In this document: piece after piece, positions 1-64,000 of the stretch
Numbering within the stretch: position 1 is the first letter of the stretch
How the letters are laid out: each line of letters opens with the position of its first letter
Assembly: GCA_964016885.1 (NCBI GenBank)
Contig: OZ024746.1
Span: 21,638,001 to 21,702,000 of the forward strand
Reading direction: 5' to 3'
Origin: Eledone cirrhosa
Taxonomy: Eukaryota
Length of the DNA: 64,000 bases
Made by a program: the position numbers and the translations under genes
The notes under the pieces: generated by a model
Told to the model about the DNA's origin: nothing
Databases searched by the model: none
What the model saw: only the letters and a program-made list of their open reading frames with translations

Positions 1-161
1 TAAAACAGCAGCTATTGCTGGTACTCAGTTTCAGCTGAGTATGTTAGAGAAATGGGAAATGAATTCCTTTTTCTCAAGAACATGACACACAACTCAGGAA
101 TTGAACCCACAGCATTATGACCGTAAGTTAAACACCCTTACCACTAGGCCATGTGCCTCCT
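1..161 (-). mobile_element. tRNA-derived SINE, family B (5' part)
   Basis: Reverse complement reads GGAGGCACATGGCCTAGTGGTAAGGG (A-box)...GGGTTCAATTCC (B-box)...GTGTCATGTTCTTGAG...CTCAGCTG; matches copies at 58780-59036, 40296-40585, 42168-42452. Confidence 0.75.
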
Positions 162-1529
162 CTAGTATGGAGTATTTCTATTAATAAGTTCATTCACATT
201 TGTAAATGGCATGATGCTTGCACTGTTATATGAATCAGGCAGACCAATTTAGTTCTGCCTAATTTTGTGCATACTATAAATAGTTAAAAGCTACTATTCT
301 GTGATCTTGACAATGAGAAACCAAATTAATACACATTGCAACTAGTCAGAAATTTATCTATTTTCTAATTACCCGGAGAAAAGTCCCTGGTTTAGCTCTG
401 GTATCTATTTTCCACAGTCAGGTTTTAAATGCCTTTACTGAAGGCTGATGTACATATCTACTTATGTTGGTGATAGGAAGGACATCCAGCCATAGAAAGC
501 TTTCCAAATAAAGAGCTGGAAGGATCCTTCAGTGGTGCCAAAGCCATGACAACTTTTCCTGTGCATTCAGTAGAATGTGAAACCATTCATAAGTGACATA
601 ACAGACCTCTAGCCTGTCTGGGAGGTTAGTATCCACACTTTAGTACTGACTTGGACTATGTAGACCTGTTCAACCCTTGCTAGGAAGGAAAGTGGATGTT
701 AAATGATGATGGTATATACAAATAATATATTTTCAAGCATAGTACTTCATTAATGGGTGTGTGTATGCACATGCACATGTATGCATGCATGTATGTGAGT
801 ATGTGTGCCTGCATGCGTATGTGTGTGTGTTTTATTGCTTTTTTGTTTGTTTTGATTTTGGGGAGTTTTTTTGCTGTGAAATCTGTGATATCAATATTAA
901 TATTGGCTACTTCATTCTGTTTACAACCAGATAATGCGATCACTGTAATGTGTATATATATGATTAAATGTCTCCTGAAGACATTACTATTATCATACTA
1001 TGAATAATTAATTTCAATAAGAATAATACTCGTTTTTTTTATATTATCAATAATGTAATAAGTTCACCATGAAAGAGAAAAATCAATGAATCTTAAGGAT
1101 TAAAAAAAAAGGAAATTAATATATATTGTCTATTTTTTATTTTGATTTCTTAACTAAGAACTATCCTGAGATTTCTTAACTAAGAACATTATCCTGTTTG
1201 TAGTTATTTCCCTTTTATTTTATATAATCATTCTTCATTGATGTGTTCAACTTAACTTGAATGTCAAATGCTTGGAGTGTTAATGAGAAGAAGGCACAAA
1301 TAAAGACCAATATTTGTCAAACCTAAAATAAAGAAGATATTTTTACCTCATCTGACCTGTGTGGTCAGGGTGATCTTGGATCTGTGGTGTTCCTTGAGTG
1401 GCTCTAGGTGGATGTTTCACCTGCACCAGGAGTGCTAAATACTTCATTTGTGTATTATGTGTATTATTTATACTTTTACTTCACCTGATTTCTATGTTAA
1501 CCCTCACTATTTAGGTAATCTGGGGGGGG

Positions 1530-1972
1530 GGGATTTTATAAACCCTGTAAGGATGAAAGGCAAAGCTAACCATGGTAAGATTTAAAAACAGAATGTATAA
1601 TAATCATTATAATTATTATTATTATTTCTACTATAGGCACAAGGCCAGCAATTTGGGGTGGGAAGTCGATTAAAGATGAAAGGCAAAGTTAACCCTGGCA
1701 AGATTTGGAACGTTAATGGCCATAACTCTATGCTGCAAAGTATGTTGTTCGACACTCTACCGATACTGCCAATCCACCTCCCTTAATAATTGTTTCTACT
1801 TTTGGCTCAAGGCCAGCAACTACTCAGTACATTACTGGTACTTTATTTTATTGACCCCATAAGGATGAAAGGCAAAGTTAACCTCGGTGGGATTTGAACT
1901 CAGACCATAAAGGACCGTAACTCTATGCTGCAAAGCATGGTGTCCGACTCTCTACCGATACTGCCAATCCAA
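1530..1972 (-). mobile_element. Cluster of three SINE family A copies or fragments
   Basis: Repeated AAGGATGAAAGGCAAAG(C/T)TAACC core, GGGATTTGAACTCAG (B-box reverse complement), TACCGATACTGCCAATCC (A-box reverse complement). Confidence 0.85.
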
Positions 1973-2129
1973 TAATGATAATCCTTTTGTAATTTGTTTA
2001 TCTCTTATATGGCAGGGAAAATATCACAATTAATAATATTCATAGTCTGAAGTCTATTCCCGCTAGAGTGATCTGCCAGACTTAGTAGATATTGATGTTG
2101 CAGTAGATGTAATAGGTGAACTTTTCAAT

Positions 2130-2706
2130 TCACTTCTTCATGAGTCTGTAAACAGTTTGTGATGGATAAAAATGACAATATTTTTGGGAAGACTCTTGGT
2201 GTTGATGAAAATCAACTAACCCCTCTTTTCTGGTGGACTTTCAGTCCAAGGCCCATATATAACTTCCAGAAATCCCTGGCTCAGGAGTGCTACCAGGTGT
2301 CAGTTCAAGATAAATTATGCAGGCGTGGAAGTGCCATCAGTCGAGCCTGTCTAGAATGTGCACAGGGCTACAAAACCCATCCTACATGCACTTGTCTAGT
2401 GTCCAAGCATTGCTGACTTGTGGGTTTATGTCAAACACCAGTTGTAATGTGTATGACAGATTCAACTATCAACTGCATCCATCATGAATATCACTCCATC
2501 ACCTTCCTTTAGCCAGGAAGGACAGAATGTTTTTATCTGCCTGGTGGACATAGCAAAAGAGGTTGTGTGGTGGATATATTTGAAAGGGTTAATAATAAGC
2601 ACTTTCCTTTGAAAAGGAAAATCAGGTTAGAGAAAGAAGAGCTATCTTCCAGCCAGTTTGTTGAAAGGTTGGTGAGAATGGTGAGGATGGTCTGGTCTAC
2701 TTTGAG
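2130..2706 (+). mobile_element. Degraded Tx1/L1-clade LINE ORF2 C-terminal fragment (zf-RVT region)
   Basis: ORF peptides GKTLGVDENQL...NFQKSLAQECY...VQDKL...ACLEC and HFPLKRKIRLEKEELSSSQFVERL match the minus-strand copy at 43660-44855. Confidence 0.8.
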
Positions 2707-3324
2707 AAAAATCATTATATACAAGGGAATGTCAAAATTGGCAATGTCCAAGTAAATATCTACAATATTTTATTGCAGTATTCTCTGTCTTTTGTATTAG
2801 TTCAACCACGGTTAACTTTACATAATAACTCCAGACTGTTAAAATAATGTTAGTGACATGTAAAGGAGTTAATTCATTTATCTATACAACATCCCAACAA
2901 ATTTGTAGTCTTGTATCAATGTACGAATTTGTTATTGATTTTAGCACTGTCTTATTGCCAAATACTGAGTCTTTAGATTTTATTCTAGCACATTCTTGGC
3001 AAGAGCATATTTTTTTGTTCCTTCCAAACTTTAATTTAATTGAAACTGGGGTCATGGACTAGAAAGTTTGTTTTTTTAAAATTAAAATGACATAGCAATG
3101 CCAGGTAGCAACCAACTATACTAACCCTGGTGGAATGTGCTGGAGCTGACCATAGTCTTAAACAGAAAAGAGATTATTGTTTCTTTAGATTAGTATATAA
3201 GTTCATATGTTTCAATTCATGAAAAAATAATTCTGAGGCAGTATTGAAATCTAATCAAACACCAGTTAATTTGAACACCAAATAAAGGGATTACAATAAA
3301 GAAATACACTTCCGGGTGATGCCA

Positions 3325-3565
3325 GGTTTAGCTCTCTGGACTAGTGCTAAGTGTGTTAGACTTTTGATCATAACACCATGGGTTCAATTCCTGAGCTGGG
3401 TTATATTGCTCCAGTCCAGCTGAAAATGAGTACTGGCAGTAACTGTGAATTTAACTCTGTGATGGACTGGCATCATGTCCAGGAGGGAGTCTTCTACATT
3501 CAGTCACTTAACGCCATAGACACTGGGATAAGCACCAGCCTAATGAACCTTCAGGCTTGAGACAG
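3325..3565 (+). mobile_element. tRNA-derived SINE, family B (long tail variant)
   Basis: GGGTTCAATTCC B-box, TGCTCCAGTCCAGCTGAAAATGAGTAC core, tail shared with 50370-50740 and 58780-58900. Confidence 0.65.
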
Positions 3566-4734
3566 ATTTTCGAGACTGGTGTGATGGCAGAAGCAGTAAA
3601 GTACCTAACAGTATTTTTTTATTTTATATCACATTTAGTGAACAATGACATCATTGGTGTTATAGGTTTTCAATGGAACTATCACTGGTTCATTGAATTT
3701 CTGATAGTGGAAGCACCAACCTTTAGACGTGAACTAAGCTCTAAATACTTTAATCATTTCATTACCATATTTCTAATGAAAGATAATATCTATGATATTT
3801 TAAGCATTTTGAACATAGTCAAGAATTTACAGTGTCCTGGTAGTATAACTAACTTTCATCATCATCAGCATTATCATTTTAATGTCTGCTTTCCCCGCTA
3901 TCAAGAGTTGGTTGGGTCTATACAGACCAAATTAATATCGAAGTGGGGCTACTGATCTCCTAGACAGGCCAGGGATCTACATCTCACCTGCATATGGTCT
4001 CATGTTATACTAAGTGGGCAGGAAATGCTGTCTTTGACACAATGGAAGGATTCTCACAATTCTTCATTTGGCAAGCTTTCTACACTGCTCATTATAAATA
4101 TGGTTTTTACAACATAACATGGAAGGATTTTATCATCATCAGCAGCATCATCAGCATTTTTCCACACAAGCCTGGGTTACACGATTTTATATAAATACAA
4201 ACACTTTAAAATAGCAATTTTGTATCATAGAATCAGAGGCAGTTTCAGATGGTTTAATATCAAAAGGGTTAAAGAAAAAACTAGTTTTAGCTCTCTATCT
4301 AAGGACAACCATGCCAAAAGTTCTTCAAACCAAGATTGCTTATATATCTATATTTATATCCTTGCCTTAGTAAAGAATAACCCTTCAGTATCTAAACATG
4401 AAGGTATATATTTTATATTATGTAAACCGAGTACCTAGGAAGGTATATGCCAGTTTGCCATGTGTTTTACATAATATGAAAAAATATATAAATACATATG
4501 TGTGTGTGTAGCCAATAGCAGCCATGCTACCATTATTAGCCACTTCTTCATCACCACCATCATTATATCTCTAACTGCTTTCCTCAATTTCATTGTTGTA
4601 GTAACATTGTCATCGCCCTCCTTTTCCTCCTTCTCATCAACGTAACGTTGTTGTTGTCGTCACCACCACCATCATCATCATCATCAATACTACTATCATC
4701 ATTATCAACATTATTTTTTTAGTATTATCACCAA

Positions 4735-4737
<3 letters not shown>

Positions 4738-4816
<79 letters not shown>
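4738..4816. repeat. (TA)n microsatellite
   Basis: Direct reading of the sequence. Confidence 0.98.
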
Positions 4817-4819
<3 letters not shown>

Positions 4820-5009
4820 CCATCACCACCTCAACCACTACCTCCATAAAATGTTTGGCATGTGAAATACAAGTGGAGACCCATTCATATCCTTATTCAA
4901 AACATTTCTTTCATTCTAACTACTTCTACCTTTACACTTTTATTAATATTCTTTCCACAACCAACATCTTCTATGATTGCTAGCCATGAACACAATATCT
5001 ATTGTTAAA

Positions 5010-5194
5010 TTACAGATATGATTGCCAGATTTGGGAACAAATTATATCTTCGTATAAGGGCTTTTCAGCATAACAATACCTTTTGACAAGATTGCATCTT
5101 GTATCCAAATTCACTTCTGGTAAAATTCGTTGGCACCATGATTGCAAATGTTTTCTGCCAGCACTTACACTGTTATGTTGTGCAAAATCGCTTC
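5010..5194 (-). other. Possible host exon (terminal coding exon, or 26-nt exon 5169-5194)
   Basis: Acceptor tatgttttcag, then open frame SDFAQHNSVSAGRKHLQSWCQRILPEVNLDTRCNLVKRYCYAEKPLYEDIICSQIWQSYL*; internal donor GTAAGT at 5168; protein not recognised. Confidence 0.2.
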
Positions 5195-5246
5195 CTGAAA
5201 ACATAATATAGGGAAAGAAAAATATTACTGCATTAAAATTAGGTCT

Positions 5247-5537
5247 GTGAGTCTGTATGTGTGTGTGTGTGTGTGTTTCATTTTGTATGTGTGTGCATTT
5301 GTGTGTTTGTGTGTATGTTTGTGTGTGTATGTGCATGTGTGTTTGTGTGTAGGTTTCTGTGTGTGTATGTGTGTTTGCGTATGCATGTTTGTGTGTGTAT
5401 GTGTGTATGTGTGTGTGTGTGTGTGTGTGTTTATGTGTGTGCATGTGTGTGTGTGTGTGTGTGTGCATGCTTTTGTTTTTGTGTATTTTTATATGTGCAT
5501 GAATACATGTGTTTGTGTTTAGTGCATGTGTGTGTTT
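5247..5537. repeat. Degenerate (GT)n microsatellite
   Basis: Direct reading of the sequence. Confidence 0.95.
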
Positions 5538-5979
5538 GATGGCATGTTTAGCAGGAAGTAAAGTAGTATTGAGATGAATTTGTCAGAATACCGACTGCTA
5601 TAGCAATTGCTATTATATCCATGAGGATGATATGAATGTCTGCTTGTTTCTTAGTTTCTAAGTTTCTTCTCGAGGCAAACATCGTATGCATAATTAATTT
5701 ACTATTATGAAATGGTTAACAGTAAAATCGAAGTCTTAAATACTTATTCAAACAAATTGCAAATATCTGCATGTGCTAACATCCCCCCAGTCATATAAAT
5801 AAGGGAGAAAAAATAAATGTAAAACAGTTAGATTCAACAAGAAATTATATATAATGAACTGACTGAAAGTGAAACTGACCCTGATTTTCCAGGAGCAAAC
5901 AACATGGTCCCAAACCTCATTCATGAGTTGGGTGGAACTCATCATATCAGACTTGGAAACAATGTATCCATTCGTCTTT

Positions 5980-6140
5980 CCAGTTGCTGATACTATCTCT
6001 CAGTTGCAACTCCTGGCAGAAGAAGCAATGTGAAATGAAGTGCCATGCTCAAGGACAAAATGAATCATCTGGCCCAGGAATCGAACTCACAAACTCATGA
6101 CTATAAATCTGATTTTCTAACCACTAAGCCACATGCCTTC
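5980..6140 (-). mobile_element. SINE family B
   Basis: GCAATGTGAAATGAAGTG...CAGGAATCGAACTC...AACCACTAAGCCACATGCC, the reverse complement of head and core. Confidence 0.7.
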
Positions 6141-6775
6141 ATCATATAATAAAATGGTCACTAAATAATGTGGATGGAGATGGAAACTAGACAGATCGGG
6201 CCTTATCCTCAAAATGTTAAAAATCATAGAGGAGATGACACATGTTCAAGTTACCTGATGATATGCCATACTAAACAAGTGGGATGAAATGAGTATAAGG
6301 CTGTAAAAGGCAAAAGTATGCAACAACACATGGCCTATCAGGTTTGCACTATATGCATCTACAGCTCCAACTGATGTTTTATTAAGACTATATGCAAATG
6401 AGCATCTACAGCAGATGTTGTATATGCAAATTATCATTAGAGCTGTAAGCTTATTTTTGTCTCAGTACTGAGTAAATGTCACTGATGACAGCTAAAAATC
6501 CAGAAACATGTCTGAGGAGTAGATTGATGCTGGGGACAGATCTATCACATCGATGAGGACTTTGAGCCAATCATCAGTGAAACATACGTAATGGTCGATA
6601 TACAATAAAAACATTTTAAACTGAAACTTCAAATATCATACTTCATATATACACTCTGCTATAGCATTCAGTGCTCACATTGGTGCTACCTCCAGTAATA
6701 AAAAAAATTACTAAAAGAATGTGTATATATATAATGCGTCAATTGGTCACAGACCACAGGGGGCATAGGAATCTC

Positions 6776-7030
6776 CTAATACTTTTTGAGGCAAGTCAAT
6801 ATGCTCACAGCATTACAATGGGTGCTGGCAAGGCTAAGGTGCTGAAATAACCAAGCACCCTCACAGGCATCAGTTGACACCTCAGTAAGGCAAGCTGCTA
6901 ACGTTGATAAGAACTTTGCTGTCAGAGGCCCTGCTTCCCCAAATGTCTCGAATGTCACAGAATGGAAGAAACAGTTTACCAATAATTCCCAGTACTTTAG
7001 AATTTTATTAAAGTTAGCACTAATAAGCCA
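6776..7030 (-). mobile_element. CRE-clade LINE C-terminal (restriction-like endonuclease) fragment
   Basis: Peptide FFHSVTFETFGEAGPLTAKFLSTLA...EGAWLFQHLSLASTHCNAVSIL fits the CRE motif F.P...ET.G..G...L.QRLS.A..RGNA..I. Confidence 0.7.
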
Positions 7031-7423
7031 GTGCCATTTTCAAGTCTATCCTCTTTACTTTGGTTCAGACCACCCAACTGTTGTAGCATATATTTGAACA
7101 CATGATCACAATCAGCAGCCAAACTTCATTAACTCATATCCGTGTGTATGTAATGCTTCTTTTTAATCATAAATTAAATTTAATTATTTCATGGAAAGAT
7201 TGTTATCACTGCTTCAGTTTCTTTTGCTATCAATAGATATCTTAAATTGAATAACCATTAACTAATTAATTAATTAATATTTTTCTCTATATTACACATT
7301 AAATATAAAATAGAGTCAACTGCTTGATGCTTTTTAATTATCAAATGTATCATTTAACTATACTGACAATTTAAATGTGACATGCAAACATAAACCAAGA
7401 ACTTTGGGGAAATGTCATATATC

Positions 7424-7581
7424 ATCATCATCATCACCATTTAACGTCCATTTCTCCATGCTAGCATGGGTTAGAAAAGTTGTCCAGATGTGAGCCAAGC
7501 CAGAACCGATGACTGTCTCCAGCTCATATTGAACCGATTCGGGGTGGATTTCTACAGCTGGATGCCCTTCCTAATGCTAAC

Positions 7582-7585
<4 letters not shown>
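7424..7585 (-). mobile_element. Short 3' end of RTE LINE (or RTE-tailed SINE) with (GAT)n tail
   Basis: CATCATCAT..TTTAACGTCC..CCATGCTAGCATGGGTT..CTACAGCTGGATGCCCTTCCTAA, shared with the 3' UTR of the RTE at 27790. Confidence 0.8.
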
Positions 7586-7635
<50 letters not shown>

Positions 7636-7715
7636 TATAACAGTCGATCCACAAGATCCCAGACCTTATTCACTTACCAAGTGCCTAAATCAGAAGCCAT
7701 TATTATTGTTTTGTT

Positions 7716-8566
7716 GGGTGGTAGATTTGCAGTATCAGTAAGGTGTTGAAAAACATGCTCTGTGGTATATAGTTATGGTCTTTTACATTCTGAGTTCAAA
7801 TCCCACAGAGGTTAGCTTTACCTTTCCTCCTTATGGGGTTAATAAATTAATGAGCTTTGTGTGCAGAGGATTTGTGCTGACTGAAAAGGAACGAAGCATC
7901 CATGCTCCGTTGGATGTGTAATAGAAATATACGCAAATGGCAAAACATAAATGAACTAAGTAGGAAGTTAGGAATAAGAGGGGTCAGATGCTGTTTACTT
8001 GAGAGAAGACTACGTTGGTATGGTCACGTGATGTGCATGAAAGACGACAGTTGTATAAAAAAAGTGCAGGGCGATCAAAATTGATGGAAGTTATGGAGTA
8101 GGTAGTCCCAGGAAAACCTGGGATGATTTGATAAATTCCGACCTCACACACTTACACCTCTCTAAGACAATGTCACTGGACCGAGAGCTTTGGCACTACA
8201 CAGTAATACGGAAGACCCGCCTTGCCTATGTACCAAACGAAACCTACAGTCAGTAGGCACCTCTTAACCAAATATATACCCCATCCCACTACCCCTACTC
8301 CATCCTCCCACTCCACACTGTAAACGTGGTTGGTGTTAGGAAGGGCATCCAGCCACCATAGAAAACCTGTCAGACAGCCATATACGAGCGAGACATGGTC
8401 ACCCGACCAATCTTGCCTCAAGTAAGACAATTCCCGTCTAAACCCATGCTAGCATGGAAGATAGACGTTAAATGTTGATGATGATGATGTTAATGCACTG
8501 GAGTCGATTTAATCAACTTTCCCTCCCCAAAAAATTGTTGGCCTTGTGCCTAAATTAGAAACCATT
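7716..8566 (+). mobile_element. SINE family A split by an RTE insertion
   Basis: SINE head and core at 7716-7850; tail resumes at 8490 (TAATGCACTGG...GGCCTTGTGCCTAAATTAGAAACC); TTAATG at both junctions. Confidence 0.75.
7853..8489 (+). mobile_element. RTE LINE 3' fragment (family 1)
   Basis: MLRWMCNRNIRK...KLGIRGVRCCLLERRLRWYGHVM is nearly identical to the 28169-29092 C-terminus; 3' UTR ends GACGTTAAATG..GATGATGAT. Confidence 0.92.
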
Positions 8567-8887
8567 GTTCCATTAAAAAGCCCCAGATATCATTGAAGTT
8601 GTTTTTTTTTCTAGTTTTGGATATAATCATATTGATAACCAAAATATATTTGTGTTTCAGCTGTAACTGAAGGGAAGCATGTTTAAAATTAAAGTTGTTT
8701 AGAGATTAAGCATTCTTAACCATTGGGGAGAAAAAACTAAAATAATATTTAATATAAATAGACTTCTAGGCAGGTGGAAATAAATTACTTTTAGAATCTT
8801 AAAATCTTACATAAATCTTATTCAAATGTGTACTATATCCCTTATACAAAAGAAAAGTTAAGTATTTCAATATCGTTATTTTAAGTA

Positions 8888-9160
8888 ACAGGCAGAGTCA
8901 TTAGAACAATGGATAGAATGCTCTGTGTTGCGACTCTCTGTTCTCTGAATTCAAATCGCGCTGAGGTCACCTTTGCCTTTCATCCATTCAAGGATGATAA
9001 AAATAGTACCAGTTTAGTACTGGGATCGATTCTTCCTCAATATCTCTTTCGCACTTCCTCTGTCAATTTTTCTTTTATTCTCTGGAATAAATCTGTTGCA
9101 TTCAGACCTGGAGAGGGTGGGGCTCAACAAGGTTTTAAAATGCCCAAGAAACACTATGTC
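8888..9160 (+). mobile_element. SINE family A head/core with alternative pyrimidine-rich tail
   Basis: TTCAAATC B-box, TTTGCCTTTCATCC core; tail AGTACTGGG..TTC..CTCT..TTCAGACCTGGAGAG..AAAATGCCCAAGAAA is shared with 50200-50350 and 63370-63520. Confidence 0.65.
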
Positions 9161-9214
9161 AATACAGTGAGTTATAGCAACATGCATACATTTTAAGTCA
9201 CAATTACTAAAAAA

Positions 9215-9752
9215 TAGACTGTACTTTATTTTATCAACTCCATAAGGATGAAAGGTAAAGTTAACCATGGCAGGATTTGAACTCAGAATGTAAAGCGACA
9301 TAACTCTATACCACAAAACGTTGTCCAATGCCCTATCAATACTGCCAATCCAATGCCTAACAAAACAATAATAATGTTTTTTTGGTTTAGGTACAAGGCC
9401 AACAATTTTGTTGAGTAAATCGACCCCAGTGCATTACCAGTAGATTAATTTATTGACCCCATAAGGAGGAAAGGTAAAGTAAAGAGGAAAGGTAGGATTT
9501 GAACTCAGAACATAAAGGGCCATAACTCTATGCCACAAAGCATGTTGTTCAACACCATACTGCCAATCCACCACCCAACAAAACAATAATAATGGCTTCT
9601 GGTTTAGACACAAGGCATTCAATCTTTGGTGGGGAGGGGAAAGTCGATTAAATCGACCGTCAGTGCATTCTTTGAACTCAGAATGTAAAGGGCCATAACT
9701 CTATGCCACAAAGCATGTTGTCCAATGCTCTACTGATACTGTTAATCTACCT
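9215..9752 (-). mobile_element. Cluster of SINE family A copies
   Basis: Three TTTGAACTCAGAA segments with core and tail, separated by AACAAAACAATAATAATG. Confidence 0.8.
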
Positions 9753-9861
9753 ACATGGTAATAAAACTAATTTATAATGTTATTTATGACAAATATTCTA
9801 AAATATCTCAAAAGAACAGTTATTACAGGAATATAGCCAGACTAGACATTATTTGAATTAA

Positions 9862-10069
9862 CCCTTCAGCATTTAAACTGGCCATATCCAGCCAGAATTC
9901 TCTCACCTCTTTCTGTTCAAACTGGCCATAACCAGCTGCTAATACTTATGTTAAGATCTTGGTCTTAAAATAAATAATATCAAAATCTCATTGATTTGAT
10001 ATTATGTGAGATAAAGCCTTTACTGAGAAAATACAATAGTATATATAGAGTAATGTAAATGTTAAAGGG
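9862..10069. mobile_element. piggyBac-type MITE
   Basis: TTAA at 9858-9861 and 10070-10073; termini CCCTTCAGCATTTA / TAAATGTTAAAGGG. Confidence 0.8.
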
Positions 10070-10376
10070 TTAACTGAAGATGTAAAAAATACAAAAATAT
10101 AGAATAACTTATGCAAAGTTTCCAACGGCTGGAGTGCTAGTAAAGCCAACTAATTAATACAAGATAGAAACTCTCTTGCAATAATTGGCATTACTCTATA
10201 TTTATTTATGTTCTATATTTATGTTTCTCTGATTTAGATATTTTTAGTTATCTTGTTATTGAGATTTTTAGTATATTAGTGACCAATAACTTTCTGTCTG
10301 ATGTACTTTACACTAAGTATTTTGTTCCAGTAAGTCTTCTGGCAGGCTGAAACTTTAATGAACACCATCAACTTAA

Positions 10377-10579
10377 CCCTTTAGCATTTACCTAATATAT
10401 ACTATTGTATTTTCACAGTAAAAGCGTTATCTCACATAATATCGAATCTATGAGATTTTGATACTATTTATTTTGAGAACAATACCTTAACATCAGTATG
10501 AGTAGAAAATTACAGCTGGTTTGAACAGAAGGAGTTGAGAGAATACTGGCCAGATATGGCTGGTTTAAATGCTAAAGAG
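10377..10579. mobile_element. piggyBac-type MITE (same family, opposite orientation)
   Basis: TTAA at 10373-10376 and 10580-10583; termini CCCTTTAGCATTTA / TAAATGCTAAAGAG; interior is the reverse complement of 9862-10069. Confidence 0.8.
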
Positions 10580-10589
10580 TTAAAGGTGA

Positions 10590-11040
10590 ATCTTGTAAGA
10601 GTTGAAATTTTCTTTTTCTTTTTGTTGTTTAATTCAATATCATAAATTTCTAATTTGATGAGTTTGTTGGCTGTTGAGATTTTTGAAGATGTCTGTAGTT
10701 TAAGATATATTTGTACATTTCGCAAGATGTTCAGCATATAATAAACATAATGGGAGAAGAGGAGAGATAATATAACAGATTCTTGATGAATTCTGTTTCA
10801 GAAGACATATGTCTTGATGGTTATGATACTAAATACTGTAATGTATCAGTTTCTCGTTTTTAGTAGTCTGTTAAATCTTATTAGTAATTTCCTCTGGGAA
10901 ATATGGTATATCGCTTCTGAATGAAGAAATTATAGGGAATAACATTATACATAATCTATGATAGTTTTCATTAGAACATTCCTTCAATTTTGTTTATACT
11001 ATTGTCTTTTCTTCTGCAACATGCTAAACATCACATTTAT
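10590..11040 (-). mobile_element. Heavily degraded LINE reverse-transcriptase remnant
   Basis: Minus frame near 10740-10800 reads RIHQESVILSLLFSHY, resembling the RT motif G(I/V)RQG..LSPLLF; many stops. Confidence 0.3.
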
Positions 11041-11051
11041 ATAATGGGCAA

Positions 11052-11256
11052 TATGGTGGGTGGGCTGAAAAGTTCATAGGTTGACTATGAAGGAGTGATG
11101 CTAGAGCTGTGAAATTTTGCAACTATTAATTTCAACTCTTCTTATTATTAATAACTGCATTGTTTCTTTCCAGAGACTATGTTGAAAAATAAACCTCATT
11201 TGGTCATTCCATGAGAGTATCTTGGCCAGCCTTTGAACACTTAACTGACCCTTGTG
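11052..11256. mobile_element. mariner-type MITE
   Basis: Left end GGGTGGGCTGAAAAGTTCATAGGTTGAC; right end GCCAGCCTTTGAACACTTAACTGACCC is an imperfect inverted repeat; resembles TACGAGGG mariner termini. Confidence 0.6.
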
Positions 11257-11794
11257 CATTAGAAATTTTGTAAGATGAAAAATAGGCTATTGTCTTTGAA
11301 GGAATTTCAAAGAAGTTACCTCTATCTTTGTGAAGTAGTTACATCTTAGGTTTATGTTTGATGTAGATGAAAAATCAAAATTTGGAATTTTGTGAATCTG
11401 TCCTTTTAGGACTTCAAATGATCAATCTAATTGACCATCCCAGGAATATCCTATTTTCTTTTCTTGACTATTATATAAAGGATTACATTAATCAGTGTCA
11501 TATTTTCTTTAATATGGTAGGCAAAGGGCCAGACTTTTCCCTGCTGAGGCTCTAAGCTATATGAAATTTGAGGCCTTCTCTAAAACAATTTGAGTTAAAA
11601 AAACTTTTAAATAATTACATATGATTATTATTTGTTAATGATTAAAAATTAAATTAGTTACAAAATGTTCCTTTTAACTAATTAATTGGTTTATTCTGTG
11701 TAAAAAAAAATGTAGTTTAAAACATGAGGCCCACAAGGGTGTGTGGCCTTAAGTTAAATGCACCCAAAGACCAGGTGGTGTGTTAAACTGGGCA

Positions 11795-12052
11795 ATTGAT
11801 TAAGTCTACCAACAAAGTAGCTCACAGTGGGATTTGAACTCAGAACATGGGAGCCAGAATTAATACTGTAAGACATCTTACCCAATGCTCTAACAATTCT
11901 GACAATCTACTACCCTGTGCTGGTACTTTATTTTATCTATCTTGAACAGCAGAAAGGCAATGCTAAGCTTGGTGAGATTTGAAATCAGAGCACAAAAAGA
12001 TGGAATTAAATGCTGTATAGAATTTTATTTTATGTTCTAATGATTCTGCCTT
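11795..12052 (-). mobile_element. Two old SINE family A fragments
   Basis: GGGATTTGAACTCAGAA, GCTGGTACTTTATTTTATC, GATTCTGCC. Confidence 0.65.
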
Positions 12053-12569
12053 TCCTATCAGCATCAGAGAAATAAAGGAGATAAGGGAATTGAAACAAAA
12101 TAATATTGGAATTGTTATGAGTGAGGTAGGGGGAAGATTTTAAGGTAGGGGAGGGAATTAGTTGATTTGTAAAATTCAGATGCGGAAAGGTGTAAGTTAT
12201 TGATGAAAATAGATATCTAAGAAATTAATAGAGGTGTCTGTAAAGTTAGAAGAGAATTCCAATGCTGTGTTGAAATTTTATATAAAGGAAATAAAGGAGC
12301 TAGGCTGGACTCTGATGAGGAAGGTTACATCAATACAGTAATTGATATAAATAGCTATGTAGCTCTTTGGTAGAGCCAGGTCATTCTCATATTTAAAGGT
12401 TGTCTCTAGTTTTTATGTTTTGCTCTTTTTTTGTTATTTCATCAATGGCTGCATTATTAATGTTGTCTCTTAGAATGGGTTTCTCAGGTACATCTATAAT
12501 TAATTTCTTGAGTGTACACACTGTGCAATGTAGAAATTAATGATATGGGATATGTTCAAGACTGTATGT

Positions 12570-12603
<34 letters not shown>

Positions 12604-13859
12604 TCAAACTCTAAAACTCTGTAGATATTTCATTCTTTTTTTGTATAACTTGTGTTTTCAATGTGTGAATAAGGTGAGGTGATAATGTTTCTGAGGTCTG
12701 TTGAGAGTTGTTGAAAGAGATATTATACCCGAGAGGATTTTTCTAGCTAAATTAGCTGAGGAATAACATATAGAGTTGTTATAACGAGAGTTGTTATAAA
12801 TTCCTTGGTGTGATACACTGGTGTTGGTAGTGATGATGATGAAAATTGTATTAAGCTAAGCATTTATTCAGTAAATTTATTCATTGCCAGATAGAGAGGG
12901 GGAAGAAAAGAAAACGAAGAAGAATTTTGTTCTTTATTTATCTATCTCAATGGGAGAGAGAAAGAAAGAATGAGAGAGACATTTTTAAGAATTTGTATTC
13001 TATAGGTATAGTGAGTATATGTCAAGAAATAGCAAATCGTAGAAAGATAGATCAATAGATAGTTAAATAGAGAATGAATGGGTGAAAGTAAGGGTTGTTA
13101 TGCTTAAAGCTATCTTAGAATATACAGATAGTAAAATTTATCTTGTGTTGGTTCAGGCCATCACTAGTTTCCTCGGGCTCTTCTTGGTTTTATTTGCCAT
13201 ATTTTTTGGCAAATACACTATAAGTTTAATTAGAAATTATTACATCTAATTTGTTATATCATATTATATCATATTGCTTGTGATTTAAACTCTTGTAAGT
13301 CTGAATATATCCACCTACTTTTACTCTTCTCCCTCCTCCTCATTACTGTTATTGTTGAAGAGGTTGATGTTGATGATGACGATGTGTATTTTAAATGATT
13401 TCATATGAAATTTTTCTTTTTTTCCCACTAAGTACACCTCTCTGTCTGTTCTTGAGGTGTGAGCATTATTATTTCTTAAGTAGGAAATTATGTCTGTTGC
13501 ATCTAATTTGTTGTATTGTGTGTGTGTGTGTGTTTGTGTGGGAGGACAATTGTTTCTTATTATGGTGGCACAGTGATATTCTTGTTTGTTGCAAAAGCTG
13601 GTATAAGACTAAGTGTTGATTGATCAGAATATGTGGTACATTTGTTGTATTGCTATGTTGAGAAGGTCATGTTTAGAATATTTAGTGTAAATATTTTGAT
13701 AATGAATTGAAAATATTGTTGTTTTTGAATATGTGACATGCTTATGTTTTAGATTGTTTGTAAAGTTTGAGTATGTTTTTGTTCATGCTCTGTTTTGTCA
13801 TGCTCAATATAGTGATTATAATGGGTCCTTGTTGTAGGAAAATGTCACACTGGGCAGGA

Positions 13860-14150
13860 TTTCTTTCAAACTAACTATAAAGAGGTCCATTAACAAACCC
13901 ACCAACAACGAGTGTCTAACGTCATGTAAAAGTGTTGATGTAGGTGACTGGGACACGTCACACGTCTCCCAGGTCCTGTATTAGTACACCTAATAAAGAG
14001 ATGAAGAGGACTGGTGGCAAACAATCGACAGGGACTTAAAACCCATCAACAATAGTTGGAACGATGTATTTATAGATGCAACTGACTGTGGTCGTTGAAG
14101 CACTTTGGCTGCCTTGTGCAACTCAAGATATAGGAGCTACTAAGTCTAAA
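13860..14150 (+). mobile_element. Degraded RTE LINE 3' end
   Basis: AGGTGACTGGGACACGTCACACGT (RWLGHV-R like), followed by a W...A.D...W...VAALC-like C-terminus. Confidence 0.55.
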
Positions 14151-14343
14151 TAATATAGAGGTGGCTGACAGACGACATCATTTGACAGAAGTAGGTCACC
14201 AACAAGGATTCTTGGAACCATCTATGCCCTAATTTCCCAATCCAATATTTTATTATGCTAATAAATGTATTTTTTCTTGACACACTGTGGTTGTTTGATG
14301 TTTATATCAGGCCTCTTACTGACTGTGAACACGGTACGTCAAC

Positions 14344-14642
14344 ATCATCATCATCATAATCATTTTTACATCCATTTTTCTATGCTTGCATGGGTTAGAC
14401 AAGTCCTTTTCAGCACAGCCTTTCTCCACTCATCACGTTCCTTCATCATTTCATGTGAGTCTCAGTGATTTGAGATCAGCTCCAACCACCTCTGCCCAGG
14501 TCATCCTTAGACTACCTCTGCTGCAGCTTCCTTCTGCCGAGATTTCCTGGCACTTCTTCACTCATTGATGATCAACCATGCACATCACATGCCCATACCA
14601 ATGCAGTCTTCTATCTTGTACATCACTTTGGACTCCTCTTAA
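14344..14642 (-). mobile_element. RTE LINE 3' end (family 3)
   Basis: (CAT)n tail; reverse complement encodes RRLHWYGHVM; matches 23150-23593 and 63680-63860. Confidence 0.75.
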
Positions 14643-14689
14643 CCCCATATATTTTTATATCACCTCTGTGATAATAGATTTCAAATACA

Positions 14690-14895
14690 CTGAGTAGTGT
14701 ACTTAACTGATGAAGCAGACATATGATCAATGGCATTCCAGTTATAAAAATCCTAATCCTTTTGTATATATCAGGGACTTAATCCAATGCCAAATGTACC
14801 CTACTTTATTTAAAACAATGGGGTGTAATTAGAAGGGATTTGGCTGCTATTTATAGCATGTCAAGTGACCATGCAAAGGCTCCTTTGTTGGCTCA
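14690..14895. repeat. Interspersed repeat containing TTTGGCTGCTATTT(C/A)TAGCA
   Basis: Same motif recurs at ~20745, ~21220, ~25410 and inverted at 26160-26330; class undetermined, probably a SINE. Confidence 0.55.
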
Positions 14896-14909
14896 TTACT
14901 GTGTACCTA

Positions 14910-15148
14910 TTAATCCTTTCATGACCACGTTTCTAATGAAATACAGTCTATTTCAATCAATTAATGAAGAAATTTGAGGGATTTATTAAAATTAATAATT
15001 ATTTCATTACTTAGATACTAACTTAATGTAACGTTCTTATATAAGACTATGTTGTAAGATTTTGATTAAACTGGAAATCTTTAAAATTGATGGTTCAATT
15101 TGATTGAACCAGAGCCAGTTGTGGCTGGATTGATATCAAAAGTGTTAA
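14910..15148. mobile_element. Degraded piggyBac-type MITE (family 2)
   Basis: TTAATCCTTTCATGACC ... GATATCAAAAGTGTTAA; related right ends at 4250-4272 and 38330-38348 (ATCAAAAGGGTTAA). Confidence 0.5.
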
Positions 15149-15493
15149 GAGTTAAATAGACACAGTCATTGAGGTTTAAGAGCCTGGGCAGAATGCTGTC
15201 CTGGTGTCAGGATATGAATGCCAACCGTCTCACTACTTGTCAATTACCAAATTGACTTACTCAAACCATTACTACAATCAATAAATCATGAATTCAATGA
15301 ATTTCAGCATTATGTATTTATTTTTCTCCCCATAAACAGTCCTTGTTGAGAATTTATGTTACTTAAAGCAAAAGAATAAATTATAAAGTATAGAAATCAA
15401 AATATGACTATTTATATATTTTTTCATCTCCTGATCTCCCCATTAAATAATCTATGAAAAGACCTTTCTGACAGCACAAAATGTTGTTGATTT

Positions 15494-15882
15494 ATGCATA
15501 TGTGTGTGTGTTCATATATGTGTGTATCTGTGTGTGTGTATGTATGTGAACATGTGTGTGTGCATGCACATGTTTGTGTCAGTGTGTTAGCATGTACATG
15601 TGTGTGTGCATGTAAATGTTTGTGTCAGTGTGTGTGGATGTATATGTGTATGCATGTATGTGTGTGTGTGTATACATGTGCATATGTGTGTGTCTGTGTG
15701 TGTGTACACATCAACACCATTTTTACGTCTGTTTTTCCATGATGGCCTGACTTGGATGAGACTGTTTTCACGCAATATTCTACCACCAGATACAAACACA
15801 CAATTTTTATATATGGCACTTAATCTACTGGACATGTTGCTTTTATGTGTGCTGATATATATGAGGAGACAAACATATGCAA

Positions 15883-15921
<39 letters not shown>

Positions 15922-16014
15922 ATAAATGCATATATACTTCTATTTTTATCATTAAAGGGTCTTCATTATATTTCATAAGCATATAGCATCGCCACACATG
16001 AGCACATCATTCTT

Positions 16015-16092
<78 letters not shown>
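15494..16092. repeat. Compound (GT)n, (CA)n and (TA)n microsatellites
   Basis: Direct reading of the sequence. Confidence 0.9.
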
Positions 16093-16099
<7 letters not shown>

Positions 16100-16280
16100 T
16101 AACAGATTAAAGTTTAAGCAAAGAATTGCTGCTTTCATCCTTAACGGGATCTTCTGAAACTAACAAAGTCAATCTGTGAATGCAGAAGTGAATATTTTAA
16201 AAAGGCGTTGCAACCGGAGGAAGACAGGAAGAGGATACTTTGGTTCGTGGAAACGTTCCCTGGCAAAGAATGCGAAAAAA

Positions 16281-16328
<48 letters not shown>

Positions 16329-16722
16329 TACACACATGCACATTTATAAATATTTATATATATATAAATGTGCATGTGTGTGTATAACAGCCTCCTAGCA
16401 TAATTAATGGGCAAGTGAATATGCAGTTTGTAGAGAATTTTATGCTTAATGTAACTCTCAGGGAGATTCAGTATGTCAGTATATTACACAGTCTGCAACA
16501 AGATTGGACTCCACCCAACAGCCTTCCAAAGAGTTTCTGTTTACTTAAGTTCATTTATAAAGCTTGAGTCAACCCGGGGCTATGGTAAATGGCACTTCTT
16601 CAAGATGCTACAAAGTGGGACAGAGCCTTGGCCCCTATGACTACATAGCAAACTTCTCAATCATTTCAGCCATGCTACGTATGCACACACATACACAACC
16701 CCCCCCCCCCTCTATCTCTCTC

Positions 16723-16758
<36 letters not shown>

Positions 16759-16786
16759 TGTATATATATGTGTGTGTGCATATATA

Positions 16787-17344
16787 TAGGGTAGGTAAAT
16801 AAAATAACAGGTAACACACAAACATCCTCGATACCTTCAATTTATTCAAAAATCTACTTTCCATTTTGCATTGCTGTCACCTTCAAATAACATGATAATA
16901 ATGGTTTCTTTATTTTATTTATTATTTATTTATTTCGATAATAATAATAATAATAATTGTTTCTACTTTTGGCACAAGGCCAGCAATTACCCAGTACATT
17001 AATGGTACTTTATTTTATCGACCCCATAAGGATGAAAGGCAAAGTAAACCTCGGCGGGATTTGAACTCAGATCCCGCCGAGGTTTACTTTGCCTTTCATC
17101 CTTATGGGGTCGATAAAATAAAGTACCATTAATGTACTGGGTAATTGCTGGCCTTGTGCCAAAAGTAGAAACAATTATTATTATTATTATTATCGAAATA
17201 AATAAATAATAAATAAAATAAAGAAACCATTATTATCATGTTATTTGAAGGTGACAGCAATGCAAAATGGAAAGTAGATTTTTGAATAAATTGAAGGTAT
17301 CGAGGATGTTTGTGTGTTACCTGTTATTTTATTTACCTACCCTA
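16787..17344. repeat. Perfect inverted repeat: 274-bp arms, 10-nt loop, containing head-to-head SINE A halves
   Basis: 16787-17060 is the reverse complement of 17071-17344; loop TTGAACTCAG at 17061-17070. Confidence 0.97.
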
Positions 17345-17480
17345 ATATTTTATGTCTAAAAACCCTTCATCAGAAAACTACAATGTAAAGCTGGCTTGGA
17401 GTTGTTTTGCATTATTGTAGCCATCAAATAACATACTACTTTATACACTAACACAATGCTTCAAGCAAATTATAACACCC

Positions 17481-17485
<5 letters not shown>

Positions 17486-17530
<45 letters not shown>

Positions 17531-17762
17531 CCGTCTTGTATCGCTGTCAACTTAATAATATTTTTTATTTTTTTATTTCTTAATCCTTATTTTTTATTTG
17601 CTTATTTGTATGTGACGGCCTATTATGATTATTTATTCTTATTTGTGTGTGTGCATATGTATCCTTTTATATGTGAGTACGTATGCATATGTGTATATAT
17701 GTGTGTATGTATGAGTGTGTGTATGTATGTATGTGTATGTGTATATATATGTATATATATGG

Positions 17763-17798
<36 letters not shown>

Positions 17799-17815
17799 AT
17801 GTATATATATATGTG

Positions 17816-17866
<51 letters not shown>

Positions 17867-17882
17867 TGGTGTATTTATGTAT

Positions 17883-17942
<60 letters not shown>

Positions 17943-17991
17943 ATGTGTCTCTGTGTATATATGTGTGTATATATGCGTGTATATATGTATA
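17486..17991. repeat. (TA)n/(TG)n compound microsatellite field
   Basis: Direct reading of the sequence. Confidence 0.95.
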
Positions 17992-18507
17992 TGGTTTCTT
18001 TGTGAGGAGGGTAACTTTGGACATCCTGCAGGACTAAAAACAAAACCTGTCAAAGGGCAAAGGAGCTCTTAAGAGTCAATGGCCATCCAAAATCACCGGG
18101 AGAGATGACACCTTAGCCTTTGTCAAGGCAGAATTCTAGGAGAAGGAAAACTCTGATATAACACCTGCAACCCTGATGGTATCCAATGATGTTGACTTGT
18201 TCTTCTTTTTGGTAAATATCATCTTGGTTAAGAGAGTGGGACTGGCTTTGTGCAGTGCCTTTGCTCACTATAAAAGCTTCACGGCACACGCATTGCTTTA
18301 TATCTGGAGATCTCTCTGCACTTGTCCTCACATGGTACCATGGGCCCAGCACTATGTGTCAATAATTGTCACAAGTGTAGTGTTTGTACCAGAGTTTTCA
18401 AGTCGCTGGCTGGACTAAAAAGTCACACTCGTTCAGTGCATCGGTAGGGGTTCTCCTACATGGATATAAAGTAGTGGCCGTACTCGAAAACGAGTTGGCA
18501 GCCACCA
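17992..18507 (+). mobile_element. Internally deleted (bipartite) RTE-derived element
   Basis: RTE 5'UTR-type motif GGAGAAGGAAAACTCTG at 18139, joined to C-terminal C2H2 finger HKCSVCTRVFKSLAGLKSHTRSVHR* (18370-18447) and a short 3' UTR; flanked by TA repeats. Confidence 0.65.
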
Positions 18508-18794
18508 TATATGTATATATATATGTATATATGTGTGTATATGTGAGTGTGCATGCGTATATGCGTGTGTGTATGCGTGTGTTGTAATATATTCTAATTT
18601 ATTATTCTCCCCCCTCCCTTTTTTTTTCCTCCCGCCTCACTTTCATTTCTGTTATATTTTTGTTTTTCCAATCCACTGTCAATAAAGACACCAGGATTTT
18701 TTCATTCTGATGAATGAAAGCAATTTTGGTTGCTTTCAAGAAACCACTGGTAAATGAAATAATTATCTTATGTTGTTTATTACATAACACACAT

Positions 18795-18831
<37 letters not shown>

Positions 18832-19132
18832 TACTTATTTAGTGTTCTATCTAATCAAGATAGGATTTACAACTATTTTAGAACTCAGTGTAGTCTTGAT
18901 TTGAATATACCATCAAAGCAAAGCGAAATCTGTTTGTTTGTGGAAAAATGATATTCCTGTATATGTTTTGTTGAATATTTAAAACTACAGAGTCAGATAT
19001 ATAATGTTAAACACTGAAAGAATAAATCAAGTTGAAGTATTTAATTTATCCATTCTTTTACGATCATTTGATTTCTTCATTAGAACAGATTTAGAATGAT
19101 ATTTACTCAGTGAATATTTATCTCAGAGAAAA

Positions 19133-19305
19133 TCATCATCATCATCATCATCATCGTTTAACGTCCATCTTCCATGCTTGCATGGGTTTGGACGGGAATT
19201 TTCCAACTTGAGGCAAGATTGGTTGTCTTGATCGTATAGGACTGTCTGGCGGGTTTTCTGCAGCTGGATGCCCTTCCTAACACCAACCACGTTTACAGTG
19301 TGGAA
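19133..19305 (-). mobile_element. RTE family 1 3' end (5'-truncated)
   Basis: Nearly identical to 27790-27950 with (ATC)n tail. Confidence 0.9.
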
Positions 19306-19499
19306 AACAATATATATATATATCTCTTTACTTACCATTATCATGAATGCAGTAATTAAGTATAAGCCGCCACAAGAGATCCAAGATGGATTTTATGTCT
19401 CCTTTTAGAATATCTGGAAAAAAGGAATTTCAAAGAAACATAACAAAGCATACAAACAAATTGACTAAATAATAATAACAATATTATTATTAATAATAA

Positions 19500-19720
19500 T
19501 AATAATGATTTCTGATTTAGGGACAAGGCCAACAATTTTGGGAGGAGGAAAGTCGATTAAATCAACCCCAGTGTATTAGTGGTACTTTGTTTTATCAATC
19601 CCATAAGGATGAAGAGCAAAGTTAACCTCTACTGGATTTGAACTCAGAAAATAAAGGCACATAACTCTATGAGAGAAAGCTTGCTGCCCTATGCTCTAAC
19701 AACTCAGGCAATGTCACCCT
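19500..19720 (-). mobile_element. SINE family A (long-tail subfamily)
   Basis: Tail GATTTAGGGACAAGGCCAACAATTTTGGG, core, and B-box reverse complement GGATTTGAACTCAG. Confidence 0.8.
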
Positions 19721-19746
19721 TATAATGATAAAAATACTAATAATAA

Positions 19747-20322
19747 TTGCAAGTGTTTATATGTAGCTGCTTGGTACAGAAAGAGTATAAGCATTGCCAT
19801 GATTGTGTAGCTATGGCTTTGCACTGGATCATCTTGTATCAACGATGGTTTGAAGTGAATGGAAAATGGTATCAATTAGATATAGAGAGTGTTGTTGAAA
19901 ATATCTTCAAAGTACACTGGGATTTCACTACCCAAATAAACTATGAAATACATGCTGGATGATCTGACATAGTTATTATAGATAAATGCCAAAAGAATGA
20001 ATAATTGTTGACATAGCCATTCCTGCTGATCTGAATGTGACCAAACAGGAGCTGAAAAACATTGAAAAGTGCCAGGGTCTTGCTAGGGAGATAAGGAAAT
20101 TGTAGAATATTTCTGTAAAAGTAACCCCGATTGTTATTGGTATATTAGGGACTGTTACCAACAGAACTAAAAGATTCATGAAAGACAGGAGTAACAATAA
20201 ATGTAACATTCATCCAAAAGTCTGCCTTACTGGGTACAGCAAGAATTATCAGAAAGGTCTTTGATCTCTAAAGAAACAAGTTGTCATCCACCCTTAAGAA
20301 CAAACATTTCAACTTATTTGTG
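19747..20322 (+). mobile_element. R4/Dong/NeSL-type LINE 3' fragment (CCHC + RLE domain)
   Basis: CSCLVQKEYKHCHDCVAMALHW...WY...HWDFTTQ, then PD..D region (DIVII..IVDIAIPAD)..PIVIGILG. Confidence 0.8.
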
Positions 20323-20334
20323 TGGTGGTGATGA

Positions 20335-20695
20335 TCTGCTTATTTGCCACAAAGGGTTTTGCAAAAAAAAAAGAAAAATACATTAAGAACAGTAGAAATA
20401 TGATATAGTGTAGGTTATTGGAGATGTGTAAAAACACAAAGTAATAAAAACAAAAACAAATATGGTAACAAGAATATTCAAACAATGCATTTCCCAAAAT
20501 GGAGGAAACCTTTGAAGGATACTTATGGAAAAATGCACAAAATACCATTGTCATCCTGACCACCAAAGCAAATGCCTTCTCCCAGTTATCTTCCCCCAAT
20601 CTATAGGTGCTTGGTCAAAGCAGTCTTATTTACTCTAATCATGCTTGCCACTCTCATCTCTCCATCAACAAATTTGCTTGGAAGTTGATCTCTCT
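20335..20695 (-). mobile_element. Tx1/L1 3' UTR fragment
   Basis: Similar to 43660-44030 (CTGACCACCAAAGCAAATGCC..TCCCAGTT; TTATTTGCCACAAAGGGTTT terminus). Confidence 0.6.
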
Positions 20696-20834
20696 CTTCA
20701 TTCAATGCTGAAGATCGAAGTTTTCAATAATGATTTAGGGGGGATATTTGGCTGCTATTTCTAGCAAACCGAACAGCTGTATAGAGTATCTCTGTTTTGG
20801 CTCATCTGGTGGTAGTATTGTTATTATTGGTGAA

Positions 20835-21056
20835 GGCCATTGATTGGAAGCATCGGTAGAGCATCAGACAACGTGCTTTGTTGCATTCAGTTACAACCCC
20901 TTATTTTCTTAGCTCAAATCCCATCAAGGTTAGCTTTGCCTTTCATCCTTACAGGGTCGATAAAATAAAGTACCAGAAATGCACTGGGGTCGATTTAATC
21001 GACTTTCCCCTCCCCCAAAATTGTTGGTCTTGTACCTAAATCAGAAGCCATTATTG
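20835..21056 (+). mobile_element. SINE family A
   Basis: A-box-like head, TTAGCTTTGCCTTTCATCCTTACAGGGTCGATAAAATAAAGTACCAG core, ATT tail. Confidence 0.85.
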
Positions 21057-21714
21057 TTGAAGGCAGTGGCATTCTTTGTTTGTAATTTTATTAGCTTCAC
21101 CTCAGCTCTGACGGTGCAAAAATATATAGAAATCGATTCAAGTTAGGATCATCCAGATTTTATTTGATTTTAGATATATATGTTCTCTCTCCTTTGAAAT
21201 TGTAGGACATAACTTGAGGGAGTTCTTGGTTGTTTTTCCTAGTGAGTTCAATGACCTAAAGGACCTCTCACTGGTTCAGCAAATATGAAATGTTAACGGA
21301 GATTCTTCTTTTCTTCTAATATTCTTTTAAACTATCTTACTTTACTTTATCCCATTATTTCACTATTTCTCCCTGTCATATTCTTGTTCATCTAGTATTT
21401 TCTTCTACCTTTCTTCCTTTCTTTCTGTCAATCTTTATTTTTTCTTTACTTGTGCATCTCATATATCCATTATACAATCTTTACGTTTCATTTCTTGTTC
21501 ATATTTCTCTTTGAAAAGATTATGTTACCAATTACTTATTTGATTGTTTGCTTGTTTTTCAATGAGTCTATGTATTTTCTGCTATATACATTTAGCTATA
21601 GAAATAATCTTGCTAAGTATTTAAAAAGCAGAATAATATACTTTAAATATATCACTGCAAAGCACGTTTTCATTTCAAAATTCATTCAAAATGTTTGTAT
21701 ATGATACCTTTGTT

Positions 21715-22265
21715 GATATCACAGTAAAAAATGGAGAAATGTTGAAAGTTGTTGATAACTTTAAATATCTACGATCCTGGGCCCAAATTTTTGGAAAAGA
21801 CTTCTCAGTAAAAAAAAGTGGACAGCATGCCATAAATTACATAAGCTGCCAAAAAGACTGAAGGTTAGATTGTTTGTGGCTATAGAAGAATCTGTTTTCC
21901 TTTATGGAGCATGAACATGGACACTTATAAAAGCCTTAAACAAACAATTCGATGAATGCTACACCAAAATGCTTAGAATGGCACTCAATGTGTCATGGAG
22001 AAGCCATGCAGAACTTTATGATGATCTTCCAAAGTTTCATTAAAAGTTCAACAAAGAAGGGCATGACTTGCAGGCCACTGCATCAGACACAATGATGAGG
22101 TGGCAAACTAGTTAGGATTCAGACAACATATTGAGGGAAGAACCTGAAAAGAAAGGAGAAAATTCATATGTGGACACTCTGCTAGCCCATCATGAATGAC
22201 TGAGGTGAATAGAAGTGATGTGGGGAATCAGTGTGGCATCTCATTGAACTACCGAGGATAGGATA
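21715..22265 (+). mobile_element. Degraded RTE-clade LINE fragment (post-RT region, distinct family)
   Basis: GEMLKVVDNFKYL...LKVRLFVA.EESVFLYGA.TWTL...DECYTKMLRMALNVSWRSH...LAGHCIRH. Confidence 0.8.
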
Positions 22266-22424
22266 GGATGTATGTATGTATGCAATCATATATGTGGTCC
22301 TTTCATTCCTTGGTACAAAGCACATTTTGTATTACTCAGATATTCTTTCTGTGTATATTTGTGTATGTCTATATAAGTATGTATATTTATATGTACATAT
22401 ATATGTATAAAAGGACATAGTTTA

Positions 22425-22625
22425 TTGGTTAGTGTTTGGGGCTCATGGACACAAGTTTGTGAGCTCGATTCCTGCCAGTATTTTGTCCACTCAGCTTGAA
22501 AAATAAGTTGAACTTGTATTTCAATGGGTTAGCCTTGTCACATTCTGTGTCATGCTGAATCTCCCTGAGAACTACGTTAGGGATGCATGTTTCTGAGGTA
22601 TTCTTAGTCACATGCAGACTCTTCT
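22425..22625 (+). mobile_element. tRNA-derived SINE (family B-related)
   Basis: GAGCTCGATTCC B-box, CCACTCAGCT core, tail CCCTGAGAACTACGTTAGGG (related inverted piece at ~16440-16480). Confidence 0.6.
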
Positions 22626-23149
22626 ACTCTTTGAACAACTGGAACAATTGTCATCAGAACCACTAAAAGGTAGAAATGTATAGTAGAGAGTGCTGTTTAG
22701 TTTTGTTGAAGATATGCCATGGTGCCATAATAAAATGTATCAAATAGTGGTTAGTGTTTGGAAGGGCATAACCATAGACATTATTCCAAAAACGAAGCAT
22801 AAGAATAAGTTTCAGAACCTTTGTCTACTCATGCTTATGGAAGTAAATCAAATCCATATGCCACCACCATAAAAGAAACTAAAGGGTCAGTCTGCTTCAT
22901 GGTCATGGCTGACAGAATAGAGAAGATCTTGTCCCAGAGGACAGCAACGAAGACGTGCTGGAACAGAGCTCACAATTTTGAGTAGCCAACTCTGCTTCAA
23001 TAGCAGGGAGCAGGGATGTGGTCCAGGGGCCAAGTGTAAATTATTTTTTTATATTTCAGTATCTCAAAGAAGAGCAGTAATACAGTAAAGAACTCAATAC
23101 ATTAGAAGGTAAAGTATAATATATTCATTTTCAAAGTATAATATATTTA

Positions 23150-23593
23150 TACCTGTGTGCAAAGTGTGATGCTGCATAGTAAGGAAGCACAGATAGTGGC
23201 TGCAGTGGACATACGTAGAATAGAGAGAAATGAAGCAACCATGCTTCAGTGGATGTGCAATGTAAATGTAAGAGAAAGGCAGAGCTGGGATAAAGTGAGG
23301 GGAAAACTGGGTTTAAGAGGAATCTGAAGTGGTGTGCAAGAGAGAAGACTGCATTGGTATGGGCATGTTATGTGCATGGATTATGAGTGCTAGGAGAAGT
23401 GCCAGGAAATCCCAGTGGTAGGAAGCCACAATAGAGGTAGACCAAGAAAGACCTGGATGTGGGTGGTGAAAGCTGATCTCAAATCATTGAAACTCAGAGG
23501 AGATGATGAAGAATTAGTGGAAAGATGTTGTGCTGAAAGGGATTGTCCAACCCATGCCAGGGTGGAAAAACAAATGTAAAAATGATGATGATG
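23150..23593 (+). mobile_element. RTE LINE 3' fragment (family 3)
   Basis: MLQWMCNVNVRER...VQERRLHWYGHVM...RGRPRKTW; (GAT)n tail. Confidence 0.85.
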
Positions 23594-23811
23594 TCTGGCA
23601 ATGTCTGACATCAGTACTAATGTTTCAAATCTATTGAACTCTCCTCAAGGATACAGTTATTTCTCACATTTTGTTTGAAAATCAGAGACATAAATCTCTG
23701 AGACAAAAAATTTCAATATATTAATAAGTATTTTTGACATTCTACTTCCAATATCAAATGTTTTCATTTCGTTTCTTGTTTAAACTAAATATTTATAGTC
23801 ATGTGTTGGCG

Positions 23812-24100
23812 TGCACACACATACACACACACAAACAGACATACACATATACAAACAGACACAGACACAAATACACGCACACACACACACAGACACAGAC
23901 ACAAACAGACATACACACATACAAACAAACACAAATACACACACACACACACACACACAAACAGACATACACACATACAAACAAACAAACACAAATACAC
24001 ACACACACTCAGGCACTCAGAGACACAAACAGACATACACACATACAAACAAACGAACACCAATACACACACACGCACACGCACACACACACACATATAC
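23812..24100. repeat. Degenerate (CA)n with higher-order ACAAACAGACATACACACAT repeat
   Basis: Direct reading of the sequence. Confidence 0.95.
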
Positions 24101-24254
24101 AGACAATAGTTAGCAAAGTAATTTATTTAATTCATGGTTTTATATCTTATTGGTCTGGAAAAAATGTTTTCTTTTAATTTTTTTTCTGTTTAATGTGTCT
24201 GTTTCAATACAATTACTTTATAACCCACAGAAAGTTTATTTATCATAAATGGTG

Positions 24255-25166
24255 GTAATTAATGGTTTCTGGTTAACAATTTAGTGGGAGAGGAAAGTCA
24301 ATGAACCAGTGTGTAACTGGTACTTTACTTTATTGACCCTGTAAGAATGAAAGGCAAAGCTAACTTCTGTGGAATTTGAACTCAAAATGTAAAAGAATCT
24401 AAGTGTATGCCGCAAAGCTCTATAATAATAATTGTTTCTACTTTTGGCACAAGGCCAGCAATTACCCAGTGCATTACTGGTACTTTATTTTATCGACCCC
24501 GTGAGGATGAAAGGCAAAGTTAACCTCGGCGGGATTTGAACTCAGAATGGCAAGGGCCGTAACTCTATGCGTCAAAGCATGGCGCCCGACTCTCTACCGA
24601 TACTGCCAATCCAAAGCAAGGAATTCAGTTAACAACGACTGTTGTGTCATCATCATCAGCTGCAGCATAATCATCATCAATAACATCCTGTATGGATGAA
24701 AAGCAAAGCTAACGTAGGCAGGATTTGAACTCAGAACATGGACATAACTATAAGCTGCAATATATGCCAATACTGCTGTTAATCCACTGCCTTAATGATG
24801 GTAAATAATTGTTTCTACTTTTGGCACAAGGCCAGCAATCACCCAGTACATTACTGGTACTTTATTTTATCGACCCCGTAAGGATGAAAGGCAAAGTTAA
24901 CCTCGGTGGGATTTGAACTCAGATTAATGATGGTAAATAATAATTTCTACTATAGGCAAAAGACTAGCAATTTGGGGGAAGGGGAAAGTTGATTAAATCA
25001 ACCCCAGTGCATTACTGGTACTTTATTTTATCGACCTCGTAAGGATGAAAGGCAAAGTTAAACTCAGCGGGATTTGAACTCAGAACGTAAAAGGCCATAA
25101 CTCTATGCTTCAAAGCATGGTGTCTGATGCTCTACCGATAATTAAAAAATGATGATGGTAAATAAT
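24255..25166 (-). mobile_element. Array of about five SINE family A copies
   Basis: Full young copy at 24425-24613; truncated copy 24810-24923 between identical TTAATGATGGTAAATAAT target copies. Confidence 0.9.
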
Positions 25167-25452
25167 GATGGTGCTATTGGTGGTGGCTATCACTAGGATA
25201 ATGTGGGTAATATTGATGATGATGATGATGTTCATGATGACGATATCATTATTGTTGATATCAATATGCAAGAAAACAATAAATGATTATATGTCTGATT
25301 ATCCATTTTCTTTTTTTTCTTTTTGCAAACATAGTTTATCTAACAATACATTACCTACTGTATTATTTCATATTCTAAAAGATATTGACAAGTAATTTGA
25401 GATGAGATTTAATTGCTATTTCTAAAATCTTACAGTATACAATAATCTAGAG

Positions 25453-25963
25453 CAGTGATTCTCAATGTGAGCCTGAGGAAAGTTTTAAAAATGGGACTGG
25501 AGTTGACCCAGGGAAAATAGGTGGGCTTTGAATTTCTTTTTTTTTTTTGTTTTTTGTTTTTTTCTCACTGGTGTAAAATTATGAAAACACAAACTGTTTT
25601 ACTTTATTTTTAAAAGCAAATAATTCAGATAGACACCAGGAGCAGTGTAGTCATTAGTGAGGATTTATATTTTCTCATACATTTTACTTTTGTAAGTAAA
25701 ATGTTATTCCTCCTCCTCCTTCTCCTCCTCCTTCTGATTACTGAATGTGAAGCTTGTGCATTACTGCACCTGCTCCTGCACATGATTCAGCCTCCTGCCT
25801 TCCATCACACTATGAATACAGCACCGAGTTACTTGAACTTCTCCACCTGCTTCAGTGGAACTCCCTTCACATGTATTTCCTGTTACATGGAATTTCTATT
25901 TGGGCCTGATATTTTTTGACACCAAAAATGGGCCACAAGGAAAAAGATGATTGAGAAACACTT
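25453..25963. mobile_element. hAT (Charlie-like) MITE carrying an RTE fragment
   Basis: Termini CAGTGATTCTCAA / TTGAGAAACACTT; 8-bp TSD ATCTAGAG / GTCTAGAG (NTCTAGAN); minus-strand VKGVPLKQVEKFK.LGAV RTE piece at ~25760-25880. Confidence 0.75.
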
Positions 25964-26339
25964 GTCTAGAGGGAGGGTCCATTGTGTGTTTGCTCATATT
26001 AATACTGGTGTGTGAGAAAACAGATCTAATTTGAAATTTAATGACATCAATACTGTTATCATAGCAGGTAGTGTTCATTAAGAGTCAGGGAAAGAAATAC
26101 CAAGATGGCAACACTAATATGCACAAGTAAACAAGCATATGTCTCTACATGTTTGTTTGACCTGCAAGAAATAGCAGCCAAGTGGTCTGCAATTCATACT
26201 CTACTGTTTTACAAGGGGGGATATAATTTCATCCTTGGTGCAATGTACACCTCAAAAAACAAAGCAAATTAGCTAGTCATGGCCTTTATGGTTTTGATAA
26301 AAGGTCTGGTTAGTAGTTAAACACCTAAAACAACACTAA

Positions 26340-26915
26340 TGTAAGGTACAAACTGGAGCAAGGTATATGCAGAATGTGTAGTGAGAAGGATGAGTCAACA
26401 ACTCACATTGTAAGTGGTTGTAGCTGTTTGGCACAGAAAGAATATAAGCATTGCCATGGTTGTGTAACTAGGGCTCTATGCTGAGACATCTTGTGTCAAC
26501 AACAGTTTGAAGTGAATGGCAAATAGTATCAATACCAAGCAGAGAGAATTGTCGAAATGACAGATTCAAGGTACTTTAAGGTTTCCCAATCCAGGCAGAT
26601 TATGAAATACAAGCAAGAAGACCTGGTATAATTATCATAGACAGTGTCACAAGTATGTATAATATTTGACATAGCCATTCCTGCTGACACAAACATGACC
26701 AAAAAGGAACAGAATCTTACTAGGGAGATGAGGAGATTGTGGGATATCTCTGTAAAAGTAATCCCCATTGTTAAAGGTGTGTTGGGGACTTTTACCAACA
26801 GAATAGAAAAATTACAGAAAGACATAAGAGTAACTACAAATGTAGCATTGATCCAAAAGTTTGCCTTACTGAGTTCATTAAGAATCATCAGAAAGATCCT
26901 TGAGCAACTCTATAT
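26340..26915 (+). mobile_element. R4/Dong-type LINE 3' fragment (CCHC + RLE)
   Basis: CRMCSEKDESTTHIVSGCSCLAQKEYKHCH...IIFDIAIPADTN...REMRRLWDISVKVIPIVKGVLG. Confidence 0.85.
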
Positions 26916-27329
26916 ATGCAGGATTGATCAACCTTTAGTTGATTTGGGGAATGGCTGTGAAAGCTTTTATAGCTCAGTAGGTATTGGTGTTTTCTGATAT
27001 AAACAAAATAAATTACAAAATGCTAATATTTAGAAACATCTAAACATGTGTGTGATTTCCCTGCTAAGAGATAGTATAAACTCTCTTTCTTTGATTCCAT
27101 TAAAAAAATAAGCCATCCATACAGCCATTTTCCTATGAGGCTAAACATTTCAGGGGGGTATGTCAGCATGATAAAAAAAGTGGTCTCAAGAGATTGTTGA
27201 GATGCTAGAATGGAGACTTGTGTAATGTGTACAAGAGATATGATACAGAGAACTTCATCCACATTCATCATAAGCAAGGAACATAGTTACAAGTTCTTCT
27301 GAGTGGGTAGCATGGAAGAGTAATGTACA

Positions 27330-27488
27330 GTGCTAAATTAAATGTAGGCATCCACTCTCCTGATATGCATGAGCAATTGCTGATCTTCTACAAAGAACCT
27401 TGCCCAGACCTTGTGTCTCAGAAGAGAACTTTCTAGGGGCAAAGCCCATAGTCATTCATGACCGAAGGGGGTCTCTACCTTTATCTTC
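27330..27488 (+). mobile_element. SINE family B 3' tail fragment
   Basis: Matches 40510-40585 and 42335-42450 (TGCTG(A/G)TCTTC..AACCTTGCCCAGAC..GAGAACTTTCTAGG..CATTCATGACCGAAGG). Confidence 0.6.
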
Positions 27489-27589
27489 TAGAGTGACCTT
27501 AGTTCATTTATCAGTTATTCATTGAGTTACATTTGATTCTATTTTCATATAATATCCATTAATTCATATATTATTCTGTATTATTTCTT

Positions 27590-27753
27590 AGGGTCGGACA
27601 CCATGCTTTCCAGCATAGTTACGTCCCTTTACGATCTGAGTTCAAATCCCGCCGAGGTTGACTTTGACTTTCATCCTTACGGGGTCGATAAAATAAAGTA
27701 CCAGTAATGCACTGGGTATTTGCTGGCCTTGTGCCTAAAGTAGAAACAATTAT
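27590..27753 (+). mobile_element. SINE family A, young 5'-truncated copy
   Basis: CTGAGTTCAAATCCCGCCGAGG, core and tail; ATTATTTCTTA on both sides (TSD). Confidence 0.9.
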
Positions 27754-27789
27754 TTCTTATTTTTTGGTTTCTTTGTCTTATATATATAT

Positions 27790-30325
27790 ATCATCATCAT
27801 CGTTTAACGTCCATCTTCCACGCTTGCATGGGTTTGGACGGGAGGTTTCCCACTTGAGGCAAGATTTGTTGTCCTGCTCGTATAGGACTGTCTGGCGGGT
27901 TTTCTACGGCTGGATGCCCTTCCTAACACCAACCACGTTTACAGTGTGGACTGGGAGGTTTTTACCGTGTTACCTACATGGCCACATTACAGCGTGGACT
28001 GTGTGTTTTTTGTCGTGACACCTACACAACCTCATTTGTTTCGGACTGGATGTTGTGGTACCAACATAACTTCACATTTAGGGGGGGGGGGGGGGGTAGT
28101 GGGGGGGGGGGTAGGGGGGGGGGGTATTTTGTTAGAGGTGCCTACTGACTGTAGGTTTCGCTTTGTATTTAGGCAAGGCGGGTCTTCTGTATGACTGTGT
28201 AGCGCCAAAGATCTCGGTCCAGTGACATTGTCTTGGAGAGGTGTAAGTGTGTGAGGTCAGAATTTATCAAGTCATCCCAGGTTTTTCTGGGTCTGCTTAC
28301 TCCGTGGCTACCGTCTATTTTTATCGCCCTGCACTTTTTTATACAGCTGTCGTCTTTCATGTGCATCACGTGACCGTACCAACGTAGTCTTCTCTCGAGT
28401 AAACAACATCTGATCCCTCTTATTCCTAATTTCTCCCTTAGTTCGTTTATGCTTTGCCGTTCACGTATATTACTATTACACATCCAGCGGAGCATGCAAG
28501 CTTCGTTTCTCTCCAGTCTGCGTATATCCTCTGCACACAATGCCCAGGTCTCACTGCCATGTAACATTGCTGTTCGTATGCAGGCATCATACAGCCTGTC
28601 TTTCATTTTTAGAGAGAACCCTTTAGCGGCCAATAGTGGTATAAGCTCTCTGAACTTTTTCCATCCCGTTCTGACTCTAGCTACTGTACTTTCAGAGCAC
28701 CCTCCCCCACTGCTGATTTTGTCACCCAGGTAATGGAAGGTGTCCACTATTTCTATAGTACCATCTGTGCAATGGAATGAGCTAGTATTCTCTGGGCACT
28801 TGCTGCTACTTATTGCACCAGAGCACCGGCCACATATAAAATCTATATTCTTAGTTAGCTTACCTGTGATCCCACTACATCTTTTATGCACCCATACCTT
28901 GCATTTGGGACATAAAATGGAGTTTCTGCCTACTCCTTTCCTATACACTGAGCATGGCCATTTCCCAGATGGGACCGGTGCCCTATTTTCCTTCCTACAA
29001 ACTAGAACTTTAGTCTTAGACAAGTTAACTTTAAGGCCTTTTGATTCTAGGCCATGCTTCCATGTTTGGAATTTCTTCTCTAGTTCAGCCATTGATTCAG
29101 CTATGAGCGTTAGATCATCTGCATATAGGAGTTCCCATGGGCAGCCGGTCTTGAACTCCTCTGTTATAACTTGAAGGGCAATAATAAATAGTAGGTGGCT
29201 AAGAACGGAGCCCTAATAAACACCAACTTTTACGCTAAACTCTTCACTATATTCTTTGTTAATTCTAACCTTGCTGACTGTTTCTTTATACATGGCTTGT
29301 AGAGCTCTCACAAGCCATTCATCAACACCTAGTTTTCTAAGCGCCCACCAGATAATGGAGCGGGGGACTCTGTCAAAGGCTTTCTCCAAGTCAACAAAAG
29401 CTAAGTATAAGGGTTTACTTTTAGCTAGGTACTTCTCTTGTAGTTGTCGTACAATGAAAAGAGCGTCTGTGGTACTTTTACCTGACACAAACCCGAACTG
29501 CATTTCATCTAGATCAATTCGCTCTCTGATTAGTTGCGCTATTACTTTTTCTGTGACCTTCATGACCTGGTCGATTAATTTAATGCCTCTATAGTTACCC
29601 CTATCAAGAGCATCTCCTTTACCCTTGTAGCAGTTAATGATGATGTTGCTATGCCAGTCCTTCGGAACGGCCCCATTCTGTATGACTTGGTTTACTATCC
29701 GAGTGACCATAGTGTGTCCCACCGTTCCAGATGCTTTCAGCATTTCAGCAACTATTTCCGAAGGCCCGGCCGCCTTACCCATCTTTGTATCTTTGATTGC
29801 CTTACTTATTATACTACCTTCAACTCGCACTGCTGGTCCCTCTATTGGATTGATGTGGGGGAGACTGTCTTTCTCCCATTTATTCTCCTCATTTAATAGC
29901 CTTTCGTAGTGACACTTCGAAGCTACCTTCTTATCAGCGTCAGTGATGGCAAGTACACCATCATCATTAAGGACACACTTCTCCCCGACAATATCACGGT
30001 TTTCCTTGACACATTGCCTAGCAATCCTGAACACCTCACGTTTTTGGTCCTCGCGTTGTAGAACATGCTTGAACTTTCTTTCCTCTGCTTCCCTTCTTGT
30101 GAAGTACACTTGTCTCCTAGCTTCCCTCCTGGCCACTTGATAGTCTTCTCTACTTCCCCCATCCCGCCATACTTTCCAAGCCTGCTTTTTGGCCTTAATT
30201 GACTCCTCCACCTTACTATTCCACCACCACGTTACTCTCCTCCTGCCTATAGGCCTGCTCCAGCCATAAACTTCATCTGCCGCCTTCAGCAGGTTAGCTT
30301 TCAGGAATTCCCACTGTTCCTCTAT
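27790..30325 (-). mobile_element. 5'-truncated RTE-clade LINE: RT domain, PHD-finger insert, C-terminus and 3' UTR; one in-frame nonsense codon
   Basis: ORFs 29213-30454 and 28169-29092 are in the same frame, split by TAG in GVY*GSVLSHLLF (consensus GVHQGSVLSPLLF); motifs NYRGIKL, QFGF..GKST, FVDLEKAFDRV, YADD, YLG; (GAT)n tail; both ends in (TA)n. Confidence 0.96.
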
Positions 30326-30865
30326 ATATAATAAATTGTGTGTGTGTATATATATATACATATATATATATATAGAGAGAGAGAAAGAGAGAGGGGGGGG
30401 ACAATAAATTGTGTGTGTGCATATATATATATACACACACACACATATGCACACAATTTATTATAGATTTTATTTCTGTTAATTCAATTATCCACAAAAT
30501 TTCAACATAATGGGTTCTATTTAACTTCTATATTTTCTGAAGTCTCTTGGCTGATTAAATCCATTGTTATATATATTTATTATATAATATGCTTACTTTG
30601 AATATGAAAATTAGATCCATTCATTTTAGTTACATTTTTTGTATTCCACTTTTGATCTCAACATTTCTTTTCACCAATACTGCATCTGTCTAAATTATTA
30701 GATTTAGTGCAAATTAAATATAACCAATTTACTTGTTATTTCACACCTTTTCATATATTGAGCTCAGTAATGCTTAAATGTATTTTAAAACTGTGCAAAT
30801 AACATTGTTTGATTTTATCACATTTTATTTTATATGTGTATTTGTATTATTGTAGTTGGAACACT

Positions 30866-31021
30866 TACTGTCTATATTCAAATATAAGCTGAGGAATATC
30901 TGAACAAAAAAAAAATCGATGGTAGAAGGGGTGTGTGCTTATATTGGCATTATTTATTTTGAGAACAATACCTTAACATAAGTATGAGCAGCCTATTATG
31001 GCTGGTTTAAATGCTAAAGGC
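30866..31021. mobile_element. Partial pogo-type MITE followed by partial piggyBac-type MITE
   Basis: TACTGTCTATATTCAAATATAAGC..GATGGTAGAAGGGG matches 34470-34667; GGCTGGTTTAAATGCTAAAGG matches 10377-10579. Confidence 0.55.
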
Positions 31022-31460
31022 ATTTTTGAGGTTCCACATTCAATTTGCAGAACACTTACATCTATGCTATTGTGTCTATCCTCTCAATCATTATTTTTAG
31101 ATGTTCTCTTTCGAAAATAAATTTAGAAAAATGTTTTACTCACCACTGACTGCAAAATTAAATTTCATATTCCTACTTTGTAAATGGTCAAGAGCTTTTT
31201 TAATGTAACTGTCTGGACTGCTGGTTTCTGGAAGCTTTAAAAAAATACAATATATATATTTGCCGAATTTGGAGGGTGAGTATGGTTTGGTAGGAGTCAT
31301 GGGTACAGGTTAGCATTCAAGTTAGGGTGTTTGCTGAGGGTTAGTAAGCTGATTAGAGCAACAACGATCTTATTTATGTGTATAGGTTGAATTATTAAAT
31401 ACATATCCAGTACCTCATTTTCTGGCATAATTACCAATTTCTCGAACACAATATAATTAT

Positions 31461-31906
31461 GCGGAGTGGGGAGACCCAAGAAGACCTGGGATGAGGTGAT
31501 AAAAGCCGACCTTACAATTACACCGCTCAAAGGCGATGACACACGACCGTGACCTCTGGTGTCACGCAGTAATACAGAGTACCCGACCTCCCATGGGTAC
31601 AAGCTGAAGCATATGGACAATATGCCCCCACATCCTCCCACTGCAAAGTGGTCGTGGAGGTGCCACGGCAAAAAAGCACCCAGCCCACACTGTAAAGTGG
31701 ACGTGTAGGCGCCATGGAAAAAAGCACCCAGCAGTCACTGTAAATGAGGTTGGTGTTAAGAAGGGCATCCAGCTGTAGAAATCAAGCCAAAATCAGTTCC
31801 TGTATGAGCAAGGCATGGTCAGCTGACCAGACACTGCCCACAACAGGACAACCCGTCTAACCCATGCTAGCATGGAAGAACTGACGTAAAACGGTGACGA
31901 TGATGA
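31461..31906 (+). mobile_element. RTE LINE 3' end (family 2)
   Basis: GVGRPKKTWDEVIKADL; 3' UTR with ~45-nt CACTGTAAAGTGG subrepeats; reverse complement of 54635-55073. Confidence 0.9.
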
Positions 31907-31970
31907 TAATATATATATATATGAGAGAGAGAGGGAAGAGGAGGGAGAAATTATCAGGGAAGTGGTCTTT

Positions 31971-32110
31971 CCTGATGATTTCTTATGAATGAAACAGTTC
32001 TAGTCATGTACAAGTCATTTCTATATTAAGATGAATATACCTATATTCTACTAATATATTGAGTACCGTTATTAACAGTGGTCACCTCCCAATTTACATC
32101 AGGATCCTAC
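31971..32110 (+). mobile_element. Short repeat with hammerhead-like 5' motif, probably a Penelope pLTR remnant
   Basis: CTGATGA...GAAACAGTTCTAGTC..., then ATTGAGTACC; related copies at 46913-47044 (+) and 48112-48302. Confidence 0.45.
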
Positions 32111-32112
32111 AT

Positions 32113-32183
<71 letters not shown>

Positions 32184-32606
32184 GTGTATGAGCTTATGTC
32201 AATATGTATATGTTTATGTATGCAACAAATCAACCAGAATACACAATAGTTGATTCTCAGACAATATTGTATGAGATGTTCAGTACTTGAGATATTCTTT
32301 TGTGCAGCTTTCTCAGCACCAAGTTAAATATGAAATAAAATAGTCCACATGTAAAGTAAAATAATACAAAATATCTATAAATAACAAGAATTTATTAAGT
32401 AGCATCAGGACATCTATTATTAATACTTTTTTTTTATTTTTATAAAGAATAGCATGTGACATTACACAGTTGACTAGTGGGAATCTGAATCTCTGGCATA
32501 CTCTATCATACATTTTCATATTGCAGACAACTTTTGCTATTTTGAGAAATTCAACGTGTTATTTGTCCATACATTAGAATTATTTTCTTTGCTGATTTTG
32601 ACTTAT

Positions 32607-32667
32607 AAAAAAGGAAAGAAAGAAAGAAGGAAAGAAAGAAAGAAAGAAGGAAGGAAGGAAAGAAGGA

Positions 32668-32737
<70 letters not shown>

Positions 32738-32762
32738 AAGAATGAAAGAAAGGGAGAAAGAG

Positions 32763-32801
<39 letters not shown>

Positions 32802-32881
32802 GAAAGAAAGAGAGAGAGAAAGAAAGAAAGAAAGAGAAAGAAAGAGAGAGAAAGAAAGAAAGAAAGAAAGAAAGAGGGGGG

Positions 32882-32924
<43 letters not shown>

Positions 32925-33090
32925 ATGAAAGAAAGGGAGAAAGAGAGAAAGAAAGAAAGAAAGAAAGAAAGAGAAAGAAAGAGAGAGAGAAAGAAAGAAA
33001 GAAAGAAAGAAAGAGAAAGAAAGAGAGAGAGAGAGAGAAAGAAAGAAAGAAAGAGGGAGGGGGGGGGGGGGAAAGAAAGAAAGAAAAAAT
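32607..33090. repeat. (GAAA)n/(GA)n polypurine tract with internal duplication
   Basis: Direct reading; AAGAATGAAAGAAAGGGAGAAAGAGAG occurs twice. Confidence 0.97.
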
Positions 33091-33519
33091 AGTTTATATA
33101 TATATATTTTTTTTAATGTAACATGTTTTCTCAAAGCTATGCCACGGGGATTTGTATTTCAGTGAATGTCATCAGAAAGGTATCCCCAAATTACTGATTT
33201 TTGGCAGGCAATTTCAAAAATAGTAAGACTTAACACAAAGTAATAATACAGGTAAAAAAGGAATAATTAAAATAATTATTCTTTCTTTATTTTAAACTGC
33301 ATCATCATCATCATCTTTTTTTGGAGGGGGAAAACAATCAAAAAATGATGACGATGATGATTATGATGCAGTTTTTTTTTAAAATAATAATATAAAAATT
33401 AAAAGCTAAAACATTTGGTATATTTTTCAAAATTTGCATAATATTAGTTCAAATGTTATGTCATTTTATCAGATCTGAAAGCTTATTAATTCACTTCCCG
33501 GTTTGATCTATAAAACATT

Positions 33520-33800
33520 TGGTCATTGGTGTGATAGAGAAGAGTTTGTCTGTATTAAGTTTATCTAAAGTATGTCACTCGCCATGATTATCTTGCTGGA
33601 AGAGTGCTCCTCTGGGCTCCGGATACAAAGAGTCAAGTTGGCTGGCCATATATCATCTTGAAATCGATCATCAAGATAGATATAGGCCCCAAAGAAATGG
33701 ATTAGCATGCTATAATGGTTGACCATGGACTCTGGAGCTCCAACTTTGTCAACGTTTCACCACTGCCTCAAGGCATCACATGACTCAAGAAAAGAAGAGG
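33520..33800 (+). mobile_element. Degraded RTE 3' end
   Basis: YVTRHDYLAGRVLLWAPDTKSQVG(W/R)P..LKSIIKIDIG...M.D..LW pattern. Confidence 0.55.
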
Positions 33801-33887
33801 AGTATGTCAACTAATTGGAATCCATCCAATTTCTAAGTTATGCTCATTGAACTATATTAAAATATATTGGGTACCTTCTGCTTACAG

Positions 33888-33918
33888 TGATAATTACATG
33901 TTAACTACATGTTGACAG
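33888..33918 (+). other. Possible micro-exon (UTR or start-codon exon)
   Basis: Acceptor ccttctgcttacag and donor CAG|gtaagt; all three frames contain stops, but it ends ATG TTG ACA G (phase 1). Confidence 0.2.
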
Positions 33919-34469
33919 GTAAGTGAACTAGATTGGATCCATGACTACTCAATTCTTTTTCAGATTGATACTTGATAAATGTGAAAAAATTCCATTTAAA
34001 TTGTTTAGCACATTAATTCTAATTCTAATTTATCATGTTCAGAATCATTAGATCTGTTTGTTCACAGAATACTTCTTCTTTGTGAAGACCAGAAGACTAT
34101 TATATAGCTTTTTGTCATTGTTTAGAGGCAAATATATATAATGTAGTAACAAAATATATATAATGTAGTAACAAAATAAACAAAGTAAACAGAAATAAAA
34201 TAAAGGATTTTGAAGTCAGAGTTTGGTTTTTGATTTTGTAATGAGTTATTATAAATACTTCAGTAATTCTTTGAATATTTTAGATATAAATATTTTAGAA
34301 ATATTTTAGAAATAATATTCTACCTTCATTATGTATGTAAATATTTATCTCTTCAAGGTGAATATTTCAATTAATTCATAAGGTAGTTCTAGGGAGTGTA
34401 AATGAATCATTAATTTTGCTAATACAGAAGACAAATTTATCCTCATCATCCAGATATTTCCTCCATATA

Positions 34470-34667
34470 TTATCAGATATACTCGAATATAAGCCAGCTG
34501 ATGCTACTATTTTGTCAGAGAAATGGGCAAAAATCCAAACCTTATTTATGTAGTATTTGAAGTTGGTGAAAATCGTCAAAATAGTAACCCCAAAGATAAG
34601 CTGACCCCCTTCTACCATCAAGTTTTTGGTTACACATTCATCAGTTTATATTCAAGTATATAAGGTA
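34470..34667. mobile_element. pogo/Tigger-type MITE
   Basis: Termini ATATACTCGAATATAAGC / GTTTATATTCAAGTATATAAGGTA are inverted; TA ends. Confidence 0.65.
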
Positions 34668-35554
34668 CTTCTATTACTACTAGAAAGTTCTTTTCCCTTA
34701 ACTTACTGAGAGTATGCTTGCAAAAGCTAACCCAGTAATGCAATTTAGTGAATCTCAAATTAACTAACTTAAAGCCAAAAAGGCATATGGTGCATAGCTA
34801 GATGAGTTATCTGTATCTCTCAAACTGCACAATGTTTTTTACAGTATGTTACAGTATGTTTGTTCTTTTCAAAGATTATTAAAACCTTGATCATATTCAT
34901 CATAATGAGTTTGAGAATCTCGGGCAAAAGTTTCACCGATTACTTCCCTTCGTTCCTGGTTACATGCTGTACTGAAGAAATCACCAGAAAAAGAGGCATA
35001 TAAACGTTACCCGATCCTGCCACATGCCCCACCCATTATAACTACCCTCTCGACGAATTACATTACATCCCATTCCCACTCTACCTAAGACTACCACCAA
35101 CCATCTACTTAAATCCTAAAGCATTAGTCTTAACTCCATAACAGCTGTTTCTATCATCACAGTACTCTCTCTATCCAAGACCACCCCTTCCCTTTCCTCT
35201 CATCACCTTGTCAAAGTGCGGGTGGCTTGAAAAATGCAATCAATACACACTGTAAGGTGGTTGGTCATAAGAATGACATCTAACCATGTAAATCAGGCCA
35301 AACAAAAGGTTGAGAGGTCTTTTAGTTAGATCAAGATCACAACAGCTTCCCTAGAGTCAATGACATGAAGATGTGCTTGGGACACACTATAGAGTGGGAG
35401 AGTGCAGACCCTGGTCAATTTAAGAATTAAGCAGCTATAATCCTTGCTAACAAGAAGATTAGGTGTTAAATTATGATGATGAGGATGATGGAGGTAGTGG
35501 CTCAAAGTTTAAAGGAGGGTTTACCATAGGAGTTTCTGTAGGCAAATAATCTAG

Positions 35555-35800
35555 TGTTAATAGCAGAGTATGGATGAACTGAAGAAGAAAATGATTAGAT
35601 AGAAGGAAGGTATGGAGACAAATGTTATGAAGATGAATATCAGAATGATGAATGGTAAAGCATGAAGTGGGATAGAAAGAAGAGGAAAATGACTATGTTT
35701 AGTGTACAAGAAGAGTGTTGGAGTAAATCCTATTAAATGTACAATATGCACTGGTTTACAGCTAAAATTCAGTATAAGGTGTGTATGGAAAGGTGCTACA
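35555..35800 (+). mobile_element. Degraded RTE fragment (post-YADD region and PHD start)
   Basis: LIAE.MDELKKKMIR.KEGMET...GK.LCLVYKKSVGVNPIKCTIC, homologous to 28823-29100. Confidence 0.65.
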
Positions 35801-36482
35801 TGATACAGTAGTGATGGTGGTGGTGGAAGTAGTAGTAGTAGGAGGAGGGGAGGAGCAACAACAGTAGGAGTAGTAGTATCGTAGATCATTTTATTAGTCT
35901 TCCTAATTATAATAAAAATTCATGGAAAGTGTAATGCAAGAGATAGAAAATGCAACAATATTTACCTCACCCATAAGTCTTTTACCATATCCTTGTGAAG
36001 TCTGGAAAGCATCAATAATTTGACAAAGGACTTTTCCCTTTGAAATATCTTCAACTGTAACCAGTTTTGAAAATCCATTGTTTTCAAGAACAGATGTGGC
36101 CCAATTAAGATAAACCTAAAAAATGGAAAAAATATATATTCTTTATGGGAAAAACTGTTTAAGAGAAACATGTATCAATTTATCATAAACTCATGATGGA
36201 TGGTTTAGAGAGATTAAAAAACCAAAGAATAAAGAGTATGATTCAAAATAACTTCCCAAAAATAATTCTCCAGTTTTAGTTAAGCTTTTCAAAATACAAA
36301 GTATATGCAAAAAGCTCAGGGAACTACTGTTTTGTTGATGACTTAGGAAAGTTTTTACTGATAAAAATGAACTGAGGCTCAGTAGAGTGTGGTTTCCCCA
36401 GACCTTTGTGTAATCAACTCTTTTCAATTATACAGTGATTCTGCTTTTCCTTGCAATAATTCCAGCCAATTTAGTATGTATG

Positions 36483-38078
36483 TATTATTACTATAAGAAA
36501 GAGTAAATTGGCAGTATTGGTATGGTGTCAGATGACATGATGACATGCTTTGCAGTATAGACTTATGGCTTTTTACATTCTGAGTTCAAATCCCACCATG
36601 GTTAGTTTTGCCTTTCATCCTTACGATGTTGATAAAATAAAGTATCAGAAACACACTGGGGGTGATTTAATTGACTCCCCCCCCCCCCAAAAAAAAAATT
36701 GCTGGCCTTGTGCCTATAGTAGAAATCATTATTATTACTATAAGAAAGAGTGAATTGGCAGTATCGGTAGGGTGTCAGATGACATCCATTGCGCAGCATA
36801 GAGTTACGGCTCATTACATTCCAAGTTCAAATCTGCCATGGTTAGTTTTGTCTTTAATACTTATGGCATCGATAAAATAAAGTATCAGAAACACACTGGG
36901 GAATAATGTCAAATAACTTGTTATTTGACTTTCCCCCTTTCCCTTCAAATGTTTGGCCTTGTGCCTAAATCAGAAACCGGTGGATTGGCAGTATTGGTAG
37001 AGGGTTGGACGCCATGCTTTGACGTATAGAGTTACAGCCCTTGCCTTTCTGAGTTCAAATCCTGCCAAGGTTAACTTTGCCTTTCATCCTTATGGGGTCG
37101 ATAAAATAAAGTACCAGTAATGCACTGGGTAATTGCTGGCCTTGTGCCTAACGTAGAAACCATTATAAGAAAGAGTTGTATTGTTCTTGGACATATCACA
37201 GTGCTAGTAAGCAAGAACTATCAATCATTCTGCTATCATTTTCTAGGCTATTAATACAATCTTTACAATGTATACTTCTCAATAGTTGCAAAGGTTAACT
37301 TTGCCTTTCATCCTTACGGGGTCCATAAAATAAAGTACCAGTAATACACTGGGTAATTGCCTTGTGCCAAAAGTAGAAACAATTATTAGGTATTTCATGC
37401 TTTGACGCAAAGAGTTACGGCCCTTGCCATTCTGAGTTCAAATCCTGCCGAGGTCAATCTTGCCTTTGATCCTTACAGGGTCGATAAAAATAAAGTACCA
37501 GTAATGTACTGGGTAATTGCTGGCCTTGTGTCAAAAGTAGAAACAATTATTAGGTATTTCAATAATACACTGGGGTCAATTTAATCACCCCCCCCACCTC
37601 CAAAATTTCTGGCCTTGTGCTTATAGTAGAAATCATTATTAGGTATTTCAAAAGGTGGTGTATTGGTGGTATCGGTAGAGCATTGGAAAACATGCTTTGT
37701 GGTATAGAGTTACAACCCTTTACATCAAATCCCATCAAGGTTAGCTTTGCTTTTTGTCATTACAGGGTCGATAAAATAAAGTACCAGTATTGCACCTGGG
37801 TTGATTTAATCGACGTTCCCCTCCCCCCTAAATTATTGGCCTTGTGCCTAAATCAGAAACTATTATTTCTTTATGTAGGCGGTGGATTGGCAGTATTGGT
37901 AGAGGGTCGGACGCCATGCTTTGACGCAAAGAGTTACGGCCTTTTCTATTCTGAGTTCAAATCCCGCCGAGGTTTACTTTGCCTTTCATCCTTACAGGGT
38001 CGATAAAATAAAGTACCAGTAATACACTGGGTAATTGCTGGCCTTGTGCCAAAAGTAGAAACAATTATTTCTTTATGT
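36483..38078 (+). mobile_element. Array of about eight SINE family A copies or fragments
   Basis: Repeated head/core/tail units; target copies ATTATTAGGTATTTCA x3, ATTATTTCTTTATGT x2, TATAAGAAAGAGT x3. Confidence 0.92.
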
Positions 38079-39192
38079 TTCTACAGCAACAAGAATGTAA
38101 CTGTTCCTAAGAGAAGAAACTAGGTGGCCACTAAAGACTAGAATAAAAGTATATTTGAAACCTTTTATAACCCCTTCATTAATATATTTCTAATGAAAGA
38201 CATTGCTGAAGATTTTCAAACATTTTGTTAAGCATAATACAGGTGCTTACATAAAATTATGATAGCAGGTTTTAGAGAAATATAAAGGTTTTAAAAGAAA
38301 TAGTTTTGTATCTGAGAACCAGGGAAAATGTGTCATCAAAAGGGTTAATGAAATGTGAAACATTAAATGTAGGAATGGCTGACAAAAGAAATGAAAATAT
38401 ATACCATATATATATATGGAATGAATTTCTATTGCTGATAAACTATAACTCTATATGTATAGATTCAGGATTAAGACTTCAGCAAATGAACCAATCAAAA
38501 CATAAAATAGATATATACTGTCAAAATGGAGTTGTCAGCCAGGATATGAATTATCAATACTTTGTCCACAGACCCAAAATGCTCTTGTGTTGATCATCAG
38601 CTATGTATATTCCAATAGTTGGTAGATGTAAGAGATATAATTAGATAGTAATTGATACATGGTTGATGTGACTGTTTGATTTGTGCTTGATAAAGGAGTT
38701 CAATGAGCTGTAGGGGGATACCTTTTGAAGAATTAAAGTAAATCTGTCAAAGGAAGAATTTATTAGGGATTTTAAATTAGGATTTACATTGACTTTACAT
38801 GTAGAAGAATGCAAACAGAAATTGAATGGCTAGTACTGTTCAAAGCCAAGCCAAAGATATCTCAGAATAGGATGAGTTGCTTTAAATAGTTTATCTTTCT
38901 GTAGACAAAGTGGTTAGTAGTAATCACCTTAAAAGCATTAATTATATCAAAGAACATTCCATATACACTATACTAAAGTTGGTGTTTATACAATATGGTG
39001 TTTGAATCCATTAATCACCTTCAGAGATATAGTGGAAACTTGTTAGGTTATATATTATATATTATCACCATATTTACATTATCAGTACTGTGTGCCTTCC
39101 TACATGTTTGATTATATATATGTATATATGTATGTATATATATATATACATATATATGTGCACATATATAAATGCACATATACATATATATA

Positions 39193-40113
39193 TTTCGTTT
39201 CTGAATTTGTTTAGCAAGATTCTTTATCTGAAAACGTGTGTTGAAACCGATATTGTTATACTTTGGGAGGGTCATGTTGCCAATAAGAAACACACGCACC
39301 AGTTGCTTTCACTTCAATTTATTATAATAAATTTATAAATTTAGGAATTTATAAATTTCCGGTTGGTTGGTTGGTTCCACAACCAGATGGTTGTTTATAT
39401 ATTGTCAAAGTTCTTTCGTCACACATCTTGCACCTCTTCAGTGACTGGGGATTCTTTTCTTTGTTTTTGTGCCTCTCCTTTGTTCTGTCTTACGCCATCT
39501 TGTTTCTCTGTGTGTGTTGTGTGCTCAGTCTGCGCATGCGCCACATCCGGGTGTCTGTGTGTGTTTATATTCGTTTATTTATTTGTTTATTTACATGTTA
39601 CTGGTTGGTTGTTTGTTCTATGTGCGTGTGTGTTTTCATTTTTTCCTTAATTGTAAGTTGTGATGTTGCGTCTTTTAAAAGACGCAATGTTTAGACAAAT
39701 CACAGAGGCAATAAACATAAATGAACTCCAACCAAAATTAAATAGACCAATAGTAACCAACCAGTAACATGTAAATAAACAAATAAATAAACAAATATAA
39801 ACACACACAGACACCCGGATGTAACACATGCGCAAACTAAGCACACAACACAAACAAAAACAAGATGGCGTAGGACAGAACAAAGGAGAGGCACAAAAAC
39901 AAAGAAAAGAATCCACAGTCACTGAAGAGGTCACAGAATGTGTGACGAAAGAACTTTGACAATATATAAACAATCATCTGGTTGTGGAACCAACCAACCA
40001 ACCGGAAATTTATAAATTCCTAAATTTATAAATTTATTATAATAAATTGAAGTGAAAGCAACTGGTGCGTGTGTTTCTTATTGGCAACATGACCCTCCCA
40101 AAGTATAACAATA
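39193..40113. mobile_element. Penelope-like element remnant: inverted pseudo-LTRs around a GIY-YIG C-terminus (copy 1)
   Basis: Arms 39251-39610 / 39755-40113; spacer encodes KDAMFRQITEAININELQPKLNR (R..EA..I....P.LN); each arm holds a hammerhead motif; ORF start MTLPKYNNIGFNTRFQIKNLAKQIQKR runs into the one-sided tail. Confidence 0.85.
39918..39960 (+). ncRNA. Minimal type-I hammerhead ribozyme motif
   Basis: GUCA-CUGAAGA-G-GUCACA-gaaug-UGUGAC-GAAA-GAAC-UU-UGAC: stem I GUCA/UGAC, 6-bp stem II, 2-bp stem III; one extra G before stem II. Confidence 0.7.
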
Positions 40114-40295
40114 CATATATATAAATATATACATACCGTCCCACCCTTGCAAGCAGGGAAAGGTGGACATAAAATGATGATGATGATGATGATATATATA
40201 TATACACATAAACACACATATACATACATATATATACATATATACATATATGTATACACACACACTCACACATGTATATATACACATGTACTTGT

Positions 40296-40585
40296 GAAGG
40301 CAGGTAGCTCAATGCTCAAAGAGTTGAACTCACAATCATGAGGTTGTGAGATTGAGTCCTGGACCAGATGATGCATTGTGACTTTGAGCAAGACACTTCA
40401 TTTTGTGTTATTATAGTTCACTCAGCTGTTGAAATATGTTGTGACATCACTGGTGCCAAGCTGTATCAGCCTTTACCTTTCCCTTGGACAACAATAGTGG
40501 CATGAAGAGAGGTGACTGGTATGCATGGGCGACTGCTGATCTTCCAGAAACAACCTTTCCCAGACTTTCACCTTGGAGAGGAACT
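40296..40585 (+). mobile_element. SINE family B, near full length
   Basis: tRNA-like head, TTGAGCAAGACACTTCATTT core, CACTCAGCTG, tail shared with 42168-42452. Confidence 0.75.
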
Positions 40586-40779
40586 TACATGCTCTCAAAA
40601 AATTGACTTCAGATAAAAATTCCAGTGTCTTACTACTAGCATTCAAAATAACATCAAAATTTAAAATAGTGTTCACACCAATGATAAAGATGTTGAAAAG
40701 AACATAAAGAACACAAAAGTTTAAGGAAAAACAAGAAAGAACTAAAATGGAATTCCAAAATATACTACAGAGTAAATGA

Positions 40780-41225
40780 AAAGAAAAATCATTCCACAGC
40801 CAATACATTGTATGACTCAACAGAGGGGAAGTAAACTAAAGTGTGTGCCAACAATGACGAAAATGCTCCAGGCTAAAAGCAGAAACAAGAAGAACAATTA
40901 TTACTAAAAAAAGAAAAATTATGGAAAAAAGATACAAAAATATAAAAATGAAAAAATAAAAAGCATCAAGTGCCTATTCTGCAGATAATATAATGATGTG
41001 ATTGGTCACATAATTTTATAGCAACCCAGGTCTTGCCAAGTCTAAGTATATTCACAGACATGATTGAGTAACAGCTAAACATTTCAATTTGAAAATGAAA
41101 ATAAGAAGTGGTCTAAACATGTATCTATGATATTACATTGCAATAACCTAGCCAGATTCTGGGGTATGCCTGCTGGCACTGACATAGAGGTTAAGGCTAA
41201 CTGTCTAAATATAATTATCAAGGAC
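40780..41225 (+). mobile_element. Degraded R4/Dong-type LINE C-terminal fragment
   Basis: LKAETR..II....KCLFCR...IGHI....PGLAKSKYIHRHD; AN.NIIIKD near the PD motif. Confidence 0.55.
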
Positions 41226-42167
41226 TTGATTGAAGACTATACTCTTCTAGATATTTGATCTTCTCTTCTTGATCACCTACTTATTCTTGAGAGGGTCATG
41301 GGGGAAGAGTCCTCAAACACTCCTTCAAGTGGGTCCTGTCAGAAGCAACCATCTGCTTATTTCTTTTAAATATTATTTATTAAATTGATCCCTGGCAGAG
41401 AGGCTAAACTAGTCAATATTATATATAAGTATTGAATTGAGAGTTGTTACATCATCATCTAGAATGCCTTGCTAAAATCCAGTTAAGATCAACTATATAG
41501 GAAGTCCTTTTCTTCTCCCATTTATTCATGAGATGGTTATGGAGGTGCAGAGTCTTCAAACACTCTTTTTAGCAGGTCCTATCAAAAGCAACCATCTCCA
41601 AATGATCTGGTTGGATCCTCAAGCAAGACTAGCTGAGTTCATGGATGTTATCCAACCATCTTGCTCTGGTCTAGCTACCCCCTGGGTCTCCTACCAGTTG
41701 GTTTTGCCTGTATAATCTGTCCAGCAATTCTTTCCTGAGACATTCTAACTACAGGTCTGTTGTATCAGAGCTATGATCTCTCAATTTGGAAATTGAAATT
41801 AGCAGAATGAAAGGGATGAAAATGAAAGCAGTAAATATGTTTTTAAAAAAAAAAAAAAAATTAGAAAAATATGATCAAAATCATTTAAACCATGCCAGGG
41901 ATCACACACAACCTTATACACAGTTCAAAAGCAGTAGCTGCTAAGCATAGAATACATCCTACACAAATTTCTTTCAATTCAATAAGCACAACTGAAACAG
42001 AACACTCACTAATGTCATATATTCTATACAATAACCAACCAATAATATAACACAACCCACATAACTCCATGGAATTAGCCCTGTTGGTGTCCAATACTAT
42101 AATATTAACAACTCACAAAACTATTGTAATTCAAACAACATATGCTCTAAACATTGAATTCACTATG

Positions 42168-42452
42168 CTGAGGTCGTAAGTTCAATTCCTGGATCAGGTG
42201 GTGTGTTGTATCCTTTATTTCATGTTGCTCCAGTTAACTCAGCTGTAGAAATAAGTTGCAATATCACTGGTGCCAAACTGCATCAGCCTTTATCTTTCCT
42301 TTGGACAAAATTGGTGACCTGGAGAGGGAGACTTGTATGTATGGGTGACTGCTGGTCTTCCATGATATCTTTGCCTGGGCATGTGCCTTAGAGAGGTACT
42401 TTCTAAGTACAAATTTTCATGGTTATTCATGACCAAAAGAGGATCCTTGCCT
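42168..42452 (+). mobile_element. SINE family B
   Basis: AGTTCAATTCCTGG B-box, GTTGCTCCAGTTAACTCAGCTG core, tail as 40296-40585. Confidence 0.75.
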
Positions 42453-42544
42453 ACTTTTATATTCTAAACCATTCAACACTAAAACACATAACTTAAACCA
42501 CACAACACATAAAAAAACACATTAATAACATTCATAACAATATT

Positions 42545-43077
42545 TAATAGTGGTTTCTGATTTAGCACAAAACCAACAATTTTGGGGAAGGGAAAAGTCG
42601 AATAAATCAACCTCAGTGAATTACTGGTAGTTTATTTTATTGACTTTGTAAGGATTAAAGGCAAAGCTAACCATGACAGGATTTGAACTCAGAATGTAAA
42701 AGAACGTAACTATATACCACAAAGCATGTTGTCCGACACTTTATTGACACTGCCAATCTACTGCCCTAACATTTGATAATAACAACATTTATTAAAAATC
42801 AAAGTTTTTTTTTTTTTTGGGGGGGGGGGGGGGTCTTATTGTGGTGGATACCTAAATGTATTCATTAGTGAATAATAATAATATTATAATAATTGTTTCT
42901 ACGTTAGGCACAAGGCCAGCAATTATCCCAGTGCATTACTAGTACTTTATTTTATCGACCCCCATAAGGATGAAAGGCAAAGTTAACCTCGGCAGGATTT
43001 GAACTCAGACTGTAAAGGGACGTAATTCTATGCTGGAAAGCATGGTGTCCGACCCTCTACTGATACTGCCAATCCAA
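42545..43077 (-). mobile_element. Two SINE family A copies (42545-42768, 42888-43077)
   Basis: Complete tail-core-B-box-A-box reverse complements. Confidence 0.88.
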
Positions 43078-43097
43078 TTATAATAATATCATAATAT

Positions 43098-43265
43098 TAT
43101 TAACATTTGGTTTGTTTACAAGTAAACAACCTCATAAAACACCACGTGGTAGATGACGACATCATCCTTTTGTTCCAGCGGTAGCTGAGAGAAAATAATT
43201 GACAATTGACAATTGTTTGAGAGTGTTTTGAGGCTGTTTACTCGTAAACAAACCAAATATTAATA
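43098..43265. mobile_element. Small MITE-like element with ~45-bp terminal inverted repeats
   Basis: TATTAACATTTGGTTTGTTTACAAGTAAACAACCTCATAAAACAC / GTGTTTTGAGGCTGTTTACTCGTAAACAAACCAAATATTAATA, in an (AAT)-rich site. Confidence 0.7.
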
Positions 43266-43659
43266 TTATTATTATGCACTCACATATAACATTTATTAAA
43301 TTCTATTTAAAGGCTCCTAATCACATGAAAACTCAGAATTGGTATGGAGCATTCTTTGGGAAACATTGTTTTCTGCATTAGTTGAAATGCTAAAATAACC
43401 CCAGGAACATAAAGAACAAACCTCACATGGAAAATCTGATGTAGTGTTCAAACAGAGTGCTGCACACGCTTCAGAAACATAAGTGCAGTTGTTGGTGCAA
43501 CATAATGTCACATAGAACAGAACACTACATTCCCAAAATAGAATACTGCACACACCTCAGAAACATGTACATGTATCTGATGGTGGTATAGGAAGTCACA
43601 TGAAACTTTTGAACATGATAATAATAATAATAATAATAATGATAGTAGTAGTAATAGTA

Positions 43660-44855
43660 ATAATGCTTTCTTTATTAGCCACAAGGGTTTACACAAAGTA
43701 AGACATTAAGGACAGTACAAGACAATACAGGACGGTACAAATGGGCATTTCTGCATGTAAAAAAAACAAAAACAGAGGATGTAAAAAAAAAGAAACAATG
43801 AAAAATTCCCCAATAGGGGGGGGACTTCCGAGGGACATTCATGGAGAAAGCCCATTAAAAAAGCCACGCTGACCTTGACCACCAGGGCAAGTGCCCTCTC
43901 CCAGTTTTCCACCTTTAATTTACAGGCACATACTCAGAGTCGGCCCATTCACTTGGGCCATTCTTGCCTCTCTCACCCATCTTCCAACAAAATGCTGGGA
44001 AGAGAGCACTTCCATTTCTACTCTGATTTTCCTTTTCAAATGAAATTTGAAAAAGTCAATCAGGGCATCACCGAAGAGTCAAGTGCTCGTCTTCAGCCCT
44101 TTCAAATGCGTCCACCACACTATCTCTTTCACCATGGCCACCAAACAGATAAAAACTGCCTGCCCTTCCCGGCTAAAGGGAGAGGGTGGGGCAATCCTCA
44201 CAATGGACTCAGCTGATAGCCGGATCCGTCCTACACACGACAGCAGGTGTTCTACATAAACCCACAAGGTAGCAATGCTCGGACACTGGACGAGTGCATG
44301 CAGGACGGTTTCGTCGCCCTGCGTGCATCTCAGACAAGCCTAGCTGATGGCACTTCCATGCCTGTAGAGTTTATCCTGAACTGGCAAAGCTCCTCGGTAG
44401 CACTGCCAGGCCAAGGATTTCTGGAAGTTGTCCATAGGCCCCGGCTCAAAAGTTCTTCCGAAGAGATTGGCTAGTTGATTTTCGTCGACGCCTAGAGTTT
44501 CTCCAAGTACGTTGTTGCTCTTCCCCTCCACTAATCCTCTATAGAACGCCAAGGTGGAGTTTCCACCGTTCACATTGGCCGACTGGTCGAGGGCTGTGGG
44601 CGCCTGAAGACATTCCAGTCTCCAAGCGCTCCCTCTCGGTCTTCACTTGACCCAGGACTGCAGCTCCGTCAAGGAGACGAGCTGGGGAAAGACGCGTCTA
44701 GCAAACAGCGACCACACCTGATCACCGTCGAGGAACAGGTGGAGATGTCATAGCCTGAGTGCGTGTCTGCGCATTATCAGCCACGGCATGCCCAACCCTC
44801 CACGTAGCAGGTGTTGACAGCAGATGGACCGCCTGACCATCGGAGCGCGTCAAGC
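43660..44855 (-). mobile_element. Tx1/L1-clade LINE, 5'-truncated 3' end (post-RT, zf-RVT CCHC, 3' UTR)
   Basis: RGGLGMP...FQKSLAWQCYRGALPVQDKL...ACLRCTQGDETVLHALVQC...W; GC-rich; both ends in (AAT)/(TAG) repeats. Confidence 0.9.
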
Positions 44856-45625
44856 GAAAGAGCAATATAGTAATAGTAATAATAATAATGAATTCTTTAT
44901 TATTGATATATTATCATCATTATAAATCATTATCATGATTAAACCCCCCCCCCCTCCCCCATAGCAATATTATTAACCAATCCATTTCCTCAGAAATCAA
45001 GCTGTAATATTTACGGCATTGAGTACATTCCTAACTGTGGAGCTATTGTCATCACAGTTATAAGTTCTACAATTCTATTTTATTTCATTTTTATTTGTTT
45101 TATTTTGTATTATTCAGTTGTTATTTTTTTTTTTTTTTTTGTATCTAAAAGGAAATATAGTAATAAGCATACAAACTAAAATCTAATAAACAACAACAAC
45201 AACGACAATGAAGATTATGATGATGATGAGGATAATCCTGATATAGGAAATAAATAAAACGAAAGTAGTAGCCTCCAAGACATGATGGTTATGAAGAGTA
45301 ATTGATGGAATATTTGATGTGATATAGAAAGGAATTTGTAGGATGGGGGAGAACATGGTGAAAGAGAAGAAAATAAGAAACATACTAACCAAGAAGGTTG
45401 GAGAAAAAAGAAAGGAACTCACACACACATAAACTCACACAAACACATAAATACATTTTGGTTACAGGGGCTACCACTAGTGTATGGAACTTATAAACCA
45501 AGAAAGATAAGGTAGATACATTATAATTAAAAAGATAAATTAAAATGAAACAACCCACTTTTATAACTATATACGCCAAAACTACACCTGATGTACTCCT
45601 TCCATACACATGCACACATGTGTGT

Positions 45626-45733
45626 ATCATGACTCGTGCACTGTTCATTTTACTGATGTTTGTGCATTGCCCTATGTACTGTACATGCACTTTTTGATGA
45701 GTTGTGGTGCACCTGGGCACTGTACACAATATT

Positions 45734-45766
<33 letters not shown>

Positions 45767-45890
45767 CATGACTCATACACTGTTCATTTTCCTGACATTT
45801 GTACATTATTCTATGTACTATACATGCACCTTTGATGAGTTGTAGTGCACCTGAGCACTGTACACAATAATTTCATTATTATTATTATTA
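45626..45890 (+). repeat. Tandem pair of ~139-bp units, each ending in (ATT)n
   Basis: ATCATGACTC..CACTGTTCATTTT..TTTGATGAGTTGT.GTGCACCTG.GCACTGTACACAAT..TTTCATTATT twice (45626, 45765). Confidence 0.9.
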
Positions 45891-45892
45891 AT

Positions 45893-46090
45893 GGCTGTGG
45901 ATTGGCAGTATCGGTAGAGGGTCGGACGCTATGCTTTGACGCATAGAGTTACGGCCCTTGCCATTCTGAGTTCAAATCCCGCCGAGGTTAACTTTGCCTT
46001 TCATCCTTACAGGGTCGATAAAATAAAGTACCAGTAATGCACTGGGTAATTGCTGGCCTTGTGCCTAACGTAGAAACAATTATTATTATT
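45893..46090 (+). mobile_element. SINE family A, full-length young copy
   Basis: A-box TGGCAGTATCGG, B-box GAGTTCAAATCC, core CTTTGCCTTTCATCCTTACAGGGTCGATAAAATAAAGTACC (resembles the Meta/MESC SINE domain), (ATT)n tail. Confidence 0.93.
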
Positions 46091-46472
46091 TATATCACAC
46101 ACGTACAAACTCAGAGAGAAAGCTTCACCAAAATACGATTCACACTGATTTCCGGCAAAACATTCTCTCTCTGAGTTTGTACGTGTGTGATATATAGTTA
46201 TAAAGGTGGGTTGTTCCATTGTAATTTCTCTTTTTAATTATAGTGTATCTACCTCATCTTTCTTAGTTTATAAGTTCCTTACGCTAGTGGTATCCCCTAT
46301 AACTTGATAAACACACACTCTCTCTCGTATTTTCTTCTCTATATTATATTTGAAGAGCCCAGGATTCCTTTCCCTTTGAGCTCATAAATTACAGGGACTA
46401 ACACGAGTTTCTGACTCTGTTGCTTCATTTTGATATATATATATATCATCATCATCATTATCATCATCATAT

Positions 46473-46860
46473 CATCATCATCATCACCGTTTTACGTCCG
46501 TTCTTCCACGCTAGCATGGGTTAGACGGGTTGTCCTGTTGTGGGCAGTGTCTGGTCGGCTGACCATGCCTTGCTCATACAGGAACTGATTTGGCTTGATT
46601 TCTACAGCTGGATGCCCTTCCTAACACCAACCTCGTTTACAGTGAGTGCTAGGTGCTTTTCCGTGGCGCCTACACGTCCACTTTACAGTGTGGGCTGGGT
46701 GCTTTTTTGCCGTGGCACCTCCACAACCACCTTGCGGTGGGAGGTGTGGGGGCATATTGTCTATATGCTTCAGCTTGTACCCATGGGAGGTCGGGTACTC
46801 TGTATTACTGCGTGACGCCAGAGGTCACGGTTGTGTGTCATCGCCTTTGAGAGGTGTAAT
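46473..46860 (-). mobile_element. RTE family 2 3' end
   Basis: Near-identical to 54635-55015; (CAT)n tail. Confidence 0.9.
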
Positions 46861-47042
46861 ATATATGATGATGATAATGATGATGATATATATATATCAA
46901 AATGAAGCAACGGGGATGATTTCTAAAGAATGAAACAGTTCTAGTCCTGTAGAATCTCATCTATATTAAAACTTTTATACTCTGCTATGTATTGAGTACC
47001 TTACTTACTGTGGTTACCTCCGATTCAACCCAGAATAATTTA

Positions 47043-47084
<42 letters not shown>

Positions 47085-47139
47085 CTCATCATCATCAATG
47101 TTTTATGTGGTTTTCATGCTGGCATGGGTTAGACAATAT

Positions 47140-47973
47140 ATCATCATCATCATCATCATCGTTTAACGTCCATCTTCCACGCTTGCATGGGTTTGGACGG
47201 GAATTTTCCCACTTGAGGCAAGATTGGTTGTCTTGCTCGTATAGGACTGTCTGGTGGGTTTTCTACGGCTGGATGCCCTTCCTAACACCAACCACGTTTA
47301 CAGTGTGGACTGGGAGGTTTTTACCGTGTTACCTACACGGCCACATTACAGCGTGGACTCTGTGTTTTTTTTTGTTGTGACACCTACATGACCTAATTTA
47401 TTTCGGACTGGATGTTGTGGTACCAACATAACTTTACACCGAAAGGGGTGGTGTGGATGGGGTGGGGGTAGTGAGACGAGTGAGTATTTTTTTTTTTTTT
47501 TTTTTTTTTTTTTGTTAAGAGGTGCCTACTGACTGTAGGTTTCGCTTTGTACTTAGGCAAGGCGGGTCTTCTGTATTACTGTGTAGCGCCAGTAACATTG
47601 TCTTGGAGAGGTGTAAGTGTGTGAGGTCGGAATTTACAAGTCGTCCTAGGTTTTTCTGGGTCTGCCTACTCCGTGGCTACCGTCTATTTTTATTGCCCTG
47701 CACTTATTTATACAGCTGTCGTCTTTCATGCGCATCACGTGACCATACCAACGTAGTCTTCTCTCGAGTAAACAACATCTGATTGCTCTTATTCCTAATT
47801 TCTCCCTTAGTTCATTTATGCTTTGCCGTTCACGTATATTACTATTACACATCCAACGGAGTATGCAAGCTTCGTTCCTCTCCAGTCTGCATATATCCTC
47901 TGCACACAATGCCCAAGTCTCACTGCCATGTAACATTGCTGTTCGTATGCGGGCATCATACAGCCTGCCTTTC

Positions 47974-47976
<3 letters not shown>
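47140..47976 (-). mobile_element. RTE family 1 3' fragment
   Basis: MKGRLYDARIRTAMLHGSETWALC...RRLRWYGHV; 3' UTR as 27790; bounded by TA repeats. Confidence 0.93.
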
Positions 47977-48015
<39 letters not shown>

Positions 48016-48304
48016 CATCTTATACAAAATTACTGAGGGGTAGATCCCAATAATGTAATCTATATGTTATATATATTGGTGACAACTTAAGTATATTATA
48101 AATATATAATAGGTGGATTCCCGATGTATATATCAGGAGCTTACCACAGTTAAAAAAGGTACTCAAATTGTTAGTAGAGAATAGGTATCTTTATTTTATG
48201 TTATAAAAATGACTTCTACAGGGCTAGAACTATTTCATTCGTAAGAAATCATCATGATTATTTTTTATGAATGAAACAGTTCTAGTCCTGTAGAAGTAAT
48301 TTCA

Positions 48305-48503
48305 ATAATAATAATTGTTTCTACAATAGGTACAAGGCCAGCAATTATCCCAGTGTATTACTGGTGCTTTATTTTATCGACCCCCGTTAGGATGAAAGGC
48401 AAAGTTAACCTCGACGGGATTTGAACTCAGAACGGCAAGGGCCCTAACTCTATGCATCAAAGCATGGCGTCCGACCCTCTACCGATACTGCCAATTCACC
48501 GCC
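48305..48503 (-). mobile_element. SINE family A, full-length young copy
   Basis: Reverse complement of the 45893-46090 consensus. Confidence 0.92.
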
Positions 48504-49906
48504 CTAATAATGATATATATATATAAAGAGAGTGAGAAGTAGACATTTTGACTGTAACAGAGGTAGAGCAACTGAAAGAAACTGGAAAAAAGAAGAAAAT
48601 AAAAGAAGAAAGAAGTGTCAAAGAAAATTCTAGTCAAAATACTGTATCATAAAAGTGAAAGAAAATAAAGAAAATAAAAAAAGGTTGTAAAAAAAGTTAA
48701 ATAAAAAAAAATGAAGAATGAGTATGGCTTTCTGGAGATTTGGCATGCTGGTCCTGTGATGCTACATTGTTATTTATGATGGTAGCTATACCTCTTTGGC
48801 ATTTCAGTAATTTTGTATATTGGTTATTTGCTACTGAAGATCTATAGCATCTATAGCATTATAGTAGCTTTGCTATTATGTTGGTTTCCTGCTCATATAG
48901 TAAAAATGCCTTTATATATAAGTTGGTGCACAGCTTTTATTTTAATCCTTTATTCTTTAATTCTTTTACTGGTTTCGTTCATTAACCTGCAGTCATGTTG
49001 GGAAACTGACTTCTTTAGTTAATCATATCAACCCATTATTTATTTTATCAATTGCTTTTTGTCGGATTATTACGTTACAGAACATAAACAGAGACACAGA
49101 TACACACACATCTTTGCATACACATATATGAATGCATGCATACATACATACATTAATACATAACATCCCAGTTTGAAGGATATTAGTTCTAGGATATAAG
49201 ACTGTTTGTTTTGAAGTGTGTTTCTATTTATCTAAAATCTTTCCACCAAAATTTTATATCAGAACCTTGGTTGAGTTATGCTCCGAAGACCATTTTATTA
49301 ATGAGAATATTTAAATCTTTTTTAAAGTAGTGTCTTTCTTTAGAAATATGGTAACAAAGGGGGAGTGATTAATTCTAATCACAAAAGACAAGGGTGACAC
49401 CTCCAGAATCTAAATTAATGATAAATAGAATGAAATATTGCTTGCAGTAGAGCATGTGTTTGATGTATGTTATGTACAGTGGCAACTTCAAACATGCTTC
49501 AGTGTTTTTAGTTATGTCAGCCAAATAATTTGTTTTTACTGCTGTTGTTTACTCCCGTTCAACAATGAGTGATCAGATTTTCTTTATCCTTTTTATGCTT
49601 ACTTTGCTTCCTGGTGGCCTTCACTATTTTAATTTTCATATTCATTTATATCTGTCTATTTTGTGTGTGTTTTTTTTTTTTTGTTTCTCTATTGTAAGAA
49701 GTACCAGATACTTCCCCTAGTCTGTCATTGCTTAGTAGCTTTATATGGACCTTTAAATCGATTAATTAAATAAATGTAATGAAGGTTTTTTTTTAATCAT
49801 TACCATCCAGTGCTTCTCTCATTTTGTTATTATACTGAGTAAATTAAATAACTATAGGGATGTTTTCATTTTGGTCTGTGTATATTTTCAATTTGAATTT
49901 GTGCAG

Positions 49907-50017
49907 TTTTGAGGACGAAAGGAAAGCATGGACTTTTAGAGGGATTCTATGAAGATATCATTCCAAGCAGAATATCGATTGGGTGTTTTATACAGGTGTT
50001 TTTACAAGGAACCCACA
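49907..50017 (+). CDS. Candidate 111-nt internal coding exon (phase 1-1), product unknown
   Basis: Acceptor atttgtgcag, donor gtaagt; only the phase-1 frame is open: (V)LRTKGKHGLLEGFYEDIIPSRISIGCFIQVFLQGTH; not matched to any repeat in the window. Confidence 0.35.
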
Positions 50018-50369
50018 GTAAGTAGTGACAGGCAGAGAAAAATGTTTTTTAGAATGATTTGGCTTTCAGCATTTAAAGCACTTTATAAATATCTTTCAGT
50101 CAACTCACATAAAAACTTCCACATTGATGGTTGTTTTGTGTTATATCTTAATTACAGTTATATCAATATATAATATCAGTCAATAAAAAAAATGCCAGTC
50201 TAGTACTGGGGTCAATTCTCCCTCTATATCTCTTTCTTACTTCCTTTCTCTCACTCTCTTTATCCTTCTCAAGGAGAAATATGCTGTATTCAGACCTGGA
50301 AAGGAGATAAGCTTCACAAAGTTTTTAAAAAAGATGCCCTAAGAAATGTTGTATGTTAATATGGTGCTC

Positions 50370-50740
50370 ATAACATGAAATATTGCTTGATTTATGATCA
50401 TAATGTTATCAGTTCAATTCCTGGACAGGGTGCTGCTTTGTGTTCTTGAGTAAAATACTTTATTTCACATTGCTAAAATACACTCAGATAAGAGTGAGTA
50501 ACAGTAATAGTTGGGGAGTTAAACCTGTGATAGACTAACATCTTGACCAGGGAGAGTCTTGTATGTTGCTTAATGTCAAGGAAACCAGGGAAAAGCACCA
50601 GCCTGATGAGCCTCCAGGCTTAGAAAAGACTAAATCTGAGATGGACTGGCATCTTGACCAGGGAGAGTCTTCTAGCACTCAGTCATTTAGCATCAACGAA
50701 ACCGTGGGTAAGCACTGGCATAATCAGCTTTCGGCTTAGA
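50370..50740 (+). mobile_element. SINE family B with duplicated tail
   Basis: AGTTCAATTCCTGG, GTGTTCTTGAGTAAAATACTTTATTTC; CATCTTGACCAGGGAGAGTCTT occurs twice. Confidence 0.7.
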
Positions 50741-50946
50741 ATAAACTTTAATGTTGTTGCAGATATCAATGAAAATTTCACTCACAATTTGCATGAGAAT
50801 TTCTTAGCTGAGCTAGCAATCTATGAACTCATACAGCTTGATGTATCGCCTTGTAAAATGTTATATTTCAGGTATCAACCTACAGACGTTCAAGTGAAAC
50901 AGCAACTATATTGATCTCACCTATCTAGAGATTATCTATAGAGATT

Positions 50947-51240
50947 ATCATCATCCCCATTTAACATTCATTTTCCATGCTAGCATGGGTTAGATGGTGT
51001 GTCCTGTTATGAGTGGAGTCAGATCAGATGATTGTGTCTTGCCCATACAGAATTGTTCCTGGCTTGGTTTCTACAATTGGATGCCCTTCCAAAGACCAAC
51101 CACATTTAGAGTGTGGACTGGGTGCTTTTCATCATGGCACCAACACAACCACTTTACAGAGTGGACTGTATGCTTTTTGTAGTGACATCAATATGACCAC
51201 TTTAAAGTGTATACTGGGTGCTTTTGTTGTGTCACCAAAA
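50947..51240 (-). mobile_element. RTE-type 3' UTR fragment with three ~48-nt subrepeats
   Basis: CCATGCTAGCATGGGTTAGA..GGATGCCCTTCC; ACCACTTTA.AG.GTG.ACTG x3. Confidence 0.7.
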
Positions 51241-51751
51241 CAACAACATGGATGTTTATATTCAAACTCTGATTAAACCGTAAAAATCAGAAATATATTA
51301 AGAATTCTACAGTAAATTGAAGCAAATAAAATTATGTGCCTAGCCCAGGAAAACAAAATAATAAATGCAGCAAGGTTTGAACTCATAATTATGTTGTCAA
51401 TAGTATAGCACTAAGTGTTTCATTATGTTTGATAACTATATGATCAGCAATCCTGTAACTTGTGTCTCAAATTAGGATTAAATAAAATAAGATAAAATAA
51501 GAAAGAAAAAGATACAAAACTCCTGAATAGATGTGTGAAGTCTTGGATTAAGAATATATAAACAAAACCTGATTGACAATCTGTTATCGTATCACTGATT
51601 AGCTGTTAGGTAAGTCAACTGTCTATTGAATGAAGTTTCTGTTTTTAATCACAGCAATCACATTGGGTTAAGAAAACGTTTACTTCCTGTCATCAGAGAA
51701 AATATCTAACTAGCTTCTTGGAAGTCTACTTTTATTATTGCTGATATTGGT

Positions 51752-51980
51752 AGGGCAGTGGATTGGCAGAATCAGTACAGTGTCAGACAACATGCTTTGC
51801 TGTATATAGTTACATTCTGAATTCAAATCCCGCCAAGGTTAGCTTTGCCTTTCATCCTTACAGGGTCGATAAAATAAAGTAATAATAATCATGCACTGGG
51901 GTTGATGTAATCGACTTTTCCCTTCCCCCCAAAAAAAAATCGCTGGCCTTGTGCCTAAATCAGAAACCATTATTATTATT
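51752..51980 (+). mobile_element. SINE family A
   Basis: Head, core and tail; shares its ATT tail with the opposing LINE end. Confidence 0.85.
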
Positions 51981-52357
51981 GTTTTGCACAAATAAATTAG
52001 AATCTTTGTCCTTAAGGTCAGGTTACAACTTGTTTCTTTAGAGTTCAAGGATTTTTCTAAGGATTCTTACTGTCCTCAGTAAGGCAAACTTTTGGATCAA
52101 TGCTACATTTGTAGTTACTCTTATGTCTTTCTGGAATTTTTCTATTCTGTTGGTAAAAGTCCCCAACACACCTTTAACAATGGGGGTTACTTTTACAGAG
52201 ACATCCCACAATCTCCTCATCTCCCTAGTAAAACCCCGGAACTTTTCAATCATTTCCTGCTCCCTTTTGGTCACATTTGTGTAAGCCAGAATGGCTATGT
52301 CAACTATTATACATACTTGTGACACTGTCTATAATCACTATGTCAAGTCTTCTAGCC
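51981..52357 (-). mobile_element. R4/Dong-type LINE 3' end (RLE domain)
   Basis: RRLDIVII..SQVCIIVDIAILAYTNVTKREQEMIEKF...REMRRLW..PIVKGVLG; ends GCAAAACAATAATAAT. Confidence 0.85.
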
Positions 52358-52614
52358 TTAGAACATAAAGGGACATAACTCTGTGCTGCAAAGCATGGTG
52401 TCCAGCACTCTAACAATACTACTAATCCATAAAAAATAATATATTTTGATTACCACAAAGAACCATATGTTTATGGAAATGGCATGTTGTGATATTCAAA
52501 TGTTATTCGCCAAAGCATTAGCAGAATAATGAAGTGGTTAGAAATGAAAATTGAAAGTGCAGTGGCTGGCCAGGAGATTATGTTCTGCTCCATTTATGTT
52601 AGCTCTAAAAACTA

Positions 52615-52632
52615 ATGATGATGGTGGTAGTG

Positions 52633-52669
<37 letters not shown>

Positions 52670-52685
52670 CAGCAGTAGTAGTAGC

Positions 52686-52735
<50 letters not shown>

Positions 52736-52757
52736 CAGCAGTAGTAGTAGCAGTAGT
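52615..52757. repeat. (TAG)n trinucleotide repeat
   Basis: Direct reading of the sequence. Confidence 0.97.
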
Positions 52758-53159
52758 TAATGGATGCAATGCAACTGAAAATGCTTGGCCATTAATCATT
52801 CTAGAGTGAGCCTAGTGCTTAACATGAGGTCTTTTTTCATTTCTGTATTGAAACCAACCAGCAATAGCAACAGAAACCTTGTGGTAAACAGCTACCAGTA
52901 AATGATGCTGTCATGCAGCTGCAATTTACAGAATCAAATACTGCAGATAAAGACAAAAATCTTGTAATTCTTATACATTTTGTTTTGTCACTGCGATATA
53001 AAATAAAAAACGTGAAAAAAATTATTTTTATATGAAAAAGATACTTTTTAAATAATATAAATACCAATATTCTTTGAAATTTTTTTTTGTGTAATATAAA
53101 AATTTTGTTTATATTTTAACTTTTGTTCCTACTTCTACTCCCATATTTTACTGGTATTC

Positions 53160-54012
<853 letters not shown>

Positions 54013-54634
54013 ATGTATTATATTTGTTTCTTTTTAATTTCACAAAATGAAAATAAATTAGAAAAGAACACCCACACAGTGAAATGACAAAAAAGCATGA
54101 AAGAAATAGAAAATAGAGAAATCTCTGTGGGATATTGGCATCTTTTATAAAAGGTGAATCATGGTTAAAAGATTAGTTATTTAGTTATTTTTTGGCAACC
54201 ATAGTGTGATTGTTTAGTAAGAGGAGGACATTATACATTTTTTTCACTTCAGATACAAAAGTTTTAGCCTTGCCAAGTTTTTATTACTTGTATTTTTATC
54301 AATATTAATGAGAGCTTGTGTGATTTATTTTCCTTAATGGAGTGTTGATTTAATGATATGCATGTATATGTGTTAGTGTGCATATATACACACATATATG
54401 CATATATGTGCATGTCTATGTGTGTGTATGTGTATACAACAATGTAAATATACATGCATATCATTAAGTCAATACTCCATTAAGGAAATATATATAAAAT
54501 AGTACAAACTAGTGCAGTCTTCATTCTTTTATACACTGGCTTGTATGAGTTTTAGCTAGTGATGTTTTTACTGAAAGTATTTATTGTAAACCACTTTGAC
54601 CCTAACATCTATTAAAACACCTACACACATATAT

Positions 54635-55072
54635 ATCATCATCATCACTGTTTTATGTCCGTTCTTCCATGCTAGCATGGGTTAGACGGGTTGTCCTGTT
54701 GTGGACAGTGTCTGGTCGGCTGGCCATGCCTTGCTCATACAGGAACTTGATTTCTACAGCTGGATGCCCTTCCTAACACCAACCTCATTTACAGTGAGTG
54801 CTGGGTGCTTTTTTCCGTGGCGCCTACACGTCCACTTTACAGTGTGGGCTGGGTGCCTTTTTGCCGTGGCACCTCCACGACCACTTTGCAGTGGGAGGGT
54901 GTGGGGGCATATTGTCTATATGCTTCAGCTTGTACCCATGGGAGGTTGGGTACTCTGTATTACTGCGTGACACCAGAGGTCACGGTTGTGTGTCATTGCC
55001 TTTGAGAGGTGTAATTGGGTAAGGTCGGCTTTTATCCCCTCATCCCAGGTCTTCTTGGGTCTCCCCACTCCG

Positions 55073-55073
<1 letters not shown>
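54635..55073 (-). mobile_element. RTE family 2 3' end
   Basis: RGVGRPKKTWDEGIKADLTQLHLSKAMTHNRDLWCHAVI, 3' UTR, (GAT)n tail. Confidence 0.92.
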
Positions 55074-55103
<30 letters not shown>

Positions 55104-55106
<3 letters not shown>

Positions 55107-56075
55107 CGTTTCTGAATTTGTTTAGCAAGATTCTTTATCTGAAAACGTGTGTTGAAACCGATATTGTTATACTTTGGGAGGGTCATGTTGCCAATAAGAA
55201 ACACAAGCACCAGTTGCTTTCACTTCAATTTATTATAATAAATTTATAAATTTAGGAAGTTATAAATTTCCGGTTGGTTGGTTGGTTTCACAACCAGATG
55301 ATTGTTTATATATTGTCAAAGTTCTTTCGTCACACATTCTGTGACCTTTTCAGTGACTGGGGATTCTTTTCTTTGTTTTTGTGCCTCTCCTTTGTTCTGT
55401 CCTACGCCATCCTGTTGTGTGCTTAGTTTGAGCATGTGTTACATCCGGGTGTCTGTGTGTGTTTATATTTGTTTATTTATTTGTTTATTTACATGTTACT
55501 GGTTGGTTGTTTGTTCTATGTGCGTGTGTGTTTTCATTTTGTCCTTAATTGTAAGTTGTGATGTTGCATCTTTTAAAAGACGCATTGTTTAGACAAGTCA
55601 CAGAGGCAATAAACATAAATGAACTCCAACCAAAATTAAATAGAAAACATGGAACAGCAACATCACAACTTACAATTAAGGACAAAATGAAAACACACAT
55701 GCACATAGAATAAACAACCAACCAGTAACATGTAAATAAACAAATAAATAAACAAATATAAACAAACACAGACACCCGGATGTAACACATGCGCAAACTA
55801 AGCACACAACACAAACAAAAACAAGATGGCGTAGGACAGAACAAAGAAGAGGCACAAAAACAAAGAAAAGAATCCCCAGCCACTGAAGAGGTCACAGAAT
55901 GTGTGACGAATGAACTTTGACAATATATAAACAATCATCTGGTTGTGGAACCAACCAACCAACCGGAAATTTATAAATTCCTAAATTTATAAATTTATTA
56001 TAATAAATTGAAGTGAAAGCAACTGGTGTGTGTGTTTCTTATTGGCAACATGACCCTCCCAAAGTATAACAATAT
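55104..56075. mobile_element. Penelope-like inverted pseudo-LTR element (copy 2)
   Basis: Arms 55161-55567 / 55657-56075; spacer KDALFRQVTEAININELQPKLNRK; same tail, junction and end as 39193-40113. Confidence 0.85.
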
Positions 56076-56092
56076 ATATATATAAATATATA

Positions 56093-56199
56093 TATTGAGT
56101 AAAATGACAGGAGGCTGGACTGGTGAAATTCCTTAAAGATGTTTATAATAAATCTTTAAAGAATTTCACCAGTCCAGCCTCCTGTCATTTTACTCAATA
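56093..56199. repeat. Hairpin: 48-bp arms (1 mismatch), 11-nt loop
   Basis: TATTGAGTAAAATGACAGGAGGCTGGACTGGTGAAATTC.TTAAAGAT and its reverse complement. Confidence 0.95.
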
Positions 56200-56374
56200 A
56201 TAATTAACTTCGTTCTCACACCACCAACAATATTCAACATAAACGAAGATGGGTAAGTTGCATTACATCGAGTGCTTTTCCTAATATTACATCACGGTTG
56301 ACTATACAGAATGACCAGTTCTATCCAGTGGTGAACCAACAAACCTAAATGAATATATATATATGTATATAACA

Positions 56375-56520
56375 AAGCAGGTCTGGTAAGATACCAGGTG
56401 GACCATAATGCACCAGAGTACTCAATACTTAGGGTAGTAGAGTGGGTAATAGGAAAAGGGTCAAGACCCCGACGGCAGAGCTCCAGCCATTTCGACAGCT
56501 AGATCCAAACTAGTTCTCTC
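56375..56520 (-). mobile_element. Probable Penelope pLTR remnant with the 3' half of a hammerhead
   Basis: Minus strand GAGAACTAG-tttggat-CTAGCTGTC GAAA TGGC..GCCG TC, then ATTGAGTAC motif. Confidence 0.45.
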
Positions 56521-56529
56521 TCTCTCTCT

Positions 56530-56569
<40 letters not shown>

Positions 56570-56619
56570 CATTTGCATGTGCAAATGTTTGTGTGTATAT
56601 TCAGAGTGGGTGTTGAAAA

Positions 56620-57500
56620 CAGACAATTAAACTGACCCCAATGCATTACTGGTACTGTATTTTATCAATTCCTTAAGGATGAAAGGCAAAGCTAACCTCG
56701 GTAGGATTTGAACTCAGAACGTAAAGGGACATAACTATGTGCTACAAAGCATGTTGTCCGACACTACTGATACTGCCAATCCACCACTCAACAAAACAAT
56801 AATAATGGTTTCTGATTTAAGCACAAGGCCAACAATTTTGGGGAGAGGAATGTCGATTAAATCAACCCTCCAGTACATTGTTGGTACTTTGTTTTATGGA
56901 CGCTGTAAGGAAGAAAAGCAAAGCTAACCACAGCAGGATTTAGACTCAGAAGACAAAGGGCCATAACTGTATGCTGCAAAGCATGTGTCCGATGCTCTGC
57001 CAATAATGCCAATCCACTAAATAATAATATTTGTTTCTATATTTGGTAAAAGACCAACAATTTGAAGAGAAGGGGAAAATCAATTAAATTGAGCCCAGTG
57101 CATTACTGGTACTTTACTTTATAAACCCCATAAGGATGAAAGGCAAAGCTGACCTTGGCAGGATTTGAACTCATAATGTAAATGAACATAACTATATGCC
57201 ACAAAGCATGTTTTCCAACACTCTACCCATACTGCCAATCCAACACCCCAATCTACCATATAATAATTGTTTCTACTTTAGGCACAACCCAGTGCATTAC
57301 TGGTACTTTATTCTATCGACCCCGGAAGGATGAAAGGCAAAGTTAACCTCGGCGGGATTACCATATAATAATTGTTTCTACGTTAGGCACAAGACCAGCA
57401 ATTACCCAGTGCATTACTGGTACTTTATTCTATCGACCCCGTAAGGATGAAAGGCAAAGTTAACCTCGGCGGGATTTGAACTCAGAATGGCAAGGGCCGT
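56620..57500 (-). mobile_element. Array of five SINE family A copies
   Basis: Repeated units; TACCATATAAT target copies at 57254 and 57359. Confidence 0.9.
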
Positions 57501-57699
57501 AGACAATATCACCTGCATTTGGAGTTTTTTCTAAACCACATTGTATTAATATATCCAACAGCAGCCTTTACAGAATGTATTTGGTGACATAATAACATAA
57601 CATATTTCCTGAGATAAAATACTCTGCAGTGTTCATTTTATCTTCTACCTGTCTTAGATATTAAGAATATGAAGATACTATGGAAGTTTAGCATATAGA

Positions 57700-57815
57700 G
57701 AGATTGCTATCTGACACAAAATAAGACATATTATTTTCCTTAATGATATTGAAAATAGTGAAACAACAATACAAGATGATATTAACATTGTACAAATGTG
57801 GATTAAAAGTTTATG
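57700..57815 (+). mobile_element. Possible CR1/L2 RT remnant
   Basis: SDTKI and ETTIQDDINIVQMW resemble the YADDTK...LQ.DL....W motif. Confidence 0.3.
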
Positions 57816-58779
57816 GAACTGGACCAACTTAGATGTTAAAGGGCCGAAAAACTTACATTGAAGGGCAGCGGGGTTCTTCTTTGAAGAACCTTCTACTGTC
57901 CAGCTCTCCTCAGAGTTTCTTATTATTTAAATTGAAACATTATGGTAGTTAAGCAATGTATTTATCAACCCATTTTTAATTGGTACAAATGAAATGATAA
58001 ACAACCATGTCTATAAAGAGACATTAACAGCTTATCTATAAAGATAAACATAGGTACTCTCCAGAAAATAACTATACCAGAGTTTGTTGGAGGTATAATA
58101 AATGTAAACATGTTTCTGCATGTTTTTTTGCAATATATATCTAATTCTTTTTGAGGCAAGGGAACTTTTGGTGTATTTCTCCAACTATATTAGGAAAGGA
58201 AAAGAGCCAATGATCAGACCAGCTCTTTTCTTTTATAAATATTAAAGAGAATAATAACATTAAAAATAATAAGAATATTAATAATAATAATGGTTTCTTT
58301 TATTGTCACAAGGATGACAAGTGAGGAACATTACAAAGCATGAAAACAATGGGGAGTTTACACTGAGTGTGAAACGAAATGAAACTAAAAGAACAAAAGT
58401 ATACAATGAAATGAAATATGAATAAATTATATGTATATGACTGTGTGAAAACCTGTTGTGAGAGTGTGAGTGCATGTGTGTGTGTGTCAGTGCATATTTA
58501 TGTAAATCTATGTGTTGAATTGCATCATTTTATGTCAATAAGATAAGGTAGCCATTCTGATAAATATAGATAAATACCAGGCTGAAATAAGCACTGGAGT
58601 TGATACGATTAACTAAAACTTTTGAAAACAATTCTGCAGTATGACTAAACTCTAATGACAGAAACTAAGTGCTAAAGGAATATTATACACCAAGAACTAC
58701 ACTAAAAGCAATGTATCGGGTTAATTACTTCTACTAAATGTAAATCAATATGAATAACATTCTAAAAAATCTAAAATCT

Positions 58780-59036
58780 GTCTCTAGCCCAGAGGTTCAT
58801 CAAGTCGATGCTTATCTTGGTTTTTGTGACATTAAGCAACTGAGAGTACACGACCTCCCCCACCCCCTCTGAGCAGGTTTAAATACCCAGCTACTGCTGG
58901 TACTCATTTTCAGCTGAGTATACTGGAGCAAAGTGAAATGAAGTGTTTTGCTCAAGAACACAACACACAACCCATTCCAGGAATCAAACCCACAACATTA
59001 TGATCATAAGTCTTACCACTAGGCCAAATGCCTCCA
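58780..59036 (-). mobile_element. SINE family B, full length
   Basis: GCTACTGCTGGTACTCATTTTCAGCTGAGT..GGAGCAAAGTGAAATGAAGTG..CTCAAGAACAC..ACCACTAGGCC. Confidence 0.8.
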
Positions 59037-59431
59037 CATGAATAACATTGGGCTTAGATAATAAACATATAAACAAAAATCTAACAGCAATACAACAGCC
59101 TTCTATTCTTACTATCCATTATTAAGATTATTAAATACAACTGAATGGGCCACAATGGAAGTTGCACATAGCCTTATGCAAAAAGTAAAATGGAACCATT
59201 ATTTTCATTCACATTCAATCATATTAGAGATATGACTAAGAATATATAAAATCCCTTCATTTTGCTACAGTAATTGGTTTTTCTATTGTTTCATTTTATA
59301 AATAATTCTTTTCCATGTTAAATTATTCAGTTTCTTATATCTATTTATTTATTATAATCATCTTTAATATTGTCATTATGGTTAAAAGCAAGCATTATTG
59401 GCTACCATATTTGGCAATAGCAGCTACAGAC

Positions 59432-60195
59432 AGTTACTGCTAATAATGGTTTCTACTTTAGGCACAAGGCCAGCAATTACCCAGTGCATTACTTGGACAT
59501 AGCCAGCAATATGTGGGGAGGAGAAGTCAATTATATCAAACCAGTACTTAACTGGTACTTTATTTTATTGATCCCAGAAGGATGAAAGGCAAAGTTGACT
59601 CCTTTGGAATTTGAACTCAGAGCAGGAAGAACTGTAACTAAATGCTGCAAAGCATTTTGTCCTATGCTCTAATGGTTTTGCCAATCCACCACCCTTAGTT
59701 GCTACTAATAATTGTTTCTTCTTTCGGCACAAGGTCAGCAATTACCCAGTGCATTACTGGTACTTTATTTTATCGACCCCGTAAGGATGAAAGGCAAAGT
59801 TAACATCGACGGGATTTGAACTCAGAGTGGCAAGGGCCGTAACTCTATGCGTCAAAGCATGGCGTCCGACCCTCTACCGATACTGCCAATTCACCGCCTT
59901 AGTTGTTACTAATAATGGTTTATGTTACTAATGGTTGAATGTTACTAATAATTACTTAGTTGCTACTAATAATGGTTTCTGATATAGGCAACAATTTTAA
60001 GGGAAGGGAAAGTCGATTAAATCGTTCACACTGCATTACTGGTACTTTATTTTATAAACCCCATAAGGATAAATGTCTAAGCTAACTTTGGTGGGATTTG
60101 AAATCAGAATGTAAAGAGACACAACTATATGCATGTTGTCTGATGCTCTACCAGAACAGTCAATCCACTGCCCTTAGTTGCTACAAATAATGGTT
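59432..60195 (-). mobile_element. Array of SINE family A copies separated by a repeated ~20-nt target
   Basis: CTTAGTTG(C/T)TAC(T/A)AATAAT at 59694, 59898, 59955, 60173 (variant at 59432). Confidence 0.9.
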
Positions 60196-62520
60196 GCTAT
60201 TACAACCAACCAACTAAGTGTCAATTATGAACAATTATGTACAAGTAATTTACTGGGATCACAGGCAGAATGTAGACTCTGTGATTGGCAATTGTACAGG
60301 ATCAGTAAGCAGTAAGTGCACACATGAAAAGTTCTTTAGAAGTAGTTGTTAGTTGGTTTTTTTTATCTAACTGACCTAATTAGCAGTGAAGGTAGGTATT
60401 CTAAAAGAATGGTGAGTACTTTTTAGTCATGCAAAATTCAAAGAAATTTCCTGGTGTTAACATTTTGATAAAATGCATCCAGTATACTCTGTAAAGTGGT
60501 TGGTGCGCAAACAGTCAATGTAGTCCATTAGTTCTACTGAGGACATTAGACATTCTCTAGTCCTTGTGCACCCTAAAATGTATTTAGTGACTCTGTAAAG
60601 TTGTTGATTTTAGGAAGAGCTTCCAAAATGGTTATCCAAAATGGTTATCTAACCTATTTAGTTTTGGACTCACACACACTAGCGTGCAAAGTGAATGTAA
60701 AATGATGACAGTGATGATAATGACTAATTCTTTGGGAAAAGAACACACTACAACTCTTATTACATGTTACAGTTAATAAAAAATAATCAACAATGATAGA
60801 TGCCAACTGTTACAGGCAATCAAGTATTTGATACTTGACTTTATTTATTTACACCACATATGATTCCGAGTTCTGAATCTGTATCATGTTTCTGGTATTC
60901 TGCTGTGGCTTAGACAATTACCCTTCTACTCCTTATCAAATAACAGAATATTGACAATGACTTGCAAGTTTTAAATGTCAAATTCACTATGATGTAGCAG
61001 TTTCCAGTGAGGGATAACTTTCTTTTTATACCAATCGGTGGGAAATTCAATATAGATTCTAGAGTAGTAGTTCTTAACATGTTTCTGCCATTGAACATTT
61101 GATTAGATAATATATATCAAGTGAAATAGATTTATTGAAGATACCAAACCATTTCATAGTCTAGAAACCATAAATTATTTTGTTGCCTCCTTTATTCGAT
61201 ATTGATAAAATAGTAAAAATTCAGTAAGATCTTAGTACAAATTAAGTTTTAATGTTTGGCCCAAACACCTTAAAATGGTTCATCTAGAAAAACTTAATTA
61301 TATCTATTCATAACAAGAATAGTTTGGTATGGTGGTCATTGATATAATTGGTGCAAAATATGGTATTGATATGTAAGTTTCTATCATGGCACAAGCTCAC
61401 AAGAGTTTAGTACTGCAAGCTAACAAAATACTCTTCCATTGCTCATAGCAATAAGCTGTACTTTAAAAAAAAGCTATCTATTCACTATAAAAGTAAAATT
61501 CTATGATAATAGGCACAGCACAGTCCTGATAATATTGACCTTTCTATCAACCAGTGATCCGAAGCTTTATAGTCTCAGCAGCTCACTGAATTAAGGTAAT
61601 AGTAAATAAGAGTTCAGTTTCTGTTCACAAATCACTGAACAGTAAAATAAAACACAATATACAAACAGCATATCTTAAGGGACAGTCCACCTCATGGTCC
61701 CGGCATTATTGTTATTTAAGTGTCCTTATTCTTAAAATAAACCCCTCTCAATGTTGAGCATCAAAATAATATATTGACATTCATTAGTATAATCAGCATC
61801 ATGTGGTTTACTTTAGCAAGAATAGAAATCAATATTCCAATAATACAGCTGGGGTTAAATCAAAACTGCTATGCAAATATTATTACAATTATTGTTGTTT
61901 TATTTTTAAATGTTTGTTTTTTACCCTTCTCATTAATTCCAATTTTAATCAACTTGTATTTAATTTTATATTCTATCTATTTACATATGCATTTACTTAT
62001 ATATTTACATTTTTATTTTTCTATATTTACTCATACAAATACTATGAATGAGATCTTGTCACAGTTTGATGAATGACATTCAACTTAACTTATTCTAATC
62101 CCCAAAATGTTTATCACAATTTCTGCATCATTTATCAAATAGATGTCTGGGGATTTCTAGTAAAAAAAGACAAAAAAACATTAATGTCTTCTAAAACACA
62201 AGGGATTTTTTTTTTTAAATGTATAGTGAGGCTTTTCTCGGGCTTTATAAAATTTGCACATGAAATATAAATCTCCCACTAGGCAACCTATCTCAAGGAA
62301 TATTTCCAGACAATTTAATGCATATTCCTAACAATTAGATGAAATGAAGCACATAGAAATACGTGTGCTGGCCAAATACAGAACAAACCAAAATTCCTGC
62401 AGTGAATTGGAATTGAAGCTCTATGAGCTGGTAGCCAAACATGCTATTTCAGCCATTTTTCTTCTCTATTTGAAAAAGAAAGAGCTTGTTGAAGATAAAA
62501 GGGAACTGGAAATAATGAAA

Positions 62521-62523
<3 letters not shown>

Positions 62524-62593
<70 letters not shown>
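62524..62593. repeat. (TA)n microsatellite
   Basis: Direct reading of the sequence. Confidence 0.98.
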
Positions 62594-62597
<4 letters not shown>

Positions 62598-63264
62598 GCA
62601 AGAAAGGAAAGAATTATAGATAAGTTTAAATAATAGAGAAAATAGAATAAAAAAGTGAATGAAAAGTATTTTTGCAATGCTGAATAGAAAATACAAAATG
62701 AGTTAGGAAGAAATAAAAAGCTGCATAGGAATGGAAAAAAATAAGAGATATGGTACAAAGGGTTATTGAATGAAAAGGAATAAAAGAACAGATCAAAGAA
62801 AAATGAAAGAATGTGTGAAAGAAAATATAAAGCAGAAGATATAATATACTCGTATATAAGGAAAGGATTGAAAATATAGAAATCTAAATTTCACCCAAAT
62901 CCCCATGGACTTTTACAAACTAGAGTTTATCGGTTATTTTTCTGATTATATTTGTTTAAGAGATACATTCCCATCTTCTCTATAAGATGTTAGTATATCA
63001 TTGGCAATATTCTTGGATTATCTGATATCTTTCCCTATAGCTATGTGAATAAAAGACACACAAAATAGCTACTGCCTCGGAATATTCTGAAATTACAAAT
63101 AGGTTTCTATCTAAAGATATAGTAATCCTAAGAAATTTCAACATTATGGATTTAGAAATATAGTTTTTGATCATTGTTGCTGCTATTGCTGTTGGTTTTC
63201 TTGTTTTTTATTTGATCCCAGGTCAGTTCTGGTTGAGCAGAACTAAAATCACAAGTATCCAGCC

Positions 63265-63560
63265 ATTGGCAGTGAATTGACAGAGTCACTAGAACATCAG
63301 ATAGAATGCTTTGTGATATCCATTCCTGCTCTCTCAGGTCAACTTTGCCTTTCACCCATTCAAGGTCAATAAAAAAGTACTGGAGTCAATTCTTCCTTTA
63401 TATCTATTTCTCTCTTCCATTCTCTCACTCTCTATCCTTCTCTGGAAAAAATATTCTGTCTGTGTTCAAACCTGGAGAGAAGAATGGCTCTACCAGGCTT
63501 AAAATGCCCAAGAAATACTAGATGCCACTATGGCACCCTTAGACTCCCTCTGGAGTTACA
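63265..63560 (+). mobile_element. SINE family A head/core with alternative tail
   Basis: GGTCAACTTTGCCTTTCACCC..AGTACTGG; tail as 8888-9160. Confidence 0.65.
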
Positions 63561-63679
63561 GGACCAAACAACATCCGTCCATTACGATCACATCTTTTTC
63601 CTAGGTACAATGAACCCAGGACCAAATTAATCTTGTTTTCTAAGATGACAGGGCATGATAAGATGAAAACGTATCTCTT

Positions 63680-63860
63680 CATCATCGTTTTTACATCCTT
63701 TTTCCAATGCTTGCATGAGTTGGACAGGTCCTTTTCAGCACAGCATCACTCCACATATTACAATCCTTCATCATCTCCACTCTGAGTTTCAGAAATTTGA
63801 GATCTGCTCTCACGACCTCTGTCCAGGTCTTCCTTGGTCTTCTACTGTGGCTTCCTTCAC
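63680..63860 (-). mobile_element. RTE family 3 3' end
   Basis: Matches 14344-14540 (GTCCTTTTCAGCACAGC..TTTGAGATC.GCT). Confidence 0.7.
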
Positions 63861-64000
63861 TCATAAAATTTAATAGTTTCCTTTAACTATGTTCAGATAA
63901 TATATATATATATTATCAATTCCACACACTTTGGGAAGGGACTAGTTGATTATATGAACTCCCGTTCTTGACTGGTCCTTTTATCAACTCTTGATTGCTG

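What the first reader, a model, noticed from the sequence alone, without database searches (positions are those of the whole stretch)
39193..40113. Fold-back Penelope-derived mini-element with hammerheads in both arms, present twice with an identical junction
Seen: ~360-410 bp inverted arms flank a spacer encoding R.(I/V)TEAININELQPKLN. Each arm reads 3' UTR, then a hammerhead motif, then ATG of MTLPKYNN..., and a 58-nt tail on one side only continues that ORF. The copy at 55104-56075 has the same tail end, the same far end and the same inversion junction (22-bp palindrome TTGCGTCTTTTAAAAGACGCAA at 39666-39687). Its flanks are unrelated, and both copies sit in (TA)n. Known: Penelope-like elements have pseudo-LTRs spanning the GIY-YIG C-terminus to the ORF start, often inverted with a short tail, and carry minimal hammerheads. 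Inference: inversion junctions normally arise separately at each insertion, so a shared junction suggests this composite moves as a unit. It would be a non-autonomous, palindromic, ribozyme-bearing element targeting TA microsatellites, with hammerheads on both strands. I do not know whether this family has been described.
Basis: partly seen in the sequence, partly recalled or inferred. Interest (0 to 1): 0.78.

Follow-up and report, generated by a model that had tools for sequence, protein, structure and literature searches.

The report
Two ordinary inverted Penelope-like retrotransposon remnants
These are two truncated, fold-back insertions of a very abundant Penelope-like retrotransposon; they share one internal junction, likely because one neighbour overwrote the other during DNA repair, and the assembly holds no further copy that would mark the fold-back as a jumping element of its own.

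Summary
The anatomy is real, but it is the normal insertion product of an abundant Penelope-like element (PLE), not a new mini-element. The parent (RT, CX4CxxC linker, C-terminal GIY-YIG) has 23,128 exact 3'-end matches; 26 inverted pairs lie among the first 100. In 24 of these 26, one arm stops at AACAATAT and the other 53-57 nt further on, so 'same tail, same far end' is a family rule; all 26 junctions differ. The A/B junction occurs only in these two copies, 16 kb apart, in 3.0 Gb. Their right arms share a private SNP and a 17-nt TA tract, while A's outer left arm carries another subfamily's haplotype at 8 of 8 diagnostic sites. Best reading: A was an independent insertion whose centre and right arm were overwritten from B's lineage by local ectopic gene conversion (inferred). 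The hammerheads fit the known minimal PLE type, but only 1 of 4 is intact, and a read-through RNA is predicted to bury them in a 360-410 bp duplex.

The parts
39193..40113 (.). Copy A: 5'-truncated inverted PLE insertion, mosaic of two subfamilies
39193..39250 (-). A tail (family end at +57), coding for the continuation of the ORF start
39193..39669 (-). A left arm (family positions -420 to +57, counted from the AACAATAT end); outer part from at least -323 to -140 has another subfamily's haplotype
39195..39275 (-). ORF start MTLPKYNNIGFNTRFQIKNLAKQIQKR, the true N-terminus of the parent ORF
   Evidence: L080, L112 continue it
39404..39445 (-). Minimal type I hammerhead motif, core letters kept, helix II disrupted
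39666..39687 (.). 22-bp palindrome: 11-nt snap-back copy of family position -506 joined to -420 through GCAA microhomology
39677..39746 (+). GIY-YIG C-terminal codons (KDAMFRQITEAININELQPKLNR)
39747..39754 (+). 8-nt filler replacing 76 nt of A's right arm (repair scar, inferred)
39755..40113 (+). A right arm (-361 to 0), same haplotype as B, shares a private SNP with B right arm
39918..39960 (+). Intact minimal type I hammerhead motif (helix I 4 bp, CUGAAGA, extra G, G-C plus 6-bp helix II, GAAA, G-AA-C, U16.1, U17)
   Evidence: descriptor in PMC4209133
40115..40131 (+). 17-nt interrupted TA tract shared with B only
55104..56075 (.). Copy B: 5'-truncated inverted PLE insertion, both arms of one haplotype
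55104..55567 (-). B left arm with tail (-420 to +57)
55315..55357 (-). Hammerhead motif with G8 to A
55564..55585 (.). Same junction as A, with two private changes
55575..56075 (+). B right arm (-506 to 0): GIY-YIG end, 3' UTR, hammerhead, ORF start
55879..55921 (+). Hammerhead motif with A15.1 to U and a helix I mismatch

Best explanation
Both copies are 5'-truncated, inverted insertions of an abundant C-terminal GIY-YIG Penelope-like retrotransposon, and they likely share their junction because B's lineage overwrote the centre and right arm of an independent neighbouring insertion (A) by local ectopic gene conversion. Shown: the parent family, its two fixed ends, one end per arm, junction diversity, confinement of this junction to two neighbours, shared right-arm variants, mosaic left arm of A. 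Inferred: the element's endonuclease nicks both strands of a (TA)n tract; each end primes cDNA at one of two AATAT|CG sites 57 nt apart in the RNA; the two short cDNAs are joined by microhomology, here with an 11-nt snap-back; later a break in A's inverted repeat was repaired from B, 16 kb away, the tract running from the inner left arm (between -420 and -324) to the right TA tract.
For: Parent: loci continue upstream into GIY-YIG (Pfam PF01541 above cut-off), linker and RT (RVT_1 only below cut-off) and the ORF start continues in L080 and L112. 23,128 exact 3' ends; 52 of the first 100 form 26 inverted pairs. 24 of 26 use one end each (P 5e-6 against a coin toss), 26 of 26 junctions distinct. 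Junction only at A and B: 2 exact hits; 9 hits at up to 3 mismatches of which 7 differ within their first 7 letters, the junction side; top two of 40 scored of 177 candidates. A-right and B-right share a variant at -263 absent from the other arms and a 17-nt TA tract absent from 71 other ends; A-left has the other haplotype at 8 of 8 diagnostic sites it covers. In 18 other inverted copies with 20 or more diagnostic sites, arms differ at 0-2 sites in 14 and at 3-5 in 4, against 8 of 30 in A and 0 of 31 in B (one cross-insertion pair dropped). No flank homology. Published: inverted 5' copy with one-sided tail and (TA)n bias (PMC8557442), tail equals the stretch between two RT start sites (PMC11167929).
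Against: No empty or unconverted allele was seen; conversion is inferred from haplotypes only. In the presumed converted tract B has about 10 private substitutions and A about 2, an asymmetry that a single early copy event does not predict. The second haplogroup was defined from only 5 arms (4-5 per site). No diagnostic site lies between -420 and -324 or between -140 and +57, so the crossover is not pinned and an internal patch from a third copy fits too. Pattern searches would miss a third copy with an indel inside the junction; the BLAST check scored only 40 of 177 candidates.
Confidence: 0.6

Rival explanations
1. The whole of B was copied at DNA level into a nearby (TA)n tract (break repair primed on TA homology at both ends), and A's outer left arm was later patched from some other family copy.
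For: Explains locality, unrelated flanks and the shared TA tract; about 23,000 family ends offer donors; the tail end is the same in both.
Against: Needs two events instead of one; the shared tail end is expected anyway from the family rule.
Confidence: 0.2
2. A read-through RNA of B was reverse-transcribed by the family's enzyme into a neighbouring (TA)n tract, primed in B's transcribed TA tail; the other target strand was primed on a second RNA of another subfamily and the two cDNAs annealed over -420 to -324.
For: Fits the one-end-each rule, the carried-over TA tract and the mosaic left arm in one event.
Against: Landing within 16 kb of the source has a chance near 1e-5 unless insertion is local; 0 of 11 other neighbouring pairs that I picked from the list share breakpoints; arms from two subfamilies are otherwise not seen; the RNA would be an almost fully paired hairpin (818 of 921 nt).
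Confidence: 0.12
3. One reading: a non-autonomous palindromic ribozyme element that moves as a unit through the genome.
For: Identical junction, identical ends, unrelated flanks.
Against: Two copies only, 16 kb apart; ends are family-wide; 3 of 4 hammerheads are damaged; A is a mosaic with an internal deletion.
Confidence: 0.04
4. The same junction arose twice independently at a microhomology hot spot.
For: Snap-back at the same centre in 8 other loci; another junction recurs at 5 unlinked places on different haplotypes.
Against: Does not explain proximity, the shared -263 variant or the shared TA tract.
Confidence: 0.04

Closest known systems
C-terminal EN+ Penelope-like elements with a CX2-5CxxC linker (Neptune or Nematis clades; Craig et al. 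2021, PMC8557442, passages read)
   Same: RT then linker C-x4-C-x2-C then GIY-YIG with CCHH-type residues; pLTR from the EN end to the ORF start; 5' truncation; inverted 5' copy; tail at one end; (TA)n targets.
   Different: Tail is 53-57 nt rather than 30-40; clade not settled by a tree; the motif at the DKG position reads DKS.
Poseidon of Anolis carolinensis (PAc; Frangieh et al. 2024, PMC11167929, parts 1-2 of 4 read)
   Same: Two internal RT start sites inside the ORF start define the tail; both target strands are cut and extended; AT-rich targets.
   Different: PAc starts at a site not homologous to the target; here both ends fall on AATAT|CG, which can pair with a (TA)n primer, and inverted copies use one site per arm (24 of 26).
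Minimal type I hammerheads of metazoan PLEs (Cervera and de la Pena 2014, PMC4209133, parts 1-2 of 4 read)
   Same: Short helix I, extra base between 9 and 10.1, G10.1-C11.1, long helix II, tiny helix III; that paper already notes pairs 100-700 bp apart on opposite strands.
   Different: Loop 3 (AA) is not palindromic; position 17 is U in this subfamily (A in another).
Non-LTR retrozymes (bioRxiv 10.64898/2026.07.22.740005, part 1 of 5 read)
   Same: Non-coding PLE pLTR-related sequence with a type I hammerhead.
   Different: Retrozymes are head-to-tail tandem units forming families; these are head-to-head, two copies, no family.
L1 5' inversion by twin priming (recalled; named in passages of bioRxiv 10.1101/2024.12.14.628481)
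   Same: Both target ends prime cDNA and the products join by microhomology, each insertion with its own junction.
   Different: Here both primers start near the same RNA site, so the arms overlap as an inverted repeat.

Membership tests
EN+ Penelope-like element (parent family) | C-terminal GIY-YIG endonuclease | tested here: met
   Pfam PF01541, 23.9 bits, cut-off 22.6, on L010; weaker or no hit on L073 and L081
EN+ Penelope-like element (parent family) | RT upstream of EN in one ORF | tested here: inconclusive
   RT motifs (DVVSLYPSI, YVDD) precede linker and EN in the same copies; RVT_1 E 5e-4, below cut-off; no unbroken ORF among 13 long copies examined
EN+ Penelope-like element (parent family) | pLTR that runs through the 3' UTR into the ORF start | tested here: met
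   MTLPKYNN continues as the ORF N-terminus in L080 and L112
EN+ Penelope-like element (parent family) | Inverted 5' copy and one-sided tail | tested here: met
   26 inverted pairs in 100 hits; 24 of 26 with the tail on one arm
Neptune or Nematis clade | CX2-5CxxC linker before GIY-YIG | tested here: met
   CIDKKCIIC in L009, L010, L012, L016
Neptune or Nematis clade | RT groups with the clade in a tree | not tested
   No reference PLE proteins were fetched
Naiad | N-terminal EN | tested here: not met
   EN is C-terminal
Minimal type I hammerhead | Core CUGAnGA and GAAA, helices I and II, NUH site | tested here: met
   Core pattern in 95 of 117 family arms; fully intact in 1 of 4 window arms
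Minimal type I hammerhead | Palindromic helix III for dimer cleavage | tested here: not met
   A-G-A-A-C-U leaves two A.A oppositions; cofolding two copies did not give the dimeric fold
Minimal type I hammerhead | Self-cleavage | not testable with these tools
   Needs an in vitro assay
Non-autonomous mobile unit (MITE-like or retrozyme) | Many dispersed copies with the same internal junction | tested here: not met
   2 copies, 16 kb apart
Non-LTR retrozyme | Head-to-tail tandem units each with a hammerhead | tested here: not met
   Arms are head-to-head and single

The most novel reading that the evidence does not exclude
A PLE enzyme re-mobilised a fold-back transcript into the neighbourhood of its source, priming one target strand on that transcript and the other on an RNA of a different subfamily: direct genomic evidence for local hopping and two-RNA twin priming by a dimeric PLE machine.
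Probability: 0.12. Interest if true: 0.6.

Novelty: new member of a known kind. Interest (0 to 1): 0.22.

Why it matters
As a proposed new mobile element it does not stand. What remains is modest: a high-copy PLE family in which inverted insertions use the two RT start sites one per arm (24 of 26) and both sites carry a short match to the (TA)n target, which differs from the one PLE studied in vitro and makes the twin-priming model countable on thousands of copies; and one apparent case of repair-driven copying between neighbouring fold-back copies.

Tried and rejected
Rfam at E up to 1: no hammerhead hit; the hits are hairpin and microsatellite noise. A-to-G cluster in A-left as ADAR editing of a hairpin RNA: rejected, the same G letters stand in 22-41 other arms as a subfamily haplotype. 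A fixed 5' start at AAAAGACGCA: rejected, the element continues upstream. Segmental duplication: no flank homology between 29001-47600 and 47601-64000 beyond the element and dispersed repeats; none of the family in 10 kb either side of the window. Junction sharing between neighbours in general: 0 of 11 hand-picked pairs within about 25 kb. Sequencing runs: no RNA holder listed. Laying four contig sets on A was swamped by other family copies and showed neither an empty site nor a piece across the junction among the rows displayed; the junction was therefore not confirmed from reads and allele state is open. Earlier scan notes: nothing. Paper searches showed no description of this family or of a palindromic non-autonomous PLE unit; Repbase and Dfam were not available and I did not open the supplements of PMC8557442 or PMC4209133, which may hold related sequences. 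Lower divergence of the hammerhead core (1.3% against 5.6% in flanks) is not used as proof of selection because the flanks hold subfamily sites.

Full report
Observation. Measured against a real long family copy (L074; 0 = the AACAATAT end), both read: reversed arm from +57 to -420, seven bases, forward arm from -506 to 0. The junction is an 11-nt reverse copy of the forward arm's start, joined to -420 through GCAA. The palindrome is perfect in A only. A's right arm lacks -436 to -362. Outside the TA tracts the flanks share nothing but dispersed repeats.

The parent. A search with copy B returned 3,541 candidates, 40 scored, at 94-96% over the forward arm. These loci run on upstream into a GIY-YIG domain (Pfam above cut-off for L010; below or absent for two other pieces), a C-x4-C-x2-C linker and an RT (RVT_1 below cut-off). 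L080 and L112 show that MTLPKYNN is the true ORF start. None of the 13 long copies had an unbroken ORF. By the features in PMC8557442 (passages) this is a C-terminal EN+ PLE of the Neptune or Nematis type; I built no tree. The host looks like an octopod to me from recalled repeat types; this was not tested.

The architecture is the family norm. A 32-mer at the 3' end has 23,128 exact matches. Of the first 100 listed, 52 form 26 outward-ending inverted pairs. I fetched all 26: 24 have one arm ending at 0 and the other at +53 to +57, 2 have the tail on both, none lacks it on both (P 5e-6 against equal odds), and all 26 breakpoint pairs differ. So the shared tail end and far end carry no information about unit mobility. 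Both ends fall on AATAT followed by CG in the RNA, a short match to a (TA)n primer. Published work covers this: inverted 5' copy, one-sided tail and (TA)n bias (PMC8557442), tail equal to the stretch between two RT start sites with both strands extended (PMC11167929, parts 1-2 of 4), and hammerhead pairs on opposite strands 100-700 bp apart (PMC4209133, parts 1-2 of 4).

The junction is private to two neighbours. An exact 30-mer gave 2 hits. A 26-mer at up to 3 mismatches gave 9, of which 7 differ only within their first 7 letters, the junction side. BLAST with 91 nt ranked A and B first; I fetched four of the other hits and they had other breakpoints. The same central snap-back occurs at 8 other loci, each resolved differently. 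A different junction (-493/-506) occurs at 5 unlinked places on different haplotypes; of 28 between-locus arm comparisons 26 share no rare variant and 2 share one. Identical junctions can therefore recur without descent.

Why A and B share it. Here descent is real: the right arms share a change at -263 seen in no other arm, and a 17-nt interrupted TA tract seen in 0 of 71 other ends. Two copies within 16 kb of 3.0 Gb has a chance near 1e-5 for a dispersed process (my arithmetic), so the process was local. B's arms match at 31 of 31 diagnostic sites, as expected of one insertion; A's differ at 8 of 30, more than any of 18 other copies with 20 or more sites (one pair from two separate insertions dropped). 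At the 8 sites that separate the two haplogroups and lie in A-left (16 and 5 reference arms), A-left has the second type throughout and the other three arms the first. One event explains all of it: an independent second-type insertion at A broke in its inverted repeat and was repaired from B. That inverted repeats break and that nearby homologous copies serve as templates is established knowledge, recalled; one search gave listings only. Against: B has about 10 private changes in the tract and A about 2, and no earlier state was observed. Whole-copy transfer plus a later patch, or local retrotransposition with two RNAs, remain possible. Among 11 other neighbouring pairs that I picked by hand none shares breakpoints, so this is an occasional event.

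Hammerheads. The motif matches the minimal PLE type, and its core pattern stands in 95 of 117 family arms. In the window only A-right is intact. Loop 3 is not palindromic and position 17 is U, which from recall is the weakest cleavage site. Any one transcript carries one motif in sense and the other in antisense; folding pairs 818 of 921 nt (A) and 864 of 972 (B), burying both. Activity was not tested.

Verdict. Observation confirmed; interpretation as a new mobile palindromic ribozyme element not supported. New member of a known kind, interest 0.22. Searches of the paper library showed no description of this family; repeat databases and the papers' supplements were not consulted, so it may already be catalogued. 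Also seen: bioRxiv 10.64898/2026.07.22.740005 (part 1 of 5), PMC13282606 (passages), bioRxiv 10.1101/2024.12.14.628481 (passages).

Noticed in passing
window 16787-17344: Perfect 278-bp inverted repeat with a 2-nt loop, centred inside a SINE-like repeat; either a very recent fold-back or an assembly artefact.
   Followed up: no
window 56096-56196 and 56197-56510: A hairpin of about 45 bp directly after B's TA tract, followed by pieces of other TA-nested repeats that resemble flanks of L044 and L056.
   Followed up: no
family-wide, L087-L111: Inverted copies use the two ends one per arm in 24 of 26 cases, and both ends lie on AATAT followed by CG, 57 nt apart.
   Followed up: yes
L146-L150 (C1, C3, C4): A hairpin-type junction (-493/-506) recurs at 5 unlinked places on different subfamily haplotypes: a microhomology hot spot.
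   Followed up: yes
L077:149-1834 (+): A 562-aa open frame that looks like RT plus GIY-YIG of a second, unrelated PLE family near a copy of this one.
   Followed up: no
window 27790-28611 and 47149-47980; 31451-31914, 46469-46860 and 54629-55084: Two further dispersed repeat families (88% over 851 nt; 93-95% over 400-470 nt), the second ending at B's left TA tract.
   Followed up: no
L010:2758-2935, L018:1117-1191: Older relatives (80-85%) with the same ORF start and hammerhead region, so the lineage has several waves.
   Followed up: no
family hammerhead: Subfamilies differ at the cleavage position (U in about 71% of arms, A in most others) and in a fifth helix I pair.
   Followed up: partly
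runs X4 and X6: Contig sets labelled as two other organisms also hold this repeat family, one at high depth.
   Followed up: partly
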